Source: Blastocatellia bacterium (lineage in GTDB: Bacteria > Acidobacteriota > Blastocatellia > Pyrinomonadales > Pyrinomonadaceae). From it: a stretch of DNA of 64,000 bases. Location of the stretch: assembly GCA_963765045.1 (NCBI GenBank), contig CAVXVF010000003.1, positions 171,488 through 235,487 of the forward strand, read 5' to 3'. Shown here in pieces: positions 1-64,000 of this stretch. How positions within the stretch are numbered: position 1 is the first letter of the stretch; each line of letters begins with the position of its first letter. A program made the position numbers and the translations under genes. Under the pieces are notes generated by a model. That model was given only the letters and a program-made list of their open reading frames with translations, was not told where the DNA came from and searched no databases.

Positions 1-344
1 AGAAACGCAAAAAAATATTAGCCTTAGCCAAAGGCTATCGTGGAACGAAATCGAAACTATATCGTTCGGCCAAAGAGTCGGTCGAACGCACGCTTAACTT
101 TGCCTACACCGGCCGAAAGCTGAAAAAGCGAGACTTTCGTAAACTGTGGATCGTCCGCATCAATGCGGCCTGCCGCTTGAACGACATCAAGTATTCGCAG
201 TTTATTCATGGCCTGAACCTTGCCGAGATCGAACTCGACCGAAAAGTCCTGGCCGATCTCGCCGTAAAACAGCCTGAGGCTTTTGCTTCGGTTGTCGGCC
301 AGGCTAAGGATGCATTGAGCAAGCAGACGCAAGCGGCTGCTTAG
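1..344 (+). CDS. rplT: 50S ribosomal protein L20 (5' end cut by window edge)
   Basis: Frame 3 reads [71 protein letters not shown]... up to TAG at 342-344. It is absent from the ORF track because there is no start codon in the window. Confidence 0.93.
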
Positions 345-366
345 TCAGTTAAGCAAACAAAAGGGT

Positions 367-400
367 GGGGCTTCGTTTGACGGAGCCTCGTACTTTTTAT
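367..400. terminator. Bidirectional hairpin terminator between convergent rplT and kbl
   Basis: ggggcttcg (367-375) pairs with cggagcctc (381-389), with G:U wobbles, followed by tactttttat. Confidence 0.5.
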
Positions 401-1578
401 ATCCCCAACTCCGCCTTTGCCTCAGCAAACATCGCAACCGCAAAATCCAAATCCTCACGAGTGTGAGCGGCTGAGACCTGCGTTCGGATGCGGGCCTTTC
501 CTTTTGGAACAACCGGGAATGAAAATGGAATCACGTAAACCCCTTTTTCCAGAAGAGCCTCGGCCATTTTAACCGCCGGTCCGGCGTCACCAAACATAAC
601 CGGGACGATCGGGTGCTCGCCCGCGAGAATGTCCAGCCCAACGGCCGACAATTTTTCTCTAAAATAGCGTGTATTGTCCTGAAGCCTGTCACGCAGATCG
701 GTCGATTCGGTAAGCAATTCGACGGCTTTTATCGAGGCCGCAACGATGGGCGGAGCGACCGAGTTTGAAAACAGATATGGCCGGGAACGCTGACGCAGCA
801 GGTCAATTATTTCTTTCTTGCCGCTTGTATAACCTCCGCTGGCGCCACCGAGAGCCTTGCCGAGCGTTCCCGTTATAATGTCTATTCGGTCCATAACATT
901 ATGATGCTCGTGCGTTCCGCGGCCGGTTTTGCCCATGAATCCGACAGCGTGCGAATCGTCGATCATCACTAGAGCCTCGTACCTATCCGCAAGGTCGCAA
1001 ATCTCAGGGAGGTTCGCGATAAAACCATCCATCGAAAAAATACCGTCGGTCGCGATCATCTTGAACCTGGTTGAAGATGCTTCCTGCAGTTTCGCCTCAA
1101 GGTCAGCCATATCGCCGTTCCTATATCGAAATCGCTGAGCTTTGCTTAAACGAATGCCGTCGATGACGCTGGCATGATTAAGTTCGTCCGATATCACAGC
1201 ATCTTCCTCGCCCAAAACCGTCTCAAAAAGCCCACCGTTCGCGTCAAAGCACGATGTGTAAAGGATCGTGTCTTCTGTACCGAGAAAGGTGCTGATCTTT
1301 GCCTCAAGCTGTTTATGGACCGTCTGTGTGCCGCAAATAAAGCGAACTGACGAGAGGCCGAAGCCCCAGTCCTTCAGGCCTTGGTGAGCCGCCTTGACAA
1401 TCGCGGGGTGATCAGACAGACCGAGGTAATTGTTGGCACACATATTCAGCACTTCGCGGCCGCCTACGTTAATATGCGCGTCCTGTGGTCCATCGATTAC
1501 CCGCTCTGATTTATAAAGTCCGGCCTCGCGGATGTCGCTCAGCGTGTTTTCTAAATGCTTTTTGAATTTGCCGTACAT
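397..1578 (-). CDS. kbl: 2-amino-3-ketobutyrate CoA ligase (glycine C-acetyltransferase)
   Basis: 393 aa. Class-II aminotransferase/AONS-family sequence ([21 protein letters not shown]-like GTLGKALGG). Sits directly downstream of tdh, as in the canonical tdh-kbl pair. Confidence 0.9.
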
Positions 1579-1619
1579 ATAAATACTCAGTATTACAGTT
1601 GAAAGGCTTAATCGTTCGG

Positions 1620-1787
1620 TTATGGGTTTTTCCTAATTTCTTTTTGTACCGCGTCGAGTTTCTCATAGGTAAGGTAAACTGAGCCGCGATCGGTGTCGAC
1701 CAGCGAACATTGAGAGAGGCTTTCGTCTGCCACCAAGAACAGAATCAAGCTTGCGAAAAGCGCCAAACGTTTGGAACGAATCGTCAT
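1620..1787 (-). CDS. Possible 55-aa small secreted protein between tdh and kbl
   Basis: ATG at 1787 lies 3 nt after the tdh stop. Reads [55 protein letters not shown] with a signal-peptide-like N-terminus. It is below the ORF-track size cutoff, and I can cite no homology. Confidence 0.25.
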
Positions 1788-1790
1788 TGT

Positions 1791-2825
1791 TTACATCTCG
1801 TTAAAGTCAAGAACCACCTTCCCACAGCTACCCGACCGGATTGCTTCAAATCCCTGCTCAAAATCCTTATACGAATACCGATGCGTGATCACAGGCGAGA
1901 TATCGACGCCTGTTTCGAGGAGGACGCTCATTTGGTACCAGGTTTCGTACATCTGGCGGCCATAGATGCCTTTGATGGTGATCATGTTGAAGATGACGGT
2001 CTTCCAGTCGATCGCGAACTGCTCGCTAGGAATTCCCAAGAAGGCGATGTGGCCGCCGTGGAACATATTTGCAAGCATGTCCTTAAAAGCCGCCGGAACG
2101 CCGGACATCTCCATCCCGACGTCAAAGCCTTCCTTCATACCAAGTTCTCTTTGTACGTCTTTGATCGAGGTCTTGCTGACATCGACCGCCCTGGTGACGT
2201 GTCCCATCTTCTCGGCTAGTTCCAAACGAAATGGATTTATGTCTGTGATAACGATATTTCTCGCACCTGCGTGTTTCGCGACGGCGGAGGCCATGATGCC
2301 GATCGGGCCTGCACCAGTGATGAGAACATCCTCGCCGAATACCTCGAAGGCGAGTGCTGTGTGGACTGCGTTGCCGAACGGATCATAGATCGCGGCGACT
2401 TCCAGGTCAATATCGGGTTTGTGCTTCCAAATGTTGGTGACCGGAACGGCAATAAACTCCGCAAAGCCGCCGTTCGTGTTCACGCCGACCCCGCGTGTAT
2501 TTGCACACAAAGCCCGCCGACCGGCCATGCAGTTTCGGCAGCGTCCGCAAACGAGATGGCCTTCGACGCTGACGATGTCGCCAGCTTGGAAATCGAGAAC
2601 GTTCGACCCGACATCGACGATCTCGCCGACGAACTCATGCCCGATCGTGGTAGGCACCTTTATCGTCGCCTGTGCCCACGCGTCCCAGTTGTAAATATGC
2701 AGGTCGGTTCCACAGATCCCGCCTTTCTTGACGCGGATCATGACGTCGTTGATGCCCATTTCCGGTTCGGACACGTCCTCGATCCATAGTCCCGGTTCGG
2801 CCTTGCTCTTTACTATCGCTTTCAT
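1791..2825 (-). CDS. tdh: L-threonine 3-dehydrogenase
   Basis: Zn-dependent MDR dehydrogenase: [35 protein letters not shown]. The ATG at 2825 gives 344 aa. The longer track ORF (to 3026) would overlap pheS and adds non-homologous residues. Confidence 0.9.
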
Positions 2826-2976
2826 TCGGTTTGCGTAATTTCTTATCGTTGAATTCAACAATAATATCAAAGGCGGCCCGTACACGCGAACCTGTGATTT
2901 ACGAGACGCCGATCCGCTGTTAAAATTGCCTTGCGGATTGTATTTTCTACCGCTAAATCGGTTATCCTTTGTGTTT

Positions 2977-4068
2977 ATGTCTGAAGCGAAAGAACAAGTC
3001 GAGGCGGCTCGAACGGCCTTCATCAAAGACTTTGAACGGTTTGAAGATCTGGATCTGAATGGCGGCGGCCTTGCGGACGCGGAGGCCCTCTTGCGCGAGG
3101 TCGGCGAGATCAGGATCCGTCATACGGGAAGAAAGTCGGCGCTCGCCGAAACCAAGAAGCTTATCGGCAAAGTTGCTACTGAAGAACGCGGAGAGTTCGG
3201 CCAGTTCGTCCAATCGATCGAAAAAGAAGTCATTGAAAAGATCGAATCTGCGGAGGCCAGGCTAAACGATTTTATTGTAAAAGCCAGGACCGAAGCTGAA
3301 CGGCTTGACGTGACGATCCCGGGGCTACGACCGCGGACAGGGCATCTGCACCCGATCACGATCCTGCGGCAGAAGATCGAGGATATTTTTGTGTCGATGG
3401 GATATTCAATCGAGGACGACCGCGAGATCGAGACGGATTATTACAATTTCGACGCGTTGAATATTCCCGAAGGGCACCCCGCGCGGCATACGCAGGACAC
3501 CTTCTACACGACGAGTGGTTTTGCTCTTCGCTCGCAGACCTCGACCGTGCAGATCCGTGCAATGGAGCGACGCGGCGTACCGATACGCATTATCGCTCCG
3601 GGCAAGGTCTTCCGTCGCGATACGCCCGATATGACGCACGTACCGATGTTCCACCAGATCGAGGGCCTGTGCGTCGATAAGGGCATAACGATGGCCCATC
3701 TTAAAGGCACTGTGACAGAATGGCTGCGACGGCTATTTGGCGAAGACACGAAAACACGTTTTCGCCCGTCGTACTTCCCCTTCACCGAGCCGTCGGCCGA
3801 ATTCGACTTCTCGTGCTTCAAATGCCACGGCACCGGCAAATTCGAAAACGACCGCTGCCGTCCGTGCAAAGGATCCGGCTGGATCGAATTGGGCGGCTCC
3901 GGCATGGTCCATCCAAATGTTCTGAAGGCCGTTGGGGTCGATCCGCAGGTCTATTCCGGCTTCGCATTTGGCTTCGGCCTCGAACGTATGTGCGCGATGA
4001 TGTATTCGCTCGACGATATTCGACTGATGTTCGATAACGACGTGAGATTTTTGGAACAGTTTAAGTAA
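2977..4068 (+). CDS. pheS: Phenylalanine--tRNA ligase alpha subunit
   Basis: Class II aaRS motifs ([50 protein letters not shown]). ATG at 2977. Confidence 0.95.
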
Positions 4069-4070
4069 AA

Positions 4071-4376
4071 ATGGGTTGGGCTACTCATTACATTGCTAAA
4101 CTCAAAGATGGCGAAGCTGTTTCCTTCAGGCCTCGAGGCCATTCAATGAAAGGAGAGATTGAATCAGGTCAGTTATGCACCGTCGAACCTGTTTCAGACA
4201 TCGCAACTCTCGATAAGGGCAATATTGTTCTCTGCAAAGTGAATGGAAACGAATATTTGCATTTGATAAAAGCGATCCAGGGTTCGCGCTTTCAAATCGG
4301 TAACAATCGCGGGCGGATCAACGGTTGGATAGGCCCGAAATCGATCTTTGGAAAGTGTGTTAAAGTTGAGGACTAG
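4071..4376 (+). CDS. Stand-alone mini S24 (LexA/UmuD-type) peptidase-like protein, 101 aa
   Basis: GHSMKGEIESGQ (Ser nucleophile context G-x-S-M) and LHLIKAI (candidate general-base Lys), with no DNA-binding domain. Starts 2 nt after the pheS stop. Confidence 0.55.
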   Translation: MGWATHYIAKLKDGEAVSFRPRGHSMKGEIESGQLCTVEPVSDIATLDKGNIVLCKVNGNEYLHLIKAIQGSRFQIGNNRGRINGWIGPKSIFGKCVKVED

Positions 4377-4384
4377 GAGTATTT

Positions 4385-4591
4385 ATGCAAGTCACAACTA
4401 TTGAAGGTATTGTCAAGAATGGACAGATACAAGTAGACGAAGATATTATTCTGCCAGAGATGACAAAGGTTTTCGTTATTATTCCACGAGATGAAAACGT
4501 CAGGCGTGTTATGAGTCCGAGACTTGTTAACAAAGCCGACGCGAAAATATTCGAAAAAACGGTCGAGGTTGATCTTGATGACGAAATTTGA
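4385..4591 (+). CDS. Small DUF104/AF2212-like (antitoxin-like) protein, 68 aa
   Basis: The N-terminal pattern IEGIVKNGQIQVDEDIILPEMTKVFVIIP matches the 'G.I.P.....LPEG..V.V.I' shape of DUF104 antitoxins. Acidic C-terminus. Overlaps the next ORF by 14 nt. Confidence 0.5.
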   Translation: MQVTTIEGIVKNGQIQVDEDIILPEMTKVFVIIPRDENVRRVMSPRLVNKADAKIFEKTVEVDLDDEI

Positions 4592-4967
4592 TGCCTCTTA
4601 TGATCCGCCTGCCCCGATCGAAAAAATAGCAATAAAGACCATTGAAAGCGGAGAACGATTGCGAGACGTTAAAATGCTTCTCGACACAGGTTCGGATATT
4701 ACCCTTTTGCCGAAGACGAACTTGCTTGAATTAGGCATCGAACCTTCCGATAAGACATTTGAATTGATCGGGTTCGACGGGCACATTATCAAGTCGGAAA
4801 TTTATCATCTGCAAGTAATTTTTCTTGGGAAGCGTTTCACTGGCAACTATTGCGCGATAGATGATGTGGTTGGGATTCTCGGCCGAGACATTCTTAATCA
4901 AATTACAATTATATTTGACGGTCCAGGTTTAGAATGGGAGGAGATTCAATCGACCTCTTTAAAATAA
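4578..4967 (+). CDS. Retropepsin-like (clan AA) aspartyl protease, ~129 aa
   Basis: All three retropepsin signatures are present: LLDTGSD (catalytic DTG), flap-like IGFDG, and ILGRDILNQ (compare retroviral IIGRNLL). The ATG at 4578 overlaps the upstream stop (atgacgaaatttga). Confidence 0.75.
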   Translation: MTKFDASYDPPAPIEKIAIKTIESGERLRDVKMLLDTGSDITLLPKTNLLELGIEPSDKTFELIGFDGHIIKSEIYHLQVIFLGKRFTGNYCAIDDVVGILGRDILNQITIIFDGPGLEWEEIQSTSLK

Positions 4968-4976
4968 CATTATTGC

Positions 4977-7067
4977 ATGAACATCAGTTACAACTGGTTA
5001 AAAGACTTGATCGCGATCGATTTGTCCGCCGAGGAATTGGCTGAGAAATTGACGCGTGTCGGTTTGGCGGTCGAAGGCATTCATCCTCATGAGGATGATT
5101 TTGTTTTTGATATCGATCTGACGTCGAATCGGCCAGACTGTTTGTCGCATCTCGGCGTGGCCCGCGAAATCGGCGTCATCACTGGGAATCCGCTGTTTCC
5201 GAAAGTTCAGACGCGGCCTTTGGATATAGACGTGCCAATCCCGGCGATCCTTGCTCCGGATATCGTCAAAATCGAAGACCCAGACCTTTGCCACCGGTTC
5301 ACGGCGCGGATTATCAGGAACGTGAAGATCGGCCCCTCGCCGGAGTTTCTTATACAGCGGCTTGAGGCAATCGGTGAGCGTTCGATCAATAACATCGCCG
5401 ACATTACGAATTACGTTATGCATGAGCTTGGGCAGCCGATGCACGCGTTCGATCTCGACAAATTGGCCGAGAAGCGGATCGTTGTCCGCCGGGCAAAAGC
5501 CGGTGAAACGATCAAGACGCTTGATGATGTCGACCGGAAGCTAGATGAAACCATATTGACTATCTGTGATTCGGAAAAACCGGCTGCAATCGGCGGTGTA
5601 ATGGGCGGGCTCGATTCGAGCATCACTGAAGATACAGCTAATGTGTTAATTGAGGTTGCGTTCTTTAAGCGTGAAAGTATAAGGCAGACATCCCGCAAGG
5701 TCGGGCTTGCGACCGAAGCCAGCTATCGCTTTGAACGCGGCGTGGATATAGAGAATCTGAAAGCGGCTTCTGACCGCGCGGCTGAGCTGATACAGGAACT
5801 TGCGGGCGGGGATCTCGGCGAATTCATCGACGTTTATCCGACCAAGCATAAGCGTAATCGCGTTGAGTCAAAGGATATTTCGCCATCCGTAATGCGGCTG
5901 ACTGGTCTGGATGTCCCGCAAAATGCCTGCCTTAACATTCTGGCAAATTTAGGTATTGCCGCGGATGAAGCGAGTACACCGGTCGTGTTCACATCGCCAT
6001 CGTGGCGCCACGATATTGCGATCGAAGAAGACCTGGTTGAAGAAATTGCACGGCACACCGGCTACGAAAACATCGCCGACAAACTGCCGCCGGCTTACGG
6101 AGCAGGCGAATATCAGGGATCTGAGGTGCGTAAGAAGCTGCTGCGACAGACGCTCGTAGACATTGGGTTTGACGAGGCAATCTCCTACAGTTTTATCGAT
6201 ACAAAGTTTGACGATAAGTACGAGTTGATACCCGGAATTGTTGACGAGAACGCAGCGGACAAATTCGTAACCCTTCAGGATTCGGTCATCGAAGGTGCTG
6301 TCCGAATGCGTCCGACGCTTCTGCCCGGACTACTTGATTCGGTTCGGCTTAATCTCAATCATCAACGCCGCGATTTGCGTCTTTTCGAAATCGGAAAGGC
6401 CTTTGCCGCCGGGCAGGGCGAAGATAATCTTCCGATTGAACGCGAGCTGTTCTCTATCGTGTTGACCGGCGGCGAGGCATTGAAAAAGCGCATGATGCCG
6501 GCTCGCGCATTGGATTTTTACGATGCCAAGGGAGCAGTCGAAGCGGCGCTCGATGCGGTCGGGTTCGAATCGGTTGAATTTCGCGATGCGAATGTCAAAC
6601 ATCTTCGCGCTGGACAAACGGCCTCGATCCACATCGACGGCGGCTGTATCGGCACACTTGGGCGTCTGAACGAAGATATCTCGTCCGAATACAAGTTCAA
6701 GCAGCCTGTATATTTGGCGGAGATAGATCTTGACGCAGTGTTTTCGCGAAACACACAGCCGATCCTTTACCGGCCGCTGCATAAGTATCCGTCAATCACC
6801 CGTGATGTGTCGCTTTTGGTCGATCGGACGACTACATTTGACGATATTCGAGCAGCCGTAATCGATCATGATGCGGATCTTTGTCGTAATGTTGGGTTTG
6901 TGGACATCTTCGACGTTAAGGATGCTGTAGACGGTAAACGCTCGCTGACTATAAGGCTAGAGTATCGAAGCGACGAGCGAACCCTTGTTGATGAAGAGGT
7001 TACGGCTGTTCATGAAGGTATTTTAGAGAGTTTAGGTAAAACATTAGGGGTTGAACAGCGGTCTTAA
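4977..7067 (+). CDS. pheT: Phenylalanine--tRNA ligase beta subunit (short form, no N-terminal OB tRNA-binding domain)
   Basis: 696 aa. Contains B3/4, B5 and FDX-ACB regions. The N-terminus runs from AVEGIHPHEDDFVFDIDLTSNRPDCLSHLGVAREI straight into the B3/4 region. Confidence 0.93.
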   Translation: MNISYNWLKDLIAIDLSAEELAEKLTRVGLAVEGIHPHEDDFVFDIDLTSNRPDCLSHLGVAREIGVITGNPLFPKVQTRPLDIDVPIPAILAPDIVKIEDPDLCHRFTARIIRNVKIGPSPEFLIQRLEAIGERSINNIADITNYVMHELGQPMHAFDLDKLAEKRIVVRRAKAGETIKTLDDVDRKLDETILTICDSEKPAAIGGVMGGLDSSITEDTANVLIEVAFFKRESIRQTSRKVGLATEASYRFERGVDIENLKAASDRAAELIQELAGGDLGEFIDVYPTKHKRNRVESKDISPSVMRLTGLDVPQNACLNILANLGIAADEASTPVVFTSPSWRHDIAIEEDLVEEIARHTGYENIADKLPPAYGAGEYQGSEVRKKLLRQTLVDIGFDEAISYSFIDTKFDDKYELIPGIVDENAADKFVTLQDSVIEGAVRMRPTLLPGLLDSVRLNLNHQRRDLRLFEIGKAFAAGQGEDNLPIERELFSIVLTGGEALKKRMMPARALDFYDAKGAVEAALDAVGFESVEFRDANVKHLRAGQTASIHIDGGCIGTLGRLNEDISSEYKFKQPVYLAEIDLDAVFSRNTQPILYRPLHKYPSITRDVSLLVDRTTTFDDIRAAVIDHDADLCRNVGFVDIFDVKDAVDGKRSLTIRLEYRSDERTLVDEEVTAVHEGILESLGKTLGVEQRS

Positions 7068-7159
7068 AAAATGTTAATAACTTACTTGAAGTTTTTTCAA
7101 AAAATACCCATAATCAAAACCTAAAATATTTATCGATTCCTAAATACGGAGACTGCTTA

Positions 7160-7453
7160 ATGAATGGCCTAACGGGGATGGAGAAGTTCTCTCATCTCGA
7201 AGATAAGATTTACCTCACAATCGAATTTGCAAAAAAGATTCGGGAAGAAAAGGAAAAGATCGAACGCGAAGCCGTTTCATTGAGACGCGACGCGGCAAGC
7301 CTTATGGCCGAGAATACCAGGCTGGAAGAAAAGGTCGAGAAGCTGCTTTCCGAACGGGACGCTATTCAGCTAAAAGTTGAAGCTATGCTGGACGCGATGA
7401 CGACGATTGATGCCGAGGTTGCCGAGGCGGTTGGGAGGCAGCAGCACGCATGA
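7160..7453 (+). CDS. ZapB-like coiled-coil cell-division protein
   Basis: Entirely heptad/coiled-coil: FSHLEDKIYLTIEFAKKIREEKEKIEREAV..LEEKVEKLLSERD. Translationally coupled (ATGA) to zapA. An alternative start exists at 7178. Confidence 0.6.
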   Translation: MNGLTGMEKFSHLEDKIYLTIEFAKKIREEKEKIEREAVSLRRDAASLMAENTRLEEKVEKLLSERDAIQLKVEAMLDAMTTIDAEVAEAVGRQQHA

Positions 7454-7800
7454 TAAGCGGTAAAGGAAAAGCGGAATCTTCGGAGCAATCGATCAAGGTC
7501 GAGATTTATAATCAGACTTACAGCATCAGGTCCGATGGTGATAACGATTACATTCTGCATTTGGCCGACTATGTTGACGGAAAGATGCGCGAGATTTCAT
7601 CGGGAACGCTGACCGTTGACTCACTCAAGGTCGCAATTCTTGCGGCCCTGCACATCGCGGACGAATATCACCAGGTAAAGAACATGCAGGCCCAGCTTGA
7701 TGCCCAGCTTGGATCGAGAAGTTCGGAATGTTCGGAAATGCTCGACCGCGTGCTGAAGCACAAAGAAGCCGCTCCGCAGGAATTCGAACGCGAGCAGTAG
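7450..7800 (+). CDS. zapA: Cell division protein ZapA
   Basis: IKVEIYNQTYSIRSDGDNDYILHLADYVDGKMREIS...LKVAILAALHIADEY is a typical ZapA core, in the usual position after pheT. Confidence 0.85.
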   Translation: MISGKGKAESSEQSIKVEIYNQTYSIRSDGDNDYILHLADYVDGKMREISSGTLTVDSLKVAILAALHIADEYHQVKNMQAQLDAQLGSRSSECSEMLDRVLKHKEAAPQEFEREQ

Positions 7801-7810
7801 CCGAATTAAA

Positions 7811-7880
7811 AAGGTAAGAGTAAAAAGATAAAGCAAAACGATATCGCTGCTTTATTTTTACTTTTACCTTTTTACTTTTT
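7811..7880 (+). terminator. Long AT-rich hairpin terminator after zapA
   Basis: aaggtaagagtaaaaagataaagc (7811-7834) pairs with gctttatttttacttttacctt (7849-7870), followed by tttacttttt. Confidence 0.6.
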
Positions 7881-7886
7881 ACTTGC

Positions 7887-8040
7887 AGCCCGCTGTGCTA
7901 GACTTTCAATTGGCGAAGGAATTCTACTGCGTAGCTCGTTACTGAACGCAAACATAATTGAGCCAACACTTGAATTGCGGGAGGCTAATGCCGGTTTCGG
8001 TGCAATCTTCCATGTTGAAGATTTGCCATAGGATCCGGCT
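7887..8040 (+). ncRNA. ssrS: Candidate 6S RNA (ssrS): a ~155-nt rod-like imperfect hairpin
   Basis: Lies in a 345-nt gap between convergent genes, directly downstream of zapA (a conserved ssrS position). Hand-folded pairs: agcc 7887-90 with ggct 8037-40; tttcaa 7904-09 with ttgaag 8015-20; tgg 7911-13 with cca 8010-12; aagg 7916-19 with tctt 8006-09; tagc 7932-35 with gcta 7984-87; cgcaa 7947-51 with ttgcg 7975-79. An unpaired 7920-31 / 7988-8005 segment could be the central bubble. G:U pairs favour the + strand. Confidence 0.4.
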
Positions 8041-8146
8041 ATGATGTTTCGAAAGAAGCAGATCGCCGCCCACCTGTTAAAAGCAGGTTCAATTCATGCG
8101 TTTGGAACGGCCATGTGGTTCTCTCTCGCCTTTTATATTTCCCCTC

Positions 8147-8929
8147 TTATAATTTATCCTCGGCAAGCTCATTTTCAAGTTCCCTTTGGATTTCTTCGGT
8201 CATTCGAGCTTCTTCAAGCGCGATCGGCAGTGTCTGCGAACGGGCGGAAAGTTTCTTTAAGGCCAGTTCGGAATCCGCAAGACTTCGTCCGCGAGTTGCT
8301 GCGGCTTCGATCATCTGAAGCCGGGCCTCTGCCTCTGAAAGCATTAATTTAGCTTCCTCGTTTATCGACGCTATCTTTTCCGCATCCCGATCAATTTGTG
8401 AACGGAAATCCCCGGCCTTTTCGCTTTTTAGGCTTTTTAACTTCGATTTACGCCGCTGGGTTAACAACAGTTCTTTCTTTGACGATTTGACGATGCGTGT
8501 TGCCGTTAAACGCGACGCAAGCGTTTCGCGATAAGCGTCGGCAAGCAACAGATCCGATCGTCCAATATCTTTTAGCGCCCGTTTTTCATTGGATTTCAGT
8601 TCGTGTCTGAACCAATCGATCTCCTCGGCCCGGATCCCATCCGCGGCGATCTTTTCACGCATTTCCTTTGTCCAGTTTGAATGCCTGTAGGCAAATATCG
8701 CAGATGCGGTAACACCGGCGAGAAAGCCGATAGCAGTAACAATGATACCGAGCACAAAAATCGTAAATGCGACCGGTGGAGTGGTTCCAAAGAGCAGAGT
8801 GAGCGCGAGAAATAAGCCCGCTGGCACCAGAGTAAGCAGCGGCGGAGCCGTCCAAGCAGCGATCTTTAAATTACGGCCACGTGCAAGTTCCCTGTCCGTA
8901 ACCTTATATTTAGTTAGGTGATCGTCCAT
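8147..8929 (-). CDS. Hypothetical membrane protein (2 TM) with long C-terminal coiled coil
   Basis: 260 aa. Hydrophobic segments AAWTAPPLLTLVPAGLFLALTLLF and FTIFVLGIIVTAIGFLAGVTASAIF, followed by a charged heptad-rich tail. Confidence 0.6.
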   Translation of the reverse strand: MDDHLTKYKVTDRELARGRNLKIAAWTAPPLLTLVPAGLFLALTLLFGTTPPVAFTIFVLGIIVTAIGFLAGVTASAIFAYRHSNWTKEMREKIAADGIRAEEIDWFRHELKSNEKRALKDIGRSDLLLADAYRETLASRLTATRIVKSSKKELLLTQRRKSKLKSLKSEKAGDFRSQIDRDAEKIASINEEAKLMLSEAEARLQMIEAAATRGRSLADSELALKKLSARSQTLPIALEEARMTEEIQRELENELAEDKL

Positions 8930-9039
8930 TTATTCATTTTTACTTTACAAACAGTGCAAACTAAATTCAATCTTGCGGCATCACAAAGTTTAACCCTTCA
9001 AATGTAATGTATTATGATTACGAGAGTTTCTGAACGGGC

Positions 9040-10011
9040 TTGCGTAAACGTATGACTAAATCCATTCTTTTAACGCTGCTGGCGACACTGGTTTCATCTT
9101 TTCTTTTTGCCTCTCGCGGGTCTGCGCAACCTGACCAGGAAAAACAAAAACAGCGGGTGCGTACAGTTTCCATTCCTATCTCGATCTTCACTAAACAGGA
9201 GCTAAAAGAAGGCCAAGCCACGGAATATGTACAGGCGGAGCGACTAATCGTAAAAGAAGACCGCGAAGAACAAACGATACTTTCGATCAGGAGCATTGTC
9301 GATGCACCGCTCGCGTTGGCAATACTCGTTCAGGAAGACCTTGCCTCAAACTTTAATCTTCAGATAAAAGACATCGCGGAATTCATCCGGCGTTTGCCAA
9401 AGGGTTCTCGAGTCATGGTTGCGTATATCCGTGGCGGAAATCTGCAGATAAGGCAGAAATTTACGGACGATCTGGACCTCGCAGCCAAAGGGCTTAGAAT
9501 CGTCACATCCAGTTCCGCTTCGGCTCCACGGAATCCATTTGATGGCGTCATCGATTCTCTCGATCGTTTTGATGCCCTTCCAGCAGGCCGCAGGGCAATA
9601 CTTCTTGTTTCAGACGGCTTGGACGTTTCCCAGGGCATATCGAGCTCTTCACCGGGCCAAAGTATCGATCTGGACCGTGCAATTCTCCGGGCACAGCGAC
9701 GGTCGGTTGCGGTTTATTCGTTCTATTCACCCGCAAGTCTAACGGATGAAGGCGATTCGCGGTTGATTTTGAATGGACAGAGTTCACTTCAAAGACTTTC
9801 GGACGAAACTGGAGGACGTGCTTTTTTTCAGGGCTCGATCGCACCTATAAGCTTCGATCCGTTCTTCAAGGACCTGAGAATATTATTGAATCGCCAGTTC
9901 CTGCTTTCGTATCTGTCGACGCACATGAAAAAGGGATACCATCGTATAGAGGTTATGAGCACCAATCCGGAAGTTAAGATCGAGCACCCGCGAGGTTACT
10001 ATTACCGTTGA
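9040..10011 (+). CDS. VWFA-related domain protein (acidobacterial type), secreted
   Basis: Signal peptide, then AILVQEDL...AILLVSDGLD (MIDAS-like D.S.S context), ending ...IEHPRGYYYR. Resembles the TIGR03436-type family, from memory. Confidence 0.65.
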   Translation: MRKRMTKSILLTLLATLVSSFLFASRGSAQPDQEKQKQRVRTVSIPISIFTKQELKEGQATEYVQAERLIVKEDREEQTILSIRSIVDAPLALAILVQEDLASNFNLQIKDIAEFIRRLPKGSRVMVAYIRGGNLQIRQKFTDDLDLAAKGLRIVTSSSASAPRNPFDGVIDSLDRFDALPAGRRAILLVSDGLDVSQGISSSSPGQSIDLDRAILRAQRRSVAVYSFYSPASLTDEGDSRLILNGQSSLQRLSDETGGRAFFQGSIAPISFDPFFKDLRILLNRQFLLSYLSTHMKKGYHRIEVMSTNPEVKIEHPRGYYYR

Positions 10012-10018
10012 GATCAGG

Positions 10019-10510
10019 CTAGCTAAGCTTCGCCCGGCAAACCGGACAAATACTCACATTTTCCTTCATTAACAACCCGATCCAAAAGAAAATAAAAGTA
10101 AATACGAGAAGAAGAGAAAAGACGATCCAGCCGGCGGTAGAGATTCTTCGTTCGATAATGGGCAAGGAAGTCGTTCCGCAATTCGGACAGCGGTAATTCT
10201 GCGCCATGTATCGTGGACCGCTGTATGCTAGAGGCTGGGCGTTGGTGAAAGGATTGGTGCCTTGCTGCGGATCGTACTGTTGCGTAACCGCGGTTTGTGG
10301 CTTTACTCGCGGCTCGCTCTGAGTTTGATATTCGTCGGTCTTCCAGGAGTACGGACGCGGTGCTTCGTAGTTGTAGTTATTTTGCGAGTAAGGCTCGGCA
10401 GTCTGAAACCTGATGCCGCAAAACCGGCAAAATTGGCTTTGCTCGGCATTTCCCTGTCCGCATTTGGGGCATGTGATCATAGACGTGGCGGTCTGAACGG
10501 AATATTTCAC
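10019..10510 (-). CDS. Zinc-ribbon domain membrane protein
   Basis: CPKCGQ..CRFCG at the N-terminus; CPNCG..CPVCRAKLS flanking a TM segment (AGWIVFSLLLVFTFIFFWIGLL). The start could be the internal MITCPKCG. Confidence 0.65.
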   Translation of the reverse strand: MKYSVQTATSMITCPKCGQGNAEQSQFCRFCGIRFQTAEPYSQNNYNYEAPRPYSWKTDEYQTQSEPRVKPQTAVTQQYDPQQGTNPFTNAQPLAYSGPRYMAQNYRCPNCGTTSLPIIERRISTAGWIVFSLLLVFTFIFFWIGLLMKENVSICPVCRAKLS

Positions 10511-10561
10511 AAATTCACTAACGAATCATACCGTATAAAGTTTCTGTTTTCGACACTGAAT

Positions 10562-11531
10562 TTAGAATTTAATGCGTTCTCCTGTGTTAATAGCTTTGTA
10601 TACGGATTCGACCAGCTCGACAGACTTAAATCCGTCGTCAGCCGTCACGGGCGGCTCGGTGCCATTCAAGATGGCGTCTATAAACGCTTTATCTTCTTGA
10701 ACGTAACCCCATTTTTCTTCTTTCTCGGTCATGTGAAATGACAAAGTCTCGAAATTCGAGTCCATGCCACGCGAGTCAAAAAGCCGTTCCATTTCCTCGG
10801 TCATTATTGTTCTGTGATGACAAAAAACCTCCATGCGTTCGAACGGAAAATGCCAGCTCGCGTCGGACGACGAGGCGAACGTGCAATGAAAACCGCTTTT
10901 GAATTTGAAAATGATAGAAAACTCGTCGATTTCGGGATATTCGTGCTGTGAACCGTAAGCGACAAGCTCTTCGATCTCGCCGAACTGGAAACGCATCATA
11001 TCGAACAAATGAATGGTCGTTTCGTAAAGAAAACCGCCCGTCACATTTACATCGCCCGTCCAGACAGGATTTTTCAGCTCGCCGCGATTCATTTTGATAT
11101 GAGCAGAATGCGGCGTGTCGCTTTGCAGAAGTTCTTTCAGCTTTGCATAAACCGGAGCGTAACGGCGGTTGTGGCCGACTTGAAAAACGCCTTTGCTGGC
11201 ATTTGCAACTGTCGCGAAGTTCCGCTGCGTCTTCGATGCCAATCGAAAATGGCTTCTCGCAAAAGACGTGTTTGCCTTCGGCGATAGCGTTCAGTGCGAT
11301 GTCTTTGTGCGTTTTGTTCGGTGAACACACGAGAACCGCATCGCAATTCGCAAGAAGTTCTTCACGCGACGAACAAACTTTGCCGCCGATGGTTTTCGCC
11401 GTCCGTTCTGCTCGTTCGGGAACGATGTCGAATAACGCAGTAACTTCCGTCCGCTCATCGCGCGAATATATCCTTCCGTGAACGTTGCCGATATAGCCCG
11501 TTCCGACGATTCCGATTCTTACTTTGTCCAT
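10562..11531 (-). pseudogene. Gfo/Idh/MocA family oxidoreductase, interrupted by one frameshift (~11205-11225)
   Basis: The N-terminal Rossmann part MDKVRIGIVGTGYIGNVH...EKPFSIGIEDAAELRD (frame of ORF 10776..11609) continues as ATVANASKGVFQVGHNRRYAP... in the frame of ORF 10562..11242. This could be a sequencing indel. Confidence 0.8.
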
Positions 11532-11634
11532 AGAATTAAGTTGAGAATTGAAAATGGAAAATTGAGAATTCAGAACTGAAAAGCCGACGCTTTTTCCGGC
11601 ATTTTCCATTCTCCATTCTCAATTGTCCATTAAA

Positions 11635-12480
11635 CTACCAGCTTCCGCCAGCGGCGTATTGACCAATGCTCAAAACCTGTTCAGTCGCTGCCTTTGCTTT
11701 TTTCGCGACTTCAAACGGGTCTTGATTCCAGTATTCAGGGCGAAATATTTCGATGCTAACCATGCGGTTGTAGCCAATCTTGTCGAAGTGTTCCTTAATC
11801 TCGGTTATCGGCAGAATTCCAGTCCCCGGATAGAGCCGGTGGGCGTCGGTTAACTGTTCTTTCGGCAGATCTTCAGCGTCATTGATGTGAAAAATGAAAA
11901 GCTTTTCGGGCCGCATCGAATCGATCGCTTCGAATGTAGAATTCCCCGCGTAAAAATGAAAAGTGTCGATAACGTTGCCAATGCTGTCACGACCGACCTT
12001 TTCGACAATCTCGTTACAAAGGTCGAGCGTCTGGACGGAACAATCAGTCTGACCGAGAAATTCGAACGCAAGCGAAACTCCGTGCGGTTCCGAGATGTCG
12101 GCCAGTTCGTTCAGGACACGAACGGATTCTTCGACCACCTGCTCCTTAGTCCCATTTTCGGGCATCAGGCCAGGCACAACGACAATATACGGGCAGCCGA
12201 TTTCGCCAGCGATCTTCGAAAGCTCTTCACATTCGGCCTTAACCTCGGCGTAGTCTTCGGGCGTTCGGAACGTGACGTGTTCGATTGAATTAATCGAATA
12301 AGGCTCAAGGTTGTGCTCGGCAAGAGCCGCTTTCAAGTCGGCAGGCGTATTCACCTTTAGATATTCGTAAAGCTTTGCCGACCATATCTCCAATAAGTCA
12401 AAACCGGCTGCCGAAGCGGCCTTAATGTCGGTCAAAAGATCGGCATGCATCGTGGTGGCGCCGTTCAGGGCAATTTTCAT
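11635..12480 (-). CDS. Sugar phosphate isomerase/epimerase (xylose-isomerase-like TIM barrel)
   Basis: 281 aa. AAGFDLLEIW, a PGLMPENG-type loop, and FHINDAEDLP (metal-binding H/D/E pattern), as in AP-endonuclease-2/TIM barrel family members. Confidence 0.75.
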   Translation of the reverse strand: MKIALNGATTMHADLLTDIKAASAAGFDLLEIWSAKLYEYLKVNTPADLKAALAEHNLEPYSINSIEHVTFRTPEDYAEVKAECEELSKIAGEIGCPYIVVVPGLMPENGTKEQVVEESVRVLNELADISEPHGVSLAFEFLGQTDCSVQTLDLCNEIVEKVGRDSIGNVIDTFHFYAGNSTFEAIDSMRPEKLFIFHINDAEDLPKEQLTDAHRLYPGTGILPITEIKEHFDKIGYNRMVSIEIFRPEYWNQDPFEVAKKAKAATEQVLSIGQYAAGGSW

Positions 12481-12708
12481 TGTAATAACTCCAAATCATC
12501 GAAAATATTAGTGAAATTTTAACATGATGAGATGACAGGCGGAAACCTGAGCGGTAGCTAGGGTGATCCGAATCAGATTCGGAAATTTAAGAACACACTC
12601 CTACCAGCTCGTGTTTCAGCCTTTTCTCGTGCAACGCTGGAAATTGCCATTTCGTCAAAGAATCGGGTAATCTTGTTTTAACGCTCCGAGCTTCCCGCAT
12701 TACCAAAT

Positions 12709-14070
12709 ATGACAAAATATCTGCTACTTTTTACAGCAATCGTTATCGGTTTCGCCCCTGTTTTCGGCCAGCAATCGGACGCAGCATTGCGTCGTGTTCG
12801 CGAGCAGGACTCGATAAGCCGCGATTCTTCGGGCAAACTGCAAACTCTGTCGGCTGCCGAACATCTTTCGCGAGCAGAGACGTATTCGAGCAATAGATTA
12901 TTTCCTGAGGCACGCGAGCACTGGTCAAAGTTTTTCGAAAATTATCCTGCCGACGTGGGCATTCCAAAGGCATTGTTTGGAACTGCTCGATCTTACATGT
13001 GGGAACGAAAATATGGTGATGCGGTCAAGTGGTTCGACAAACTGACCAAAGACCATCTAAATACAAAGGACGGCCGCGAAGGACTCGCGTTTAAAGGAGC
13101 TTCGTATGTTCGGATGGGTAAAAATCTTGAGGCAGCAAAAACATATGAGCAGTATGTAACGATGTTCCCGCAAGGCGAACGCATCGAATCGGCACATCTG
13201 AATATAATCGACGCTTATCGCGAGGCGGGCAAATATGATGAAGCATACCAGTGGGTTGAACGCACCGTTCAGCAATTTCCCGGCAAACCGTCTGAGGTCA
13301 ATGCATTGCATGCCCGGCTGCGATTAGAGATCAACCGTGAAAATTGGAATGCGGCTGTAACCACGGCGGAGCAACTTCTCAGCGGAAAGCAGTTCGCTGG
13401 TTCGATGGCAAGCAGCGACGAGGTTAAGTATCTTCGAGCGTTCGCACTTGAAAGATCCGGCAGAAAATCAGATGCAGGAGCCTCGTATGCATCTGTCGGC
13501 TCATCGTATTTCGGCGGCTTGGCGCGTGAAAGGCGAAGCAAAATGGGCATCCAAACGATAGCCGCCGTCATACCTCGGAATTTCACCGAGTATCCGGTTC
13601 CCTTCCGTACCGAACTTTTACGCGAAGCGAATAAACACAAAATCGATCCGCGCTTTCTGCTCGCGATAATGAAGCAGGAAAGTAGTTTCAAGCCGAATGC
13701 TAAATCGCCTGCCGGAGCACGTGGGCTTCTACAGTTTGTTTTCGATACGGCCATAAAGTACAACAAGAAGGCCGGTTACGCGAATCTACAGCCGGACGAT
13801 CTTTACAAACCCGCAGTAAGTATCGCCGTAGGCAGCGTTTATGTAGCGGAATTGAAGGATGAGTTTGGCGGACTCTACGAAGCAATCGCGGCCAGCTACA
13901 ACGGCGGCGAGGACAACGCGACACGATGGCTGAACCGCACCAAACCGAAAGACGCGGGCATTTTCGCATCGGAAATAGGATTTGCCGAAACGAAGAACTA
14001 TGTCTTCAAGGTAATGAACAATTACCGAGTCTATCGCGAACTTTATACGGAAAATCTTCAACGGCGCTAA
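12709..14070 (+). CDS. TPR-containing soluble lytic transglycosylase (SLT domain)
   Basis: Signal peptide and N-terminal TPR-like helices. The C-terminal SLT motifs are LLAIMKQESSFKPNAKSPAGARGLLQF and YNGG. Confidence 0.85.
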   Translation: MTKYLLLFTAIVIGFAPVFGQQSDAALRRVREQDSISRDSSGKLQTLSAAEHLSRAETYSSNRLFPEAREHWSKFFENYPADVGIPKALFGTARSYMWERKYGDAVKWFDKLTKDHLNTKDGREGLAFKGASYVRMGKNLEAAKTYEQYVTMFPQGERIESAHLNIIDAYREAGKYDEAYQWVERTVQQFPGKPSEVNALHARLRLEINRENWNAAVTTAEQLLSGKQFAGSMASSDEVKYLRAFALERSGRKSDAGASYASVGSSYFGGLARERRSKMGIQTIAAVIPRNFTEYPVPFRTELLREANKHKIDPRFLLAIMKQESSFKPNAKSPAGARGLLQFVFDTAIKYNKKAGYANLQPDDLYKPAVSIAVGSVYVAELKDEFGGLYEAIAASYNGGEDNATRWLNRTKPKDAGIFASEIGFAETKNYVFKVMNNYRVYRELYTENLQRR

Positions 14071-14184
14071 ACTTCAGGAAAATTACCCCAATTAACCATT
14101 TCTTCAGTCGAAGTGGTCACATTTAATATTGCGGTCGGAAGATTAGACGCGGGCGTCAGCATATCAGGCGCTTTTTTAGAAGTT

Positions 14185-14505
14185 ATGGACGAATTAGTTC
14201 CAAGACAGCAGAATCGGGTTGCAGTGCCGCTGACAATTCAGCTAGAGTCTGCGTCGGGGAACAGCGAAGCCCGGATAACCGACCTAAGCCTGGGCGGATG
14301 TTATGTAGATAGTATCTTCGGCGTTCAGCCGGGACGCAGCGTTAATTTCAACCTCGCCTTGCCGTCTGGACGATCGGGAAAGATGTCTGGGACTATCGTT
14401 TACGTGCACGAAGGCATCGGTTTTGGATTGCAGTTCAACGATTTGACTAGCGAACAGCGGACCATGCTGGAACAATTAATTCGAGTGTGCGGCGGCAGTG
14501 TGTAG
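14185..14505 (+). CDS. PilZ domain protein (c-di-GMP receptor)
   Basis: RQQNR (RxxxR) and DLSLGG (D/NxSxxG) motifs. The track ORF starts at GTG 14113; ATG 14185 is more plausible. Confidence 0.75.
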   Translation: MDELVPRQQNRVAVPLTIQLESASGNSEARITDLSLGGCYVDSIFGVQPGRSVNFNLALPSGRSGKMSGTIVYVHEGIGFGLQFNDLTSEQRTMLEQLIRVCGGSV

Positions 14506-14559
14506 CATTTACCCGGGAATCGAAGACGAAAGCCTTTCGCAACCTCCGTTCAAGTTTTT

Positions 14560-15804
14560 TTATAACGCTTTCTCTTCCCAATCGCCTTGCCCCTCGCGTT
14601 CAACGTGATACCCGGCTGCTTCGAGATGAGCGTGGACGTCTCGAGCGTGCTGTTGATCGCGGACCTCCAGAATCATCTCAATTCCTACACGGCCTAGCGG
14701 AGCGAGCCATATCGCACGCTGGTGATACACCTCGACAACATTTGCACCGGTCTCGGCTACCTGATTGAGCAGCCCGGCAAGCATACCCGGACGATCCAGA
14801 ACAAGCACCTTCAATATCACATAACGGCCGTGACGAACAAGAACCTGTTCGAGGATGCGTGCCAATAGGTTGGCATCGATATTTCCGCCGCACAATATCG
14901 TACAAACGGTGTCGTTCGGCTTAACAATTATCTTCTTTCCGAGAAGAGCGGCAACACCGGCGGCTCCCGCACCTTCTACGACAAGACGCGAATTCTGAGC
15001 GCAGTGAAAAATACCGAGGGCGATCTCTTCCTCGCTTACCTCGACTATCTCATCGACAAACTCGCGGATCAAAGGCAAAGTCTTTTCGCCCGGACGCTTT
15101 ACCGCGATGCCATCGGCGATGGTTGGCTGCTGGTCTGTTATCTCGACAGGCTCTCCGGCAGCAAGCGATCGTTTAACCGTGGCGACGTTCTCAGCCTGCA
15201 CACCGACGACGCGAACGTTCGGCAGCAAGTTTTTGACCGCAATAGCGATCCCAGAAATAATCCCGCCGCCGCCGATCGGCACGATGACGACAGTCACGTC
15301 AGGAAGGTCCCGCACCAATTCCAAACCGATAGTTCCCTGCCCGGCGATGACCAATTCGTCGTCGAATGCGTGAACGTAGATGTAGCCGTGCTCAGCCTGC
15401 AACTGCCGCGAATGGGCGACCGCCTCGTCAAAGCTTGCACCTTTCAGAATCACATCGGCACCCTGAGCCTTGGTCGCGATTATTTTTGTCAGCGGAGCGA
15501 ACTCGGGAAGGACGATAGTCGCTTTGATGTTGTTTAGCCGAGCGGCGAGAGCAACACCTTGGGCATGATTTCCAGCCGAAGCGGTGACTACGCCACGTTT
15601 CTTTTCTTCGTCGGTAAGTCGCGTAATCTTGTTGTACGCACCGCGGACCTTGAACGAACCACCCCGTTGGAGACATTCCGCTTTGAGAAACGCATTTGCG
15701 CCGATCTCGGCGGAAAGCTTCTCATCGGCGATGATCGGTGTTGGTATTATTATGCTTTTTAGAAGTTCGCGAGCATCTTCGATGTCCGAAAGTTGTACTG
15801 TCAT
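14560..15804 (-). CDS. ilvA: Threonine ammonia-lyase (threonine dehydratase) with C-terminal ACT-like domain
   Basis: PLP-fold motifs SFKVRGA, ASAGNHAQG and GGGGIISG. ATG at 15804 (MTVQLSDIEDAREL). Confidence 0.88.
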   Translation of the reverse strand: MTVQLSDIEDARELLKSIIIPTPIIADEKLSAEIGANAFLKAECLQRGGSFKVRGAYNKITRLTDEEKKRGVVTASAGNHAQGVALAARLNNIKATIVLPEFAPLTKIIATKAQGADVILKGASFDEAVAHSRQLQAEHGYIYVHAFDDELVIAGQGTIGLELVRDLPDVTVVIVPIGGGGIISGIAIAVKNLLPNVRVVGVQAENVATVKRSLAAGEPVEITDQQPTIADGIAVKRPGEKTLPLIREFVDEIVEVSEEEIALGIFHCAQNSRLVVEGAGAAGVAALLGKKIIVKPNDTVCTILCGGNIDANLLARILEQVLVRHGRYVILKVLVLDRPGMLAGLLNQVAETGANVVEVYHQRAIWLAPLGRVGIEMILEVRDQQHARDVHAHLEAAGYHVEREGQGDWEEKAL

Positions 15805-15957
15805 TATGGCAACGAGTATAAGCGAAAAGCCGGGAAATTGAAAAAAGCTCGCACACACAAATCAGCACCGGATTAGTACTGCAAACGCATCTTCTTACAG
15901 TCGCGTTTTACTCTAAAATAAGTTATATTCGCATGTATCTATTGATTGGAGGACAAA

Positions 15958-16974
15958 ATGGAGCTTCTTGGCGGTGTCGGACTTGTTTTTCTTTTATTTT
16001 TCGGAATCGCTTTGCTGGTCGTCGCTTGGAAAACGATCAAGATCGTGCCGCAATCGAGCGTTTTGCTGATCGAGCGTCTCGGACGTTTTCATCGCGTAGC
16101 GGCCAGCGGCTTGAATATTATAGTTCCATTTTTTGAGTCGCCGCGTGCGGTTTACTGGACAAACACTCGTCCGGGCACAACTTTTATCGACTCACGCGAG
16201 CAGTTTATCGACCTGCCGTCGCAATCGGTTATTTCACGCGACAACGTGATGATGGGTGTCGATTCGGTCGTTTACTGGCAGATAACCGATCCGATCAAAG
16301 CGACGTATGAGGTCAATGATCTTGTCGGCTCGATCGTGCAGTTGACCTTTACGGGAATGCGTTCGGTGATCGGTAAGCTCGATCTAGATCATACGCTCTC
16401 TTCACGCGATCAGATCAACAACGAGCTTCGCATGATTCTCGACGAAGCGACCAATAAATGGGGCGTAAAAGTCACCCGCGTTGACATCAAAAACATTACG
16501 CCGCCGGAAGACGTTCGCATCACGATGGAAAAACAGATGACTGCCGAGAGAAACAGACGTGCTTTGATTCTCACTGCTGAGGGCGATAAACAGGCTGCCA
16601 TCACTCGTGCCGAAGGTGAAAAACAAGCTGCGATCACGAGGTCCGAAGGCGAAAAGGAATCTGCTATTTTGCAAGCTGACGGTGCGGCACAAGCAAGATT
16701 GAAGTCGGCCGGTGCCGACGCTCAGGCGATCGCTCAGATCTCCCAGGCGATTGGAAGCGCGGAACAAACAACTCAATACTTGATAACTTCCCGCTATATA
16801 GAATCACTGCGCGACATGACGCGAACCCAAAACTCAAAAGTAATCTTTATGCCGATGGAAACCTCAACTTTGCTCTCAAGTATTGGAGCAATCAAAGAAG
16901 TTCTGGCGGAAACCGGAGAAAAATCCGAAGTATTGCCCGCGACCCCACGTTCGCCACGGGAGCTGAACCAATAA
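15958..16974 (+). CDS. SPFH/band-7 (stomatin/slipin-like) protein
   Basis: TM anchor, then IVPQSSVLLIERLGRFHRV..., followed by a repeated QAAITRAEGEK coiled region. A GGAGG sits 5 nt upstream of ATG 15958. Confidence 0.85.
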   Translation: MELLGGVGLVFLLFFGIALLVVAWKTIKIVPQSSVLLIERLGRFHRVAASGLNIIVPFFESPRAVYWTNTRPGTTFIDSREQFIDLPSQSVISRDNVMMGVDSVVYWQITDPIKATYEVNDLVGSIVQLTFTGMRSVIGKLDLDHTLSSRDQINNELRMILDEATNKWGVKVTRVDIKNITPPEDVRITMEKQMTAERNRRALILTAEGDKQAAITRAEGEKQAAITRSEGEKESAILQADGAAQARLKSAGADAQAIAQISQAIGSAEQTTQYLITSRYIESLRDMTRTQNSKVIFMPMETSTLLSSIGAIKEVLAETGEKSEVLPATPRSPRELNQ

Positions 16975-16994
16975 GAAAAGGAAAGGTGAATTTT

Positions 16995-17591
16995 ATGCTG
17001 AAGATAATTGGAGTGGTTGCCGTTTTGGCTGTTATAGGTGTTACGGCTGTGGCGTACGCTTATGGCTTTATATTCAATCCGTCGCCTTCGACGCCGCCAA
17101 AGGAAAAATCTATGTACGAATTTGCAATGAAAGATATCGACGGTAAAGACGTAAAGCTTGATGCTTATAAGGGCAAGGTGGTGATGATCGTCAACACGGC
17201 CAGCAAATGCGGCCTTACGCCGCAGTACGAAGGCCTGCAGGCTCTTTACGACAACTACAAGGACAAAGGCTTTACAATCCTGGGCTTTCCGGCAAATAAC
17301 TTTATGGGCCAGGAACCGGGCACAGAAAAAGAGATCAAAGAATTCTCCGCTCTGAAATATAAAGTGTCGTTCCCGATGTTCTCTAAAATCTCGGTAAAGG
17401 GCACGGACCAGCATCCGTTTTATACGTTTCTCACTAACAAGGAAACAAACGCCGGTTTTGACGGCGACATTACGTGGAACTTCGAAAAATTCGTGGTCGA
17501 TAAATCGGGCAAAGTGATCGCAAGGTTTAGCCCCAAAACGACTCCGGACGACCCGGAGATTGCTAAAACCATCGAAAATGCTCTGAAATAA
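16995..17591 (+). CDS. Glutathione peroxidase (Cys-type), membrane-anchored or secreted
   Basis: VNTASKCGLTPQY, GFPANNF and WNFEKF motifs. N-terminal hydrophobic segment. Confidence 0.88.
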   Translation: MLKIIGVVAVLAVIGVTAVAYAYGFIFNPSPSTPPKEKSMYEFAMKDIDGKDVKLDAYKGKVVMIVNTASKCGLTPQYEGLQALYDNYKDKGFTILGFPANNFMGQEPGTEKEIKEFSALKYKVSFPMFSKISVKGTDQHPFYTFLTNKETNAGFDGDITWNFEKFVVDKSGKVIARFSPKTTPDDPEIAKTIENALK

Positions 17592-17620
17592 AGGCCTCGT
17601 AATTCTATTGCTTGAGTTTG

Positions 17621-17668
17621 AGCCTGCCGGTAATATGTAAAATGCCGCAGGCTTAATTCATTTTGTTT
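17621..17668 (+). terminator. Hairpin terminator after the gpx-like gene
   Basis: agcctgccgg pairs with ccgcaggct (9 bp with a 1-nt bulge), followed by a T-rich tail cattttgtttct. Confidence 0.45.
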
Positions 17669-17670
17669 CT

Positions 17671-18744
17671 ATGAAATTCGTAAAAATAGTTTTTCTTCTA
17701 ATTGTTCTCGCGATCGCCGCAATCGCTTGCGGCTCGTATTGGATATACAACTCTCTCAATTCTCCGCACGAACACGATAAAGCGAGTCAGTTCATAAAGA
17801 TCGAAAAAGGCACGTCGCCAGCCGATATTGTCGCCAGGCTGAACGCCGAAGGTATTTTGTCGAGCCAGCTTCCGGTCCAGATATATCTACGCTTCTTCTC
17901 CGACGCTTCCAAACTACAGGCCGGCGAATACCAGTTCGCATCGCCAATCACGCCGCTACAGGTTTTGAAAGAACTTGAATCGGGCGAAGAGCGGACGACG
18001 AAGCTCACTATTCCCGAAGGCTTTACGCTCTTTGATATAGCCAAGCGGATCGCGGCCAATTTTCCGCAAGACCCGCCAATGGATGATAAACAGATACTTC
18101 TGCTCATGGAAGACACAAGCCTCATCCGCGACATCGCCCCGACCGCAAAAAACCTCGAAGGCTATATGTATCCGAGCACCTACAACTTTCCAAAAGGTGC
18201 GAAGGCCGCTGATATTATTAAAATAACTGTTGAGCAGTTTAAAAAGATCTGGAAACCAGAATGGAACGCACTGGCACAGAAGATCGGACGCACACCGCAA
18301 GAAATCGTCACGATTTCGTCGTTGATCGAAACCGAATCTAAATTCGACGCCGAAAGGCAGAAAGTTGCGTCTGTAATTTACAATCGTTTAAGCAAGAATA
18401 TTCCTCTTGGTATCGACCAAACCGCCGTTTATATTGCAAAAATGGAGGGACGTTGGGACGGCACAATCAACAAAAGCGACCTTGAATCGAACTCGCCATA
18501 TAACACGCGCCGTTACGGCGGCATTCCGCCCGGCCCGATATCGTCCGTCACCGAAAGCTCGATAAACGCCGCTCTGAATCCGGCACAAACCGACTATATT
18601 TTTTATGTACTGAACGTGCAGGCAAATGACGGCTCGCATCATTTTTACTCGTCGGCGGGTGAGTTCGAGAAAGGTAAGGCTGAGTATCAAAGGTGGCTTG
18701 AAAAAGAAAGGCAAGAGAAACGGGAGCTAAACAATAATAATTGA
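17671..18744 (+). CDS. mltG: Endolytic murein transglycosylase MltG (YceG family)
   Basis: N-terminal TM, then LTIPEGF, ASLIE.E, YNTR...GLPPGPI-like (YNTRRYGGIPPGPISS) and YFYV motifs. Confidence 0.88.
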   Translation: MKFVKIVFLLIVLAIAAIACGSYWIYNSLNSPHEHDKASQFIKIEKGTSPADIVARLNAEGILSSQLPVQIYLRFFSDASKLQAGEYQFASPITPLQVLKELESGEERTTKLTIPEGFTLFDIAKRIAANFPQDPPMDDKQILLLMEDTSLIRDIAPTAKNLEGYMYPSTYNFPKGAKAADIIKITVEQFKKIWKPEWNALAQKIGRTPQEIVTISSLIETESKFDAERQKVASVIYNRLSKNIPLGIDQTAVYIAKMEGRWDGTINKSDLESNSPYNTRRYGGIPPGPISSVTESSINAALNPAQTDYIFYVLNVQANDGSHHFYSSAGEFEKGKAEYQRWLEKERQEKRELNNNN

Positions 18745-18773
18745 CGTAACTACATTATGTAGCTACACTATAT

Positions 18774-19049
18774 ATGAGATATGAATGGGATGAACCGAAG
18801 CGGCTCGCAAATTTGCATAGACACGGAATCGATTTCGCTGATGTTTATCAGGTATTCGATTTTGATAGATATTTGTTCGAAGATGATAGGTTCGATTACG
18901 GGGAAACACGTTGGATAACCTTCGGCCTTCTCTTTGGCCAAGTGGTCGTGATTGCCCATACCGAAACAGATGAGGTTATCAGAATAATTTCTGTACGAAG
19001 AGCTGAAAAAGATGAGCAAGAAACATACTTTAAAAATATACGGGACTGA
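18774..19049 (+). CDS. brnT: BrnT family ribonuclease toxin (DUF497)
   Basis: MRYEWDEPKRLANLHRHGIDFADV...DYGETRW...VIRIISVRRAEKDE is a typical BrnT sequence. Confidence 0.8.
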   Translation: MRYEWDEPKRLANLHRHGIDFADVYQVFDFDRYLFEDDRFDYGETRWITFGLLFGQVVVIAHTETDEVIRIISVRRAEKDEQETYFKNIRD

Positions 19050-19293
19050 CATTGAGCGGTTACGGAACATGAAGGACGAAGACATCGATTTCTCGGATAT
19101 CCCCAAAACGACCCCTGAGATGTGGGCTAAAGGATTTGTAAGAAAGGGATTTAAGGTGATTCCACCGAAAAAACAGCTTACTCTTAGGATTGACCAAGAC
19201 GTGATCGACTTTTTTCGAACGCAAGGTCAGGGTTATCAAACAAAGATTAACCAATTACTTAGAGCGTATATGGAAGCTCACAAGGCCAAGTAA
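19012..19293 (+). CDS. brnA: BrnA antitoxin
   Basis: DIDFSDIPKTTPEMWAK...KKQLTLRIDQDVIDFFRTQGQGYQTKINQLLRAYME is a typical BrnA (RHH-like) sequence. Overlaps brnT. The start is uncertain, with an internal Met near 19069. Confidence 0.78.
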   Translation: MSKKHTLKIYGTDIERLRNMKDEDIDFSDIPKTTPEMWAKGFVRKGFKVIPPKKQLTLRIDQDVIDFFRTQGQGYQTKINQLLRAYMEAHKAK

Positions 19294-19305
19294 TTGCTGT
19301 CATCA

Positions 19306-20178
19306 ATGATCAAACTCCTTGCACTCGACCTTGACGGAACGCTGCTGAATTCAAAGGGCAAGATTCCTGAAGCCAATAAACTCGCGATCCGGCAGGCCGA
19401 AGAACGCGGAGTGTTGGTCACAATTGCGACGGGGCGGCGTTTTCGTGATGCGTTGCCGGTGGCGGCTGAGTTGGAATTCAATGCGCCGCTGATCACACAC
19501 AACGGAGCTTTGTTGAAATATGCCGAAAGCCTTGAAACGGTCGCGGCTTCCCTCTTAGCTCACGCAACTACGCTTGAAATACTTAAGGTTGGGAAATCAT
19601 TCGGAGGTGATGCTCTTGTCAGCGTCGATCCGCATGGGCATGGCACGCTGCTTTTCGACACGGTTTCGGACAATAATATTCCGCTGCAAAAATACATAGC
19701 CTGGTCGGATCGGCTTCATGCTGACGATAAAGGAAAATCGGCGATCCATGTCGCTAAACTGGAAGCGGTGGTTGGCGATAACGAAGTGATTCACATCTCT
19801 TTTTCCGGCGGATGCGAATCGATGAAGGAGATGCATCAAGTTCTGACGGAAGAATTAGGAGAAACCGTGACGCTTCTTGCAACCATTTACCCGGAACTTG
19901 ATTTCACGTTGCTCGACATTCTGCCGCCAAATGCCTCCAAAGGAACGGGTGTTGAGACGCTTGCAAAAATAAATGGCCTGTCGCCTAAAAATGTGATGAC
20001 CATCGGCGATAATTTTAACGATCTCGAAATGCTCCAGTTTGCCGGGACAGCCGTTGTGATGGGAAATGCCGACCCCAGTTTGCTAGAAAGCCAAGAATTT
20101 TATACAACTGTAAGTAATGACGAGAACGGGGTTGCCGTCGCTATTAATAAATTTATTTTGAACGAGGAGAAACACTGA
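19306..20178 (+). CDS. Cof-type HAD-IIB family hydrolase
   Basis: LALDLDGTLL, ATGR and GDNFNDLEM motifs. Confidence 0.85.
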   Translation: MIKLLALDLDGTLLNSKGKIPEANKLAIRQAEERGVLVTIATGRRFRDALPVAAELEFNAPLITHNGALLKYAESLETVAASLLAHATTLEILKVGKSFGGDALVSVDPHGHGTLLFDTVSDNNIPLQKYIAWSDRLHADDKGKSAIHVAKLEAVVGDNEVIHISFSGGCESMKEMHQVLTEELGETVTLLATIYPELDFTLLDILPPNASKGTGVETLAKINGLSPKNVMTIGDNFNDLEMLQFAGTAVVMGNADPSLLESQEFYTTVSNDENGVAVAINKFILNEEKH

Positions 20179-20673
20179 GTGGCTAATCGAATTGCAGTTA
20201 TCGAAACGAATAAGGGAACGATAAAGTTTGAACTTTTAGAAACTGACGCACCGAAAACGACCGAGAACTTCCGCATTCATGCCGGAAACGGCTATTACGA
20301 CGGCGTGATCTTTCATCGCATCATTCCGAATTTTATGATTCAGGGCGGCGATCCGCTTGGCGAAGGTTATGGCGGCGAATCGGCCTGGGGCGGAAAGTTC
20401 GATGACGAGATCGACCGAACCTCTGAATTGTATGCCGGTATTTACGACAAAGGCACGGTCGCGATGGCAAACTCAGGTCCAAATACTAACGGATCGCAGT
20501 TTTTTATCATGCACATCGATTACCCATTGCCGCCGAGCTATACGAAATTCGGGAAAGTTACCGAAGGCCAGGATATCGTAAATACGATCGCCGAAGTGCC
20601 GACGAATCAAAACGACAAACCGCTTGAGCCGGTCGTGATGAACAAGGTTTATATCGAGGAACTCTCCGCCTGA
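20179..20673 (+). CDS. ppiB: Peptidyl-prolyl cis-trans isomerase (cyclophilin type), cytoplasmic
   Basis: [36 protein letters not shown] start. Confidence 0.9.
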
Positions 20674-21122
20674 TGAGAGCTGTTTTGCAGCGGGTTTCGA
20701 ACGCTCGGGTTTCGGTTGCGGGAGAAACGGTTGGCGAGATCGGCAAAGGAATACTCGTCTTGCTGGGTGTTTCGATTACTGACAAAGAAGCTGACGCGAT
20801 CTATCTTGTTGAAAAGACGTTGAATCTCCGCATTTTCGATGACGCCGCAGGCAGGGTGAACGATTCGCTGCTTGATGTGAACGGCGAGCTGCTTGTTGTT
20901 TCGCAATTCACGCTTTACGGAGATTCACGACGAGGCCGCCGGCCGTCGTATATCGACGCGGCCAAACCGGACGAAGCAAACCGTCTGTATGAGTTTTTTG
21001 TGAGCGAGGCTCGCAAACAAGTGGCTAAAGTTGAAACCGGGCGTTTTCAGGCTATGATGGATGTCGAACTCGTCAACGACGGGCCAGTTACATTATTGAT
21101 CGATAGCGAAAAGCTATTTTAA
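20673..21122 (+). CDS. dtd: D-aminoacyl-tRNA deacylase
   Basis: [15 protein letters not shown]...[15 protein letters not shown]. The ATG overlaps the ppiB stop (TGATG). Confidence 0.92.
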
Positions 21123-21132
21123 AATTGAATTT

Positions 21133-21766
21133 ATGAAAATCAGCGTAATTGTATTGATAGTCGTTTTAACTGCTTTTGGGTTTTCATGTAATGAAGCGAA
21201 ACCCACAAAGAACCAGCAGCAGCAGCACGTCCGGCATTAAGAAAGGAGTTGCTCCGGTCGCCGACAACGAAGTCGCCGTCATAGAGATGGAAAATTCGTC
21301 GGCTTACGGAACGATAACGATCGAGCTGTATTCAAACATCGCACCGAAGATGGTCGCTCGATTCAAAGAGCTTGCAAAAGAAGGTGTTTATAACGGGACC
21401 AGTTTTCACCGAATCAATCAGACCGTAGTTCAGGGCGGCGATCCGAATTCTAAGGACGATGATCCTTCGAATGACGGCACGGGCAACTCGGACAAACCGA
21501 ATGTTCAGGCAGAGTTTTCGGATATCCCTTATGATACTGCGATCGTTGGTGCCGCTCGCCAGAGTGGTGACGTGAACTCACAAAATTCGCAATTTTTCAT
21601 CATGCTAAAACGTGAAGTGGGCTTTGATAAAAACTATACCGTTTTTGGGAAAGTTATCGAAGGCATGAACAATGTCAGAACAATCTCCGGTGTTTCACCC
21701 AAAGAAGGTGAACGTCCGGTTGAGGCAATAAAGATCAAAAGCGTCACGATCAAGCCGAAGGGCTAA
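21133..21766 (+). pseudogene. Cyclophilin-type PPIase lipoprotein whose signal peptide is in a different frame from the catalytic domain (frameshift ~21185-21240)
   Basis: ATG 21133 encodes MKISVIVLIVVLTAFGFSCNEAKPTKNQQQQHVRH*, which has a lipobox-like GFSC. The cyclophilin domain (FHRINQTVVQGGDP..NSQFFI) is in the +1 frame (track ORF 21176..21766). This is a probable indel near the aaaccc/(cag)n tract. Confidence 0.7.
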
Positions 21767-21772
21767 AAATTT

Positions 21773-21849
21773 GCTCGCGTAGCTCAGTTGGATAGAGTGC
21801 TTCCCTCCGAAGGAAGAAGTCGCAGGTTCAAATCCCGCCGCGAGTACCA
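21773..21849 (+). tRNA. tRNA-Arg (anticodon CCG), CCA encoded
   Basis: Hand-folded cloverleaf: acceptor gctcgcg/cgcgagt, D arm gctc/gagt, anticodon stem cttcc/ggaag with loop ctCCGaa, T loop ttcaaat. There is one A:C mismatch in the T stem. Confidence 0.85.
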
Positions 21850-21852
21850 CAT

Positions 21853-21889
21853 AAAAAAGGGCGTCGATCATCTCGACACCCTTTTTTTC
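21853..21889. terminator. Bidirectional terminator between tRNA-Arg and the convergent C25 peptidase gene
   Basis: agggcgtcga (21858-67) pairs with tcgacaccct (21873-82), with one mismatch. Flanked by an A-run and a T-run. Confidence 0.7.
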
Positions 21890-21907
21890 CTGCAATTAGC
21901 GACCCGT

Positions 21908-24544
21908 TTATTGTTGACGATCGCCTGTCGATGCCGTCCGCACTTTCAGCATAGGATCACCAATTAGTGCCCATGAGAGTCGAACGTCCACTCCGCCTGG
22001 AATAGTAGTTTTTGCGTCGTTTATTAGATCACCCAGCCGCTCGATGCTGCCGCCGCTGATCCTAATAAAGAACCTGGTCGCCATTATCTCCTGAACATCT
22101 GGTGTAGTTTCACCGGTCGAAGCCCAAGCTGCTACAGCTCCGCCATTCGTGGAATCAAGCAGGTTCTCCGCCAGGCTTTTGAAATTCGCATGAAGGAAAT
22201 ATCCGTTCAAACAAGTAAGCATCGTAAAGATCGATTGGTTACTTGCATTGGTTAACGCAGGCACATTATTGCTTGAGAAAAAACTCGAGTTCGCCCATGC
22301 ACCCAGTGACCCGTGTCCCGCGTAATTTACAAGGTATTTGCCCGAGTTCATGGAACTTATTAGTAGCGTCTGGGGAGTATCGGGCGGTGGCGGCGTGTCG
22401 CTCCGAACTACGCTCATCACCGGTACTGCGGGCGGCAGATGACTTCTGAGTCTGTTGTTTATCTCCTGAAAATTATAATTGTTAGCAGCATCGTACTGAT
22501 CGGATGCAAACAAAACGCCCCCAGCAACCATCGTCCTTGCAGCCTGCTCATAAGCTGTCACTTTGGCCAGGGCATTGGTGATTCCCTGAGCGGTGCGAGA
22601 CGGAATGCGGCCGACAGCCATCTCCGCCAGACCATCGTTATCGAAATCCGCCAGTGTGTCATCGCTGCCTGTTTCGATATAAACGGTATCAACCATGTGC
22701 GTCGGCACAAAGTTGTTATTTCCTAAGCCCTCGTAGTTTCGGGCGTCATATGTCGAGTCACCTAGCAAAAGAACGTAACGCGGAGCGACCTGCCAGTTCG
22801 ATGCAGCGTATTGCAGAAAATTTCTAATCGAAAGCGAGTTTACGACACCATAATTGAACTCGTCATAAATCTCCGAAACCTCGATAACCTTGACTGTGAA
22901 CCCTTGTCCTCTACGGTAATTTGCCCAGTTTTCAGCCTCAGTCATCCAGCCCTTGTACGAAATTATAATAAGATCTCCGACACCATTGGGGGTCGCCAGA
23001 ATTGTAGGATCGTTCTGAGTCAACGATGCTGCCTGCAATAAGCCGGAGTTTTCCACCGCGTAAAGCAAACGGCCGCGGCCGGCTGGCATTGTGATCCCAA
23101 ATGTCCCTCCATTCTGCACGACGTTGAGATTTGTCATCAGAGCGGGCGAAGCTTCCGCGGTCATATCGAACACGCGAATATTCGCTGTCGAAAATCCTTC
23201 GATATTTGCACGTCTATAATTTTGCGTGAAGAAGCTCAAGCGGTTTTGCGTAGCACCGAACTTACGGGCAAATCCGACTTTTACCGTGTCAAAAAAGCTA
23301 CTGGTCGCGTTCTGCATGTGGAACACGAGAGAATTGGCACCTTCATTTAGAAATGATGTCGGAATAGTATACAGTTTAGAAAAAGGACCACGCCCGTTCC
23401 CATTTGCCGTTGCAAGCGTCTGACCGTTTACTTTTACTTCCACCACGTGAGCATCAAAAGAGAAGCCTTCAAACGAAACGTCGAGCGTTGCATTGGGAGA
23501 CGCAAAATCAACATTAGTTAACGTAAAGTTGACGGTCGTGTCAAACGATGAGTTTATCGGCTGGCCCCAGTAATTTTGAATATCGCCGTTTAGTACCTGA
23601 CTGAAATAATTAATTCGCTCCTTTTGCAAAAACGTTTGCGAATAGCTTGGAGACGTCACGGTTCCAGCAGTTGGACGCGAAACACGGGATTCAATTCGTT
23701 TACCCGCCGCCGGACCCGAAATCAAATAATAGATCCGTGTGTCACTCTCACGAACATCGACGCCCGTGCCGTAGAATTCGATGTAGTCGCCATTATTCGG
23801 ACCAACGATGATTGACTGCTGAACACCGGCGAGATAAAGCTGCCAGAGGCTTGAATCACCATTCACATTAAAACCCGCACTCTGGAGTTCGGCCCTGGTA
23901 ACACGATAAAAGCCTTCTTTTTTAACGCCGATTTTCACGCCCGGCTGTGAAATGACAAATCTGTGGTTTACCGGATCGTCGGCAAGCTGATTAGTTTCGA
24001 TGTCGTTTACTATCGTCTTCGGCAATTCCAGCCGGTTTGAAATGATAGAGCCGTTGGATTTACTGTCAGCAACCTGCCTGCTCAATTCCTGCGAGCTGTC
24101 CGAACCAACCGAGCGAAGATCGGATATGTATTCGGGTAGAATTGAAGCGGAATTGATGGATTTTCCGTTCGCCTGAATGCTCGTAACCGAATAGGAAGCC
24201 TGAGCATCGCCCTCGGCGTCAAAAAAGGAGTATTTTTCGCCGCTCGTTATTGCCGAGCCACTGATAGCAGCGGAACCGGAAATCAAACTCTTCGACACGA
24301 GCCGGGTACCGGCACCATCGGTTCGACTAACGGTGAACCCGATATTGTTCTTTTCAGCAGCCATTTCCCACTGGATAAGAACTCCGGCACCGTCCGAATA
24401 TGCCCGGAGCGAACCAAATCGCGTTTGAGCATTACCCGACTTTGTTTTTGTTTCGGACGAGCGTTTACTTGCTTGAGCAAACGCCGGAATCACCGAGGTG
24501 ACAGATACGATGGTTAGAAGGCAAAGAGATATTACTCGTTTCAT
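21908..24544 (-). CDS. Peptidase C25 (gingipain-like cysteine protease) family protein, secreted
   Basis: 878 aa with a signal peptide. The C-terminal half carries YVLLLGDSTYD, DNDGLAEMAVGRIP, NYAGHGS (catalytic His context) and FTMLTCLNGYF (catalytic Cys context). Confidence 0.75.
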   Translation of the reverse strand: MKRVISLCLLTIVSVTSVIPAFAQASKRSSETKTKSGNAQTRFGSLRAYSDGAGVLIQWEMAAEKNNIGFTVSRTDGAGTRLVSKSLISGSAAISGSAITSGEKYSFFDAEGDAQASYSVTSIQANGKSINSASILPEYISDLRSVGSDSSQELSRQVADSKSNGSIISNRLELPKTIVNDIETNQLADDPVNHRFVISQPGVKIGVKKEGFYRVTRAELQSAGFNVNGDSSLWQLYLAGVQQSIIVGPNNGDYIEFYGTGVDVRESDTRIYYLISGPAAGKRIESRVSRPTAGTVTSPSYSQTFLQKERINYFSQVLNGDIQNYWGQPINSSFDTTVNFTLTNVDFASPNATLDVSFEGFSFDAHVVEVKVNGQTLATANGNGRGPFSKLYTIPTSFLNEGANSLVFHMQNATSSFFDTVKVGFARKFGATQNRLSFFTQNYRRANIEGFSTANIRVFDMTAEASPALMTNLNVVQNGGTFGITMPAGRGRLLYAVENSGLLQAASLTQNDPTILATPNGVGDLIIISYKGWMTEAENWANYRRGQGFTVKVIEVSEIYDEFNYGVVNSLSIRNFLQYAASNWQVAPRYVLLLGDSTYDARNYEGLGNNNFVPTHMVDTVYIETGSDDTLADFDNDGLAEMAVGRIPSRTAQGITNALAKVTAYEQAARTMVAGGVLFASDQYDAANNYNFQEINNRLRSHLPPAVPVMSVVRSDTPPPPDTPQTLLISSMNSGKYLVNYAGHGSLGAWANSSFFSSNNVPALTNASNQSIFTMLTCLNGYFLHANFKSLAENLLDSTNGGAVAAWASTGETTPDVQEIMATRFFIRISGGSIERLGDLINDAKTTIPGGVDVRLSWALIGDPMLKVRTASTGDRQQ

Positions 24545-24807
24545 TTACAATACTCCTGATAAAAAAAGCCAAGCGACAATGTGTTCGCGATAGGGAATAA
24601 TCTACTACGTTTTTAATTCAAAACCAATACTTTTTTGCTTAGGGCTATACGTCCAGGGATCTCAACTAGAAACTCAGCAGTTTGATCCTGCGGAAATGCA
24701 AAGCAACCCTTTTAATAATACCAATCAGCTATTGTTTTATTCCGCTGCATAAATTTTTCGAAGATTTTTCCCATTTGGATGCAGTTAACGCTAACATTTC
24801 GATATGT

Positions 24808-27687
24808 TTACGCCGAAAGTAGCTGCCGAAGGACGTACTGGAGAATGCCGCCGCCTTTGTAATATTCCAGTTCGATCGGCGTATCGATCCGCAACGTTAA
24901 TAATGTCTCGATCGTTTCTCCGTTTGCCCGATTGATCTTTAATGTTACATCCTGCATCGGCCTGACCGGTGCACTCTCAAGTCCCGTAAGATCAAATGTT
25001 TCGGACCCGTCCAAATTTAGGGTCGCAGCCGACTGCCCGTCCTTAAATTGCAGCGGAAGCACGCCCATGCCGACAAGATTCGAGCGATGTATCCTTTCAA
25101 AAGATTGCGTTATCACGGCTTTGACGCCCATCAGCTTAGTTCCCTTTGCCGCCCAATCGCGAGAGCTTCCCGTTCCGTATTCGAGTCCTGCAAAGATCAC
25201 CAGCGGCGTTTCCGACTCGTTGTACTTCATCGCCGCATCGTAGATAGACATCTCGTCGCCGTCCGGTTGAAACCTGGTAACACCGCCCTCGACCGGAGCC
25301 ACCATTAGATTCTTGATCCGGACATTGGCGAATGTCCCACGCAGCATCACCCGGTCGTTTCCGCGACGCGACCCGTAGGAATTAAAATCCTGTGGTTCGA
25401 CGCCCTGCTGCTGTAAATAAAGGCCCGCCGGGGAATTCGCCTTGATCGCACCGGCAGGCGAGATGTGATCAGTCGTTACCGAATCACCAAATATCGCCAA
25501 GGCCCTTGCTCCATTAAAGTCGGAAAAGCTTCCCGTTTCCATCGAAAAATCTTCAAAATACGGCGGCTCCTGAATGTAGGTCGAGTCGTTGTCCCATTCA
25601 TAAACCTGGCCGGTGCTGGTCGCGATGTCATTCCAGAGCGGATTCTGATCGGCAAATTGGCTGTATAAACGCTTATAGGTTTCAGGATCGAATGCCGTCT
25701 GGAGATACTCTTTCACTTCATCGAGCGATGCCCAAATGTCCTTCAAAAAGACGTCATTGCCGTCACCGTCTTTCCCTATCGGGTGAAGATAGACATCTTT
25801 GATGACCGTACCGGCGAGTGCATAAGCGACAACAAGCGGCGGCGACATCAGAAAATTTGCCTTTATGTTTTGATGAACGCGGGCCTCGAAATTACGATTG
25901 CCGGAGAGCACGGATGCGGCAATTATGTCATTCTCGACAATTTCTTCCTCGATTGCAGCATCGAGAGGGCCGGAGTTACCGATACATGTCGTGCAGCCAT
26001 AGCCAACGAGGTTGAAGCCTATTTGATTTAAATAAGGCTGGAGACCCGTCTTTTCAAGATACTCGGTGACAACCCGCGACCCTGGTGCCAGAGACGTTTT
26101 TACATACGGCGGAACCTTCATCCCTTTCTCGACGGCCTTTTTTGCGACGATGCCGGCAGCGATCATAACCGCCGGGTTAGACGTATTTGTACATGAAGTT
26201 ATCGCCGCGATCAGCACATCGCCGTTTCCTATGGTCGTGGAAGTTGTCTCGGGCTCGCAATCTTCTTCGTCCTGTTCGACTCTGTCAGGCGTCGGGCGAT
26301 TGTTGATCATTTCAACCTCGGTTCCAATATTTGTATTATTTACGCTTACTTCGCCGAGGATCGGCAACGGAACCGATTTTGAGTTTTGATCGCCGCCGCC
26401 GGTAACTGTTGTCGCGACAGGTCCGCACATAGTCACCAAATAGCGTCGATCAAGGTCTTCGGGCAGTTTACCATAGCCGCCATCAGCAACTTTCTGGCTG
26501 AATAATTCGATGAATCTGTCATCGAGATTAGACAGATCAATTCGATCCTGAGGGCGTTTCGGGCCAGCGACGGACGGATTTATCGTTTCAAGGCTAAGCT
26601 CGTAGACCGTAGAATAATCGACCTCCCCATCCTTTGGAATCCCGAACATTTGCTGGGCGGTGTAATAATTACGGATCGTTTCGATCTGCTCGGCTGTTCT
26701 GCCGGTCGCCCGGAAATACTCAAGAGTCTTATCGTCAACACCGAAGAATCCCATCGTCGCGCCGTATTCGGGAGCCATGTTAGCGATCGTTGCACGATCC
26801 GTCGCATGTAGAGCTGCCGCACCTTCCCCAAAAAACTCGACAAACTTGCCGACAACATTCGCTTTTCGCAGCATTTCAGTAACACGCAAAACGAGGTCGG
26901 TCGCAGTCGCTCCTTGCGGCAATTCGCCCGTCAGATGAACGCCGACGACATCAGGTGTCAGAAAATAAACCGGCTGGCCGAGCATTCCGGCCTCGGCTTC
27001 GATTCCGCCGACGCCCCAACCGACGATGCCAAGGCCGTTGATCATGGTCGTGTGCGAATCGGTGCCGACAAGCGAATCAGGGAAATACACGCCTTCTCTC
27101 TCGAATACGCCTTTTGCCAAATACTCAAGATTGACTTGATGCACGATGCCGATTCCCGGAGGAATGACACTAAAGCCATTGAACGCCTGAGTTCCCCACT
27201 TTAAGAATCGGTAACGCTGCTCGTTGCGTTTGAACTCCATCTCGGTATTACGCATGTACGCGGCTTCGCTGCCGGCATAATCTACCTGTACAGAATGGTC
27301 GATCACAAGGTCGACCGGGACAAGCGGCTCGATGACCGCCGCGTCCTTGCCCATTCGAATAACAGCCGACCGCATTGCCGCAAGGTCGACCAAAAGCGGC
27401 ACACCCGTAAAATCCTGCAAAACAACTCGAGCGACAACAAAAGGAATCTCTTCGGTACGCTCGCTTTCGGCAATCCAACCAGCTAAAGCCCTGACGTTCG
27501 CCTCGCTTATCTTTTTCCCGCCATCGAAATTTCTAAGCACGGATTCGAGAACTATTCGGATCGAGATCGGCAGCCGCGAAATTTTCCCAAGGCCTTCTTC
27601 TTCCAATTTAGGAAGCGAATAAAAAACTCCGTCCTGTCCGCTGCCGGTTTTGAAAGTTTGGCGAGAATTGAAAAGATTGTGTGTCAT
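24808..27687 (-). CDS. acnA: Aconitate hydratase A
   Basis: 959 aa. Contains [35 protein letters not shown] and [10 protein letters not shown] motifs. Confidence 0.96.
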
Positions 27688-27835
27688 AATTTCGGTATAT
27701 TTAATGGATCGCTTAACGATGACCAGGCCATAAAGCGTTGTTAATTTAAACGGTTATATTATCACAAACAACGGTCGAGATAATCCTTACATTCGAAGTC
27801 ATGTCCGATTTTGAGTTGGCGCGGCTCACTAATAG

Positions 27836-27950
27836 TTTTCTTTGCGTTCTTTGCGGAATTCCTTTGCGACCTCTGCGTTAAAATTCTTTTTTAACCGCAA
27901 AGAACGCAGAGTTTCTCGCAAAGGACGCTGAGCGGATTTATCGAACGACG
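27836..27950. repeat. Palindromic REP-like element (two inverted copies of the 'ctttgcgttctttgcgg...ctctgcgttaaaa' unit)
   Basis: tttctttgcgttctttgcggaattcctttgcgacctctgcgttaaaa faces its inverted partner ttttaaccgcaaagaacgcagagtttctcgcaaaggacgctgagc. A related single copy lies at 49849-49892. Confidence 0.7.
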
Positions 27951-27968
27951 CAAAGTAGGACAAAATTC

Positions 27969-29063
27969 TTAGATTAGCGGGCCTTTGCCGTTCCGGCCGG
28001 TACGGAGGTCGCTCAAGCGGTTAAGCCAACGGTGTTTCAAAGCTTTCGGCGCAATGAATTCGGTAATGCCGTGCGTTTGATGCTCCTTGCCGTCGGCGAG
28101 CGTGAGCGTGATCAAACTTAGAAAGCGAAGATGATAAAAGCTGGAATCGATGATCTTTAACGGCTTTGACGTGAGCTGAATGCCATCTTCGGAGATCAAA
28201 CCCAAGCTTGTCGGATATCGAATTCCAAACCTGTCGCGAGTGTAATTCTGCTCTTCAAATCGAACTTCCCGAGTCTGAAGCTCGCCATTCTTTATCAAAA
28301 ATAGTTTAGTGATCGGGTTTTCGTCGCCAATCTCACAATAGCGATAAAATATTGCCGTGCAGTCCGCAAAATGCGCCCGGCCCCAATGCCAATCACGCAC
28401 TGTTTTCGCCAGCCATCGATTGTCCAGATTATGATCGTGATATCCCGTCCCGCGAAAGTTTCGCACATCAAGATTTCGCCCTCCTGAGTCGACAACTGTT
28501 ATCTTACCTGTCACATCCGAGCGCGGGGCGACCATATTCCAGCAATGCGACGAGGCATCGTAGCAAAATGGTGCCGATCCGAAGTCCGACTCGATCGAGA
28601 GCCATTCCAGCTTTGCTTCCAGACGCCGGTTTCTAGAAAGTGGCACGTCTATAGATACAGAGAAACCGGAACCGTATGACGCTGACTCATAACGAAATGA
28701 ACTGTTGCCGATTTTGCACTCCGGAACATTTTCGCTGGCTGTGAATTGCTCGGCGGGAAACTCATTGACAGCTCGATATACTTGTTTCCCATCGCGGAAA
28801 TAAGTTATCGAAACCGCGGGAAAACGTTCGCGATTTGGGCTGTGTCCCTCGCCATTAGTAAGTATTTTCCCTATATCGTTATATCGCGGCGAATAAATGA
28901 AATTGTCGAGAAATACAATAACGAGTGCTTCGTTACCATCGTCGGAAAGCGCGTCGAAATACCACCATTCGTATGCCTTTGGATCCTTTTGGGGATGCCA
29001 GACATCGCCTGATACGCTGGACGAAAACACAAACTTTTCCGCGGAGACTTTCTGTGATGCCAA
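27969..29063 (-). CDS. CrtC-like (carotenoid 1,2-hydratase / hydroxyneurosporene synthase family) protein
   Basis: YEWWYFDALSDDGNEALVIVFLDNF is the family's characteristic N-terminal motif, as I recall it. The assigned function is an inference. Confidence 0.5.
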   Translation of the reverse strand: MASQKVSAEKFVFSSSVSGDVWHPQKDPKAYEWWYFDALSDDGNEALVIVFLDNFIYSPRYNDIGKILTNGEGHSPNRERFPAVSITYFRDGKQVYRAVNEFPAEQFTASENVPECKIGNSSFRYESASYGSGFSVSIDVPLSRNRRLEAKLEWLSIESDFGSAPFCYDASSHCWNMVAPRSDVTGKITVVDSGGRNLDVRNFRGTGYHDHNLDNRWLAKTVRDWHWGRAHFADCTAIFYRYCEIGDENPITKLFLIKNGELQTREVRFEEQNYTRDRFGIRYPTSLGLISEDGIQLTSKPLKIIDSSFYHLRFLSLITLTLADGKEHQTHGITEFIAPKALKHRWLNRLSDLRTGRNGKGPLI

Positions 29064-29208
29064 GTCAGTTTCCTACTTCTTTGCTAATTCTCTTAAAGCT
29101 TAGGTTAAAGAATCGCAAAAAGACAAATATATGGCAAACTTTCAAACGGAAAATGAATCAATGCAGATGTAAGACTCTTCCCTTAAATTACCTGATCAGA
29201 GGAGTTCA

Positions 29209-29580
29209 ATGAAAAATTTAAGCACAGCCGTCCTGTCGATAACGCTTGCCTTTGCCGCTTTAATCACCGCTGGCTGCCCTGAACGCGTTTCGATCGCCGA
29301 TATTGAGGCGAATCCCGCAAAATATCAGAATAAAGAGGTAGCCATCGCCGGCACTGTAAAAGACAGCTACGGAATTTCAATTCCCGGCACGCCTATTCAG
29401 GGTGGCGCTTACAAGATAGATGACGGGACCGGTTCTATTTGGGTCATAAGCGAGACGACAGTCCCGACCAAGGGAACGCAGATCGGCGTAAAAGGCCTGA
29501 TCGGAAACGGAGTGAGCTGGAAAGGTAGAAATTACGGCCTCGGCATGTACGAAAAAGACCGCCGCATTCGAAAACGATAG
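29209..29580 (+). CDS. Small lipoprotein, OB-fold-like
   Basis: Lipobox LITAGC, then a beta-rich KEVAIAGTVKDSYG...GTQIGVKGLIG region. Confidence 0.55.
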   Translation: MKNLSTAVLSITLAFAALITAGCPERVSIADIEANPAKYQNKEVAIAGTVKDSYGISIPGTPIQGGAYKIDDGTGSIWVISETTVPTKGTQIGVKGLIGNGVSWKGRNYGLGMYEKDRRIRKR

Positions 29581-29649
29581 GTCCAATTCGCTGTTCGTCG
29601 AGTGACAAGCGGTGACCGGCAGGCTAAAATCCTGACGTCACGTTTGTCA

Positions 29650-30114
29650 ATGAAAACCTACATCGAAATATTCGACGCGCAGTTTCGCAAGATCCACGAG
29701 AGGTCTTGCGAACTAGCCGCGCTCATTCCGAATGAAGTGCTGTTTTCAAAGCCTGCAATGGCCGAATCATATTCGTGCGGCGAATATCTTTTGCGTTCGG
29801 CTGCCGCTGTGGAGCAGACTTTTGGCGGGATCACTGTCCGGCTGTGGGACGATCCTTTTGAATGGACGCTGCCGGAAGAACTGGCGACAACCGATAAGAT
29901 TACTGAGTATCTGAATGAGGTTGAAGCAACTCGGTCGAAGGGTTTTGGGTATTTTATTTCGGACAACGATCTTACCAGGGAGATTCCCGCTCCTGACCGT
30001 CTTACGCCTATCTTTCAACTCTTGCTTGAAACCCTTTCGCGTGCCGAACATTTGCAGGGCAGGGCCTTTGCCGTGTTCCAGATGTTTTCATCCGCCAAAC
30101 TACCCGCCTGGTGA
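29650..30114 (+). CDS. Hypothetical protein, possibly DinB-like four-helix bundle
   Basis: 154 aa from ATG 29650. Helical, with no firm motif. Confidence 0.4.
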   Translation: MKTYIEIFDAQFRKIHERSCELAALIPNEVLFSKPAMAESYSCGEYLLRSAAAVEQTFGGITVRLWDDPFEWTLPEELATTDKITEYLNEVEATRSKGFGYFISDNDLTREIPAPDRLTPIFQLLLETLSRAEHLQGRAFAVFQMFSSAKLPAW

Positions 30115-30199
30115 TCTCGGAAATTTTGCAATGTGAACTTTTTCGTGTAAAAATTCGTTTGAGATTGAGTCTTGCAAAACCGCAATCTGGAGATACTAA

Positions 30200-30748
30200 A
30201 TGCATTGCCCTCGCTGCGGCCAACAACAGGTTTCGGGCGAAACAAAATTCTGTTCTCGCTGCGGCTTTCAATTGGTGATCGTAACCGAACTGCTCGCGAA
30301 CGGCGGTGTTTTGCCGCAATTAGCTGCCCTTCAAAAAAACAAGACTTTTTTCAATAAGAAGAACGGCGTGATGTTCGGCGTCGCATGGTTCATATTCTTC
30401 ACAATGTTTATGACGTCGGTCTGGGGCATTCTTGATGTCGATAAACTGGCGGGATTATTTGCCGTAACCGGTGTGTTCGGAGCACTTTTGATAATCATCG
30501 GATCGCTCGTTTTTCTGCCGTCTTCCAGGCAAACACTACAGATACCTATGCAGGAGATTCCGCTTCCGCAACCGGCTGCTCTCTACGGCAATACCGGATC
30601 GGCGGCCGGATTACCATCGCAACGGCAGCAGCCGGCGAACGAATACACCGCTCCGACAGGTGCATGGAAGGCCCCGGACACAGGCGATCTTGTCGGCCCC
30701 GGCAGCGTTATCGAAAGCACAACGAAATTATTAAAACGCGACGAATAG
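30200..30748 (+). CDS. Zinc-ribbon membrane protein (paralog 1)
   Basis: MHCPRCGQQQVSGETKFCSRCGFQL, then 2-3 TM segments and a Pro/Gly-rich tail ending SVIESTTKLLKRDE. Confidence 0.7.
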   Translation: MHCPRCGQQQVSGETKFCSRCGFQLVIVTELLANGGVLPQLAALQKNKTFFNKKNGVMFGVAWFIFFTMFMTSVWGILDVDKLAGLFAVTGVFGALLIIIGSLVFLPSSRQTLQIPMQEIPLPQPAALYGNTGSAAGLPSQRQQPANEYTAPTGAWKAPDTGDLVGPGSVIESTTKLLKRDE

Positions 30749-30757
30749 TTATTAACA

Positions 30758-31315
30758 ATGCATTGCCCAAAGTGTGGACAACAACAGGTATCAGACGAAA
30801 TTCGCTATTGTTCAAGGTGCGGATTTCTACTTTTAGGAATCGCAGAAGTTGTCGAGAATAACGGATTTCTTCCAGGTAGTACAAGTTCCGTTTCGACGGC
30901 AATATCGCCCCGAAAAAGAGGAGTGCGGCAGGGCGTTTTCATCTTCCTGCTGTCGTTTTTAATTGTCCCAGTTTTAGCTTTGTTGTCCGCGGTACTAAGC
31001 ACGGAGCCGGTTCTCGCAGTATTGGCGACTATCTTATTGGTTGCAGGCGGGTTCCTTCGAGCAGTTTATGCTTTGATGTTCGAATCCAAAGGTCCCGGCG
31101 GATCAACAACGGAAGAAAATTTGCTGGCCGCTACTCAAAACTTTCTCAAAACGAAGTCAAGGCCTGCTGAACTTCCCGCTGAAACTTCTATTCCCGCGGC
31201 AACATATGTCGCACCGGGCACTGGAAATTGGCGCGATTCCAACGATCTTGCACCTTCGGCAAGCGTCACTGACAGCACAACAAAACTTTTACAAAAAGAG
31301 CGTGAAAATCAATAA
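30758..31315 (+). CDS. Zinc-ribbon membrane protein (paralog 2)
   Basis: MHCPKCGQQQVSDEIRYCSRCGFLL with the same architecture. The tail ends SVTDSTTKLLQKEREN. Confidence 0.7.
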   Translation: MHCPKCGQQQVSDEIRYCSRCGFLLLGIAEVVENNGFLPGSTSSVSTAISPRKRGVRQGVFIFLLSFLIVPVLALLSAVLSTEPVLAVLATILLVAGGFLRAVYALMFESKGPGGSTTEENLLAATQNFLKTKSRPAELPAETSIPAATYVAPGTGNWRDSNDLAPSASVTDSTTKLLQKERENQ

Positions 31316-33045
31316 CCTATCGCCGCTCCGTCGCTTCGCGAATCGATCGCACCCAGCCGAACTCCGTCATTGTCGATCATAATACCCGTAGCCGACGCAA
31401 TGCTGCCCGGACGCGAAACAAATTTGTGCCCGTAACCGGAAAGGACATTCATCGTGTCTGCCGACAGGCCAAACTGCTCGTATGCTATCTCATCCGGAAG
31501 CCATTGGTGATGAATGCGCGGAGCATCGATCGCTTCCTGAATATCCATTCCGTAATCGATCACATTAATTACAGACTGCATCACCGCCGAGATGATCCGC
31601 GGTCCTCCACGCGCACCCAATGCAAACCAAACCGAGCCATCTTTTTTGAGAACTATCGTCGGCGTCATCGACGACAGTGGACGCTTGCCGCCCTGAACTT
31701 TATTGCGTTCGCCCTGAATCAAGCCGAACAGATTTGCTTTGCCCGGCCGTGCGGCAAAGTCGTCCATTTCATCATTGAGAAGAACTCCCGTCCCTTTTGC
31801 GGTTACACGCGAGCCGTAAAGATCGTTGATGGTGTAGGTGTTCGTCACGACATTGCCGTCTCTATCAACGACCGTAAAATGCGTCGTCTCCGTTCCTTCC
31901 GTTCCTATTAATGTCCCGGGCTTTAATTCGCTGCTCGGCGTGGCGTGTTTGAGGTCAAGTTTCTCACGCAGTTTCGCGGCATAATCCTTGCGGACTAAAG
32001 CTCCCGTCGGTACATCCGCAAAGTCCGGGTCAGCCATGTATTCGGAACGGTCGGCAAATGCCCTCCGCGACGCCTCAGTATATAAATGAAGCTCAGCGGA
32101 CGAATTGTGGCCCATTGCCTTGAGGTCGTATGCCTCCAGAATGTTCAGCACTTGCAGCATTAATACTCCGCCCGAGCTGGGCGGCGGCATCGTTATGATC
32201 TCGTACCCACGGTAATTTCCGCGAAGCGGCTCGCGTTCCTTAGCGACATAGTTTTTCATGTCTTCGAGCGTGATCAGACCTCCATTGGCCTTCATATCGG
32301 CAGCGATCATCTGAGCGGTCTTGCCAGTGTAGAATTCCTTTGCTCCCTGCGTTTGAATCCGCCGAAGCGTTGCTCCTAGTTCGGGTTGTTTGAACAGATC
32401 GCCTTCTTTGTAAAAGTTGCCGTTGTTAAGAAATATCCGATTGCTGTCGGGGTATTTTGCGAGGTGTTCTTTATAGCCGACGAGCAGTTCCGCCAGTCGA
32501 TAACTCAGAACGTATCCATTCACGGCGAGACGGCGAGCAGGTTCGACAACATCGCTCCAGCTTACTTTTCCCGATCCGTATTTCTTGAACGCCAGATCAA
32601 AACCCGCCAACGTTCCCGGTACGCCCGAAGCCCGATATCCGACAGTTGAACCGCCTTCGCCTCGGATCAGATTGCCGTCCTTATCGACAAAAATATCGCG
32701 GTTCGCCGCCGCCGGGGCCATCTCGCGGTAATCGATCGCGAACGTCTTCCCGTCTTTACGACGAAGCAGCATAAAACCGCCGCCGCCGATGTTCCCGGCT
32801 TCCGGATAAACAACCGCAAGAGCCAGCCCGACCGCAACCGCCGCGTCCACGGCATTTCCGCCTTTTTTCAAAATGCTGACGCCGATCTTCGAAGCCAGCT
32901 CGTGCTGCGAAGCAACCATCGCATGACGGCCGCGAACCGGTGCCGGAGCCGAGCCGTAAACAATTGAATTGAGCAAAAGGCCCGGGCAAACGAGCGAGGC
33001 AAAAATCAGGAAAGCTGAGAACTTTCTTATTCGAATGATCTTCAT
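31309..33045 (-). CDS. ggt: Gamma-glutamyltranspeptidase
   Basis: Signal peptide; the TTHF autoprocessing site (GTETTHFTVVD); the GGPRIIS region. Confidence 0.92.
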   Translation of the reverse strand: MKIIRIRKFSAFLIFASLVCPGLLLNSIVYGSAPAPVRGRHAMVASQHELASKIGVSILKKGGNAVDAAVAVGLALAVVYPEAGNIGGGGFMLLRRKDGKTFAIDYREMAPAAANRDIFVDKDGNLIRGEGGSTVGYRASGVPGTLAGFDLAFKKYGSGKVSWSDVVEPARRLAVNGYVLSYRLAELLVGYKEHLAKYPDSNRIFLNNGNFYKEGDLFKQPELGATLRRIQTQGAKEFYTGKTAQMIAADMKANGGLITLEDMKNYVAKEREPLRGNYRGYEIITMPPPSSGGVLMLQVLNILEAYDLKAMGHNSSAELHLYTEASRRAFADRSEYMADPDFADVPTGALVRKDYAAKLREKLDLKHATPSSELKPGTLIGTEGTETTHFTVVDRDGNVVTNTYTINDLYGSRVTAKGTGVLLNDEMDDFAARPGKANLFGLIQGERNKVQGGKRPLSSMTPTIVLKKDGSVWFALGARGGPRIISAVMQSVINVIDYGMDIQEAIDAPRIHHQWLPDEIAYEQFGLSADTMNVLSGYGHKFVSRPGSIASATGIMIDNDGVRLGAIDSRSDGAAIGY

Positions 33046-33194
33046 GGACGAACTTTACCAAATTTATCGCCGGACTTTAAATCGTATAGAGGCGGTCGGC
33101 TTTCCAAATATCGTCAGAAAAGCTATATTCAGTTTTTCAGTCAGCCACATTTCTCGAAATATTTAGAAGATGATCGACGGCGACAGTTGCGGCA

Positions 33195-34502
33195 ATGTTT
33201 TTATCACGCCTTACACCGAAACAGTTGGTGCGAGCCTCGCGGAATTATTATGCGCGGCTTCGGCGGATCGTTTCTGAATATCGCTCTCTTACCTACCTTG
33301 CCATTTTAGGACCCGGAATAATCGCGGCAAATGCCGGAAACGACGCGAGCGGAATCGCGACCTATTCGAGCGCCGGTGCTGGATTCGGCTATTCCCTTCT
33401 CTGGGTATTTATTCCAATGACCGTCAGCCTTATTGTCGTGCAGGAAATGTGCGTCCGAATGGGCGTCGTTACGGGCCAGGGATTGGCCGATCTTATCCGT
33501 GAGCAATTCGGTGTGCGCTGGACGGCATTCGTCATGCTCGCATTATTGATAGCAAACACGGGCGTTATTATCTCCGAGTTCGTCGGCATTGCGCAGGCAT
33601 CTGAGCTGCTCGGCGTGTCGCGGTATATCGCAATCCCGCTTGCGGGCGGATTGATCTGGTGGCTGGTGGTAAAAGGATCGCAGAAGCGCGTGGAACGGGT
33701 TTTTCTGGCTATGTCACTCGTTTTCTTTTCGTACCTGATCTCCGCGTTTCTGGCAAAGCCGGAGTGGTCACAGGCTGCCGCCGGATTTGTAGAACCGACC
33801 TTTAGCCTCGAAACTGCTTATCTATTTACGGTAATGGCGCTGATCGGAACTACGATCACTCCATTTATGCAGGTTTTTGTGCAATCGTCCGTAGTCGAAA
33901 AAGGCATGGACAAGGACGATCTTTCGCTCGTCAGGGCGGACGTAATTGTCGGGACGATCTTCGCTTGCACTATTGCTGCGTCCATAATGATCGCGACTGC
34001 CGCTACGCTGCATTCACAGGGCATCCTGAAGATTGATTCCGCCGCCACGGCCGCCGAATCTCTCGCCCCAATCGCCGGCCAGTATGCAAAATATCTTTTT
34101 GCGGTCGGACTTTTTGGTGCCGCAATGCTCGCGATGGGCGTACTGCCACTTTCAACCGCATATTCGGTCAGCGAGGCTCTGGGGTTTGAAAAAGGACTGT
34201 CGCGATCATTTAGAGAGGCTCCGATCTTTCTCGGTATTTTTACGATTCTAATTCTAGTCGGCGGCCTGACCGCGATGATTCCCGGAATACCTCAGATCAA
34301 GCTGCTTCTATTTACGCAATGCGTAAACGGCCTCTTGCTGCCGATAATTCTCGGAGCTGTCGTAAAGCTCGCCAATAATGCCGAGATAATGGGCAAATAT
34401 AAGAACGGCCTTATATTCAATATATTTGCATGGACAATCACATTGACCGTTTCGGTGCTGTCTCTTTTATTGATTGGAAATACGATTGCTGATATGTTTT
34501 AG
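33195..34502 (+). CDS. mntH: NRAMP family divalent metal (Mn2+/Fe2+) transporter
   Basis: GPGIIAANAGNDASGI (DPGN-like motif), 11-12 TM segments, MPH-like region. Confidence 0.85.
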   Translation: MFLSRLTPKQLVRASRNYYARLRRIVSEYRSLTYLAILGPGIIAANAGNDASGIATYSSAGAGFGYSLLWVFIPMTVSLIVVQEMCVRMGVVTGQGLADLIREQFGVRWTAFVMLALLIANTGVIISEFVGIAQASELLGVSRYIAIPLAGGLIWWLVVKGSQKRVERVFLAMSLVFFSYLISAFLAKPEWSQAAAGFVEPTFSLETAYLFTVMALIGTTITPFMQVFVQSSVVEKGMDKDDLSLVRADVIVGTIFACTIAASIMIATAATLHSQGILKIDSAATAAESLAPIAGQYAKYLFAVGLFGAAMLAMGVLPLSTAYSVSEALGFEKGLSRSFREAPIFLGIFTILILVGGLTAMIPGIPQIKLLLFTQCVNGLLLPIILGAVVKLANNAEIMGKYKNGLIFNIFAWTITLTVSVLSLLLIGNTIADMF

Positions 34503-34514
34503 CACGAAGCACAT

Positions 34515-36029
34515 ATGGCCTTTTCCGATCTGTACAAAAAAGCAGTCTATTTCGTTATCTTCGCGGGGATTATCACGCTTGTCCTCATCCTTCTCCCGTT
34601 TGTCGAACAAGCGCTTCAGAATTACGTTTTGTCACAATTCGGTTTAGCGATCTCGCCGGAAGGCAATGTCGTCGGGACTGACGGCGAATCGCCGAGTATG
34701 ATGACCGCGACGTCGATCGGCCTCATAATCAACCTTTTTCATATCGCCAAGATTTTGTTGTGGATGGCCCTGATCATTTCGACCGTCCGATTCCTTAGTC
34801 ATCTTATTTTTAAGACCGCGTTAAGAAACTCAAGCCAGTCCGAAATCTCATCGCTCGTTAGGACGGTCGTTTCGATAGTCGTTTACATCGTAGCTTTCTT
34901 TATTATTTTTCAGTCGCAATACCCGAACGTACAGCTTGCGCCTCTTTTCACCGGATCAACCATAATCGGAATTGTCGTCGGTCTCGCTCTACAGGACACG
35001 CTCGGTAATTTATTTGCGGGGATTGCCTTGCAGGCCGATCAGGCTTTTCAGGTCGGCGATGTGATTTCGATATCGAATAGAATGGGCGGCGTCGTTGAAA
35101 ACGTATCCTGGCGTGGGGTTAAAATCCGTACTTTTCAAAACAAGTTGCTTGTCCTGAGCAATTCGGTGATGGGAAAAGAAACGATCGAGGTAGCTCCGCG
35201 CGACAATCTGAATGCGCGGCTCGTTATATTCCATACGATTTATACCGATTCCCCTTCGCGTACGATCCAGGCGGTGCGGGAAGCCGTGCGGCAAGTCGAA
35301 AATGTCTCGCCAAAGATTCGCCCAGTTGTCAGGATGATGAATCTCGGCGAAAGCGGTATTGATTGGGAAGTTAAATACTGGGCGGAGGATTATTCAAAGT
35401 TCAATGATACCGACGCCTTGATAAGACAGCGTATCTGGTATGTTTTTAACCGCGAAAAGATCGGTTTCCCATTCCCGACGCGAACAGTTCATATGGCGGC
35501 CGTGCCGGAAAAGGTAACGCTGGATGAATATCTTAACGCGACCTCCGAGCTGCTCAGTGAAATCCCTATATTCGCTCCGCTTTCCGAAGAAGAACTTGAA
35601 AAGCTCGCCGCCGCGTCAAAGGTCCGGATTTATGCTCCCGGTGAAGCGATCGTAAGACGCGGGCAGGAAGGAAACTCGATGTTCGTGATAACGCACGGGG
35701 CGGTTGAAGTTCAGATTCTGATCGCGGGAGAAGCAAAAACCATCAATACGCTTCGCAACAGCGATTACTTCGGCGAAATGAGTCTGCTTACCGGAGAGCC
35801 GCGGACCGCAACCGTCGTCGCCGTCGAAGAAACCGAGGTAATCCAGATAAATAAAACCGCTCTCAAACCAATTTTCGAGGCAAACCCCGAACTTGTTAAG
35901 TCGGTCTGCGACCTGATCGAAGAGCGTCGCTTGCTTCTAAGCACCGGCGTCGAGGAACAGGAAAAAGACGAAAAGAAACGCGACAAAGGCGTGCTCACTT
36001 CAATCCGAAACTTCTTCGGCCTCAAATAG
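34515..36029 (+). CDS. MscS-family mechanosensitive channel fused to a C-terminal cyclic-nucleotide-binding domain
   Basis: MscS core GNLFAGIALQADQAFQVGDVI. The cNMP domain is FGEMSLLTGEPRTATVVA. Confidence 0.85.
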   Translation: MAFSDLYKKAVYFVIFAGIITLVLILLPFVEQALQNYVLSQFGLAISPEGNVVGTDGESPSMMTATSIGLIINLFHIAKILLWMALIISTVRFLSHLIFKTALRNSSQSEISSLVRTVVSIVVYIVAFFIIFQSQYPNVQLAPLFTGSTIIGIVVGLALQDTLGNLFAGIALQADQAFQVGDVISISNRMGGVVENVSWRGVKIRTFQNKLLVLSNSVMGKETIEVAPRDNLNARLVIFHTIYTDSPSRTIQAVREAVRQVENVSPKIRPVVRMMNLGESGIDWEVKYWAEDYSKFNDTDALIRQRIWYVFNREKIGFPFPTRTVHMAAVPEKVTLDEYLNATSELLSEIPIFAPLSEEELEKLAAASKVRIYAPGEAIVRRGQEGNSMFVITHGAVEVQILIAGEAKTINTLRNSDYFGEMSLLTGEPRTATVVAVEETEVIQINKTALKPIFEANPELVKSVCDLIEERRLLLSTGVEEQEKDEKKRDKGVLTSIRNFFGLK

Positions 36030-36105
36030 TCAAAACCGCGAGCGGTAGCGACCGGCCTCCTAATTCTTTGCTCCTCCTTTTCTTTCTTCTTCCTCCTCCC
36101 CTTAC

Positions 36106-36131
36106 GTGGTTAAGATTTATTGTCGGATCAC
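36106..36131 (+). repeat. Degenerate copy of the 'gtggttaaga..ccgaccac' hairpin element
   Basis: gtggttaagatttattgtcggatcac. The first ~12 nt match the copies at 37491 and 49670; the rest has diverged. Confidence 0.4.
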
Positions 36132-36347
36132 AAAAATAAACCTGCAAACGATTTGACTTTTAAAAAATTGAGATTACTGTCTCACCAACTTCTGTAAAAC
36201 TAGAAAAGAATTTGTTTGTTTTCAGTCACGATTATGACTGTTGTTTCCCGCAACGAATCATTTTTTGAGTTCAGAAACGCTGGACGATTTGGCCTGTAAA
36301 GGCTCTAATCGTCGGCGTTTTTTATTTTTTGATACCAAAGGAACATT

Positions 36348-37448
36348 ATGTCCAAAAAGAAAAGAAATGAGCAGAGTCTGAACCCGGCCAACAAAAAGCT
36401 TTCGGCGACAAAAGCGAATAAAGCCCTAATCAAGATCGGGCTGATTGTCGGAATATTGTTGTTCGTATTGGTCGGATTTGGAGCGTTCGTGAGCCGGCAA
36501 AACTCGACTGAAAACATTGCGTCGAGTTCCGCCAATCCACCCGCGCCATTGCCGACTCCGCAATACGCGGCAAACGCTCCAGCCAAGGAATTTTTGTACG
36601 CAGGCAGCAAATTACTGGCCGTATCTGAACCAGTTCAGCCCGCTCCGAATGACCTTGCCGTATGGCGGCTTTCGACCGGAGAGTGGTTCGTAATGGGAGA
36701 ATCCGGAGGCATCACTCAGCAAGTCTGGGGGGTGTCTACTGACAAACCTGCACCCGGCGATTTCGACGGCGACGGCAAGACCGATTTCTGCGTATTCCGG
36801 CCAAGCGAAGGCAAATGGTACATCGTACAATCGGGTACGAATACCTCTAATACACTCACTTTCGGCGTAAACGGAGACATCCCTGTTCCTGCGGATTTCG
36901 ATGGCGACAGCCGTACCGATTTGGCACTGTACCGGCCGAGCAATCAGACCTGGTACATCAAGCACATGGCCTCCGGCAATATCGTGACTCGCCAATATGG
37001 GAATAGCACCGACAAACCGCTGCCGAGCGATTTTGACGGCGACGGCAAAGCCGATATCGCCCTTTGGCGAAACAGCAACGCAACCTGGTATGTCTGGAAG
37101 AGCAGCACCAACTCGGGATCGAGCCTTGTGTGGGGCGCGAGCGGCGATAAACCGGTGCCCGGAGATTTCGACGGTGACGGCAAGACCGATCATGCCGTTT
37201 GGAAAAGCACTAACCTTTGGAGCATCCGCCGCAGTTCGAACGGCACGACAATGACCGCTACATGGGGCTTCCAGGCAAGCGATATTTCCGTTCAGGGCGA
37301 TTATGACCGGGACGGCAAATCCGACGTCGCCGTCTGGCGTCCGTCAAACGGCACCTGGTACATCGTTAAATCGAGCAACGGAACTATTCGCACCCAGGTC
37401 TGGGGCCAAAACGGAGACATCCCCGTCCCGACGCCGTACCGAAGATAG
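36348..37448 (+). CDS. Membrane-anchored FG-GAP/VCBS-repeat (beta-propeller-like) protein
   Basis: N-terminal TM (IKIGLIVGILLFVLVGFGAFV), then about six or seven ~44-aa repeats of D-K-P-x-P-G-D-F-D-G-D-G-K-T-D-x-x-x-[WFY]-R-P-S-x-x-x-W-Y-[IV]. Confidence 0.8.
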   Translation: MSKKKRNEQSLNPANKKLSATKANKALIKIGLIVGILLFVLVGFGAFVSRQNSTENIASSSANPPAPLPTPQYAANAPAKEFLYAGSKLLAVSEPVQPAPNDLAVWRLSTGEWFVMGESGGITQQVWGVSTDKPAPGDFDGDGKTDFCVFRPSEGKWYIVQSGTNTSNTLTFGVNGDIPVPADFDGDSRTDLALYRPSNQTWYIKHMASGNIVTRQYGNSTDKPLPSDFDGDGKADIALWRNSNATWYVWKSSTNSGSSLVWGASGDKPVPGDFDGDGKTDHAVWKSTNLWSIRRSSNGTTMTATWGFQASDISVQGDYDRDGKSDVAVWRPSNGTWYIVKSSNGTIRTQVWGQNGDIPVPTPYRR

Positions 37449-37459
37449 CGTCGCGTTTG

Positions 37460-37536
37460 TTCCTCTTGTTCGTTCTTGTTCTTCTTCATAAGTGGTTAAG
37501 ACTTAAATCCGACCACGGAACAAGATGAACAAGACC
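37460..37536 (+). repeat. Long imperfect hairpin element with conserved core agtggttaagacttaaatccgaccacgga (37491-37519)
   Basis: Core stem gtggt/accac. The flanks (cttgttc-rich on the left, gaacaag-rich on the right) are mutually complementary. The 29-nt core matches 49670-49698 at 27/29 positions in the same orientation. Confidence 0.7.
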
Positions 37537-37606
37537 GTAAAAGAAACAGAAAGAAGTTAAAAAAATTGCTCGTGGCGAATTAACCACAGCAAAACATTAT
37601 CTCAAA

Positions 37607-40600
37607 ATGATCCCGGAGAAAACGACCATGACCCGATTCAATAAAGCCGCTGACCAAATCCTGAAAGTAAGAAGCATTCAAGTACCTTCCCGACAATTTT
37701 CAGCAATTTTGCTGTTATTTGCTGTGTTGATGCCGATCACCGCGCCGATACCCGCTTGGGCATACAACCTGAACTTGCCGCCGGCGGCTGTCGATGACGG
37801 ATTGCGGTTAACCGCTTCTGGAGAGCATTTTAAAAACTCAATCAGCGATTTTCTGTCGAAGCTGACGAGCGACCCTGCTGCGTTGGTTACGACATCCGCC
37901 GGTGAAAATATAGACAAGGAATCTACATATTCATCGACAGCGTTGGAAAAGCGAGTTGCGGACATAAAGACGGAATTACATGACGGAGAAGTGATAGAGG
38001 TTGGACAGAAGATTTCATTGGCCGCTCGACCGATAGACAAAAAAGGCCTAATTATAAATGGTATCGCCGCTGAGTGGAGCTGTACCAATTCAAAAGTGCT
38101 CCGCATTTTGAACGATTCGGAAGCCGTAGCTATCGCGGAAGGCGAAGCGAAGCTTGTCGTACGTTCGGGGAATGTCATCAGAGAAGTGAGATTTAAAGTC
38201 AACAAGAGAGCTAGAAACGGTGCGAGACCTGTATCGTCCATGCTTGAGCCGCCGGAAATGCCTGTCATTACCGAGCAGCAAGTCGAAAATCTCGTTACCC
38301 CGGAAAATAATCTTGGCAATCCAATTGGACAAACAGAAATGGGTTCGCGGTCCGCGTCAGCGGCACTAAGAACGCGGGAGCGGTTCGGAAGCTCGAATTT
38401 CAGTTTTGATATTCCGGCGGCATCGCTGCCAGGTCGGGGAATCGATGCCTCAGTCGGAATCACATACAACAGCCGCATATGGAATAAGGCGTCATTTGGC
38501 GGAACGGATGTCTATACTTTTAACACGGATGGGAGTTGGCTGGCTCCGGGCTTTGAGATGGGATTTGGCGAGTTGACTCCATACGGATCGGGTACCGTAA
38601 GTGGCTACATGCTTACAAGTCCTGACGGCTCGAGACATCAACTGATTTACAAACAGGCGTCGGGTCAATGTTCGATTTTTGAATCGGCTGATGGGACGTT
38701 TATCGAAACCACGATCTGTGGTATTTATACGACCTCAACCTTGAACGTTGTTTTTCCGGACGGGACACAGGTGATGTATGGTGCGTCTACCGCTTCCGGA
38801 AAACGTTTTCCAATCCGAATTACCGACCGCAACGGCAACATGCTTACCATTGCGTATGTGCAAAACGACACTCAAGGCAAGATTTCGTACATCCGCGATA
38901 CTTTGAACCGGTATATCAATTTCTACTACGACACGCCTGATAATAAGCTGGTGGCGATCACCGTTCCGGGTTTTGACGGCGGTGCCGAACGGCAAACGAT
39001 CAGGTTTTATTACGCTGACATGACTTTCAACTGGATCGGGCGATTTGACGGCACGGTAAATGCCCCGACCACCGTTAAGGTCCTGAAGTATGTATATTTC
39101 CCAGGCACGCAAACAGGTTTTAAATACGATTATTCGCCGTATTTCGGAATGATTCACAAAATCTGGCAAATGCGCGGAATGCTGGTGAGCAGCAACAGCA
39201 CAACCGATACCGGTACTGTTACAAGCGAAGGAACATGGGCCGCATGGACAAGTTACAATTACCCGACAACTCCAGTCCCGACTCTGACTGACGTTCCAAA
39301 ATACACTCAGCGGACCGATGATTGGCTGGGCCGAACGAGCGCCGTTCCACAGACAAATTTCTCAATCAGCGAAGACGTGACACCGGCGGGTTGCGATATA
39401 AGCACCGGAGCCTGCACTGGCACGCGAAACGTCACGGTTACGGCGCCGGACGGCACAAGAAGTATTTCGGTTTCGAAGATAAGACCTTCAATCGATTGGG
39501 AAAACGGTCTGTTGCAGGAAACCAGAATCGAGACCGGCGCGGTCGGGTCGGAAGTAGTTTGGTCTAAGACAAAGCTCTTTTGGGAACAAGGAGCGGGCAG
39601 CACATTGCCCGGTCGAGATAATCCTCGTCTGGACAAAATCGAGGTTACGAACGACGCCAACCAGACAAGAGCAACAACCTTCGATTACGACAATTACAAT
39701 AATCAAACCGTTGTACGGGAACATGATTTTGCCGCGCCAAATAGTGAAGGAACCGAACTAAGAAGAACCGAGACGACGTATGAGACAGGGCTAGGGTGGA
39801 CAAACAATCGGCTTCTTCGCCTGCCCAAAGAGATAAAGACGATCGTCGGCACGGCGACCGTTTCTAAGACCGCTTACGAATATGACAAGAACGGCGAAGC
39901 AGCGGAGACCGCACTCACTCCGAGGCTAGATATTTCCGCTAGCGTGCATGATATAAGATACGACCCCTCGGCGCCGTCGGGACAGCAGTGCGCTCCGCAA
40001 TGCGAGGAGCCGCATCGTTGTTGTTGGACGGTTCACGTTTATCAGGCTTATACGCGGTTTCGCGGAAACGTAACAAAGATCACGGCGTTTTCGGATGCGA
40101 CGCTGGCAAGTGACCCGAACGCTTCGGTTTCGACGGTGAAATATGACATCGCCGGAAACGTAACGGAATCATCGTCAAGCTGCTGCGAACTGAAAACAAC
40201 GCAGTATTCGAACACGAATCACTATGCCTATCCGATGTCCGAAACACGCAACGGGCAGGGATTATCGTTAACCACGAGCGCGACTTACGATGTGCCGACC
40301 GGTTTTGTAAAAACCGCGACGGATGAGAACAATCAGACATCCATGCTGACCTACGACCCTAACAATTTGCGAGTCATCAGAAGCGACGGTCCGGTTGGAA
40401 CGGGCATCTGGTCAACGACGGAGTATAATGATTCGGTGTTTCCTTATCATGTAAAAACGACAAGCAGTCTGGACGCGACGCGGAGTGTATCGGCGTGGAG
40501 TTTTTCAAACGGGCGCGGACAAGGGTTTAGAAGCCGGAGCCAGACAACGGGAGGATATCTTTCGAGCGAGGTCGAATTTGACGTAATGGGTCGTGCCGAG

Positions 40601-43105
40601 AAGAGTTACAATCCGCACACGGTTACCAGTCTGACGGCCGCCCTTCCGACCGGAATAAAATTCTCGCGTATTACATCGCTTGACGGTTTGGGGCGGACGC
40701 TATCGACGACGCTGCCGGATAACACAATTGTCACGGCTACTTACAGCGGTCTTGTGGCGACCGCAACCGATCAGGCTGGAAAACAAAGAAGGCAAATAGC
40801 CGATGCTCTCGGCAGAACTGCGCGTGTCGACGAACCTGATGCGACGGGAAATCTCGGCTTGGTAACTTCGCCGGTTCAACCGACATTTTACGAATACGAC
40901 GGGAACGATAATCTGACAAAAGTTACGCAGTCGATACCGGGCGTGGTGACGCAGGAAAGATTGTTCAAGTACGACAGCCTTTCGCGATTGACACACGAAA
41001 AGCAGGTCGAGGCGAATGCGACGCTCGACAACAACGGCGTCAAGGTCGGGGCGGGCGGCCAGTGGACGGGCGTTTATAAGTACGACTTGGACAGCCTGCT
41101 GGTTGAAGGTTTCGATGCCCGCGGCGTGAAAACGGCGTTTACTTATGACGGTTTGAACCGTGTCAAAACGATTGCATACACCGGCGAGACGGGCTATCAG
41201 ACGCCGACGGCGACTTATACTTACGACGAGACGGAAACCAATTTCTTCAACAACGGGCGGCTGACGAAAGTTCAAACGGCGGCGAATGCCACATACGGAA
41301 TACCGGAGACAATCCAGAATTATCGGTATGACAAAATCGGGCAGGTGACAAAGCACGTCCAAAACATCGGTAATCAGAGTTATCAGCTTGAGTATGGATA
41401 CAATCTGGCCGGACAGTTAATTTCAGAGAAATATCCGTCAGGAAAGATCGTCAATATGACGGTCGATAATTTCGGACGGCTTTCGACGGTTGCGGACGCA
41501 CAGAGGACTTATCTGAGCAGTGTTGGTTTCAACAATCAGGGTCTGCTGTCGCAGATGAATCTGGGTAATGGAACTTCTGAAACGTTTTCTTACAATGACC
41601 GTTTTCAGATGACTTCGCAGAGTTTAAATAAGGGCGCTGAGGTTTTGCAGAAGTATGATTATTCTTACGGCACGGTCGATCTGGCAACAGGAACGGTTAA
41701 TACGCAAACCAATAATGGTCAGCTTTCCAAAATAGAAGGCTGGATAGGTGCCAACAAGCAGTGGAGCCAGAGGTTTGGTTATGACGAGCTTGGCCGATTA
41801 AAAGAAGCCCGCGAGTACAAGCAGGGGGTGAATACTCAGCTTACATACAAACAGGTGTTCGATTTCGACCGTTTCGGGAATCTCTATCGTAAAGCGGCGA
41901 GCAACCCAACGGCGGGTCAGCAGAATCCGCTTACATACACGCCTATCGAAGATGCCCACATTGACAGGGCCAAAAACCGTCTGACAACCGGAACGACCTA
42001 TGACGACGCCGGACAGGTTGTGAATGATACGAAGTTTCGTTCGATGTCGTTCGCCTATGACGCGAACGGCCATCAGGTGAAAGCTATGAGAGCCAGCGTC
42101 CCCGACGCGTGGACGGTTTATGACGCACTCGGAAACAGGGTTGCCACGAAGATCAACGACATCTGGCAATACATGGTTTATGATGCGTTTGGCAAATTAG
42201 TTGCTGAATACGGCGTCGCTTCCGAAACTCTCGGCGGCGTTAAATATCTACAACAAGATTGGCAGGGTTCAGTTCGCACTACGACCAATTCAAACGGTTT
42301 CGTGGTTGCGAGGACAGATCATCAAGCCTTTGGTGACGATGTCGGTTACGGAGTCGGGTTGCGTTCAATCGAGCAGGGATATTCGGTAGGAAAGGTTGCA
42401 AAACAAGGTTACGGTTTAACCGAGAATGATCAAGGTTCTGGACAGCAGCATACTTGGTTTAGGAAACTCGAAACCTCCGCCGGAAGATGGACGGGGCCTG
42501 ATCCGTATAAAGGGTCGATGTCGCTCGGCAATCCGCAATCGTTTAACCGGTATTCTTATGTTGAGAATCAGCCGACAAACTTTGTCGATCCGAGTGGGCT
42601 TTTCATAGTAGCGATTTGTTCTTTTGTTGGCACCTTCATTATCAATTTTGATACTCGTTGGCAGCAAACTGTGGATGTATATTTATGTACCATTATCGAC
42701 TTCGGTGGGGGCGGCCCAATCTTTCCCGTAGAACCTACATCTGGCGGTGGGGTGGGCGAACCTCAATTCGTCAATGCCAAGTTCGACGATGAGTACAAAA
42801 ATTACGATGCGTGCGTTAAAGCTGAAAATCAAAAATGTTTGAACAAAGGCCGTAAAAATTTCAATGAAAATGCTGTGTGGGATGCAGCTTCTTTACCGTT
42901 TACTGGAGGTGCGGGTATTATTTACGCGATGATCAAAAGCGCCGCTCTATGGAGCGCCCGCCTCGCTTTTGGTGCGATTGGAATAGGCGGAGGAATTGCT
43001 CTCGGTCTTTACAGGGCAGCACAGAGAGCGCAAGGGGTTGAGAATGATTGCAAGGAAGAAGTTCCAGCCAAATGTAAAGAATATAAGAGGAGTAACGTGG
43101 CATGA
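37607..43105 (+). CDS. RHS/YD-repeat polymorphic toxin, full length (1832 aa)
   Basis: N-terminal hydrophobic segment FSAILLLFAVLMPITAPIPAWA and a Big_2-like Ig domain (~aa 125-200). Many YD repeats (YDIAGNVTES, YEYDGNDNLTKV, YDSLSRLTHE, YDGLNRVKT, YDELGRLKEA, YDDAGQVVND, YDALGNRVAT, YDAFGKLVAE). The core ends with NQPTNFVDPSGL (Asp codon at 42587), followed by a 167-aa unique tip. Confidence 0.93.
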   Translation: MIPEKTTMTRFNKAADQILKVRSIQVPSRQFSAILLLFAVLMPITAPIPAWAYNLNLPPAAVDDGLRLTASGEHFKNSISDFLSKLTSDPAALVTTSAGENIDKESTYSSTALEKRVADIKTELHDGEVIEVGQKISLAARPIDKKGLIINGIAAEWSCTNSKVLRILNDSEAVAIAEGEAKLVVRSGNVIREVRFKVNKRARNGARPVSSMLEPPEMPVITEQQVENLVTPENNLGNPIGQTEMGSRSASAALRTRERFGSSNFSFDIPAASLPGRGIDASVGITYNSRIWNKASFGGTDVYTFNTDGSWLAPGFEMGFGELTPYGSGTVSGYMLTSPDGSRHQLIYKQASGQCSIFESADGTFIETTICGIYTTSTLNVVFPDGTQVMYGASTASGKRFPIRITDRNGNMLTIAYVQNDTQGKISYIRDTLNRYINFYYDTPDNKLVAITVPGFDGGAERQTIRFYYADMTFNWIGRFDGTVNAPTTVKVLKYVYFPGTQTGFKYDYSPYFGMIHKIWQMRGMLVSSNSTTDTGTVTSEGTWAAWTSYNYPTTPVPTLTDVPKYTQRTDDWLGRTSAVPQTNFSISEDVTPAGCDISTGACTGTRNVTVTAPDGTRSISVSKIRPSIDWENGLLQETRIETGAVGSEVVWSKTKLFWEQGAGSTLPGRDNPRLDKIEVTNDANQTRATTFDYDNYNNQTVVREHDFAAPNSEGTELRRTETTYETGLGWTNNRLLRLPKEIKTIVGTATVSKTAYEYDKNGEAAETALTPRLDISASVHDIRYDPSAPSGQQCAPQCEEPHRCCWTVHVYQAYTRFRGNVTKITAFSDATLASDPNASVSTVKYDIAGNVTESSSSCCELKTTQYSNTNHYAYPMSETRNGQGLSLTTSATYDVPTGFVKTATDENNQTSMLTYDPNNLRVIRSDGPVGTGIWSTTEYNDSVFPYHVKTTSSLDATRSVSAWSFSNGRGQGFRSRSQTTGGYLSSEVEFDVMGRAEKSYNPHTVTSLTAALPTGIKFSRITSLDGLGRTLSTTLPDNTIVTATYSGLVATATDQAGKQRRQIADALGRTARVDEPDATGNLGLVTSPVQPTFYEYDGNDNLTKVTQSIPGVVTQERLFKYDSLSRLTHEKQVEANATLDNNGVKVGAGGQWTGVYKYDLDSLLVEGFDARGVKTAFTYDGLNRVKTIAYTGETGYQTPTATYTYDETETNFFNNGRLTKVQTAANATYGIPETIQNYRYDKIGQVTKHVQNIGNQSYQLEYGYNLAGQLISEKYPSGKIVNMTVDNFGRLSTVADAQRTYLSSVGFNNQGLLSQMNLGNGTSETFSYNDRFQMTSQSLNKGAEVLQKYDYSYGTVDLATGTVNTQTNNGQLSKIEGWIGANKQWSQRFGYDELGRLKEAREYKQGVNTQLTYKQVFDFDRFGNLYRKAASNPTAGQQNPLTYTPIEDAHIDRAKNRLTTGTTYDDAGQVVNDTKFRSMSFAYDANGHQVKAMRASVPDAWTVYDALGNRVATKINDIWQYMVYDAFGKLVAEYGVASETLGGVKYLQQDWQGSVRTTTNSNGFVVARTDHQAFGDDVGYGVGLRSIEQGYSVGKVAKQGYGLTENDQGSGQQHTWFRKLETSAGRWTGPDPYKGSMSLGNPQSFNRYSYVENQPTNFVDPSGLFIVAICSFVGTFIINFDTRWQQTVDVYLCTIIDFGGGGPIFPVEPTSGGGVGEPQFVNAKFDDEYKNYDACVKAENQKCLNKGRKNFNENAVWDAASLPFTGGAGIIYAMIKSAALWSARLAFGAIGIGGGIALGLYRAAQRAQGVENDCKEEVPAKCKEYKRSNVA
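41225..42601 (+). repeat. rhs core segment duplicated in the two downstream orphan cassettes
   Basis: Colinear with 43681-45060 (with a one-codon length difference) and, from ~41390 onward, with 46378-47620. Includes an 80-nt perfect match, 42413-42492 = 44872-44951. Confidence 0.9.
42602..43102 (+). other. RHS C-terminal toxin domain 1 (unassigned; glycine-zipper-like hydrophobic segment)
   Basis: Sequence after DPSGL: FIVAICSF..VYLCTIIDFGGGGP..GGGVGEP..YDACVKAENQKC..GGAGIIYAMIKSAALWSARLAFGAIGIGGGIALGLYRAA. I recognise no catalytic motif. Confidence 0.7.
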
Positions 43106-43539
43106 TTTCTAAGTCTAAATACTCGTCAAAAGATTTTATCCAAGATGTCGCCGTTGCAGCTTTGATTACGACGATGTGTATGCTGGCATTTTTGCGGCGG
43201 GATTATTTGTATGGATCCCAAGATTACGATGGTATCGTATCTGTGTTTTTTTATGTGGGAATTGGGCTAAAAATCATTTTTGTAATAGGCTCCCTTTATT
43301 TACTATTGAGGTTGCAATACCCACAGAGTTTAGTTGCCGGAATAGTTTTGGTCGGTTGCTGGCTGCTTGCTGAATGTTTCCCGAATTCCGTATCAGTTTT
43401 ATTCTTAAAAGAACTGAATGACGTTTTCGGGTATTTTGGGGGCGTATTTATTTACCCGATTTGGCGGTGGCAGAGGCTAACGAACACCAATGCGGAGGTC
43501 TTGGACGACAAACCCACTACTTTGAATTTGAATAACTAG
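43102..43539 (+). CDS. Putative immunity protein 1 (4-TM membrane protein)
   Basis: The ATG overlaps the rhs stop (ATGA). 145 aa with about 4 hydrophobic helices, AT-richer than the flanking sequence. Confidence 0.65.
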   Translation: MISKSKYSSKDFIQDVAVAALITTMCMLAFLRRDYLYGSQDYDGIVSVFFYVGIGLKIIFVIGSLYLLLRLQYPQSLVAGIVLVGCWLLAECFPNSVSVLFLKELNDVFGYFGGVFIYPIWRWQRLTNTNAEVLDDKPTTLNLNN

Positions 43540-43568
43540 AGTGCAGGGGATATGTGAAGGAGCGTTTG

Positions 43569-43680
43569 TATCCTCATTCGTTCAATCTCATCTAGGCTGA
43601 TGGCGTCGCTCGTGCGGTCGTAAAGCTTTGTTGTTCGGGACTAGCATGGGCGGCTATTTCCTGCTCGTAACTGTAAAAAC
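43569..43680 (-). pseudogene. 3' remnant of a tyrosine recombinase/integrase gene (frameshifted and 5'-truncated at the orphan rhs junction)
   Basis: The minus strand reads ..EQEIAAHASP (frame a), then, one missing base later, RTTKLYDRTSDAISLDEIERMRI (frame b). From memory, this matches the conserved C-terminus (..AAHESPRTTKLYDRT.D.I.LDE.ERI.I) of a family of site-specific integrases. Confidence 0.5.
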
Positions 43681-45060
43681 GACGAGACCGAGAGCGGTTT
43701 CCACAACAACGGGCAGTTGACAAAAGTTCAAACGGCGGCGAATGCCACATACGGAATACCGGAGACAATACAGAATTATCGTTACGACAAAATCGGACAG
43801 GTTACAAAGCATGTTCAGACCATCGGCAATCAGAGTTATCAGCTTGAGTATGGATACAACCTCGCCGGACAGTTGGTGAGCGAGAAGTATCCGAGCGGCA
43901 AGATCGTCAACATGACGGTCGATAATTTCGGAAGATTGCAAACTGTCGCCGACGCACAGCGGACTTATCTGAGCAGTGTCGGTTTCAACAATCAGGGTCT
44001 GCTGTCGCAGGTGAATCTCGGCAACGCAACGAGCGAAACTTTTTCGTACAATGACCGTTTTCAGATGACTTCCCAGAGCCTGAATCGCGGTTCGGAAGTT
44101 TTGCAAAAATATGATTATTCTTACGGCACGGTCGATCTGGCAACAGGAACGGTTAATACACAAACCAATAATGGTCAGCTTTCCAAAATAGAAGGTTTTA
44201 TCGGAGCAAACAAGCAGTGGTCGCAGCGGTTCGGTTACGACGAGCTTGGGCGCTTGAAGGAAGCGAGAGAGTACAAGCAGGGCACGAATACTCAACTAAC
44301 TTACAAACAGGTGTTCGACTTCGACCGCTTTGGGAATCTCTATCGAAAGAACGCAAGCAACCCAACCGCAGGGCAGCAGAACCCGCTTATATACACGCCG
44401 ATTGAGAATGCGGACATAGATAAAACTAAAAATCGTCTCACAACCGGAACAACTTACGACGATGCCGGACAGGTTGTGAATGATACGAAGTTTCGTTCGA
44501 TGAGTTTTGCCTACGACGCAAATGGCCGTCAGGTCAACTCTACGAACTCTATAAACTCTACGAACGCTCAAACAGTCTATGACGCACTTGGAAACAGAGT
44601 CGCCACGAAGATCAACGACATTTGGCAGTACATGGTCTATGACGCTTTCGGGAAATTGGTTGCTGAATACGGCACGGCGAGCGAAGGTCTCGGCGGTGTG
44701 AAGTACGTTCAGCAGGACTGGCAAGGCAGTGTCAGAACCGTGACAAATAACAACGGCTTCGTGGTCGCCCGAACGGATCACCAGGCATTCGGCGGCGAAG
44801 TCGGTTACGGAACCGGGCAACGCTCCGTCGAACAAGGCTACAACGTCGGTAAGGTTACAAAACAAGGCTACGGTTTAACCGAGAATGATCAAGGTTCTGG
44901 ACAGCAGCATACTTGGTTTAGGAAACTCGAAACCTCCGCCGGAAGATGGACAGGTCCCGATCCGTACAAGGGTTCAATGTCGCTTGGCAATCCACAGTCG
45001 TTTAATCGATATTCTTACGTTGAAAACCAGCCGACGAATTTTGTTGATCCAAGTGGATTA
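43681..45060 (+). repeat. rhs core copy within orphan cassette 1
   Basis: DETESGFHNNGQLTKVQTAANATYGIPETIQNYRYDKIGQVTKHVQ... parallels main-gene aa ~1207-1665. Confidence 0.9.
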
Positions 45061-45714
45061 CTCTACATCTTATATTGCACATATATTGGATACATGGCCG
45101 ATATGCCCGGTTTTCCAAGTGTGTATTCTTGCCATTTGGTGGAAATTGGCGGCGGCGGCATCGGTGGTCCTAGGGAGCCGCCTGTTCACGGCGGCGGTGT
45201 TGGCAGCGGCGGCAGAGAGACACCACCAGTCGATAGCGATTGTGAAAAATTTGCCAAGTTAGTTGGTGAAATCGCCAAGAGTGCTAAAAATGCCAAAGAT
45301 TTTGCGGATCAGATGGCTAAAAGATTTCTTGGCGTTAACGGAGCCTCATTGAGTGAATTACGCAGGGCGAATGAGGTTGGCGGTGGTGAATCGTTTGGTA
45401 GCTCGGGATTCAAAGAGCAATTTCAGGGGCCTGGCAATCAGGTGCGACACTTTACAGGAGGCCTGATCGGTGGTTACTTGTTTGGAGCAACGGGCGGCGA
45501 TTGGGGAATGTGGTTTGGGGAGGACGACCCAGAGGATATTGCGCTTAATGCGGTTAGCAGTGCTTTAGGAGCCAGAATAGTGGACCCTACGCCTGCGACG
45601 ACAAAGGAGGTTTCCGGTGGGTACAGAAGCGAAATGAGACGTATCGTAAATGTCCCTGCCAATCCTGGATATACTGATTTGGCGGATCGTATTAGGAAAC
45701 AAGTCTGTGAATAA
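43717..45714 (+). CDS. Orphan RHS C-terminal cassette 1 (core fragment plus 217-aa toxin tip 2); no canonical start
   Basis: The in-frame homology begins at 43681, just after a TAG at 43642. Only a TTG (43717) is available as a start. The core ends NQPTNFVDPSGL (Asp at 45046), then a unique tip contains ..GFKEQFQGPGNQVRHFTGGLIGGYLFGATGGDWGMWFGEDDPEDIALN... Confidence 0.8.
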   Translation: MTKVQTAANATYGIPETIQNYRYDKIGQVTKHVQTIGNQSYQLEYGYNLAGQLVSEKYPSGKIVNMTVDNFGRLQTVADAQRTYLSSVGFNNQGLLSQVNLGNATSETFSYNDRFQMTSQSLNRGSEVLQKYDYSYGTVDLATGTVNTQTNNGQLSKIEGFIGANKQWSQRFGYDELGRLKEAREYKQGTNTQLTYKQVFDFDRFGNLYRKNASNPTAGQQNPLIYTPIENADIDKTKNRLTTGTTYDDAGQVVNDTKFRSMSFAYDANGRQVNSTNSINSTNAQTVYDALGNRVATKINDIWQYMVYDAFGKLVAEYGTASEGLGGVKYVQQDWQGSVRTVTNNNGFVVARTDHQAFGGEVGYGTGQRSVEQGYNVGKVTKQGYGLTENDQGSGQQHTWFRKLETSAGRWTGPDPYKGSMSLGNPQSFNRYSYVENQPTNFVDPSGLLYILYCTYIGYMADMPGFPSVYSCHLVEIGGGGIGGPREPPVHGGGVGSGGRETPPVDSDCEKFAKLVGEIAKSAKNAKDFADQMAKRFLGVNGASLSELRRANEVGGGESFGSSGFKEQFQGPGNQVRHFTGGLIGGYLFGATGGDWGMWFGEDDPEDIALNAVSSALGARIVDPTPATTKEVSGGYRSEMRRIVNVPANPGYTDLADRIRKQVCE

Positions 45715-45786
45715 TCAAGGGCGAATTTTGCTTCGTTCCCGGTGTTGATATGCCAAATTTAGTGCAGTAATTCGTTCGAGGTGTTT

Positions 45787-46341
45787 ATGTTCGGGAAAAA
45801 ACTTTCAATCGTATTGTTCGGATGCTTGGTTTTTAGTTCTTGCGGCAAAGGCTACGACACTAAAAAGGTTGTTGAGTCTTGGGAGACAGGAAATCAACAG
45901 TTAAAAATCCGTGTTGCATCATATCCAGAAAATATCCATCTTCTTTATGGGGGAGCATATTATGTTTTTGAGTCATCTAGAAATGGCGAATGGGTAGAGA
46001 TTATGACTGTTAGGCATGATGATCTGACTCCTATTGACAAAAATGGCGTGAAATTCGTTAACGAAAATATTTGCTATGTTTATTCGGGTTCGGGGTTTGC
46101 TGTTACTACGGATGTTGGGAATACGTGGACTCTATGGGATGGTCGGGAACATAATTACTTGGATAAAGAGGTTGAATATGGCGTGATAACAAAGATAGAA
46201 ATCCGAAGCGATGGTCAGGGTGAAATGATCGTATGGGTATTTGCACCCAACAAGAATGATTGTCAAACGGTATTGACAAGCGACTACGGACAAACTTGGG
46301 TGAACGGTAATTTACTTGACAAAGGTAAATGTTCTCTCTAG
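45787..46341 (+). CDS. Putative immunity protein 2: lipoprotein with BNR/Asp-box motifs
   Basis: Lipobox VFSSCGKG and two Asp-box-like S/T-x-D-x-G-x-T-W motifs (TTDVGNTW, TSDYGQTW). Located directly after toxin tip 2. Confidence 0.6.
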   Translation: MFGKKLSIVLFGCLVFSSCGKGYDTKKVVESWETGNQQLKIRVASYPENIHLLYGGAYYVFESSRNGEWVEIMTVRHDDLTPIDKNGVKFVNENICYVYSGSGFAVTTDVGNTWTLWDGREHNYLDKEVEYGVITKIEIRSDGQGEMIVWVFAPNKNDCQTVLTSDYGQTWVNGNLLDKGKCSL

Positions 46342-48214
46342 TTTTGCGCGAAAAAAAACGCCTTGGATAGATGCACAGCAATACAATCTTGAGTACGGCT
46401 ACAATCTGGCCGGGCAATTGATTACGGAGAAATATCCTTCTGGAAAGATCGTCACAACGAGCTATGATGCGAACGGCAGATTGTCGGGCGTCGCCGATCC
46501 TTCTCGGACTTATCTGAGCGGTATGCAGTATTTGGGCAAGGGCAATTCGGTCAGCCAGATGACGCTTGGCAACGGAACGGTTGAGAACTATACGCTTAAC
46601 GACCGTTTTCAAATGACCGGACAGGAGTTGAAACGCGGCACCGAGGTTCTGCAAAAGTACAATTACGGTTATGGCGAGATCGACGGTTCGGGGAATCTTG
46701 TTACGACAAAAAATAACGGTCAGCTTGGAAGAATAGAAAGCTACATCGGCACGGCAAAGCAATCGACGCAGAAGTTTCTTTACGATCACATTGGCCGTTT
46801 GAAAGAATCGGCCGAATATCGCGGTGATAACAATAGTCTGACTTACAAGCAGAAGTTCGATTTTGACAGGTTTGGGAATCTTTATCGGAAAGCCGCGAGC
46901 AACCCAACGGCGGGACAGGCGAATCCATTGGCTTACACTCCGATTGAAGAGACGACGACACCGGGAACGGGCGATATCGAAAAGTCGACGAATCGATTCC
47001 GCACCGGCACGACGTATGACGATGCTGGGCAAGTTGTCGCGGATAATAAATTCCGTTCGATGAACTTTGCCTACGACGCGAATGGCCGTCAGGTCAACTC
47101 TACGAACTCTACAAACTCTACGAACGCTCAAACCGTCTATGATGCGAGCGGAAACAGAGTTGCGACAAAGATCAATAACATCTGGCAGTATATGATCTAC
47201 GACGCCTTCGGAAAACTTGTGGCCGAATACGGCGTAGCGTCAGAAGGCGTGGGCGGAGTAAAATATCTCCAGCAGGATTGGCAAGGCAGCGTGAGAACCG
47301 TAACAAACAATAATGGATTTGTCGTCGGAAGAACGGATCACCAAGCTTTTGGTAATGACGTGGGATACGGAGTCGGGCAACGCTCGGTCGAGCAGGGCTA
47401 TTCGGGTGGTAAAGCTACTCGACAGGGCTATGGATTGACCGAACGCGACGACGCGACGGGACAAGATCACACGTGGTTCAGAAAGAACGAAAACCTCGCC
47501 GGACGCTGGACAAGTCCCGATCCTTATAATGGCTCGATGTCCCTCGGCGACCCGCAGAGTTTCAACCGGTACAGTTATGTCCAAAGTGATCCAACGAATT
47601 TCGTTGATCCGAGTGGGTTGCAAATGGCAATTTGTTATATCGACGGATTCCAGGCAAACTGCAGCACGGCGTTTCACTTGGTGCAATCGGGTGGCGGCTA
47701 CGTCAGTTGGCACAGCGTCGATTGGTTGACGGTTGTCAACGAATACACCCTGATTGATGACCGCTGGACGCGTACTGGTCAATATCTTCATTTTAATCCT
47801 TTATACAATTTTAACCCAGAGGGCAATCTTGGTCCTCGTGGTGGTGGCGGCGGTAACAAAAATAATTCTGAAGATGATTTCTCGGATTGTCGAGATGAAG
47901 TCAGGGCGGAATTTATGTCGGATATATTTGCCGCAAGTGATAAATTTAATAAAGCTAATTCTGACCACATTCTGGATCCGGCATCTCTGAAAACTGCGGC
48001 CCTCGGAATCGTTGGTCTGGCGGGAGGTATTCTTTTCAGGTCTCCGTCGTCACTGTTGAGTGGCTTGGCTGCTTTGTCTTGGGTTCAGGGTGCTTCTTAC
48101 GTCAATTTATATACTCTAGCAAAAGATGTTTGGAAAGCGTATAGGAAAGAAAGAAAGCAGATGGCTAGATGCACACCGATTTTGATCAATAAAAGTAGAA
48201 GTGTTTCGGTATGA
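46316..48214 (+). CDS. Orphan RHS C-terminal cassette 2 (core fragment plus 197-aa toxin tip 3); no canonical start
   Basis: Homology to the main core starts ~46378 (YNLEYGYNLAGQLITEKYPSGKIV). The track ORF begins at a TTG that overlaps the preceding gene. The core ends SDPTNFVDPSGL (Asp at 47606), followed by a unique tip. Confidence 0.8.
   Translation: MTKVNVLSSFARKKTPWIDAQQYNLEYGYNLAGQLITEKYPSGKIVTTSYDANGRLSGVADPSRTYLSGMQYLGKGNSVSQMTLGNGTVENYTLNDRFQMTGQELKRGTEVLQKYNYGYGEIDGSGNLVTTKNNGQLGRIESYIGTAKQSTQKFLYDHIGRLKESAEYRGDNNSLTYKQKFDFDRFGNLYRKAASNPTAGQANPLAYTPIEETTTPGTGDIEKSTNRFRTGTTYDDAGQVVADNKFRSMNFAYDANGRQVNSTNSTNSTNAQTVYDASGNRVATKINNIWQYMIYDAFGKLVAEYGVASEGVGGVKYLQQDWQGSVRTVTNNNGFVVGRTDHQAFGNDVGYGVGQRSVEQGYSGGKATRQGYGLTERDDATGQDHTWFRKNENLAGRWTSPDPYNGSMSLGDPQSFNRYSYVQSDPTNFVDPSGLQMAICYIDGFQANCSTAFHLVQSGGGYVSWHSVDWLTVVNEYTLIDDRWTRTGQYLHFNPLYNFNPEGNLGPRGGGGGNKNNSEDDFSDCRDEVRAEFMSDIFAASDKFNKANSDHILDPASLKTAALGIVGLAGGILFRSPSSLLSGLAALSWVQGASYVNLYTLAKDVWKAYRKERKQMARCTPILINKSRSVSV
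46378..47620 (+). repeat. rhs core copy within orphan cassette 2
   Basis: More diverged than copy 1, but colinear through to DPSGL. Confidence 0.85.
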
Positions 48215-48353
48215 CTCTGAAATCCAGGATTAACTTGGGTTATCCATTTTAGCGTGGCACTTTATTAAATAGTTGAACCAGAACCTATCGCTGGTCAGTT
48301 TTTGAACCGAATATGGAGTAATTTTGTACAAATCCCTGAAAAAGGTCACCATC

Positions 48354-48641
48354 ATGTACGGCCTGAAAAATGATATGCGAATAATAAAGCAGATTAATAG
48401 GATTCAAGAGTTATTGTTTACATCTCCGTCTAAGATTCCCCAAATCTTTCACATGTATCCATCTCTATTATTGTTGATCGGTATAAGTATTTTAGGGACG
48501 TCGGCCCTTGGATTCTTTTGGGCAATAGGCCATGAAAAAAATATCATTCTCTTCGCTTTGTCTATTGTCTTATTCTTGTTAAGCATTTCAATTCTGATTT
48601 CGTATTGGCGAATTTACCATTGTAAGCATCCAGTAAAATAG
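48354..48641 (+). CDS. Putative immunity protein 3 (2-TM membrane protein)
   Basis: MYGLKNDMRIIKQ... with helices YPSLLLLIGISILGTSALGFFWAI and IILFALSIVLFLLSISILISYW. AT-rich, and lies downstream of toxin tip 3. Confidence 0.55.
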   Translation: MYGLKNDMRIIKQINRIQELLFTSPSKIPQIFHMYPSLLLLIGISILGTSALGFFWAIGHEKNIILFALSIVLFLLSISILISYWRIYHCKHPVK

Positions 48642-48721
48642 TACCAGACAGAATTACCGTTTCCGTTCAGAATAGGAAGGAAAATGACGAGGAGTAAGAT
48701 CCGTATTCGAAACATTGCCGT

Positions 48722-49657
48722 TCATTGGACATTCTTGTCGTAGATGTCGTGAAGAACTTCGGTGATGGGCTTGCGGTCGGCGAACGGGTCTTTCTTTAGT
48801 TTTTTCGAATTGTTCTTTTCTTCGTGTCGATGGGAAGCCCCGGAAGTTCTCGCTGTAGCTTTGTCGAAGGCTTCGAACGTAGTGTCGGTCACGCTTCGCC
48901 GTGGCTGGACTTGCGAGTGTTCGGGAAGAACCTGAACGTCGTTGAGATCAGTGTTTTGAGAGCCATTAGTGTGCGTGTTCTTCGCGTAAATAGTGCGGCT
49001 TTCTTCGAGAAGAGCTTTGCCGCGAAGCTTACGGGCACGTTCCAAAGCGCGGATAGATGCAGATGTCAGCGGAGCATCGGCCGGATCGCGTTCGATCTTC
49101 CGTAGCACCTTTACATAATTTCTCAGCTCCGGCGATGGATAAACGTAGGAGGTCTCGTTGGCAGTATCATTTTCGATGACGTGCGAAAGGCAGTTGATGG
49201 CGGACTGATGATCGCCGGCTTTGTGGTAAAGAGCTCCGAGCGCGAAATAGACTAGCGGCGGAGCACCGCTCATCCTGTTCAATATCGCCTCACCACGGGC
49301 GATCGAATCCTTTATTTCAAAACCGAACCAGTTGCGGCCGTCATCACGGAGCATTTCGTTGGCGGACAGATAAAATTCGAAGATGTCGCGGGTCTCGTTC
49401 CTCGTGCCCGATGCGAACATCTTGAATAGGAAATAAGCGAAAACTCCGAAAAAGAAGATAACAAACACCGGAAAGCCCGCCACCAAAAGCATCGACGCGA
49501 CAACGCCAAAGGCAATGAAATATTGACCTTTTTCCTTTATCGAACCAGGTGCTTTTTTTTGTATCTTGTTCTCGTTCACAGATAATAAGTGCAGTCCAAA
49601 AAATTGAGTCAAGCGAATCTGACGGAAATATTCTTTCGTCTTGTTCATCTGTTCCAT
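48722..49657 (-). CDS. Hypothetical membrane protein with TPR-like helical domain
   Basis: 311 aa. TM pair (YFIAFGVVASMLLVAGFPVFVIFFFGVFAYFLF) and a helical C-terminal part. Its first codons lie inside the left arm of the 49640-49716 hairpin element. Confidence 0.55.
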   Translation of the reverse strand: MEQMNKTKEYFRQIRLTQFFGLHLLSVNENKIQKKAPGSIKEKGQYFIAFGVVASMLLVAGFPVFVIFFFGVFAYFLFKMFASGTRNETRDIFEFYLSANEMLRDDGRNWFGFEIKDSIARGEAILNRMSGAPPLVYFALGALYHKAGDHQSAINCLSHVIENDTANETSYVYPSPELRNYVKVLRKIERDPADAPLTSASIRALERARKLRGKALLEESRTIYAKNTHTNGSQNTDLNDVQVLPEHSQVQPRRSVTDTTFEAFDKATARTSGASHRHEEKNNSKKLKKDPFADRKPITEVLHDIYDKNVQ

Positions 49658-49716
49658 TTCATCTTGATCAGTGGTTATGATTTAAATCCGACCACGGATC
49701 AAGAGGAACGGAACGA
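49640..49716 (+). repeat. Long imperfect hairpin element with core agtggttatgatttaaatccgaccacgga (49670-49698)
   Basis: tcttgatc(a)gtggt...accac(g)gatcaaga forms an extended stem. The core matches 37491-37519 at 27/29 positions. Confidence 0.7.
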
Positions 49717-49848
49717 AAAAGAGGGTTTGAACGGCTTTGGCTTAAATTCTTTTTTGAATTTTCATAAGTACCCATGAGTAGATCCCCTTTCCAGACATTA
49801 CTCGCCAGCTCGCGGCTTTGATTCGCTCTTTAGTAATGTCCTATTGCC

Positions 49849-49892
49849 TCTCAGCGTTCTCTGCGAGATCTCGGCTACCTCAGCGTTAAAAT
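49849..49892 (+). repeat. Single copy of the REP-like unit seen at 27836-27950
   Basis: ctcagcgttctctgcgagatctcggctacctcagcgttaaaatc aligns with ctttgcgttctttgcggaattcctttgcgacctctgcgttaaaat. Confidence 0.6.
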
Positions 49893-49986
49893 CGATCTAA
49901 TGAGAAAAACGCGTCCGCCGAGAAAGATGTTTGTGATTTCATATCGGCTAGGTGGCTAGGTCCCACAAAGACAAAAGTTTTAGGCA

Positions 49987-50604
49987 CTACCCGCTTTCCG
50001 GCCTTGATGTCTTAGGTCTGGCCGAAGATTTGGGTTTAGCTTTCTTCGCTGCCGGTTCGTGTTCTTTTGGCCGTGCCGACTTTTTGCTGTCTTCTTCTTT
50101 TTTTAGGCCAAACTCGGCCATCACATCCATCACTTTATCGAAGACCAAATAGGGCGAATTCATTACAAAAGAAACTGTTTCGCTGAGGGCTATTGCCTCA
50201 AGCTGGACCAGAGTTGCTATCTTTTTTTCCAATGGCAATTCGGCAAAATCCTTTTTGTATTGCTCGGTTTGCTCTTCTGTATTTGGTTCATCGGCGGCTT
50301 TGTCTTTTTTCTCAGTAGTCATAATAACTAAATCTCCAGCAGTTTGAATTTTGGCCTGACATGCAAGTCTTTCATTAGTCTTACGCCCGTGAGCCGAGAA
50401 ATGTTCTGTTTCGACCGCGGTCAACGGTGATAATTTGTCCGAGCCGCTAACGACTAAAAGCGAACAGAAATGGATGTCTTCAGCCTGCACGCAGTCTTCG
50501 TCAAATCTAATACCGAATCGCTTTGCGGCGTCCGCCAGATAGCTGCCGACCGCGACAATTCCCTCGCGACCTTCGCGCTCGAATGTAATTTGTGCCACTG
50601 ACAT
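49987..50604 (-). CDS. Ferredoxin-fold-like protein with incomplete Cys ligand set and Lys-rich tail
   Basis: The N-terminus ITFEREGREGIVAVGSYLADAAKRFGI..C.(8).C...RLACQAKI resembles plant-type 2Fe-2S ferredoxins, but only 3 Cys are present. Lies 16 nt downstream of fur. Confidence 0.45.
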   Translation of the reverse strand: MSVAQITFEREGREGIVAVGSYLADAAKRFGIRFDEDCVQAEDIHFCSLLVVSGSDKLSPLTAVETEHFSAHGRKTNERLACQAKIQTAGDLVIMTTEKKDKAADEPNTEEQTEQYKKDFAELPLEKKIATLVQLEAIALSETVSFVMNSPYLVFDKVMDVMAEFGLKKEEDSKKSARPKEHEPAAKKAKPKSSARPKTSRPESG

Positions 50605-50620
50605 AACCAATCCCTCTTGT

Positions 50621-51142
50621 TCAATTACCACTGACCGATCTCATTCGAACACGCGGCTGCGCACCGGATGGAGCACTCTGCGTTTCCATTCCCTTCTTTT
50701 GACAGTCCGAACATTCTCCCCATATTCGCAAACTGTGATGCGTCGGACGGAAGCCGAGTTTGTCCGCCATTTCATCCTGCATCGTTTCGATTCCCTGCGA
50801 AAAGAACTCGATAACCTTACCGCATCCGGTACAGATCATATGGTCGTGATGATCGTGGTTGTAATGATGCTCGTAATAGGTTTTGTTATCGCCGAACCGT
50901 ACTTCGCGTGCGAGCCCGGCTTCGGTCAACAATTTCAGTGTGCGGTAAACGGTCGTGTGCCCGACGGTCGGATCGTCTTTTTGTACAAGCCAATAGAGGT
51001 CTTCGCTCGTAAGGTGGTCCTCGATCCGAAGAAAGATGTCCATTATCAAGTCACGCTGAGCGGTGCGGCGAAGCCCCGCTTTCTGGATATGCTCCAGGAA
51101 GATTTCCCTCTCTTTCGTGAAGTCTTGCTTTTTCTTAGCCAT
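50621..51142 (-). CDS. fur: Fur family transcriptional regulator
   Basis: [41 protein letters not shown], ...CSDC. Confidence 0.88.
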
Positions 51143-51167
51143 ATTTCCTGACTTGTCTGAGCCCATT

Positions 51168-52054
51168 TTAGCATTTGACAGAGCGTAGCGCTAACTTTAT
51201 ACCTTCCCGAAGTTTCTGAACACTTTCGGACGGTTGCCCAACGCTTTCGGCAAGATCGAGTGACCGGCTGCCCAGCTCAAGATAGATGCGAATGATCTCA
51301 TCCGGAACATTTTTGGACAACGCAATCAAATGCCTTTCAAAAGCCGCGTCGTCCGCTCTGGCAAATGTGCCGGTCAAAGCCTTTGCATTGCTCTGATTTT
51401 CGAGATTCTCGACCGTGCTTTTTATCAACGGCATCAATATCCGCTTCGCCTCGTCTGGCCCAATTCCACATTTCGAAAGCGTTTCAGACGCAATGTCGAT
51501 CAATGCGACGAGATGGCCCGAAGCCGTCACCGCCGCCGCGTGATAAAGCGACTTAAACCTGGTTTCGATCGAAAACCCGTTGCCTCCTAGTTTTCCAACC
51601 ATATCTTTTGCCGCAGCCACGGCCTCATTTTGACCCTCGATACAGAAAAAGGCTCCAGCAAAGCGCTCGCTTCCGCGGATCGGATCGCTTATCGACACAA
51701 GCGGGTGCATCGACCCGGTCAAGCAGCCAGCATCGGCAAGGTCAGAAAGAATATCGGAGGAAAGCGATCCGCTTGCGTGAAAAACCAGCGGCCTTATTAC
51801 TTGTTTTTGAAGAAAGCCGAGAAGAAATTGCTTCGATGTCTGGATCTGCCGAGGTGATAAATATAGCGTTGGAAGCCAGATTTTGCAGATCATCGAAAGC
51901 AATCAAATTTGGCGAAGGTGAGATCAGTCCCGCGATCTCTTCCGGCACATTCGACCGGTATACTGAGATTCTCAACCTGATAACCTGCTCGCGAAAGAGC
52001 AAGTGCAAGCGCACCGCCGAGACGTCCGATTCCAACAATGGATACGCTTTGCAT
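51168..52054 (-). pseudogene. Rossmann-like/DUF2520 family protein with two frameshifts (~51955-51975 and ~51800-51825)
   Basis: Three frames join as follows: MQSVSIVGIGRLGGALALALSRAGYQVENL, then YRSNVPEEIAGLISPS..ITSADPDIEAISSRLS, then LQKQVIRPLVFHASGSL...LTGTFARADDAAFERHLIAL. The second shift is at an A5/T5 run. Confidence 0.75.
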
Positions 52055-52132
52055 ACCAAAGAATATAGCGGAAACGGTTGAAAGTTAAAACTCGATCTCG
52101 TTGGACGGTGAAGCGGCAAACGTTCTGGAAGC

Positions 52133-55100
52133 TTAAATATTTACTGAAACGGCGTCATCGGCAAATTCGTCCAACAATCCGCCGGAGCTTGTATGAATAT
52201 CCGAACCCGATTCGTCTTTCTTAAATATTTCACGAAGAATTTTTAACTGAAGATCGCTAAAAGGCGGAATGTCTTTGCCTTTTTTCAATGAACTTAGCAA
52301 TTGCTTCGAAGCGTCGCTAAGTTCTTGATCGGCAGTTTCGTCCGATAGGAACTCGAGCGATCTGATCAGATCTTCACTGTTTTTGACTAAGGATTTACGG
52401 AAGGACTTCAAGCCCGAGCTAATTGTGTCATTGAGAGCTTTTGGCAAATTGGCGGAATAGGAACTCTTGTTCAGCGAGAACGTGCAAAGACAGAACGGAT
52501 GCCGGTCCAGGACCTGTCTGGTATCGACTCTGCAATCGAGTTCGGCAATCCGGCGGCGATATTCGTTCGCATTATTCGATACGGCTGCGTCAAAGATCGA
52601 CGTCTCTGAAAGCATGTCGAATTCCCACCACTCGTCACTCCGCAGCGTTTCATTCAATTGAGCTTTTGCCTCGGGAGCCTTCATTACAGCCGTGTGCCGC
52701 TCGTCGAAATAATCTGAAAATTCCTGCTTGAATTTCTCCCATACTTCGCTCAATTGGCGGTTGATGGAGTCGCTCGGTTGAGCATAAGCGGCATCGGTCA
52801 ACGCAAATATTGTTTCTCTTAATTGCTCGATATTCGGGTCCTGCGTTATTTCGCAAGCCGCCAGATAAGACCTGATCTCATCACGCAGCCTGGCACCCTT
52901 CGTAAAGCTCGAAAGAACCTGAAAGCCTGCCTCGCAAGCCTTAAACTCTGTTTCCGAATCGGAGAATGCATCGGCAATGCTGTTAAGACAATCTTCAAGC
53001 GGCATCGAACCAATAGATGCGCCTTCAATCGATTCGGCAACCGATCCAAACGTTTTCGAAATCCGTGCAGCAAGCTGCCAAATCCGAACGTTCAAAACAT
53101 CGTCGGGCAATTGTATGAATTGCTCGAGAAGCCGGGAATCATTCCACTTCTCTGTCCAATCGGCAAATGCTGCCTGCAAAGCTTCCCTGTCCTCGGCCCG
53201 ATCAAGCGATTTGAACTCGCCTACTTTTACGAACATGGCCGCCCAGCGCTTTAATTTCTTAGCGGAAATAACGCTTTCTATCGGCTTAGCGATCCCGACG
53301 ATGTCATCCCAAATAATCTTCAGATCGAGAGATCTGTGGTTAATGCGATTTCCGGAGGAGGTGACAAATTCGACCTGGCGTTGAGCGACCAGCGCCGTTA
53401 ATACAATCTGTTGAGCTTCGCGTACCAGCCCGACCGGAGCTTTGCTCATTTGAGCACAAACTGCATTTATGGCAACCGGCTCCGCTCCCTTGGCCGCGAC
53501 AAGACCTAGTAATTCTGCCACGATCGGCTGCGCGGCAACTTTTTCTACAGACTCAGGAACGAACGATGTTCCTTCGTGCCGGACCAGCCCAAGCGGAAAT
53601 GCGAAAGTCTGAGCCCGGCTTTGGACGTCTGGGAGGTCTTGGCGCGTTCCGTTATAAAGATCGGTGACGATCGATGCAACGTCGATATTATCGAGAGTTT
53701 TTGTAAAGTATGGATGTGCCGAATAGCGCGTCTCAAACAAGGGTTCGAGCATCGCCGAGAACAACTCTGACAATGTCGGGGCCGATCTTGCCTCTTCGGT
53801 AAAGTTATAATCGAATCCGTCGATCACCAGCTTGCCGTCATCCAGAAAAACACGGTTTACTATTTTTTCTACGGCGATCGAATGTGCGTGGACCGATGCT
53901 CGAATCTGATCGCTAAACTTTTCCTGGAGATCGGCGTTCGAGCTTAACGCATGATAGCTGCGTATCTTGTCGATTTCATCCGGGCGAAGAACGTCCGGCT
54001 TCCAAATGACCCGTGCCACGTCTCCTGTTGTTTCCGGTTGGATAAATGCTCCGTTTTGCAGATCGATGATCACTTCCCAATCCGTGGCATCGAATGCCGA
54101 AGCCGGAGTTTCTGTTACCGCCGCTTCAAGTGTTGAATTCCACAAAATGCGTCCGCGACGAATTCCACCACGCCAAACGATCTCGGTGTCCACGCAGATT
54201 TCGTCAGATACTTCTGAACCAGACGCTGAACTCGCAAAGCGTTCCTGAAACACTCGCCGCACGATCCCCGGAACCGTGTCATCCGAAATATCTTTTAAGG
54301 CTTCGGCAAGTGCATTGTTAAGGTTTTCCTTGCTGCTAACCTTAAAGCAGTAACGAGATTCGACACCAGCCTCGGAAAATACGTTGAAATCCTCCGGCAG
54401 CGCTTCCGCAAAAGTTTTGAGGAGATCCTCGACGGTTTTTCCGGCTTTGGCTGGATCAGATTCTTCGAAGATCAACACCGACGCACAAATATCGTTGGCG
54501 GTCGCTCCTTGTCCATCGAGCGAGAGCAGCAGCAGAGCCTTTAATATTAGCTTCGCCTGCAGACGCTGCATTACCGGTATCTTGCTGACGACACTTGCGT
54601 TTAGCTTGTCATACGCGGCGAACGCCTCACTGAGATCTTCGATCTTTCGCAGACCGGCCTCGGCATTGTCGTAAACTTCGTCAAGCGCGATCAGAGAGTT
54701 CGATGGACGGCCCATGATCCGTTCGCCCGCCTCGGACGCAAAACCGAGCAAGGCAAAATCATGCACGTACAGCCTGACGTAAGGTGCAATTTCCAGAATC
54801 GCGGGGTGCAGCGGGTAAAGCGAGGTAAATTTTTGCTCGCTCCAACGGAAACTCGGCAGGACCTCCCGAAAATAAGCATAAATATCATGCAGAACCGGCT
54901 GCATCTGGTTATGTTTCGGGAAAATATGCGAGTTTACGACCTTGTAAAGATGTGCCTGATCGAGGTAGTCGATCGAAAAAGACCGGACGATGGCAGAGTT
55001 TGAACCGTCGGCTCCGGCAATGTCGTCATCAAGGGCCACTCCGACAAAAACGTTCAACTTCTTTGCCGCCTCGCCGATCTCGCTTAAAAACTCACCGTCA

Positions 55101-55636
55101 TCGCGGGCAACGCGTGCTCCACGCTCGAATGCCGTGTCGATCAATAATATGAAAGCACTTTCACCGCATTTTTCAGCGGCGACTGTCAAAATGTTTTCGT
55201 ATGACGTTTCATCCTGCGACGATTCAATGCCAAATGCTTTGGAAATGGCGGACTTCAGCTCTTCGATAAGCGTTGGGTGGGTTCCGCGACGCAAATAAGC
55301 AACCGAGTAATGCCGCCTCTGGAGTCTCTGTGCGCTAAATGCCACGTGTGACTCGGAAACGCGACTGCGATGCTCCGGGTTTGCTGCAATTGCCCCAAGT
55401 GTTGCCAGAAAATGACTTTTACCGACACCGCGATAGCCAGCAAGAGCATAAGCGGCACCTTTACCGCTTTGGACAGATGAAATTCCGTCAAGCCACTTAG
55501 CCATCAGGTCAGATGTTGCATCGGTAAAATGATAATTGCTTAACGTTTCCGCTGGATCAACAATGAAATCACGTATGCTGTTATACGGTCGAACCTCGAC
55601 TATATCTTTTACTTTTTCCTGAATTCGTTTCATCAA
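52133..55636 (-). CDS. Large stand-alone P-loop ATPase, BrxC/PglY-like (DUF499/DUF6079-type) architecture
   Basis: 1167 aa. Walker A GYRGVGKSHF, Walker B-like AFILLIDTAF, an LYPLHPAILE motif, long helical middle and C-terminal regions, and a CRVDTRQVLDRHPFCLCTF Cys cluster near the C-terminus. Confidence 0.6.
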   Translation of the reverse strand: MMKRIQEKVKDIVEVRPYNSIRDFIVDPAETLSNYHFTDATSDLMAKWLDGISSVQSGKGAAYALAGYRGVGKSHFLATLGAIAANPEHRSRVSESHVAFSAQRLQRRHYSVAYLRRGTHPTLIEELKSAISKAFGIESSQDETSYENILTVAAEKCGESAFILLIDTAFERGARVARDDGEFLSEIGEAAKKLNVFVGVALDDDIAGADGSNSAIVRSFSIDYLDQAHLYKVVNSHIFPKHNQMQPVLHDIYAYFREVLPSFRWSEQKFTSLYPLHPAILEIAPYVRLYVHDFALLGFASEAGERIMGRPSNSLIALDEVYDNAEAGLRKIEDLSEAFAAYDKLNASVVSKIPVMQRLQAKLILKALLLLSLDGQGATANDICASVLIFEESDPAKAGKTVEDLLKTFAEALPEDFNVFSEAGVESRYCFKVSSKENLNNALAEALKDISDDTVPGIVRRVFQERFASSASGSEVSDEICVDTEIVWRGGIRRGRILWNSTLEAAVTETPASAFDATDWEVIIDLQNGAFIQPETTGDVARVIWKPDVLRPDEIDKIRSYHALSSNADLQEKFSDQIRASVHAHSIAVEKIVNRVFLDDGKLVIDGFDYNFTEEARSAPTLSELFSAMLEPLFETRYSAHPYFTKTLDNIDVASIVTDLYNGTRQDLPDVQSRAQTFAFPLGLVRHEGTSFVPESVEKVAAQPIVAELLGLVAAKGAEPVAINAVCAQMSKAPVGLVREAQQIVLTALVAQRQVEFVTSSGNRINHRSLDLKIIWDDIVGIAKPIESVISAKKLKRWAAMFVKVGEFKSLDRAEDREALQAAFADWTEKWNDSRLLEQFIQLPDDVLNVRIWQLAARISKTFGSVAESIEGASIGSMPLEDCLNSIADAFSDSETEFKACEAGFQVLSSFTKGARLRDEIRSYLAACEITQDPNIEQLRETIFALTDAAYAQPSDSINRQLSEVWEKFKQEFSDYFDERHTAVMKAPEAKAQLNETLRSDEWWEFDMLSETSIFDAAVSNNANEYRRRIAELDCRVDTRQVLDRHPFCLCTFSLNKSSYSANLPKALNDTISSGLKSFRKSLVKNSEDLIRSLEFLSDETADQELSDASKQLLSSLKKGKDIPPFSDLQLKILREIFKKDESGSDIHTSSGGLLDEFADDAVSVNI

Positions 55637-55922
55637 TTATCGAAGTAAGGCTGGAAACCAGCAGCCGTTTGCTGGGCCGCTAGTTGGGAACTTTTGACGC
55701 GGAAGCGAGTGCTTTCACAAGCTTTGCAGTAACACTTTAACAATTTTTACGCTTAAACAAAAGGTTTTTCCTTACTTTTTTTACAGAATGATATTGTGTA
55801 ACAAAGATTTTTTTACCAATCACAACTATTTTATTGGTGTCTGCATCATAGATTATGTTGATTTTACCGCGTAACAGGTTATGATTAGACAGTTCCCTTT
55901 TGATTATTTTCGGAGGCAATTA

Positions 55923-57107
55923 ATGCGTAAGAATTCAATTCGCAAATCTAGTGCGTTCCTGCTTATTTTAGCTCTTTACTTAACTTCGGTTTCCTTTTTG
56001 CAGACTGGCGTAGCGGCACAGACCACCAGCGATAAAAAGGCTCCCGCTAAAAACGCCAAGACTAAGGCCACAAAAGCTGAACCGACGCCGACACCTCAGC
56101 CCGCGGGCCCGAAGCCGCTTGCCGTTAAGGAAGATCCATCCCAGATCGGTAAACGAAAAATTAATAATGGCTCTGACAAACTTTTCGGCTGGCTTGGCGG
56201 TTCGCAGGAGAAGGAGATAGCACTTGGCCGTCAGCTTGCCGCACAGGTCGAACAGCAGGCGAAGATGGTCGAAGATCCGATTGTTACGGAATATATCAAT
56301 CGCATCGGCCAAAATGTAGTGCTGCACTCGGACGCCAAAGTGCCGTTCACTATCAAAGTGATCGACAGCGACGAGGTCAATGCATTTGCATTGCCCGGCG
56401 GATTCTTTTTTGTACATAAGGGATTGATTCTCGCGGCTGACAACGAAGCTGAGTTGGCCGGTGTGATGGCCCATGAAATTGCCCACGTCGCGGCTCGTCA
56501 TGCGATGGAAAATCAGGGCAAAGGCACGCTTATTAATTACGGAGCTTTGGCCGGCATAATTTTTGGCGGGCCGATTGTGAGTACCATTTTGCAGAACGGC
56601 GGTGGAATAATGGCCGGTCTCGCGGGGCTGAAATTCACGCGCGGAGCCGAAGTGGAAGCGGACAGCCTCGGTGTGCAATATTTGTACGCTTCTGGCTACG
56701 ATCCGACTGCTATGTCGACGATGTTCGAGAAATTAGCGTCGAAAAACAAGAAAAAGCCGGGTACCATCCAAAAATTGTTCTCTTCGCACCCGCAATCGAT
56801 TGATCGCCGCGACTCAAGCCTTGCTTTAGTGTCTCGTTTTGCAGAAAAGGAAGAGTACGTTATCAGCACCTCTGAATTCAATCGCGTGAAAGGCCATCTG
56901 TTGAAAATCACGAACGCAAAGGCCGGAATCACGACGGACTTTGACGAGGAAGACAATGCAAAGCCGACGCTCAAGAAACGTCAGCCGGATGCAGTCGATG
57001 GCGACTCGAGCGATTCCGACGGCTCGTCCAGCTCGTCGTCTGATGGGCCGCCCAAACTAAAGAAGCGCGATATCGAACCGGAGCCTTCACCGACTCCGAA
57101 ACCGTAA
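55923..57107 (+). CDS. M48 family metallopeptidase (BepA/Ste24-like), secreted
   Basis: Signal peptide, HEIAHVAARH (HExxH), and a downstream E..AD ligand region. Low-complexity acidic/Ser tail. Confidence 0.85.
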   Translation: MRKNSIRKSSAFLLILALYLTSVSFLQTGVAAQTTSDKKAPAKNAKTKATKAEPTPTPQPAGPKPLAVKEDPSQIGKRKINNGSDKLFGWLGGSQEKEIALGRQLAAQVEQQAKMVEDPIVTEYINRIGQNVVLHSDAKVPFTIKVIDSDEVNAFALPGGFFFVHKGLILAADNEAELAGVMAHEIAHVAARHAMENQGKGTLINYGALAGIIFGGPIVSTILQNGGGIMAGLAGLKFTRGAEVEADSLGVQYLYASGYDPTAMSTMFEKLASKNKKKPGTIQKLFSSHPQSIDRRDSSLALVSRFAEKEEYVISTSEFNRVKGHLLKITNAKAGITTDFDEEDNAKPTLKKRQPDAVDGDSSDSDGSSSSSSDGPPKLKKRDIEPEPSPTPKP

Positions 57108-57134
57108 GCGTTTAGTCTCAATAATCAATAAAAA

Positions 57135-57170
57135 GGCGGTCCGTAATTGGGCCGCTTTTTTTTGGTTTTT
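57135..57170. terminator. Bidirectional rho-independent terminator
   Basis: ggcggtcc / gggccgct stem with a gtaatt loop, followed by an 8-T run and preceded by an A-run. Confidence 0.75.
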
Positions 57171-57186
57171 ACAATGTCGCCGAATT

Positions 57187-59267
57187 CTATTTTTTAAGCT
57201 TTTTCTTCAATCGATCGATATCAGCTTCGTCCCAAGCAAGCTTCAGAGCTTTCTCCCAAGCTTGCCTTTGCTAGACCTGAGTTCTGTTTCTTAAAATAGA
57301 CGTCGCCGAGATGTTCTTGGATCGTCGAAGAATCCGCATCCAGCCGTGCCGCGTCTTTCAAAAACTTCTCCGCATCATCCAATTTGCCCAAGCTTGAAGA
57401 AGGCCCAGCCCAAACTGTCTAGATACGATGGATTTCTCGGATCGACCTTCAACGCCTGTTGTATGAGGTCAACGGCTTCCGGTATACGCTCATCGCGTTC
57501 AACCAGAAAATAGCCAAGATTGTTGAGAGCGATCGGATTGCCGGGAGTTTGTTTGAGGATCTCACGAAGCGTCGTCTCGGCTCCCTTAAAATCTCCGCCA
57601 AGTTGCTGTGCCGAGGCGAGCGTCAATTTCGCGATCTGCTTTCTTTCGCTGCCCAGAGCCGAAGCAAACGCATCGTTTGCAGAGTCAGCGGCCTCTTTTG
57701 CACGGTTTGCCTTGCTGTAAAGATTTGAGATAAATAGGTGATTTGAAAACGCGTCGTAAGGCGCGACTTGGACGGAAATAGTGCCGGGATTGGCGTCCGG
57801 TATAGAACCCGTGGCTGGCGTTTTACCGATCATGCCCGCTCTTATCAGAGCAACCGCTGAATCGACCTTGCCTGTTTCAGCCAGAAGCGTAGCCTCAAGC
57901 CGAATGAAGCTGTTATCCTTTGGCAATCTTTCGCGCACCGCACGTGTAGCAGCTAACGCTTCGATCTTGTTGCCGGTGCTACGGTAGAACGAGATCAACT
58001 GGCGATCAGCAAAAAGGTCTTCCTTTCCGAACAAAGTTCGTGCACGCTCGATTACAGCCCGAACATCGCTCGGCCGGTCAGAAAGTTTGTACGTCTGGAT
58101 CAATTTTTCAAAGACATATATAACAAATTCGCGATCTTCACCTGCTATTTGCTGATTTGCCGCTACTCCGCGGACCACTAGTGAGTTTTCAAAAGATTCG
58201 GCTGCCTCGTTATAACGGTCTTTTTCAATGTAAAGATCGCCGAGAGAAACGAGCAAAGCAGATGACGCGGGAGCATCGGTTTTGGCTGTTTTTTCAGCGC
58301 TTGTTTTGAGAAGCTTCACCGCATCATCGAAACGCCCGGTTCGGTTTTGCAAGCGTGCCAGCATATCGACCAGCGAAACGTTTGCGGGATTGGCATATAC
58401 AGCTTGCTGCAGCCCTTCTATCGCGGCCGCGGCCGCAGAAAGCTCTGAAGATTCGATCGCTTCGCCAAGCAGGCTAACGGCTTCCGCGTTGTTCGCGTCG
58501 TCAACAATGACAGAGCTTAGCGTTTCGACAGCCTCTCTGTTACGCCCGGCTTTCATTAATGCCGCTCCGAGTTTTACCGTCGCGCTTTCAGGGCTCAAAC
58601 TCGCGTCCTGCCCCATGACACGACCGTAAAATTGAACATCGAGCGGAGATGCGGAGGCGATCCAGTTTCTCAGCATCTCTATTTGCTCTGATGCCTGATT
58701 TTTGCCGGATGTGAACGCGCTAAGAAACGCCCAACCTTCCGCGTTTCTTGGGTCAAGCCGCGTTACTTGCTTCCATTCTTCGACGGCCTTAGCCGCAAAC
58801 ACCGGATCGACAGGCCCATTGTTTAACTTGCTCTTAACGGTGTAAAGACGAGCAAGCATTCGGTGGCCGCCAAAATTGTCGGGTTCGATCTTCGTCGCCG
58901 TCGTAGCGAGGCGGATCGATTCTTCAATGTCTATCGGGGCCACGCCAACCGCCAGTTCGGCCAACGCCGTATAACCTTCGGCAAGCGATGAATCTAAATC
59001 GACGGCTTTCTGAAACGCGACCTTCGCCAGTTTCATTGAGTTGGACTTCCCGGCCTGCGTCTGCATCCGGCCGGAATTCCAAACATATCTCTGCCCTTCC
59101 AGGAGTTTTGCATAAGCCTGTTCGCGACGAACGCGAGGATCGCTTGACAGAGTGGATGTAATGGTAACAATTGGAGGCGTTGGAGTTGCAGACGGCCTCG
59201 GCTGCGCGTAGTATGTCTGCCCCGTCATCAATATTGCAGCCACATATATCGAAATATTTAATTTCAT
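57187..59267 (-). pseudogene. Secreted multi-TPR protein; 3' end disrupted by two 1-nt frameshifts (~57376-57389 and ~57261-57271)
   Basis: The track ORF stops at 57375 (..DSLGWAFFKLGQIG*). The TPR repeat continues in other frames: LDDAEKFLKDAARLDADSSTIQEHLGDVYFKKQN, then QAWEKALKLAWDEADIDRLKKKLKK* (stop at 57187-57189). Confidence 0.7.
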
Positions 59268-59348
59268 AAAATCAGTCACGCCGTCAGCCATTTGACAAAA
59301 AAAGCGGTCGCAAAGAACCGCTTTTCGAGCAATTCTATTGGAAGGTTA

Positions 59349-60878
59349 TCATTTTTTTTCAGGAATCTGAGGCTGCGCCTGTTTCTGCGGTTGTGTTACC
59401 GCCTGTTTCTGAGAAATAACGGTCGTCAGGGCCTGCGGAATCTGATTTGTGAGGATATCACCTTGATTCTCGATGATCTGATCGATCATTTCGAATTTTT
59501 CCTTATCAAAATCGTTGGTCATCAACACTCCGTTTTTATCAATCGTCATCGGATAAATACCGAACAGTTGATTTTTGAAATTCTGAAAGAACGACACCGT
59601 CTCCGGCGGCAAAACCTTTAATCTTTCAGGATTCGGTTCCGGAATGGTGGCACCGATCAACGCAAGCTGCTCTTTAGATTTTTCGACCCAGTCGCTGTTC
59701 GGAAAATCACGAACTATACGCTGAAAATACCTGGCGGCCTGATCGGTTTCTTCCTCGACAAGGTAGGTGTTGGCCAATTTGAAAAGCGTCTCGTCCTGAA
59801 AGCTAAAGTTAGGATACTTATCCAGAATCTCCCTGTAACGCGACTGAGCCCCCTTCAACCCGCCTTTGCTCTGCTGAACGGATTGGGTGTAGTAATAATT
59901 CGCGATAAGCAAATTGTGCAGTCCCAAATTGTCCTGAACTTGTGCCAACCGCGTTTCGGCCTCAGGCCTGAGGATCGAGTTCGGATGCTGCTGCAAAAGG
60001 GCCTTGAGCCGCGTTTCGGCGCGTTTTGCCCGGGTTGCATCGCGATCTGGAAGCCCGATCTGACGCATTTCCGACTCGGCGATTTTCAGGATCACGCGAT
60101 CCGCAAGAGCATGTGTCGGGAAAAAGGTCAGCCAGTCCTGATACGAAGCGATCGCCTGGATCAGAGCACTCGTCGAGCCCTCAAGAAAGAAAGAATCGGC
60201 GACCGCAAGCTTAGACATCGGCAAATATGGCGAATCCGGATAAGTGGTAATGATTGTTTGAAAAAGCAATCTGCCAACGTCAAAGTTCTTTTTACGAACC
60301 TCGCGGGTCGCAACGATGAAAAGTTCGCGATCGCGTCCGGGAGTCACTCCGCCGATCAATTCTTCGTACTCGTCAGTTCCGCCACCGCCAAAAATACCAA
60401 GAAACTTCTTCTTTTTCTTGATTTCACGGGCTGTTCCGACTTTTGACTCGGGGTTGGCTCTCGCCGCCGCAGTTTCTACGAGAACTGCTTCCGCTCGCGT
60501 TTGAAGGTCCGCTACCGATGCTTCCAGTTGGTCGATCTCGCTTGCTTCATACTTCTCCGAGCGGTCCAGTTTTCCGCGAAGGCTGTTGACGTCAGATTGC
60601 AGTCCCGAAGCTTCTTTCTCGATCGAGCGGAGCCGGGCGATCGGCGTATCTATTTTGGTCTTATCTTCCTTGGAAGCTTTGTCGTCTTTCGCTTCTTGCT
60701 TTAATACGGAAGCCGAGCTGGCTGCGGACCGTCGGATGGTCTCAAGCTTTTGCCTCATTACTTCGAGCCGTTGAGACGGCGAACCGTCACCGGGCTTTGC
60801 CTGTCCAAAAGCTCCTGCTGTGAAGCAAAACGCCGCCAAAATTAGTGAAATAAGAGTCCTGTTATTTCTAAAATGCAT
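59349..60878 (-). CDS. bamD: BamD-like outer membrane protein assembly factor with N-terminal coiled-coil extension
   Basis: Signal peptide. TPR-like BamD core: TYPDSPYLPMSKLAVADSFF, YQDWLTFFPTH, LLQQHPNS, ILDKYPNFSF, IVRDFPNSDW. Confidence 0.7.
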   Translation of the reverse strand: MHFRNNRTLISLILAAFCFTAGAFGQAKPGDGSPSQRLEVMRQKLETIRRSAASSASVLKQEAKDDKASKEDKTKIDTPIARLRSIEKEASGLQSDVNSLRGKLDRSEKYEASEIDQLEASVADLQTRAEAVLVETAAARANPESKVGTAREIKKKKKFLGIFGGGGTDEYEELIGGVTPGRDRELFIVATREVRKKNFDVGRLLFQTIITTYPDSPYLPMSKLAVADSFFLEGSTSALIQAIASYQDWLTFFPTHALADRVILKIAESEMRQIGLPDRDATRAKRAETRLKALLQQHPNSILRPEAETRLAQVQDNLGLHNLLIANYYYTQSVQQSKGGLKGAQSRYREILDKYPNFSFQDETLFKLANTYLVEEETDQAARYFQRIVRDFPNSDWVEKSKEQLALIGATIPEPNPERLKVLPPETVSFFQNFKNQLFGIYPMTIDKNGVLMTNDFDKEKFEMIDQIIENQGDILTNQIPQALTTVISQKQAVTQPQKQAQPQIPEKK

Positions 60879-60890
60879 AAAAAACCTCAA

Positions 60891-61554
60891 TCAAACCCAG
60901 ACCGTCCCTTTTTCGATAAGCTCTTTGACCGATTCTGTCGCTGTTCCTTTTCCATAGACCGCAGAACCGGCAACCGCGATCTCAACACCGGCTTCGATCA
61001 CTTCGAGAATGTTCTCCCCATCGATTCCACCGTCAATCTCAATTCTTGTAGCAAGCCCGCGATCGTCGATCATCCTTCTCAACCGCCGGACTTTATCCAG
61101 CGATGTAGGAATAAACGCCTGACCGCCAAAGCCCGGATTGACCGACATTATCAAAACAAAATCCGCGTACGGCAATGCTTCTTCAAGCGAACCAAGCGGC
61201 GTCGCCGGGTTGATAGCAATGCCGGCCTTGGCTCCCGCGTCTCGAATCGCGGAGAGCGTTCTGTGCAAATGAGCATCAGCTTCGACATGGACTGAAACCA
61301 TGTCTGCTCCCGCTTTTACAAATTCCGACTGCGTATTGGCCGGGATTGGCGATCATTAAGTGACAATCGATCGTCAATCTTGTCGCTTTTCTTAACGATT
61401 TGACCACCGGCAGACCGATCGTGATATTCGGAACGAAGTGGCCGTCCATCACGTCAACGTGCAGGATCGTCGCTCCGCCAAGCTCTACCGCCTTAATCTC
61501 CTCGGCTAATCGGGCAAAATCCGCCGACAGGATCGAAGGTGCAATTTCAAACAT
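60891..61554 (-). pseudogene. rpe: Ribulose-phosphate 3-epimerase with a single extra G (~61325)
   Basis: [44 protein letters not shown], then (shift) [36 protein letters not shown]. On the minus strand gtcggaattt should read gtc gaa ttt. This is very likely a sequencing indel. Confidence 0.85.
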
Positions 61555-61609
61555 TCGCTGATTTTCTTTCACTTTGTTGCAAATAAAGCTTAATCGGTTG
61601 TACAACAGC

Positions 61610-62296
61610 TCACGGTTTTGGCTGTGTTCGCGGCCTTGTTTCGCCTGCCGGTTTCTTAGGCGGATTTACGGACGGCTTTGCTGGCGTTCCGGTCGAAGAG
61701 TTCTTATTTCCTTTATCGCCCGGATTCGTTACGGTTGTCGGGTCCTTTTTATTCGTGTTGTCGGACTTCCCTTTATCATCGGAGTTCGAATTGGAATTCG
61801 AATTGTTCGCTATCACATCTCGCGTCGTGTCGGCTTTTTTCTTTGCGTTGCTGTTCGAATTCGACTTAGCCTTTTTCGGCTTGTCCGAGATCATATCCTC
61901 TATTTTCTTGGTGTCGTCCGATTCTATATCCTTGATCAGCGATTTCGGCGTATCTTCTCCTTCAACACCTGCTTTGCTCACTACGACAAAGATCAACTGT
62001 CCGGTCTTAACAGTTTCGCCGGCCTTTGGGAGCTGTTCGAGCACGGTATTCATCTTCTCCGTGCTTGCACGGTCCGCTCTACGCTTGATCTTCAGGCCGA
62101 GGCTTGCAAGCTCTTTCTCGCTGTCAATAAAGTCCTTGCCCGTAATCTCCGGAACAGTGATCTCTCTTCCAGACAGGGACATGTACACGACGCCGGCCAT
62201 GCCGACGAGAAAAGCCAAAAGAAGACCTCCGACAACGGCCAGTTTCCCTATTGCTGAAATGCCTGTTTTTATTATTCCCACAGCAGATGGCTCCAA
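61610..62296 (-). CDS. PASTA domain-containing membrane protein with Lys/Asn/Ser-rich tail
   Basis: TM anchor, then a PASTA-like [24 protein letters not shown]...[15 protein letters not shown], then low complexity (NSNSNSNSD). Confidence 0.65.
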
Positions 62297-62339
62297 AAAA
62301 CTAACCGAAAGTTTAACATTATTTTTCTATCCGACAAAC

Positions 62340-63635
62340 CTACGCAGGCCTTATCTTTTCGAATGATGCGATGAAAAAGCCATCCATATTGTCCCGATAA
62401 GGCAGCGTGCGAGCAAACCCGTCAGCGTCGAGAAAGCGGCCGGGAACTTTCGGCTTTGCCTTTATAAACTCTGGCGACTTTGCCAGAAATTCATCACATA
62501 CGTGCTCATTCTCCTCGCTTTCGAGTGAGCAGGTCGAATAGATCAGATTCCCGCCGGTTCGCAACAGCTTGGATGCATTTTCAAGAAGGCTGAGTTGTTT
62601 CTTTGCCAATTCTGCAAAATCGGTTTGTTCGAGCGAGTATCTAATCTCTGGGTTATGCCGGATCGTCCCCGTACCCGAACACGGAGCGTCGATCAAAATC
62701 GTATCGAAACTTTCGTCCGCAAATGGAACGGATGACTCAGCGTCATATTGCAAAATGTTCACATTCCTGAGCCTCTGATTTTTACAATTTTCACGCAAAA
62801 ATCCAACTCGGCGTGCGTGTAGATCACCCGCAACCAATATTCGAGAAGTAGTTGCCGAGCATTCCGCAATCTGTGTGAATTTACTCCCCGGAGCGGCGCA
62901 CAGATCGAGAAACGCTGCATTCTGTTTTAACTCAACCGCGGCTGCAACCATCTGCGAACCTTGATCCTGAAAATAGATCTCATTTGCTTCCGCAGCAGCC
63001 AGCAACTCAGCAGTGCCGCCACGTGAAATAAAACAGCCTTCGACATATTCTGAAGCAACGGCGTCTTCGAAACGTTTTGACTTACTTGATTCCGATGTCA
63101 GCCGGAACGCGTTTGCGGGAATTTCGTTGTTTGCGGTTGCGAGTTTTTCCGTTTCCGCGACGCCATACCGGCTTATCCATCTTTCTATAAGCCATCGCGG
63201 GTGCGACGTTTCAACTGAGATCCGATCTATTTCATCAACAAAATCAGGAACGTAGGTTTCCCTGGTCGCTCGTCGCAGCACGGCATTGACCAAGCCTTTT
63301 GCCGAAGTCTTTTTCGCATACTGCGCCAGATTTACGCTTTCGTTAACGGCTGAGTAATCGGGCACTTTCGAAAGGAAAAGTAGTTGGTAAATGCCGAGAC
63401 GAAGAGTAATTCTTATGGACGAGTCGATACGTTTTTCGCCGACAAAATGATCGATGATTCGATCAATGAGAATCTGCTTTCTTAAAACGCCGAGGGTGAG
63501 ATTATGGCAAAGCGAACGGTCGTTATCGGACAGATTTTTCTCATAAAGCGGCAGTAGCTCAGAAGAAAACGCTTGTTCGTTTTCGATCTTCGACAAGATC
63601 TCAAATGCCGCGATTCTTGCCGGTGATATTTTCAT
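62340..63635 (-). CDS. rsmB: 16S rRNA (cytosine967-C5)-methyltransferase
   Basis: NusB-like N-terminal domain. SAM motif DLCAAPGSK, DAPCSGTGT and YSTCS catalytic Cys motifs. Confidence 0.9.
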   Translation of the reverse strand: MKISPARIAAFEILSKIENEQAFSSELLPLYEKNLSDNDRSLCHNLTLGVLRKQILIDRIIDHFVGEKRIDSSIRITLRLGIYQLLFLSKVPDYSAVNESVNLAQYAKKTSAKGLVNAVLRRATRETYVPDFVDEIDRISVETSHPRWLIERWISRYGVAETEKLATANNEIPANAFRLTSESSKSKRFEDAVASEYVEGCFISRGGTAELLAAAEANEIYFQDQGSQMVAAAVELKQNAAFLDLCAAPGSKFTQIAECSATTSRILVAGDLHARRVGFLRENCKNQRLRNVNILQYDAESSVPFADESFDTILIDAPCSGTGTIRHNPEIRYSLEQTDFAELAKKQLSLLENASKLLRTGGNLIYSTCSLESEENEHVCDEFLAKSPEFIKAKPKVPGRFLDADGFARTLPYRDNMDGFFIASFEKIRPA

Positions 63636-63650
63636 TTATTGCGGTAATTG

Positions 63651-64000
63651 CTAACGTTTTTTGTTCTTGTGCCGCTGAGAATAATCCGGGCCGGTTCCCT
63701 GATCGAGTTGGTGGGTGAGAGTGCGGCGTTCGTCAAAAACGAAACACTCGCCTTCCCAGAGCTGTTCCTCTTTCGGGACGTCCTCAAGGTATTTCAAAAT
63801 ACCGCCCTGAAGCTGAAAAACTTCTGCAAAGCCAAGGCTTTTCATATATGGAGCAAACTTTTCACAGCGAATTCCGCCGGTGCAGTACATCGCGATCTTG
63901 GTGTGCGTCTTCGGATCGAGTTTTTCCGCGACAAAATCCGGCAGCTCGCTAAATTTGGTTGTCTCCGGATTTACCGCCGACTTAAAGCTGCCATTTTTGT
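63651..64000 (-). CDS. trhO: Rhodanese-domain protein TrhO/YceA (UPF0176), 5' end outside window
   Basis: The open frame continues to the window edge: ..[68 protein letters not shown]. Confidence 0.8.

Follow-up and report, generated by a model that had tools for sequence, protein, structure and literature searches.

Rhs toxin/immunity loci have an architecture that is already well known, and the rhs loci of E. coli, Salmonella and Serratia carry displaced "orphan" toxin/immunity modules. One Rhs C-terminal toxin, Tse5-CT of Pseudomonas aeruginosa, is reportedly a pore former that acts on the envelope from the periplasm and contains glycine-zipper-type helices, and its partner Tsi5 is said to be an integral membrane immunity protein. 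In the Rhs/YD-repeat orphan loci described in the collection of Zhang et al. 2012, a full-length rhs gene is followed by start-less 3' fragments, each composed of a PxxxxDPxGL motif, a variable tip and a small immunity ORF, with lower GC (PMC3482391). The same collection holds one lipoprotein immunity family only, Imm65 (PMC3482391).

Several effector/immunity pairs that meet in the periplasm have been described in other delivery contexts. Tsi1, the immunity protein to the peptidoglycan amidase Tse1 of the P. aeruginosa T6SS, consists of three antiparallel sheets that form a partial beta-propeller (PMC3391265). PA0261, designated Tpi and named Tli3 in Berni et al., is the partner of the C-terminal metallopeptidase of Tpe/VgrG2b (PMC6899460, PMC6560169), and members of its family reach the periplasm as soluble proteins, as lipoproteins with Gly at +2 or in a TM-anchored form (PMC6899460). 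[quoted passage not shown]

The locus described here lies in a 64-kb window (the whole stretch of DNA that was analysed, 64,000 nucleotides) from a soil bacterium of the phylum Acidobacteriota, in which weapons used between bacteria have hardly been studied. It follows the plan of the known Rhs orphan loci: a full-length rhs gene precedes start-less 3' fragments that comprise the core-end motif, a variable tip and a small immunity ORF of lower GC. It differs from them in that neither the tip family nor the immunity family is catalogued, in the Sec signal of its carrier, and in the lack of any PAAR or VgrG context within the window. Since Rhs cassettes as such are well known, the architecture itself is unsurprising, and the novelty lies in the toxin and immunity families. 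The main reading, to which, taken together with the mechanism proposed below, a probability of roughly 0.5 is assigned, is that the tip of the first orphan fragment and the lipoprotein encoded next to it constitute a cognate toxin/immunity cassette, present as a displaced ("orphan") module of the rhs locus.

With Tse1-Tsi1 this putative pair would share the combination of a periplasm-acting toxin and a small all-beta periplasmic inhibitor, about three blades being predicted for the lipoprotein here. The resemblance is one of architecture only: Tsi1 has no Asp-boxes, and it was found neither among the PDB profile-search matches of the lipoprotein nor among its top 50 Foldseek matches. Furthermore, Tse1 is an NlpC/P60-type Cys amidase and a T6SS cargo, whereas the toxin studied here has a predicted helical, uncatalogued fold and is borne on Sec-signal Rhs proteins. 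Like Tpe and PA0261, the two proteins may form a periplasmic effector/immunity pair, and the Asp-box family is similarly varied in its export route. Tpe, however, is a VgrG-borne metallopeptidase, while the present toxin is Rhs-borne and has neither an HExxH motif nor a metallopeptidase fold. The Pfam family Tli3 (PF24316) does not match the lipoprotein; 2 of its 44 homologues match weakly (E 6e-4), and a full BNR propeller lipoprotein encoded behind a distant relative of the tip matches at 27.7 bits. The likeness to Tle1-Tli1 and Tle3-Tli3 consists in a lipoprotein immunity gene directly downstream of a toxin that would act in the periplasm, and in an immunity protein predicted here to be likewise all-beta and proposed to block its toxin 1:1; AIEC Tli3 showed no sequence similarity to the lipoprotein in the PDB search, and the toxin has neither an alpha/beta-hydrolase fold nor a GxSxG motif.

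Organization of the orphan rhs module

The module comprises the following features, all on the forward strand and numbered from the first nucleotide of the window.

43717 to 45714, forward strand: orphan rhs fragment 1, an ORF of 665 aa comprising the 3' end of the Rhs core, the linker and the toxin domain, with the rhs N-terminus absent
45046 to 45060, forward strand: DPSGL, the end of the Rhs-associated core, a PxxxxDPxGL autoproteolysis-type motif (...PTNFVDPSGL) read from the sequence
45061 to 45222, forward strand: variable linker of 54 aa, Cys/hydrophobic and then poly-Gly/Pro, outside the conserved toxin domain
45223 to 45711, forward strand: toxin domain of 163 aa, with six predicted helices and one beta-hairpin; the stop codon is at 45712-45714
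45787 to 46341, forward strand: immunity candidate, an Asp-box lipoprotein of 184 aa, with an alternative GTG start at 45781

A tip of 217 aa with a Gly-rich block does follow DPSGL, as the initial annotation had proposed, and occupies 45061-45714 including the stop codon. The conserved toxin domain is confined to the last 163 aa of the tip (45223-45711), and the 54 aa before it form a linker that varies from one homologous tip to another. Tips sharing homologous toxin domains in the related loci L001, L003 and L006 have unrelated linkers. The Rhs affiliation of the fragment is clear from its match to Pfam RHS_repeat (E 8e-13; E 1e-14 for the main upstream rhs), and, among 87 family members, 29 have NCBIfam Rhs_assc_core (TIGR03696) ahead of the tip. 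GC drops from ~0.50 in the Rhs core to ~0.41 across the immunity gene, the 3' end of which overlaps the start of the orphan-2 ORF (46316). The locus therefore shows the features of a polymorphic-toxin cassette, namely YD/RHS repeats upstream, the core-end motif and a co-oriented downstream gene that tracks the tip.

The orphan-1 ORF begins within the rhs core, so that its polypeptide has no N-terminal trafficking or export region, and a promoter and terminator scan of the locus yielded no promoter-like signal above the shuffled background. Together with the occurrence of toxin-less immunity homologues in other genomes (L071, see below), these observations suit an account in which the orphan-1 toxin is a silent relic, not produced at all, and the immunity gene alone still serves a purpose, against neighbours. 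We consider this account improbable: the reading frame of 665 aa is uninterrupted, none of the conserved residues has been lost from the toxin domain, and the ~1.3 kb of core homology shared by orphan 1 and the upstream full-length rhs would make a tip swap by recombination possible. It is, besides, compatible with the functional assignment of both proteins. Under the cassette reading, delivery from this genome would depend on a recombination event that places the cassette on the full-length Sec-signal Rhs encoded upstream; related bacteria have this tip as the primary tip of a protein of that kind, and the immunity gene alone could be useful against toxin-bearing neighbours. A homologous tip on a full-length Rhs with a Sec signal, of 1971 aa, is present in L001.

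An uncatalogued toxin-domain family

In total, 86 representative homologues of the toxin domain were collected, the related-loci search being run with an 8-sequence alignment; a word-indexed protein search with the tip alone as the query returned only 2 proteins. The family is rare and consists mostly of Rhs C-termini from Acidobacteriota. The PA14-like repeat proteins P0073, P0091 and P0095, which match via 'DDxxELWLSTD', were left out. Four elements of the domain stand out in the alignment.

45241 to 45243, forward strand: N-terminal Cys7 (domain numbering), probably disulfide-bonded to Cys162
45439 to 45450, forward strand: Q73-V-R75-H76 motif, a candidate active-site element at the start of a long Gly-zipper helix (G80/G84/G88/G92)
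45520 to 45549, forward strand: E100...D105...N109 (GEDDPEDIALN), with E100 and D105 as candidate catalytic acids, conserved superfamily-wide
45706 to 45708, forward strand: C-terminal Cys162, the probable bonding partner of Cys7, in the motif IRKQVCE

Near-invariance in the family falls on polar residues, namely Q, R, H, E, D and N. From the single sequence, a polar cluster formed by Q-x-R-H and D-D-x-E had been suggested. Its first half proved near-invariant, with column counts of 104/107 for Q, 101/107 for R and 106/107 for H; the second half did not hold, the conserved acids being instead E100 (102/107) and D105 (105/107), accompanied by N109 (93/107). The Cys residues at the two ends of the domain are both kept in ~90 of the 96 members that have both ends, and wherever the N-terminal Cys is missing, so is its C-terminal counterpart. 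A papain-like dyad of Cys7 and His76 was considered and rejected, since the N-terminal Cys is missing in four otherwise conserved relatives; because both Cys residues are missing together in these relatives, a disulfide fits better than a nucleophile. To judge from this pattern, Cys7 and Cys162 probably form a disulfide stapling the first and the last helices.

The AF2 model of the toxin domain (pLDDT 88.6, pTM 0.83) is compact and mostly helical, and contains the helix 73-97. The domain gave zero matches to Pfam, NCBIfam and PHROGs, and Pfam and NCBIfam likewise gave no match to known peptidoglycan hydrolase families for 44 relatives. No HMM or fold match of the toxin to such families (SLT/lysozyme-like, NlpC/P60, Amidase_2/3, M15/M23, GH73 and others) was obtained either. 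A profile search against PDB sequences produced noise only, and Foldseek searches of PDB and BFVD with the model found no neighbour, the best match having E 0.64 and all matches TM <= 0.31; on the latter ground, matches to GPCRs and other helical proteins were disregarded. The family is thus uncatalogued, and its confidently predicted fold has no neighbour in PDB.

The Asp-box lipoprotein

The gene downstream of the tip was initially annotated as encoding a lipoprotein with an FSSC lipobox and two S/T-x-D-x-G-x-T-W Asp-box motifs, and both parts of this description are borne out.

45787 to 45843, forward strand: signal peptide and lipobox, MFGKKLSIVLFGCLVFSSC then GKG; the lipobox is at 45832-45843 and the lipidated Cys, with Gly at +2, at 45841-45843
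46105 to 46128, forward strand: Asp-box 1, TTDVGNTW, found by regular expression and placed by the model between predicted strands 106-111 and 115-120 (numbering from GTG 45781)
46276 to 46299, forward strand: Asp-box 2, TSDYGQTW, found by regular expression and placed by the model between predicted strands 160-165 and 171-174 (numbering from GTG 45781)

The ATG at 45787 is a likelier start than the GTG at 45781, given the GAGG at 45778-81 and the fact that every homologue (182-184 aa) begins at the equivalent Met. The N-terminus, which runs from MFGKK to SSC and is followed by G, has the form of a signal peptide and then Cys. The F at position -3 of the lipobox is non-canonical; the lipobox Cys is invariant across 8 close homologues, and distant homologues have either a lipobox or an N-terminal TM anchor.

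Across the window, read in six frames (127,996 codons), the strict pattern [ST]xDxGx[ST]W has only two occurrences, each of them within the lipoprotein ORF, and this confinement places the Asp-boxes well above chance. They are conserved in 44 homologues, with T, D, G and W invariant or nearly so. The lipoprotein itself has no match to Pfam BNR (PF02012) at E <= 1; 24 of the 44 family members do match, the best with E 5.9e-5. Searches with the lipoprotein against Pfam, NCBIfam and PHROGs gave zero matches, and a profile search against PDB sequences reached sialidases through the Asp-boxes only (E >= 0.5). This immunity family is therefore uncatalogued as well. The AF2 model is of moderate confidence (pLDDT 62.7), with a strand pattern that fits an Asp-box in the strand 3-4 hairpin of four-stranded blades; Foldseek matches of the model were WD40- or propeller-like, and all were non-significant. 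The lipoprotein is tentatively predicted to form about three four-stranded Asp-box blades arranged as a partial propeller.

In the modelled placement of the canonical motif in the strand 3-4 hairpin of four-stranded blades, the lipoprotein would resemble the known BNR/Asp-box propellers (GH33 sialidases, Ycf48/HCF136 and Sortilin-Vps10). These have 6-7 blades, in contrast to the ~3 predicted here, where the catalytic signature is absent and the genomic setting marks the protein as a toxin partner; the immunity family would thus shrink the Asp-box propeller to approximately three blades. A sialidase-like enzymatic role was rejected, since the protein is too small and the catalytic motifs are absent: GH33 sialidases have at least 350 aa, 6 blades, a triad of catalytic Arg residues, a nucleophile and a FRIP motif, none of which the lipoprotein has, its mature form being ~165 aa with ~3 predicted blades and FRIP being absent from the sequence. 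The statement that this fold is normally associated with sialidase-type propellers and not with immunity proteins is correct as to the usual association, but there are precedents for immunity, namely the partial propeller of Tsi1 (PMC3391265) and the BNR propeller lipoproteins that cross-match Pfam Tli3.

Genomic linkage and co-divergence of the two families

Of the 60 tip matches retrieved via the toxin alone, 39 are immediately followed by a co-oriented Asp-box gene. For full-length tips the fraction rises to 20 of 21, the lone exception resembling a frameshifted copy, and the gap between the tip and the Asp-box ORF is typically -9 to 74 nt. Conversely, a homologous tip directly precedes the gene in all six loci retrieved via the lipoprotein, in four Rhs contexts and behind unrelated linkers. 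The pairing is common to full-length Rhs proteins, orphans and tandem tip-imm-tip-imm arrays (L012, L034), and the pairwise distances of the tips and the immunity proteins correlate (Mantel r = 0.79, 0/2000 permutations, n=24 distinct pairs).

Wide conservation of the lipoprotein in a housekeeping role, which would speak against an immunity function, was not observed: the gene is single-copy in its own genome, and among 401 genomes sampled from the phylum the immunity family was found in 3 and the tip family in 6, a distribution that, with the low GC of the gene, argues against a housekeeping role. The conserved downstream linkage and the co-divergence hence support the original proposal of the lipoprotein as the candidate immunity protein for this tip, and that the two form a toxin/immunity pair is very likely. 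Since the lipoprotein gene travels with the toxin in dozens of other bacteria, it almost certainly encodes the antidote, and its product hints at a target in the envelope.

Asp-box propellers are typically enzymes or scaffolds, and in one genome (L072) an Asp-box domain follows a different toxin tail, of the HExxH type. Both facts could be taken to mean that the lipoprotein assists the Rhs toxin, be it as a chaperone, as a receptor or in export or tethering, or that it is an unrelated, hitch-hiking envelope protein. That possibility appears very remote, because the lipoprotein gene follows the toxin domain, and not the Rhs carrier, in full-length, orphan and tandem settings alike, and diverges together with the tip. 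Its position, size and orientation, moreover, fit the polymorphic-toxin rule (PMC3482391). Finally, an immunity homologue without a toxin is found in a genome of the same genus (L071), beside unrelated genes; such a solitary orphan gene is typical of immunity genes.

Site and possible mode of action

An immunity protein facing the periplasm had been taken to imply a periplasmic or cell-envelope target, and several lines of evidence point the same way. None of the downstream partners in the superfamily is a plain cytosolic protein, all of them being exported or membrane-bound; the partners of distant tip subfamilies include other lipoproteins, TM-anchored proteins, a Ycf48-like BNR propeller lipoprotein and 4-TM membrane proteins. 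Sec-type signal peptides, with ...PAWA at their end, are found on the carrier Rhs proteins, and the Cys pair of the toxin domain is in line with such a route. In addition, tip-like domains occur fused to Amidase_3 (P0080, hhalign probability 98%) and to an OmpA-type peptidoglycan-binding domain (P0099, hhalign probability 97%). The envelope can on these grounds be named as the toxin's site of action with high, though not complete, confidence.

In the proposed mechanism, the toxin would be a soluble, compact, helical domain that acts at the periplasmic face of the envelope and attacks peptidoglycan or a lipid-linked precursor, most likely enzymatically, with H76, E100 and D105, together with Q73 and R75, as candidate active-site residues. 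The lipid-anchored, periplasm-facing beta protein (~165 mature residues) would bind the toxin 1:1 and block it, thereby shielding the producer and its kin. To regard the toxin as an enzyme whose substrate is peptidoglycan or lipid II is a tentative assignment, with a chance slightly short of even.

A different mode of action is suggested by the helix that follows the Q-x-R-H motif. Its GxxxGxxxGxxxG pattern is conserved and could mediate membrane insertion; some single family members match Pfam Tim17 and Bacteriocin_IIc weakly via the zipper segment; and distant relatives with a DQVHHF motif precede 4-TM membrane proteins, which are the usual partners of membrane-acting toxins. The tip might then be a non-enzymatic pore former or ionophore whose Gly-zipper helix (G80/G84/G88/G92) enters the inner membrane from its periplasmic side and collapses the membrane potential, the lipoprotein intercepting it before insertion. 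This is judged unlikely, for the tip does not reach TM-grade hydropathy (best 19-residue Kyte-Doolittle score 0.78, family median 0.95, with 1.6 reached by 4 of 44 members), and the zipper helix usually has K, R, N or D at its middle. The predicted fold is compact and soluble with high confidence, and the strongest conservation falls on polar residues. The partner, furthermore, is a globular periplasmic lipoprotein with one signal/anchor segment and not a polytopic protein, and fusions to Amidase_3 and to OmpA-type peptidoglycan-binding domains suit a cell-wall enzyme better. The tip thus differs from Tse5-CT and Tsi5 in the lack of a TM-grade segment, in its polar conserved residues and in its lipoprotein partner.

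Returning to the enzymatic reading, its most specific form, namely that the toxin founds a structurally new class of envelope enzymes (helical, disulfide-stapled, with an H/E/D site and cleaving peptidoglycan or lipid II) inhibited by a three-blade Asp-box mini-propeller lipoprotein, is at present doubtful and is offered as a speculation. If the toxin is an enzyme of peptidoglycan or lipid II, it would bring a new catalytic fold to cell-wall biology and with it a new inhibitor scaffold, and the mini-propeller lipoprotein, if real, would represent a new use of the BNR blade as a protein inhibitor. The cassette hypothesis is directly testable by standard E. coli toxicity and rescue assays.

As for the fusion proteins, both belong to a divergent subfamily that has other residues in place of R75 and N109, and the E and D of the E100 and D105 columns are kept in the amidase- and OmpA-fused relatives. 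Neither the tip family nor the amidase fusion gave a match in scans of viral contigs, which thus provide no evidence for a phage lysin module, and the genes neighbouring the amidase fusion (L069) encode no recognisable domains. The OmpA fusion is also compatible with a membrane-associated domain.

Organization of the rhs locus

Downstream of the full-length rhs gene lie two rhs 3' fragments that lack a start; a small ORF follows each of them, and the first fragment is the one analyzed here. This type of system, an Rhs polymorphic toxin with orphan modules, is already known (PMC3482391). Homologous tips share only their last ~160 residues, and the toxin domain proper was therefore delimited as the final 163 residues of the tip, the preceding ~54 residues, which differ completely among homologous tips, being treated as a linker.

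Features of the rhs locus
37607-43105, full-length rhs gene, 1832 aa
43717-45714, rhs fragment 1, an orphan, start-less 3' fragment
45046-45060, DPSGL, end of the Rhs core of fragment 1 (...PTNFVDPSGL)
45061-45714, tip of fragment 1, 217 aa
45061-45222, linker after DPSGL, ~54 residues
45223-45711, toxin domain proper, 163 aa
45787-46341 (ATG; GTG 45781 less likely), same strand as the tip, lipoprotein ORF
46105-46128, Asp-box 1 of the lipoprotein, TTDVGNTW
46276-46299, Asp-box 2 of the lipoprotein, TSDYGQTW

The elements listed in the initial annotation, namely Lys/Ala-rich helices and a Gly-rich block in the tip and, as the next ORF, a lipoprotein with a lipobox and two Asp-boxes, are all present. 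The ATG start of the lipoprotein gene is favored by an upstream GAGG with a 5-nt spacer and by the equivalent Met being the start in every homologue; the resulting N-terminus, MFGKKLSIVLFGCLVFSSC followed by GKG, is predicted to comprise a signal peptide and lipobox. The 3' end of this gene overlaps the rhs ORF of the second orphan by 26 nt (46316-46341; first possible start TTG 46316). The GC content is ~0.41 across the immunity gene versus ~0.50 in the Rhs core, and all three immunity-position ORFs of the array (43200-43600, 45600-46400 and 48000-48800) have values of ~0.40-0.41 versus 0.47-0.55 in the Rhs cores, which is consistent with horizontally exchanged cassettes.

Genomic association of the tip and the lipoprotein

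The proposal that the lipoprotein is the immunity partner of the tip is strongly supported by gene neighborhoods in both directions. A homologous tip lies immediately upstream of the lipoprotein homologue in 6/6 loci retrieved through the lipoprotein, on carriers that comprise full-length Rhs proteins (1971 aa), orphan fragments (567 aa) and a further Rhs, with linkers that differ from one carrier to the next. Conversely, searching with the toxin alone brought up 12 loci in named genomes and 47 in metagenomes; an Asp-box family ORF lies directly downstream on the same strand in 39 of 60 tip hits, and in 20 of the 21 tips that match the full profile; in the lone exception (L035), the downstream frame begins like an immunity protein before the frame is lost. 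The tips in the linked loci are only 33-46% identical to that of the window, so the linkage has outlasted deep divergence. Pairwise distances of tips and immunity proteins are correlated as well (Mantel r = 0.79, 0/2000 permutations, 24 distinct pairs), which shows inheritance as a unit; for the pairing it is supporting rather than decisive, as kinship alone could yield it.

Tandem arrays occur in an Acidobacteriota MAG (L012, 810-2872; tip-imm-tip-imm, where imm denotes the Asp-box immunity gene) and on a metagenome contig (L034, 2-1288; imm-tip-imm), and thus the cassette duplicates and diversifies in place.

Wide conservation of the lipoprotein in a housekeeping role is contradicted by its distribution: it is single-copy in its own 4.5-Mb genome, and of 401 genomes sampled across the phylum only 3 yielded a member of its family and 6 a member of the tip family; within the genus, the lipoprotein family turned up in 1 of the 13 other genomes sampled. 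These tallies are samples and mean "not found in those searched" rather than "absent". The tip is missing from two of the immunity-positive genomes. A transmembrane (TM)-anchored Asp-box homologue in a genome of the same genus (L071:1408-1959, G191) has no toxin upstream and lies beside a UvrA-like gene and a gene for a ParE-family toxin; judged from this neighborhood, it looks like an orphan immunity gene, for which lone occurrence is typical.

The toxin domain

When 1.84 billion representative proteins were searched exhaustively with HMMER (E <= 1e-3), 86 relatives of the tip were obtained, three of which, spurious PA14-like repeat proteins, were removed. The domain is nearly always C-terminal, and is preceded by the Rhs-associated core (TIGR03696) in 29 of 87 family members; RHS repeats are present in 9 members and an eCIS_core (DUF4157) domain in 2. 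In the latter two, P0071 and P0078, the tip-like domain is C-terminal to eCIS_core, and therefore the same toxin is used by carriers besides Rhs. Conserved positions of the 163-aa domain include Cys7, G62-F63, the motif N72-Q73-x-R75-H76-F77, a glycine zipper (G80/G84/G88/(G/A)92), E100, D105, L108-N109, G116, I157-R158 and Cys162. The Q-x-R-H half of the previously noted polar cluster is thus conserved and its D-D-x-E half is not, the conserved acids being E100 and D105.

No Pfam, NCBIfam or PHROGs match was obtained for the window tip and 44 relatives scanned singly, apart from isolated sub-threshold matches among the relatives, including Tim17, OMP_b-brl and Bacteriocin_IIc, and a profile search of PDB sequences returned nothing below E 0.2. 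The tip could be assigned to no catalogued toxin or peptidoglycan-hydrolase family. The AlphaFold2 model built from a 44-sequence alignment is confident (mean pLDDT 88.6, pTM 0.83), with predicted helices at 6-20, 24-36, 43-52, 73-97, 103-116 and 149-160 and a hairpin at 126-131/139-144. With this model as query, Foldseek matched nothing in BFVD or among 350,542 PDB chains (best E 0.64, TM <= 0.31); as modeled, the toxin is without a fold relative among solved structures.

The Asp-box lipoprotein family

Across the six reading frames of the 64-kb window, the strict pattern [ST]xDxGx[ST]W has just two matches, and both lie in the lipoprotein ORF. A word-indexed search covering 5.8 billion proteins recovered just 8 homologues, all of them unnamed. 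In an alignment of 44 family members collected from the loci, both Asp-boxes and an HDDP motif are conserved, and a third, degenerate Asp-box-like element surrounds an invariant W71. Pfam BNR is reached by 24 of the 44 members, the window's protein not among them, and Tli3 is matched weakly by 2; the protein falls within neither the Tli3 nor the Tsi1 family. The AlphaFold2 model from 8 sequences, of moderate confidence (pLDDT 62.7, pTM 0.58), is predicted to be all-beta with 14 strands, the Asp-boxes being placed between the third and fourth strands of consecutive four-stranded units, an arrangement that suggests approximately three propeller blades. The profile and structure searches proposed for both proteins left the tip unmatched; for the lipoprotein, Foldseek returned solely WD40/propeller-like hits, all non-significant, and PDB sialidases align through the Asp-boxes alone. 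A sialidase-type enzyme was rejected, as the protein is far too small.

Two extra Cys (NDCQT, GKCSL/ECSF; window 46261-46335) are found in the close subfamily (window and P0004-P0008) and not in distant homologues; they may form a subfamily-specific disulfide in the periplasmic domain.

Evidence for a probable cell-envelope target

The periplasmic or envelope target proposed from the lipoprotein alone is supported by three lines of evidence. First, every partner protein across the tip superfamily is exported or membrane-bound. Some Asp-box homologues have a lipobox and others an N-terminal TM anchor; the routes to the periplasm are likewise varied in the PA0261/Tpi immunity family, in whose lipoprotein versions Gly at +2 is taken as outer-membrane sorting (PMC6899460); the window lipoprotein also has Gly at +2. 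Partners of distant tip subfamilies are small unrelated lipoproteins (L016, L018, L063), TM-anchored proteins (L048, L055, L075) or, on metagenome contig Ga0134127_10011656 (L061:1925-3004), a 359-aa Ycf48-like BNR propeller lipoprotein (PSII_BNR E 3.6e-30) that just crosses the Pfam Tli3 threshold (27.7 vs 27 bits). From this, the 184-aa family may be a pared-down form of such full propellers, and the Pfam Tli3 family would be BNR-related. In genomes of the same family (L077, L078, L079), Rhs tips of a distant DQVHHF subfamily, with D-D replacing N-E, are followed by 147-171-aa proteins with ~four TM helices, which are not lipoproteins; immunity type switches among subfamilies of one toxin fold.

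Second, of the ~96 members for which both domain ends are available, ~90 have a Cys at each end, and in four relatives the N-terminal and C-terminal Cys are missing together, which fits a disulfide and hence would indicate an oxidising compartment. Third, the window full-length Rhs and the L001 Rhs carrying a homologous tip begin with a Sec-type signal peptide, which ends in ...PAWA and precedes an Ig-like region. With a carrier exported by Sec, the producer's own envelope is exposed to the toxin, which accounts for a periplasmic immunity protein.

Pfam reported no PAAR domain on the window full-length Rhs. Two TssC/VipB sheath homologues are encoded on other contigs of the genome (G000:C18:165558-166457 and G000:C2:509694-510569; 469 and 233 bits), so a T6SS or related contractile system exists there; it is unlinked to the rhs locus, which has no PAAR or VgrG context.

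On two Planctomycetes-type contigs (L014:3442-4395, L047:1942-2895), the gene after a distant tip relative encodes a lipoprotein that contains a calcineurin-like metallophosphoesterase domain (E 2e-13); such a protein is unusual for the immunity position and may be unrelated to the toxin.

Possible activity of the toxin

The leading, still tentative reading (probability roughly 0.45) is that the toxin is an enzyme whose substrate would be peptidoglycan or lipid-linked precursors on the outer side of the inner membrane. The domain of a divergent subfamily, "NQVQHAMAG", comes in three settings: on Rhs (P0100), as an N-terminal fusion to an Amidase_3 peptidoglycan amidase (P0080; hhalign probability 98%, E 2.6e-13 against the tip profile) and as a fusion to an OmpA-type peptidoglycan-binding domain (P0099; probability 97%). 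Both latter fusions keep H76, E100 and D105, and do not keep R75 and N109. Catalytic-plus-binding and two-enzyme architectures are the norm among peptidoglycan hydrolases. The wall-enzyme reading is favored because of these fusions and because periplasmic enzymes are usually neutralised by globular inhibitors, either periplasmic proteins or lipoproteins, as in Tse1/Tsi1 and the Tle/Tli pairs (PMC3391265, PMC9860674). A lipid-linked substrate would also be compatible with the membrane proteins that partner the distant subfamily.

Those four-TM partners, together with the glycine-zipper helix, could instead point to a membrane-perturbing toxin, but this is less likely: the best 19-residue hydropathy window reaches 0.78 for the window tip (family median 0.95; 1.6 reached by only 4 of 44), the middle of the zipper helix usually contains K, R, N or D, the fold is predicted to be compact and soluble, and the strongest conservation is at polar residues. 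Immunity to pore formers usually comes from polytopic membrane proteins, whereas the partner here is a lipoprotein. The probability left by the enzymatic and membrane readings falls to other envelope targets.

Relation to known systems

Functionally, the closest analogue of the pair is Tse1/Tsi1, as Tsi1 forms a partial propeller of three sheets; for the immunity family's route to the periplasm, VgrG2b-Cter/PA0261 is closest. The architecture is ordinary and the toxin and immunity families are both new; with no fold relative of the toxin among solved structures, the novelty lies in content. All named relatives of the Asp-box-linked tip subfamily are Acidobacteriota MAGs, and among Acidobacteriota-like soil bacteria BNR-type lipoproteins appear to serve repeatedly as an immunity scaffold. 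In a genome of the same class (L072:2-1971, G050), a toxin tail of another kind, which has an HExxH motif (MLHELMHV) and a terminal Cys, precedes an open frame of 337 aa whose C-terminal half is an Asp-box immunity-like domain; the Asp-box scaffold may thus serve more than one toxin type.

Follow-up and report, generated by a model that had tools for sequence, protein, structure and literature searches.

A rare, probably membrane-acting RHS toxin domain and its candidate immunity protein on a likely displaced orphan cassette of a Blastocatellia bacterium

Two small hydrophobic toxin domains (tips) of RHS proteins are encoded within a 64,000-nucleotide stretch of DNA from a Blastocatellia bacterium (contig CAVXVF010000003.1), here termed the window, which raises the question of how the second of them (tip 3) may act and whether it is related to the first (tip 1). 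Tip 1 ends a full-length rhs gene at 37607-43105, and tip 3 follows an orphan rhs fragment (Table 1). The preliminary description had regarded tip 3 as a distant paralog of tip 1 and had placed both in a new family of membrane toxins that are delivered by RHS proteins and whose immunity partners diversify. The present analysis favors a different reading, in which tip 3 and the downstream gene imm3 probably constitute a displaced orphan RHS toxin-immunity cassette, whose rare toxin of about 105 aa would act on membranes and has no detectable kinship with tip 1.

Table 1. Coordinates of the features discussed, as positions in the window
Feature	Position	Strand	Description	Basis
Tip 1 toxin domain	42782..43105	+	P0001 aa 1726-1832	Family alignment, AF2
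imm1	43102..43539	+	145-aa polytopic membrane protein	Translation
Orphan rhs core fragment	46316..47620	+	P0005 aa 1-435	Translation, Pfam RHS_repeat, TIGR03696 Rhs_assc_core
Pre-toxin linker of tip 3	47621..47857	+	aa 436-514	Translation
Tip 3 toxin domain	47858..48214	+	aa 515-632, then stop codon	Homologs, AF2
Tip 3 hydrophobic core	47993..48103	+	TAALGIVGLAGGILF - RSPSS turn - LLSGLAALSWVQGASYV	Read from sequence
imm3, immunity candidate	48375..48641	+	88 aa, 2 predicted TM helices	Homologous ORFs beside relatives

The orphan open reading frame P0005 extends from 46316 to 48214 on the forward strand and has neither a start of its own nor an N-terminal delivery region. Pfam RHS_repeat and TIGR03696 Rhs_assc_core match at aa 366-435, and the RHS core is closed by PTNFVDPSGL, whose DPSGL (47606-47620) is followed by the tip 3 part at 47621-48214; the strings quoted in the preliminary description are all found there and in tip 1 where it had placed them. 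The PxxxxDPxGL autoproteolysis pattern, the variable domain directly behind it, and a conserved small ORF together give tip 3 the makeup of an RHS C-terminal polymorphic toxin cassette. Its linker contains early Cys residues at aa 440 and 449 together with a stretch rich in Trp and a run of poly-Gly, and the format of two early Cys followed by poly-Gly is generic among tips of this RHS clade. The toxin domain consists of an acidic N-terminal helix (net charge of the arm about -6), a hydrophobic helix pair, and a basic C-terminal helix (about +7), and it carries two bracket Cys, Cys525 (47888-47890) and Cys619 (48170-48172). The hydrophobic pair comprises two small-residue-rich helices of 15-17 residues each, short relative to a classical TM span, which are joined by a conserved R-S-x-P-S turn; the maximum 19-residue hydropathy is 1.65. 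This core has one GxxxG (GLAGG) and several small-xxx-small motifs, the family alignments show conservation at G57, I58, R61/S62, and G69, and the conserved RKER/RRER is located in the C-terminal basic helix, outside any TM helix.

Tip 3 has two known relatives. P0007 (38% identity, E 9.6e-14) was the sole match in a full HMMER scan of 1.84 billion representative proteins, and L045 in genome G120 (phmmer E 6.8e-5, Smith-Waterman z 9.1) was the only further match in a profile scan of 400 family genomes. No new relative emerged from a profile search of a 400-genome phylum sample, a scan of genome contigs returned only the loci already known, and a metagenome scan with a poly-Gly pattern recovered the P0007 contig again. 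The tips and immunity proteins have no family match in Pfam, NCBIfam, or PDB sequences; a Tetraspanin match of P0006 fell below the threshold (20.4 bits, cut-off 32.1) and was set aside as noise from hydrophobic helices. Judged by these searches, tip 3 appears to be a rare family of its own with three loci. Together with imm3 it is an uncatalogued and very rare pair, found at 3 loci among billions of proteins.

The small membrane protein that had been suggested as the immunity partner of tip 3 is borne out by its recurrence behind both other relatives. The downstream hydrophobic ORF was initially delimited at 48324-48641, and its TTG start at 48324 is replaced here by a conserved ATG at 48375 (MRIIKQ..). 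Homologous proteins of 85-88 aa with 2 TM lie directly downstream of P0007 (L027 5812-6069) and L045, with pairwise E values among the three proteins of 4e-13, 3e-7, and 1e-4, so that the toxin domain and the two-TM protein occur together in 3/3 known loci; a search with the imm3 profile retrieved the G120 copy only. The rarity of the family, the orphan state of P0005, and a promoter scan before imm3 that yielded 2 weak sites (2.3 expected), none of them convincing, would suit a decaying and functionless remnant followed by a chance hydrophobic frame. Such an origin is very improbable: both frames are intact, and the toxin and the small ORF have been kept as a pair at 20-41% identity in three distant loci without stops, which indicates selection on both.

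The toxin of this cassette probably acts on the membrane, as judged from its composition, its predicted structure, and analogy. The AF2 model, of medium confidence and built from a 2-sequence alignment, is all-helical (pLDDT 76; helices 3-38, 41-60, and 63-117). A Foldseek search of this model against the PDB gave no significant structural relative, the best matches (E 0.27) being long helical hairpins of alpha-pore-forming toxins and colicin R-domains. Tip 3 matches no enzymatic family and has no room for an enzyme domain. In the proposed mechanism, the full-length RHS protein, which starts with a Sec-type signal sequence, would be exported and subsequently undergo autoproteolysis at DPSGL, and a putative disulfide between the two bracket Cys would then close the tip 3 domain. 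The hydrophobic hairpin would enter the cytoplasmic membrane of the target, probably as an oligomer, and dissipate the membrane potential, while imm3 in the membrane of the producer may stop insertion or assembly through helix-helix contact. As an orphan, tip 3 would stay silent until recombination via the shared core places it on the full-length rhs gene, and imm3 may have expression of its own. If the bracket Cys do form a disulfide, RHS payloads would probably undergo oxidative folding or closure outside the cytoplasm, which is not expected of T6SS-type RHS toxins.

It is also conceivable, if improbable, that the Gly-rich hydrophobic segment is a translocation or entry device and that killing results when the domain binds or blocks one specific target in the membrane or periplasm, with no pore being formed. 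The T6SS effector Tde1 is reported to have a glycine zipper needed for translocation and not for toxicity (PMC10240207), the ionophores of contact-dependent inhibition (CDI) systems rely for entry on separate domains, which hijack membrane proteins (PMC11630599), and the short hydrophobic helices of tip 3 are in keeping with this alternative. However, an all-helical domain of this size leaves no space for an additional catalytic module, no enzymatic family is matched, and neutralization within the bilayer would call for an integral membrane protein, which the immunity protein is.

The closest functional analog of the tip 3/imm3 pair appears to be Tse5-CT/Tsi5. Tse5-CT of Pseudomonas aeruginosa RhsP1 (PA2684/PA2683) inserts into membranes and depolarizes cells and is neutralized by Tsi5, a 2-TM inner-membrane protein (PMC9637101). 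RHS-delivered membrane-depolarizing toxins are therefore already known as a kind, and tip 3 would join the few non-enzymatic RHS payloads as a compact member. Both toxins are C-terminal, with an RHS shell as capsule and release at a conserved cleavage motif, and have predicted TM and amphipathic helices without an enzymatic signature. Sequence similarity to Tse5-CT was not detected: the tip 3 profile matched no PDB chain at E ≤ 10 (the deposited Tse5 chains may omit the CT), and there was no Pfam or NCBIfam match. The delivery routes differ as well, in that Tse5 is delivered by the T6SS via a PAAR-like N-terminus and VgrG4, whereas a Sec signal precedes the RHS protein considered here, and the neighbors of its full-length rhs gene are Nramp, MscS, FG-GAP, and TPR genes, with none of the T6SS among them. 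Unlike Tse5, tip 3 is enclosed by a Cys bracket, a typical trait of the acidobacterial RHS clade to which it belongs.

CDI ionophores (the CdiA-CT EC93 group) dissipate the membrane potential through a helical domain with a putative glycine zipper, are countered by the TM immunity protein CdiI, and are delivered by CdiA/CdiB in beta- and gamma-proteobacteria (PMC11630599). Like tip 3, they are polymorphic C-terminal toxins paired with small membrane immunity proteins; however, they are predicted five-helix bundles with an N-terminal entry domain, whereas three long helices are predicted for tip 3. Tox-WTIP is the one catalogued pore-forming domain of polymorphic toxins, which has two membrane-spanning helices, is at times fused to RHS repeats, and has been reported from proteobacteria (Zhang et al. 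2012; PMC3482391). It is defined by RxxR in helix 1 and Wx[ST]IP in helix 2, whereas tip 3 has SWVQG and P0007 has MWYQA, neither with Wx[ST]IP, and tip 3 has no Pfam match to Tox-WTIP.

The tip 1 family, represented by the window copy and those of G138, G115, and G095 (4 genomes), features four conserved Cys (C-x7-C ... C-x7-C) and the motifs YFNxN and ENxC. A word-indexed search with the tip 1 region returned only tip 1 itself, and a scan of 400 family genomes with its profile added nothing. Helices 2-36, 44-53, 56-65, and 70-105 are predicted by AF2 at low confidence (pLDDT 62), and tip 1 carries GxxxGxxxG (GIGGGIALG). Tips 1 and 3 share the RHS clade, the linker format, the Cys bracket, and charged terminal helices around a Gly-rich hydrophobic middle, and each is followed by a small polytopic membrane ORF. 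The imm1 family has 4 TM and a C-terminal ..LNLN(D/N), with homologs adjoining every tip 1 relative, whereas imm3 has half as many TM helices and no LNLN tail; the hhalign probability between the two immunity families is 0.2%, and by sequence they are unrelated.

Paralogy of the two tips, as advanced in the preliminary description, finds no significant similarity behind it by BLASTP, phmmer, HMM, or hhalign. The BLASTP alignment was limited to a pair of short segments that are not colinear (E 0.02 and 0.06), and phmmer within the genome, run in both directions, did not retrieve the other tip at E ≤ 10. The HMM-HMM comparison that had been proposed as a check, carried out with hhalign for core and extended families and using 4 sequences of the tip 1 and 2-3 of the tip 3 family, was not significant (probability 0.2-2.3%, P 0.02-0.24) and aligned only 16-22 columns around the N-terminal Cys; with this result the claim falls. 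Tip 3 obtained E 2.2-6.5 with the tip 1 HMM, tip 1 obtained E 0.34 to >10 with the tip 3 HMM, profile searches of the genome with either family found its own tip only, and an iterative HMM search with decoys revealed no similarity between the tips. Smith-Waterman comparison with shuffles gave z=2.7 for tip 1 against tip 3 and -1.0 to 3.2 for the other 11 pairs between the two families; across 196 pairs of similar hydrophobic tips from different clusters, the median was 1.36. Reversed-sequence decoys score equal to real sequences in these tip comparisons, which calls for caution with by-eye alignments of hydrophobic, near-palindromic domains.

The shared order of elements on which the paralogy had rested is present, since tip 1 likewise displays a Cys, an FN motif, DAASL, a Gly-rich hydrophobic segment, a basic stretch, and a late Cys, but the likeness is attributable to chance and shared format. 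FNxxN is not a common element, as tip 1 reads FNEN (FNxN), and neither FNxxN nor DxASL is conserved within either family; FNKAN of the window tip 3 is replaced by ENVRN in P0007 and by FKSVS in L045. Of 1715 unrelated tip pairs, 1203 (70%) share a pentamer with 4/5 identity of the DAASL/DPASL kind. The D-x-C and the final Cys belong to a generic bracket found in 34 of the 57 tips of the closest RHS cores, tip 2 and a Peptidase_M23 tip among them. Within the tip 3 family, there are two Cys only, the C-terminal one within MARC, MERC, or FATC, and the GxxxG content varies from one in P0007 (GVIVG) to GxxxGxxxGxxxG in L045.

The two tips are unlikely to be true but very distant paralogs from a class with one ancestral membrane toxin, whose signal was erased by arms-race diversification with immunity partners. 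Such an ancestry would account for the common order of helical elements and for long terminal helices around short hydrophobic ones in both AF2 models, and hhalign ties the tip 1 family to cluster Tc3 (probability 55-73%) and that of tip 3 to T37 (26%). A marginal phmmer chain also runs from W_tip1 to G115 (2e-10), G138_cas2 (3e-5), L045 (1.3e-3), and W_tip3 (6.8e-5); however, its G138_cas2-L045 link is noise, because phmmer assigns E values between 5e-4 and 2e-3 to reversed decoys. This bridge was rejected, with decoys at E about 1e-3 and a leave-one-cluster-out class HMM that ranked decoys level with left-out members. The core profiles score 17.2 against 10.6±1.9 in column shuffles, a value reached by 0/150 shuffles, but the signal comes from only 16 columns, those at the N-terminal Cys, and is lost with the extended families, where 19/150 shuffles reach the score. 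The direct profile-profile result, the Cys number (4 against 2), the lack of YFNxN and ENxC in the tip 3 family, the variable DxASL, and the unrelated immunity families also speak against common descent. Kinship of tip 3 with tip 1 is thus undetectable at the sequence level, with shallow profiles of 3-4 sequences that leave room for very remote homology.

The likeness between the tips appears to have two sources, namely the Cys bracket as a delivery format of the RHS clade and the common build of small membrane-inserting helical toxins. Beyond the closest cores, the bracket is found in 6/52 tips of more distant cores; it is present in 50 of the 65 tips that have two early Cys. It is a property of the delivery format in the Sec-dependent RHS clade and does not depend on the kind of toxin. 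About 21 small hydrophobic domains, falling into several clusters, were counted among the tips of the RHS lineage, and a multi-TM ORF lies downstream of 10 of the 13 hydrophobic tips checked, compared with 1 of 12 non-hydrophobic ones. Tips 1 and 3 fit this broader class, whose RHS tips are small, helical, and hydrophobic, have a Cys bracket, and are accompanied by membrane immunity genes. The suggested family of RHS-delivered membrane toxins holds in so far as such tips are common in the lineage; as a homologous family it is not demonstrable, and the hydrophobic tips are an architectural class because the leave-one-cluster-out profile cannot separate members from decoys.

It has further been considered, as a doubtful extension, that all small Cys-bracketed hydrophobic helical tips of the Sec-exported acidobacterial RHS clade represent one ancient superfamily of disulfide-closed hairpin membrane toxins, co-diversified with polytopic immunity proteins beyond sequence recognition, and that the bracket would serve RHS toxins folding in an oxidizing compartment as a new and general means of packaging or activation. 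Besides the families of tip 1 and tip 3, such a superfamily would take in six or more other clusters and would amount to about one third of the sampled tips.

Tip 3, the C-terminal toxin end of the third rhs gene in the window, and imm3, the membrane ORF behind it, constitute a rare new family, which would be one more instance of an already known type: small membrane toxins that are delivered by RHS proteins and paired with an immunity protein in the membrane. In a complete HMMER search of 1.84 billion representative proteins, the single match to tip 3 is P0007 (38% identity, E 9.6e-14), an orphan C-terminal piece of an RHS protein encoded on a metagenome contig from JGI. The tip harvest adds L045 of genome G120 as the third member (phmmer E 6.8e-5; Smith-Waterman z 9.1). 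All three members are followed by a homologous protein of 85-88 aa with two TM helices (pairwise E 4e-13, 3e-7 and 1e-4), which fixes the imm3 start at ATG 48375, independently confirms L045 as a real relative of tip 3, and supports the small membrane immunity candidate proposed in the preliminary description. Both toxin families are rare: in profile scans of 400 genomes of the same bacterial family, 2 genomes have tip 3 and 4 have tip 1. The P0007 locus is an isolated orphan toxin-immunity pair: its short RHS fragment directly adjoins genes for a hydrolase/OsmC fusion and a RecQ helicase, and no rhs body lies upstream on the 7.6-kb contig.

Features of the rhs locus and of related loci
Feature	Location	Size	Remarks
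FG-GAP repeat protein	36348-37448	366 aa	immediately upstream of full-length rhs, same strand
Full-length rhs gene	37607-43105	1832 aa	Sec-type signal sequence; ..PTNFVDPSGL, then tip 1
Membrane ORF behind tip 1 (imm1)	43102-43539	145 aa	
Orphan rhs fragment with tip 2	43717-45714		start-less; small ORF next
Orphan rhs fragment with tip 3	46316-48214		start-less; small ORF next
Pre-toxin linker of tip 3	47621-47857		unusually long
Cys scaffold in window tips	42602-42781, 45061-45240, 47621-47890		further loci L035-L093
imm1-family proteins with C-terminal LN motif	window 43102-43539; L033 6534-7055; ORFs in L005 and L006		
RHS with tip 1-like end and orphan cassettes	L033 (G138:C16:1672000-1683217), 655-10999	RHS 1975 aa	
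P0007 locus	L027 (JGI 3300009095, Ga0079224_100031749), 4938-6069		
Tip 2 relative	L068 (G191:C2:866-2225)		

The preliminary description had read tip 3 as a distant paralog of tip 1 from five elements aligned by eye; its start for tip 3 (47621) is exact and every quoted string is present, but the alignment lies at chance level and the paralogy is unsupported. BLASTP between the two tips yields only two short, non-colinear segments (E 0.02 and 0.06), a phmmer search with either tip in the six-frame translation of the genome does not recover the other at E≤10, and each family profile matches only its own tip there. Pfam, NCBIfam and the PDB chain sequences contain no match to these tips or to the three small ORFs. 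Profile similarity, whose absence the preliminary description itself named as refuting the paralogy, reaches an hhalign probability of 1.7% (P 0.03) with the core family sets and 0.2-2.3% with the extended sets, in alignments of just 16-22 columns that all surround the N-terminal Cys; the cluster G138_cas3/L074/L064/L060, used as positive control, aligns to the tip 1 family with 55-73% over 71-83 columns. Likewise, the tip 1 HMM places tip 3 at rank 29 of 124 tips (E 6.5), and the tip 3 HMM finds tip 1 at E 0.34. Remote homology of the two tips is nevertheless conceivable, though unlikely: the core-set profile score is slightly high against column-shuffled controls (17.2 vs 10.6+-1.9, reached by 0/150 shuffles), whereas that of the extended sets is not raised (19/150). 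The imm1 and imm3 families are unrelated (hhalign probability 0.2%).

The five shared elements do not mark kinship. A search for RHS core ends covered 200 genomes of this bacterial family, of which 122 had matches, and 120 tips were fetched. The cores closest to the window follow a format in which two early Cys in the pre-toxin module precede a poly-Gly linker and a toxin domain; this domain has a Cys at its start, often in the pattern acidic-[YF]-x-x-C, and its final Cys at most 25 residues from the C-terminus. Among the 57 complete tips of the 60 closest cores, 34 have this format, versus 6 of 52 tips belonging to more distant cores; among the 65 tips with two early Cys, 50 do. Within the closest clade, the resulting four-Cys scaffold, with two Cys ahead of the toxin domain and one at each of its ends, occurs regardless of toxin type, being carried also by tip 2, a Peptidase_M23 tip (E 1e-23) and several other clusters with enzyme-like motifs; 'D-x-C' and the final Cys thus represent a delivery format rather than a trait of tips 1 and 3, and the scaffold hints that this RHS system, exported through Sec, carries payloads closed by disulfides. 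As for the other elements, tip 1 reads FNEN instead of FNxxN, DAASL is not kept among the tip 1 relatives, nor are DPASL and FNKAN among those of tip 3; a pentamer with 4/5 identities is present in 70% of unrelated tip pairs, and a Gly-rich hydrophobic stretch with a basic stretch is generic for small membrane-inserting helices.

Two RHS tips with Peptidase_M23 (E 1e-23) within the same Cys bracket, L044 (G120:C68) and L069 (G191:C2), probably represent payloads that hydrolyse peptidoglycan, which fits toxins acting outside the cytoplasm. Behind the tip 2 relative at L068 lies an ORF of 153 aa with some five hydrophobic segments, while the product downstream of tip 2 in the window is a lipoprotein; immunity proteins of different types may thus accompany similar toxins.

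Short hydrophobic toxin domains (95-165 aa) account for about 21 of 65 Cys-bracketed domains in a set comprising the harvested tips, those of the window and other added tips, and sort into some twelve clusters or singletons. A downstream ORF with at least two TM segments follows 10 of 13 harvested hydrophobic tips checked, compared with 1 of 12 non-hydrophobic ones. These domains are near-palindromic in build: phmmer of real against reversed sequences reaches E values of 5e-4 to 2e-3, and tip 1 matches its own reverse at E 0.002. Iterative HMM searches with decoys end at 4 and 3 members, the next-best matches being reversed decoys, which also rank level with left-out members in a leave-one-cluster-out class HMM. 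The median Smith-Waterman z of 196 inter-cluster pairs is 1.36, and the twelve tip 1-family by tip 3-family pairs range from -1.0 to 3.2. These calibrations indicate that the class is real as an architecture, its common descent not being demonstrable. A chain of marginal phmmer links from tip 1 to tip 3 via G115, cassette 2 of G138 and L045 fails the decoy calibration.

Relatives of tip 1 occur in three other genomes of this bacterial family, G138, G115 and G095 (E 2.7e-9 to 6.9e-6), and all members share four invariant Cys (C-x7-C ... C-x7-C) together with YFNxN and ENxC motifs. Downstream of each relative, a polytopic protein is encoded that resembles imm1 and has ..LNLN(D/N) at its C-terminus. 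In the AF2 model of tip 1 (shallow alignment; pLDDT 62), long terminal helices (2-36 and 70-105) flank two short hydrophobic helices of low confidence, and the Cys positions (11+98 = 19+90 = 109) are spaced as would be needed if two disulfides stapled the terminal helices together in antiparallel orientation. All four imm1-family proteins carry ..(I/T/S)(T/A/S)L(N/D)LN(D/N/K) at the C-terminus, behind an acidic stretch. At L033, the RHS with a tip 1-like end is followed by at least three more orphan cassettes, two of them frameshifted, each with a small TM ORF of its own and a small, hydrophobic, Cys-bracketed tip that differs between the cassettes; in the G138 genome, at least 25 RHS core-end matches were scored among 95 candidates, 25 being the scoring limit.

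Tip 3 is all-helical in its AF2 model (shallow alignment; pLDDT 76; helices 3-38, 41-60 and 63-117), with an acidic N-terminal arm, a basic C-terminal arm and the hydrophobic helices TAALGIVGLAGGILF and LLSGLAALSWVQGASYV on either side of a conserved R-S-x-P-S turn. Foldseek finds no significant match to this model; the top ranks (E 0.27-0.5) are taken by long helical hairpins from MakA, SmhB and AhlB, which are alpha-pore-forming toxins, and by the receptor-binding hairpins of colicins. Because the domain leaves no space for an enzyme and its immunity partner is membrane-embedded, tip 3 most likely inserts into the cytoplasmic membrane of the target, whose membrane potential would then be lost. 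Such insertion with loss of potential has been demonstrated for Tse5-CT/Tsi5 (PMC9637101) and for CDI ionophores (PMC11630599). Tox-WTIP, the sole pore-forming domain in the 2012 polymorphic-toxin catalogue (PMC3482391), differs in having motifs that are missing in tip 3.

No T6SS genes occur near the rhs locus of the window, whose neighbours encode Nramp, an MscS-cNMP channel, a TPR protein and the FG-GAP protein; the latter may assist this T6SS-independent RHS as an accessory protein or in delivery. The long linker of tip 3 contains a Trp/Tyr-rich stretch, YVSWHSVDWLTVVNEYTLIDDRWTRTGQYLHFNPLYNF, which is missing in P0007, tip 1 and tip 2 and might serve as an extra entry or receptor module.

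What the first reader, a model, noticed from the sequence alone, without database searches (positions are those of the whole stretch)
52133..55636. Orphan 1167-aa BrxC/PglY-like P-loop ATPase with no BREX partners
The size, the N-terminal layout (a short region IVEVRPYNSIRDFIVDPAETLSNYHFTDATSDL, then Walker A GYRGVGKSHF, then Walker B-like AFILLIDTAF), the LYPLHP motif and the very long helical C-terminal two-thirds with a Cys cluster (CRVDTRQVLDRHPFCLCTF) all resemble the large ATPases of BREX-type phage-defence loci (DUF499/DUF6079-type). However, the window contains no methyltransferase, PglZ phosphatase, BrxL/Lon or BrxA/B gene. The neighbours are a DUF2520-like gene, fur and an M48 peptidase. 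This could be a single-gene defence or sensing NTPase, or a housekeeping relative of BrxC with unknown function.
Basis: inference. Interest (0 to 1): 0.65.

Follow-up and report, generated by a model that had tools for sequence, protein, structure and literature searches.

The report
Vertically inherited BrxC-like ATPase, no BREX
This gene encodes a full-length relative of BrxC, the core ATPase of the BREX phage-defence system, but in soil Acidobacteriota it is a strongly conserved, vertically inherited chromosomal gene among housekeeping genes with no BREX partners nearby, so it most likely has a cellular role rather than being a mobile defence gene.

Summary
The ORF is real. It lies on the minus strand at 52133-55636 and encodes 1166 aa from the ATG at 55633. 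All quoted motifs are present. It is a full-length homologue of BREX BrxC and is closest to the type-3/DUF6079 form: Pfam PF19557 scores 58 bits, hhalign against a plasmid BREX-3 BrxC gives 99.5% over 1097 columns, and the top Foldseek hit is the BrxC crystal structure 9zll.

It does not look like a BREX or defence-island gene. The window and more than 90 related loci contain no PglZ, PglX or BrxL. Relatives occur in at least 238 species-representative genomes; every one that carries a taxon name is from Acidobacteriota, mostly Pyrinomonadaceae. Synteny is fixed: a divergent M48 peptidase in 64/67 loci and a downstream DUF2520 gene in 64/72. dN/dS is about 0.10.

The Walker A motif and the Walker B Asp are invariant, but the catalytic Walker B Glu is absent in all 40 diverse members. 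A His plus three-Cys cluster in the C-terminal helical region is invariant and is shared with BREX-3 BrxC. In four deep clades the gene overlaps or abuts a DUF2520 Rossmann-protein gene.

My best reading is an ATP-binding, hydrolysis-poor DNA-scaffold protein with a cellular role. It is a new variant of a known kind, of moderate interest.

The parts
52133..55636 (-). Complete ORF of the BrxC-like (DUF6079) ATPase. The likely start is the ATG at 55633 (1166 aa) and the stop codon is 52133-52135.
54239..55573 (-). Residues 21-465: ORC/Cdc6-type AAA+ core with a helical insert after strand 2, then the lid/helical bundle and the first winged helix.
   Evidence: AF2 model with pLDDT 85.8. Foldseek top hits are 9zll BrxC N-domain (E 1e-8), then Orc1/Cdc6. 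The Pfam PF19557 match covers residues 31-393.
55415..55438 (-). Walker A motif G66-Y-R-G-V-G-K72-S73.
   Evidence: G66, G69, G71 and K72 are invariant in 40/40 diverse family members.
55133..55153 (-). Walker B strand F161-ILLID166-T167. The Asp is invariant and the catalytic Glu is replaced by Thr.
   Evidence: D166 is present in 40/40 members. Position 167 is T/G/S/D/N/A and never E. It aligns to the BrxC 'VDE' motif in hhalign. BrxC type 1 has an invariant D266-E267.
54509..54958 (-). Residues 226-375: the most constrained segment (lid/helical bundle, including LYPLHP at 54803-54820).
   Evidence: 83% mean identity in A1. dN/dS is 0.008-0.015. P274, H276 and P277 are invariant in 40/40. 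The motif aligns to BrxC 'NYPFVP'.
53234..54238 (-). Residues 466-800: a beta-rich alpha+beta module, helical linkers and the second winged helix. This corresponds to the BrxC DNA-binding region.
   Evidence: AF2 secondary structure. hhalign collinearity with BrxC type 1 (715-831 vs 797-915; 39-852 vs 33-917) and with BREX-3 BrxC. Residues 466-550 are the fastest-evolving part (dN/dS 0.2-0.3).
52226..53233 (-). Residues 801-1136: long all-helical C-terminal region. I read it as a coiled-coil arm by analogy with BrxC.
   Evidence: AF2 predicts long helices from 791 to 1139. PADLOC BrxC-PglY model PDLC02482 matches residues 890-1096. The match to BREX-3 BrxC extends to residue 1194 of the family profile. 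BrxC is described as ending in a coiled coil with a small apex subdomain.
52484..52534 (-). Cys cluster C1034-x13-C1048-x-C1050, in a loop with a short helix between two long helices. Together with H980 (52694-52696) it forms a putative C3H zinc site, which I interpret as the apex of the arm.
   Evidence: H980, C1034, C1048 and C1050 are invariant in 40/40 members. The same Y-x3-H ... C-x13-C-x2-C-x-F signature is present in plasmid BREX-3 BrxC.
51168..52054 (-). Downstream DUF2520 (Rossmann-like NAD(P)-binding) gene and conserved operon partner. In this window it is split over three reading frames.
   Evidence: Pfam. The frame splits are shown. The gene is co-directional and adjacent in 64/72 species loci. 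It overlaps the ATPase gene in the distant clades L088-L091.
50621..51166 (-). Fur-family regulator gene, tightly packed after the DUF2520 gene.
49987..50631 (-). Conserved 214-aa protein with weak 2Fe-2S ferredoxin-like matches. It overlaps the end of fur.
55881..57107 (+). Divergently transcribed M48 (BepA-like) metallopeptidase gene, the most constant neighbour. The true start is probably near 55923.
   Evidence: Pfam and NCBIfam. Divergent and within 1.2 kb in 64/67 species loci. tblastn places the start.
55637..55880 (.). Intergenic region between the ATPase and M48 genes, with sequence blocks conserved among orthologous loci. They look like two divergent promoters.
   Evidence: Alignment of 23 intergenic regions. 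A TTGATT-N16-TATGAT match faces M48.

Best explanation
The gene encodes a lineage-wide, vertically inherited paralogue of the BREX core ATPase BrxC, closest to the type-3/DUF6079 form, that works outside any BREX system.

Shown:
- It keeps the whole BrxC body plan: an ORC/Cdc6-type AAA+ domain, a winged helix, an alpha+beta module, a second winged helix, and a long helical C-terminal region containing a His+Cys3 cluster.
- It keeps an intact nucleotide-binding P-loop and the Mg-binding Walker B Asp.
- It lacks the catalytic Walker B Glu in every family member examined.
- It is under strong purifying selection in a fixed housekeeping neighbourhood.

Inferred:
- It behaves like the hydrolysis-deficient BrxC(E269Q) mutant, which retains ATP-dependent DNA binding and forms ATP-bound dimers and partner complexes. 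In this reading, ATP binding drives self-association and double-stranded DNA binding through the winged-helix and alpha+beta modules, with very slow turnover. That makes it a nucleotide-gated switch or scaffold, not a motor.
- The invariant C3H cluster binds zinc and stabilises or pairs the helical arms, in the manner of a Rad50 zinc hook.
- The extremely constrained lid segment (residues 226-375) is a partner or oligomer interface.
- The partner is a cellular protein rather than BrxB-PglZ. The best candidate is the translationally coupled DUF2520 Rossmann protein.
- The output is a chromosome- or DNA-associated cellular function, not phage exclusion by a mobile defence island.
For: Homology and architecture:
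- PF19557 scores 58.2 bits against a cut-off of 23.
- PADLOC BrxC-PglY models hit both the N- and C-terminal parts collinearly.
- hhalign of the 40-sequence family profile against BREX-3 BrxC gives 99.5% probability, E 2.6e-23, 1097 columns. Against a type-1 BrxC profile it gives 76.5% over 708 collinear columns.
- The AF2 model (pLDDT 85.8) has the BrxC N-domain crystal structure 9zll as its best Foldseek hit (E 1e-8), ahead of Orc1/Cdc6.

Motifs: Walker A, D166, H980, C1034, C1048 and C1050 are invariant in 40/40 members. Position 167 is never Glu.

Not BREX or mobile:
- There is no PglZ, PglX or BrxL in the window or in the gene lists and ORFs examined for related loci.
- At least 238 species-representative genomes carry a relative, and all those that carry a taxon name are Acidobacteriota.
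- M48 is the divergent neighbour in 64/67 loci and DUF2520 lies downstream in 64/72.
- Identity co-varies with that of the neighbours.
- dN/dS is 0.10 overall, 0.01 for residues 226-375, and no domain exceeds 0.31.
- There are no plasmid relatives, and no neighbour has a convincing PADLOC match.

DUF2520 coupling: the genes overlap in clades only 25-36% identical to the window protein, where the rest of the context differs.

Biochemical analogy: BrxC binds dsDNA in an ATP-dependent manner without needing hydrolysis, and the E->Q mutant forms ATP-bound dimers and partner complexes (PMC13326643).
Against: - No experiment exists for any family member. DNA binding, zinc binding, oligomerisation and any partnership with DUF2520 are all inferred.
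- An invariant acidic residue at position 203 (end of strand 4), or E170, could substitute as the catalytic base, so hydrolysis may not be lost.
- The BrxC E->Q mutants themselves keep some residual ATPase activity.
- DUF2520 is missing next to the gene in 8/72 Pyrinomonadaceae-type loci and in two deep clades. Co-transcription may therefore reflect genome stasis rather than a physical partnership.
- From memory and unverified here, DUF2520 proteins include the ketopantoate reductase PanG. That would make the DUF2520 gene an ordinary metabolic neighbour.
- PglZ or PglX encoded elsewhere in these genomes could not be excluded with the tools available.
- Vertical inheritance does not by itself exclude an immune role.
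Confidence: 0.5

Rival explanations
1. It is a fixed, minimal BREX-derived immune or sensor module. In this reading a BrxC-type sensor became a permanent chromosomal resident of Acidobacteriota and still detects foreign DNA. It would signal through partners encoded next to it (DUF2520, M48) or elsewhere in the genome (an unlinked PglZ, PglX or nuclease).
For: There is full-length homology to a protein known only from defence systems. The alpha+beta module (residues 466-550), which contributes to DNA binding in BrxC and is reported to be hypervariable across BREX subtypes, is also the fastest-evolving part here (dN/dS 0.2-0.3). The BREX survey describes other BrxC/DUF6079-containing non-canonical systems.
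Against: - The protein carries no recognisable effector domain, and no neighbour matches a PADLOC model at a convincing level.
- Distribution is lineage-wide and syntenic rather than patchy.
- There are no plasmid relatives.
- dN/dS is well below 1 in every domain.
- The neighbourhoods are housekeeping genes and differ between deep clades: fur, rpe and rsmB in one; PBP1A and MutS in another; haem biosynthesis genes in a third.
- The catalytic Glu conserved in BrxC is absent throughout the family. In BrxC, Walker B E->Q mutants have sharply reduced ATPase activity.
Confidence: 0.2
2. It is a decaying remnant of an ancestral BREX-3 locus, an orphaned and functionless BrxC left behind after loss of the other genes.
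For: The BREX partners are absent, the Walker B Glu is lost, and the adjacent DUF2520 gene is frameshifted in this window.
Against: - Intact ORFs of 1150-1290 aa persist from 99% down to about 20% identity in hundreds of species.
- dN/dS is 0.10 overall and 0.01 in the lid segment.
- Twenty-one residues are invariant across 40 diverse members.
- The frameshifts also hit rpe, so they are probably assembly indels.
Confidence: 0.02
3. It is a generic STAND/AAA_16-type signalling ATPase, or an ORC/Cdc6-like replication factor, and resembles BrxC only in the P-loop domain.
For: There is a weak AAA_16 match. Orc1/Cdc6, DnaA and clamp-loader structures are among the Foldseek hits. In some genomes the gene lies near dnaB or uvrD.
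Against: Homology to BREX-3 BrxC runs the full length, including the C-terminal helical region and its His/Cys signature. The BrxC structure outranks the ORC structures. Proximity to replication genes is not conserved.
Confidence: 0.03

Closest known systems
BREX type 3 BrxC (Pfam PF19557 DUF6079 / BrxC-PglY_N), e.g. WP_092891896.1 on Roseicitreum antarcticum plasmid pRA04
   Same: It has the same length class (1241 vs 1166 aa) and is collinear over 1097 profile columns (hhalign 99.5%). It shares Walker A GxxGxGKSH, the Walker B Asp, the [LF]-[YF]-P-x-H-P motif, and the C-terminal Y-x3-H ... C-x13-C-x(1-2)-C-x-F signature.
   Different: - The BREX-3 protein scores 1953 bits on PF19557, against 58 bits here.
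- It has the Walker B 'DE' pair, where this family has D-[TGSDNA].
- It sits in a BrxF - BrxC - (RNA-binding domain protein) - methyltransferase - helicase - PglZ operon on a plasmid. The window gene sits among chromosomal housekeeping genes and is inherited vertically.
BREX type 1 BrxC (E. coli HS WP_001019654.1; Acinetobacter BrxC structures 9zll/9zdx)
   Same: The N-terminal ~570 residues have the same fold: 9zll is the top Foldseek hit, E 1e-8, target-normalised TM 0.46. The profile alignment is collinear over 708 columns, mapping Walker A, Walker B and the YPxxP motif. The domain order matches: AAA+, wHTH, alpha+beta, wHTH, then a long helical C-terminal region.
   Different: - The Pfam type-1 domain models BREX_BrxC_4th, _wHTH and _helical hit E. 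coli BrxC but not this protein.
- No NCBIfam BrxC model matches.
- The catalytic Glu (E267/E269) is absent.
- The Arg-finger columns are not conserved across the family.
- There is no BrxA, BrxB, PglX, PglZ or BrxL.
Orc1/Cdc6 initiators (e.g. 2qby, 2v1u)
   Same: They share the AAA+ plus winged-helix fold of the first ~450 residues.
   Different: They rank below BrxC in Foldseek. They have no alpha+beta module and no long helical C-terminal extension. Sequence identity is 12-14%.
Rad50 / SMC-type zinc-hook coiled-coil proteins (analogy only)
   Same: They have long helical arms with a Cys-rich element at the turn that could pair the arms through a metal. This follows the analogy drawn for the BrxC apex in bioRxiv 10.1101/2025.10.09.681413.
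   Different: They use a different ATPase superfamily (ABC vs AAA+). There is no sequence or fold match here, and zinc binding is untested.

Membership tests
Pfam PF19557 (DUF6079 / BrxC-PglY_N) | Score above the curated gathering threshold | tested here: met
   The score is 58.2 bits against a cut-off of 23, E 3.9e-16. Only residues 31-393 match, out of a 1238-position model. Distant family members score 45-106 bits.
BrxC (BREX core ATPase) | ORC/Cdc6-clade AAA+ N-domain with an intact Walker A motif | tested here: met
   GxxGxGK[ST] is invariant in 40/40 members. The top Foldseek hit is BrxC 9zll, followed by Orc1/Cdc6.
BrxC (BREX core ATPase) | Walker B hhhhDE with the catalytic Glu (E269 in Acinetobacter, E267 in E. 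coli) | tested here: not met
   The aligned position is T167 here (20/20 in close orthologues) and T/G/S/D/N/A across 40 diverse members, never Glu. BrxC type 1 has an invariant D266-E267 and BREX-3 BrxC has 'VVDEF'.
BrxC (BREX core ATPase) | Trans-acting Arg-finger residues (K326/R330 in Acinetobacter) | tested here: inconclusive
   The aligned columns are A214 and S218. The neighbouring R217 is R/K in 17/20 close orthologues but R in only 14/40 family-wide. The alignment is not reliable to within one residue.
BrxC (BREX core ATPase) | Full architecture: AAA+, wHTH, alpha+beta, wHTH, then a long coiled coil with a small apex subdomain | tested here: met
   hhalign against BREX-3 BrxC covers 1097 columns at 99.5% probability. 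The AF2 secondary structure shows the same order of elements, matching the published description. That the C-terminal helices form a coiled coil is inferred, not measured.
BrxC (BREX core ATPase) | Matches to the curated type-1 BrxC models (Pfam BREX_BrxC_4th, _wHTH, _helical; NCBIfam BrxC) | tested here: not met
   There are no hits at E<=1. The positive control, E. coli BrxC, hits all three Pfam models.
BREX system (any type) | Locus also encodes PglZ plus a PglX-type methyltransferase (or the PAPS-reductase set in type 4) | tested here: not met
   None is present in the 64-kb window. None appears in the gene lists or ORFs examined for related loci, which have flanks of up to 10 kb. Unlinked copies elsewhere in these genomes could not be checked.
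Defence-island / mobile gene | Patchy distribution, variable context, presence on mobile elements, rapid evolution | tested here: not met
   At least 238 species genomes within one phylum carry a relative. Synteny is fixed. No plasmid matches. dN/dS is 0.10.
DUF499 ATPases of BREX-related (BR) systems | A DUF499 profile match, a C-terminal RRM/wHTH region instead of a coiled coil, and an adjacent methyltransferase and helicase | tested here: not met
   There is no DUF499 hit. The C-terminal region is all-helical. No methyltransferase or helicase gene is adjacent.
SspC (Ssp phosphorothioation system) | A full-length SspC profile match with adjacent sspABD genes | tested here: not met
   Only P-loop-region matches were found, at E ~2e-4 over residues 21-107. 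No ssp genes are nearby.

The most novel reading that the evidence does not exclude
This would be the first BrxC-family protein with a cellular, non-defence role. In this reading an Acidobacteriota-wide, ATP-gated and hydrolysis-poor DNA scaffold pairs through a zinc site in its helical arms and works with a DUF2520 NAD(P)-binding partner. It would be either a domesticated BREX-3 BrxC or a descendant of the cellular ancestor from which BREX recruited its core ATPase.
Probability: 0.35. Interest if true: 0.7.

Novelty: new variant of a known kind. Interest (0 to 1): 0.5.

Why it matters
BrxC is the least understood core component of BREX, and the BREX mechanism itself is still unresolved. This family is a natural version of BrxC that has no PglZ or PglX nearby, lacks the Walker B Glu, and has still been kept under strong constraint for the whole history of a bacterial phylum. 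It would show what the BrxC scaffold can do on its own.

It also bears on where defence systems get their parts, whether by domestication of a defence gene or by recruitment of a cellular one. On the practical side, it warns annotation pipelines that a 'DUF6079 family protein' or a PADLOC BrxC hit in Acidobacteriota is not evidence of a BREX system.

Tried and rejected
- **PDB sequence searches:** neither the single protein nor the profile found anything.
- **First AF2 model:** built from 20 close sequences, it was poor in residues 225-312 and gave only ORC hits. It was superseded by the 40-sequence model.
- **hhalign against a single E. coli BrxC sequence:** this gave only a weak winged-helix match. 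Profiles and a BREX-3 sequence were needed.
- **Metagenome scan with the broad alignment A2:** A3 worked but returned only 7 loci.
- **tblastn of the window protein against plasmids:** nothing found.
- **Operator search in the M48/ATPase intergenic region:** I looked for a Fur or LexA box and found only promoter-like conserved blocks.
- **PanG and DUF2520:** I tried to verify from the literature that PanG ketopantoate reductase belongs to DUF2520, but the paper is not held. That link stays an unverified recollection.
- **Pseudogene or relic reading:** considered and rejected on the selection data.
- **Replication-factor reading:** prompted by dnaB and uvrD neighbours in L080, and rejected because that context is not conserved.
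- **DUF2520 frameshifts in the window:** I did not take these as evidence of decay, because rpe is also split.


Full report
**Observation.** The ORF exists at 52133-55636 but on the minus strand. It opens with TTG followed immediately by ATG. Starting from the ATG (55633) gives 1166 aa, the length of a 99%-identical protein from a Pyrinomonadaceae MAG. The neighbours are as stated. Downstream on the same strand are a DUF2520 gene, a Fur-family gene, a 214-aa protein with weak ferredoxin-like matches, and a TPR protein. Upstream and divergent is an M48 (BepA-like) peptidase, followed by TPR, YfiO/BamD-like, rpe, PASTA and rsmB genes. Every ORF of 500 aa or more in the window was assigned by Pfam to something other than PglZ, PglX or BrxL.

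**What the protein is.**
- Pfam places it in PF19557 (DUF6079, now named BrxC-PglY_N) at 58 bits against a cut-off of 23, but only over residues 31-393.
- PADLOC BrxC-PglY models match the N-terminal region and, separately, residues 890-1096.
- NCBIfam has no match.
- A control run showed that the local PF19557 model is in effect a full-length BREX type-3 BrxC model. It gives 1953 bits on the BrxC of a plasmid BREX-3 operon. E. coli type-1 BrxC instead hits BREX_BrxC_4th, _wHTH and _helical, none of which match the window protein.
- A 40-sequence profile of the window protein's family aligns to that BREX-3 BrxC with 99.5% probability (E 2.6e-23) over 1097 columns, essentially end to end.
- The same profile aligns to a type-1 BrxC profile with 76.5% probability over 708 collinear columns. 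That alignment maps Walker A, Walker B and the LYPLHP/NYPFVP motif onto each other.
- An AlphaFold2 model built on the 40-sequence alignment has mean pLDDT 85.8.
- Its best PDB match is the Acinetobacter BrxC N-domain crystal structure 9zll (E 1e-8, 586 columns, target-normalised TM 0.46), ahead of archaeal Orc1/Cdc6.
- The predicted order of elements is: AAA+ with a helical insert after strand 2, lid bundle, winged helix, beta-rich alpha+beta module, second winged helix, then about 340 residues of long helices with a small non-helical element between two of them. This matches the published BrxC architecture (bioRxiv 10.1101/2025.10.09.681413).

**Where the family occurs and how it evolves.** A word-indexed search found 1196 homologues. 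The best 120 are all 1035-1191 aa long and 50-99% identical, and those that carry names come from Pyrinomonadaceae or Acidobacteriota MAGs. An exhaustive profile search of 1.84 billion representatives found only 703 hits. Full-length members form a continuum down to about 21% identity. The named members of the most distant clades are also Acidobacteriota.

A scan of one genome per GTDB species found relatives in 238 genomes. In the 80 loci fetched:
- the M48 gene is divergent and within 1.2 kb in 64 of the 67 loci that have enough flank;
- a co-directional DUF2520 gene lies within 1.5 kb downstream in 64 of 72;
- in many loci the whole stretch fmt-rsmB-PASTA-rpe-yfiO-TPR-M48 | ATPase-DUF2520-fur-x-TPR-mscS-mntH is kept.

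The ATPase's identity to the window copy rises and falls together with that of its neighbours, and it evolves about as fast as RsmB. Against orthologues 95%, 90% and 86% identical, dN/dS is 0.10 overall, 0.008-0.015 for residues 226-375, and at most 0.31 for the alpha+beta insert. There is no plasmid relative. No neighbour matches a PADLOC model, apart from one marginal TPR hit.

**Deeper clades.** Clades only 25-36% identical to the window protein sit in quite different neighbourhoods: haem biosynthesis genes, NDH-2, or ribosomal protein genes. They still have a DUF2520 gene immediately downstream, overlapping the ATPase gene by 4-47 nt. One of them also keeps the divergent M48 gene. The most BrxC-like clade (about 21% identical; PADLOC BrxC E 6.5e-27) instead sits between PBP1A and a conserved 198-aa protein with a signal-peptide-like N-terminus, with MutS upstream. 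No locus examined shows BREX genes.

**Motifs.** Across the 40 diverse members the invariant residues are G66, G69, G71 and K72 (Walker A), D166 (Walker B Asp), P274/H276/P277, F298, D322, K365, W487, P641, P733/G735, W797, F890, H980, C1034, C1048 and C1050.

- *Walker B.* The residue after the Walker B Asp is the catalytic Glu in type-1 and type-3 BrxC. Here it is Thr (20/20 in close orthologues). Family-wide it is T, G, S, D, N or A, and never Glu. The five Asp cases are the clade closest to BREX.
- *Possible substitute.* Position 203, at the end of strand 4, is always acidic.
- *Arg finger.* The columns aligned to the BrxC Arg fingers are not conserved, although the neighbouring R217 is R or K in 17/20 close orthologues.
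- *His/Cys signature.* The signature (Y/F-x3-H ... C-x13-C-x-C-x-F) lies in the loop and short helix between two long helices. It is also present in BREX-3 BrxC as YVSLH ... C-x13-CPHC-NF. It is therefore an inherited feature of this branch of BrxC, not an innovation. E. coli type-1 BrxC lacks it.

**Mechanism.** The following steps are shown:
- an intact nucleotide- and Mg-binding site;
- a complete BrxC body plan;
- loss of the canonical catalytic Glu;
- strong purifying selection;
- fixed non-defence context;
- operon-like coupling to DUF2520.

The remaining steps are inferred from BrxC biochemistry (PMC13326643). BrxC binds dsDNA in an ATP-dependent way through its winged-helix and alpha+beta modules, and hydrolysis is not needed for this. 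ATP sits at a subunit interface and drives dimer or oligomer formation. The E269Q mutant forms ATP-bound dimers and complexes with BrxB-PglZ.

A protein that naturally lacks that Glu should therefore favour a long-lived, ATP-bound, assembled and DNA-bound state, acting as a switch or scaffold rather than a motor. I propose that the C3H cluster binds zinc and stabilises or pairs the helical arms. I also propose that the ultra-conserved lid segment (226-375) is the interface for self-association or for a cellular partner, with the DUF2520 Rossmann protein as the leading candidate. What the assembly does on DNA is not determined by any data here.

**Rivals.**
- *A fixed BREX-derived immune sensor* remains possible (about 0.2). 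The family is known only from defence, and the DNA-binding insert is the fastest-evolving part. Against it: there is no effector, no defence neighbour, no patchiness and no positive selection.
- *A decaying relic* is excluded by conservation and dN/dS.
- *A generic STAND or ORC-like ATPase* is excluded by the full-length alignment to BrxC.

**Comparison with known families and novelty.** The protein is a member of the DUF6079/BrxC superfamily, by profile, by fold and by full-length alignment. It fails three defining features of a BREX BrxC: the Walker B Glu, the curated BrxC models, and linkage to PglZ and PglX. It also fails every criterion of a defence-island gene.

The comprehensive 2025 BREX survey anchors on BrxC and PglZ neighbourhoods and does not mention Acidobacteria or orphan BrxC genes. 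A literature search for BrxC together with Acidobacteria found nothing relevant.

I therefore class it as a new variant of a known kind: a vertically inherited, BREX-less, Glu-less BrxC paralogue family confined, as far as these searches show, to Acidobacteriota. Interest is moderate (0.5). It is a surprising context for a BREX core protein and a potentially useful natural experiment for BrxC function. It has no experimental handle yet, and its cellular role is unknown.

**Caveats.**
- Most related sequences are MAGs, and taxon labels are the depositors' own.
- Flanks of 8-10 kb, and less in short contigs, cannot exclude unlinked BREX genes.
- Residue-level motif mapping rests on profile alignments at 12-16% identity.
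- Zinc binding, DNA binding, the coiled-coil geometry and any DUF2520 partnership are inferences.

Noticed in passing
window 36348-48214 (+): An FG-GAP protein and an 1832-aa RHS-repeat protein are followed by two further RHS C-terminal cassettes (43717-45714, 46316-48214), each with small ORFs after it. In orthologous loci the TPR gene is followed directly by mscS-cNMP and mntH, so this ~12-kb polymorphic-toxin-like block looks like an insertion into otherwise conserved synteny.
   Followed up: partly
window 51168-52054 (-) and 60894-61554 (-): The DUF2520 gene is split over three reading frames and rpe over two, relative to intact orthologues. Because rpe is also hit, assembly indel errors are more likely than real pseudogenes, but this cannot be decided here.
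   Followed up: partly
window 55637-55880: The M48/ATPase intergenic region has sequence blocks conserved across orthologues down to ~50% protein identity: AAATCAAC..TATGATGCA..AAAGTTGCGA and GAAAAACCTTTTGTTT..AAAATTGTTAAAGTAT. They look like two divergent promoters. No Fur- or LexA-type palindrome was evident.
   Followed up: partly
window 49987-50631 (-): A conserved 214-aa protein overlaps the end of fur and has weak 2Fe-2S ferredoxin-like NCBIfam matches. DUF2520-fur-this gene are packed with 1-nt to 11-nt spacings or overlaps, which suggests one operon.
   Followed up: no
L093-L098 (e.g. L097 5711-12400): In the most BrxC-like Acidobacteriota clade, the ATPase gene is flanked at 2-4 nt spacing by PBP1A upstream and by a conserved 198-aa protein with a signal-peptide-like N-terminus downstream. 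This trio is kept down to 38-48% ATPase identity.
   Followed up: partly
L100 (plasmid NZ_CP061499.1) 9578-22973: This is a complete BREX type-3 operon: BrxF, DUF6079 BrxC, an RNA-binding domain protein, a methyltransferase, a helicase and PglZ. It lies next to WYL, WGR, toprim and strawberry-notch genes. Its BrxC carries the same His/Cys3 C-terminal signature.
   Followed up: partly
Pfam PF19557 (database observation): In the local Pfam copy, the full-length DUF6079 model scores 1953 bits on BREX-3 BrxC but does not hit E. coli type-1 BrxC at E<=0.01. A 'DUF6079' label therefore means 'type-3-like BrxC' rather than BrxC in general.
   Followed up: yes
L068 and L071: Two contigs of the same MAG (JTS-RE26) each carry a copy of the M48-ATPase-DUF2520-fur block. 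This could be strain heterogeneity or bin contamination, or a real duplication.
   Followed up: no
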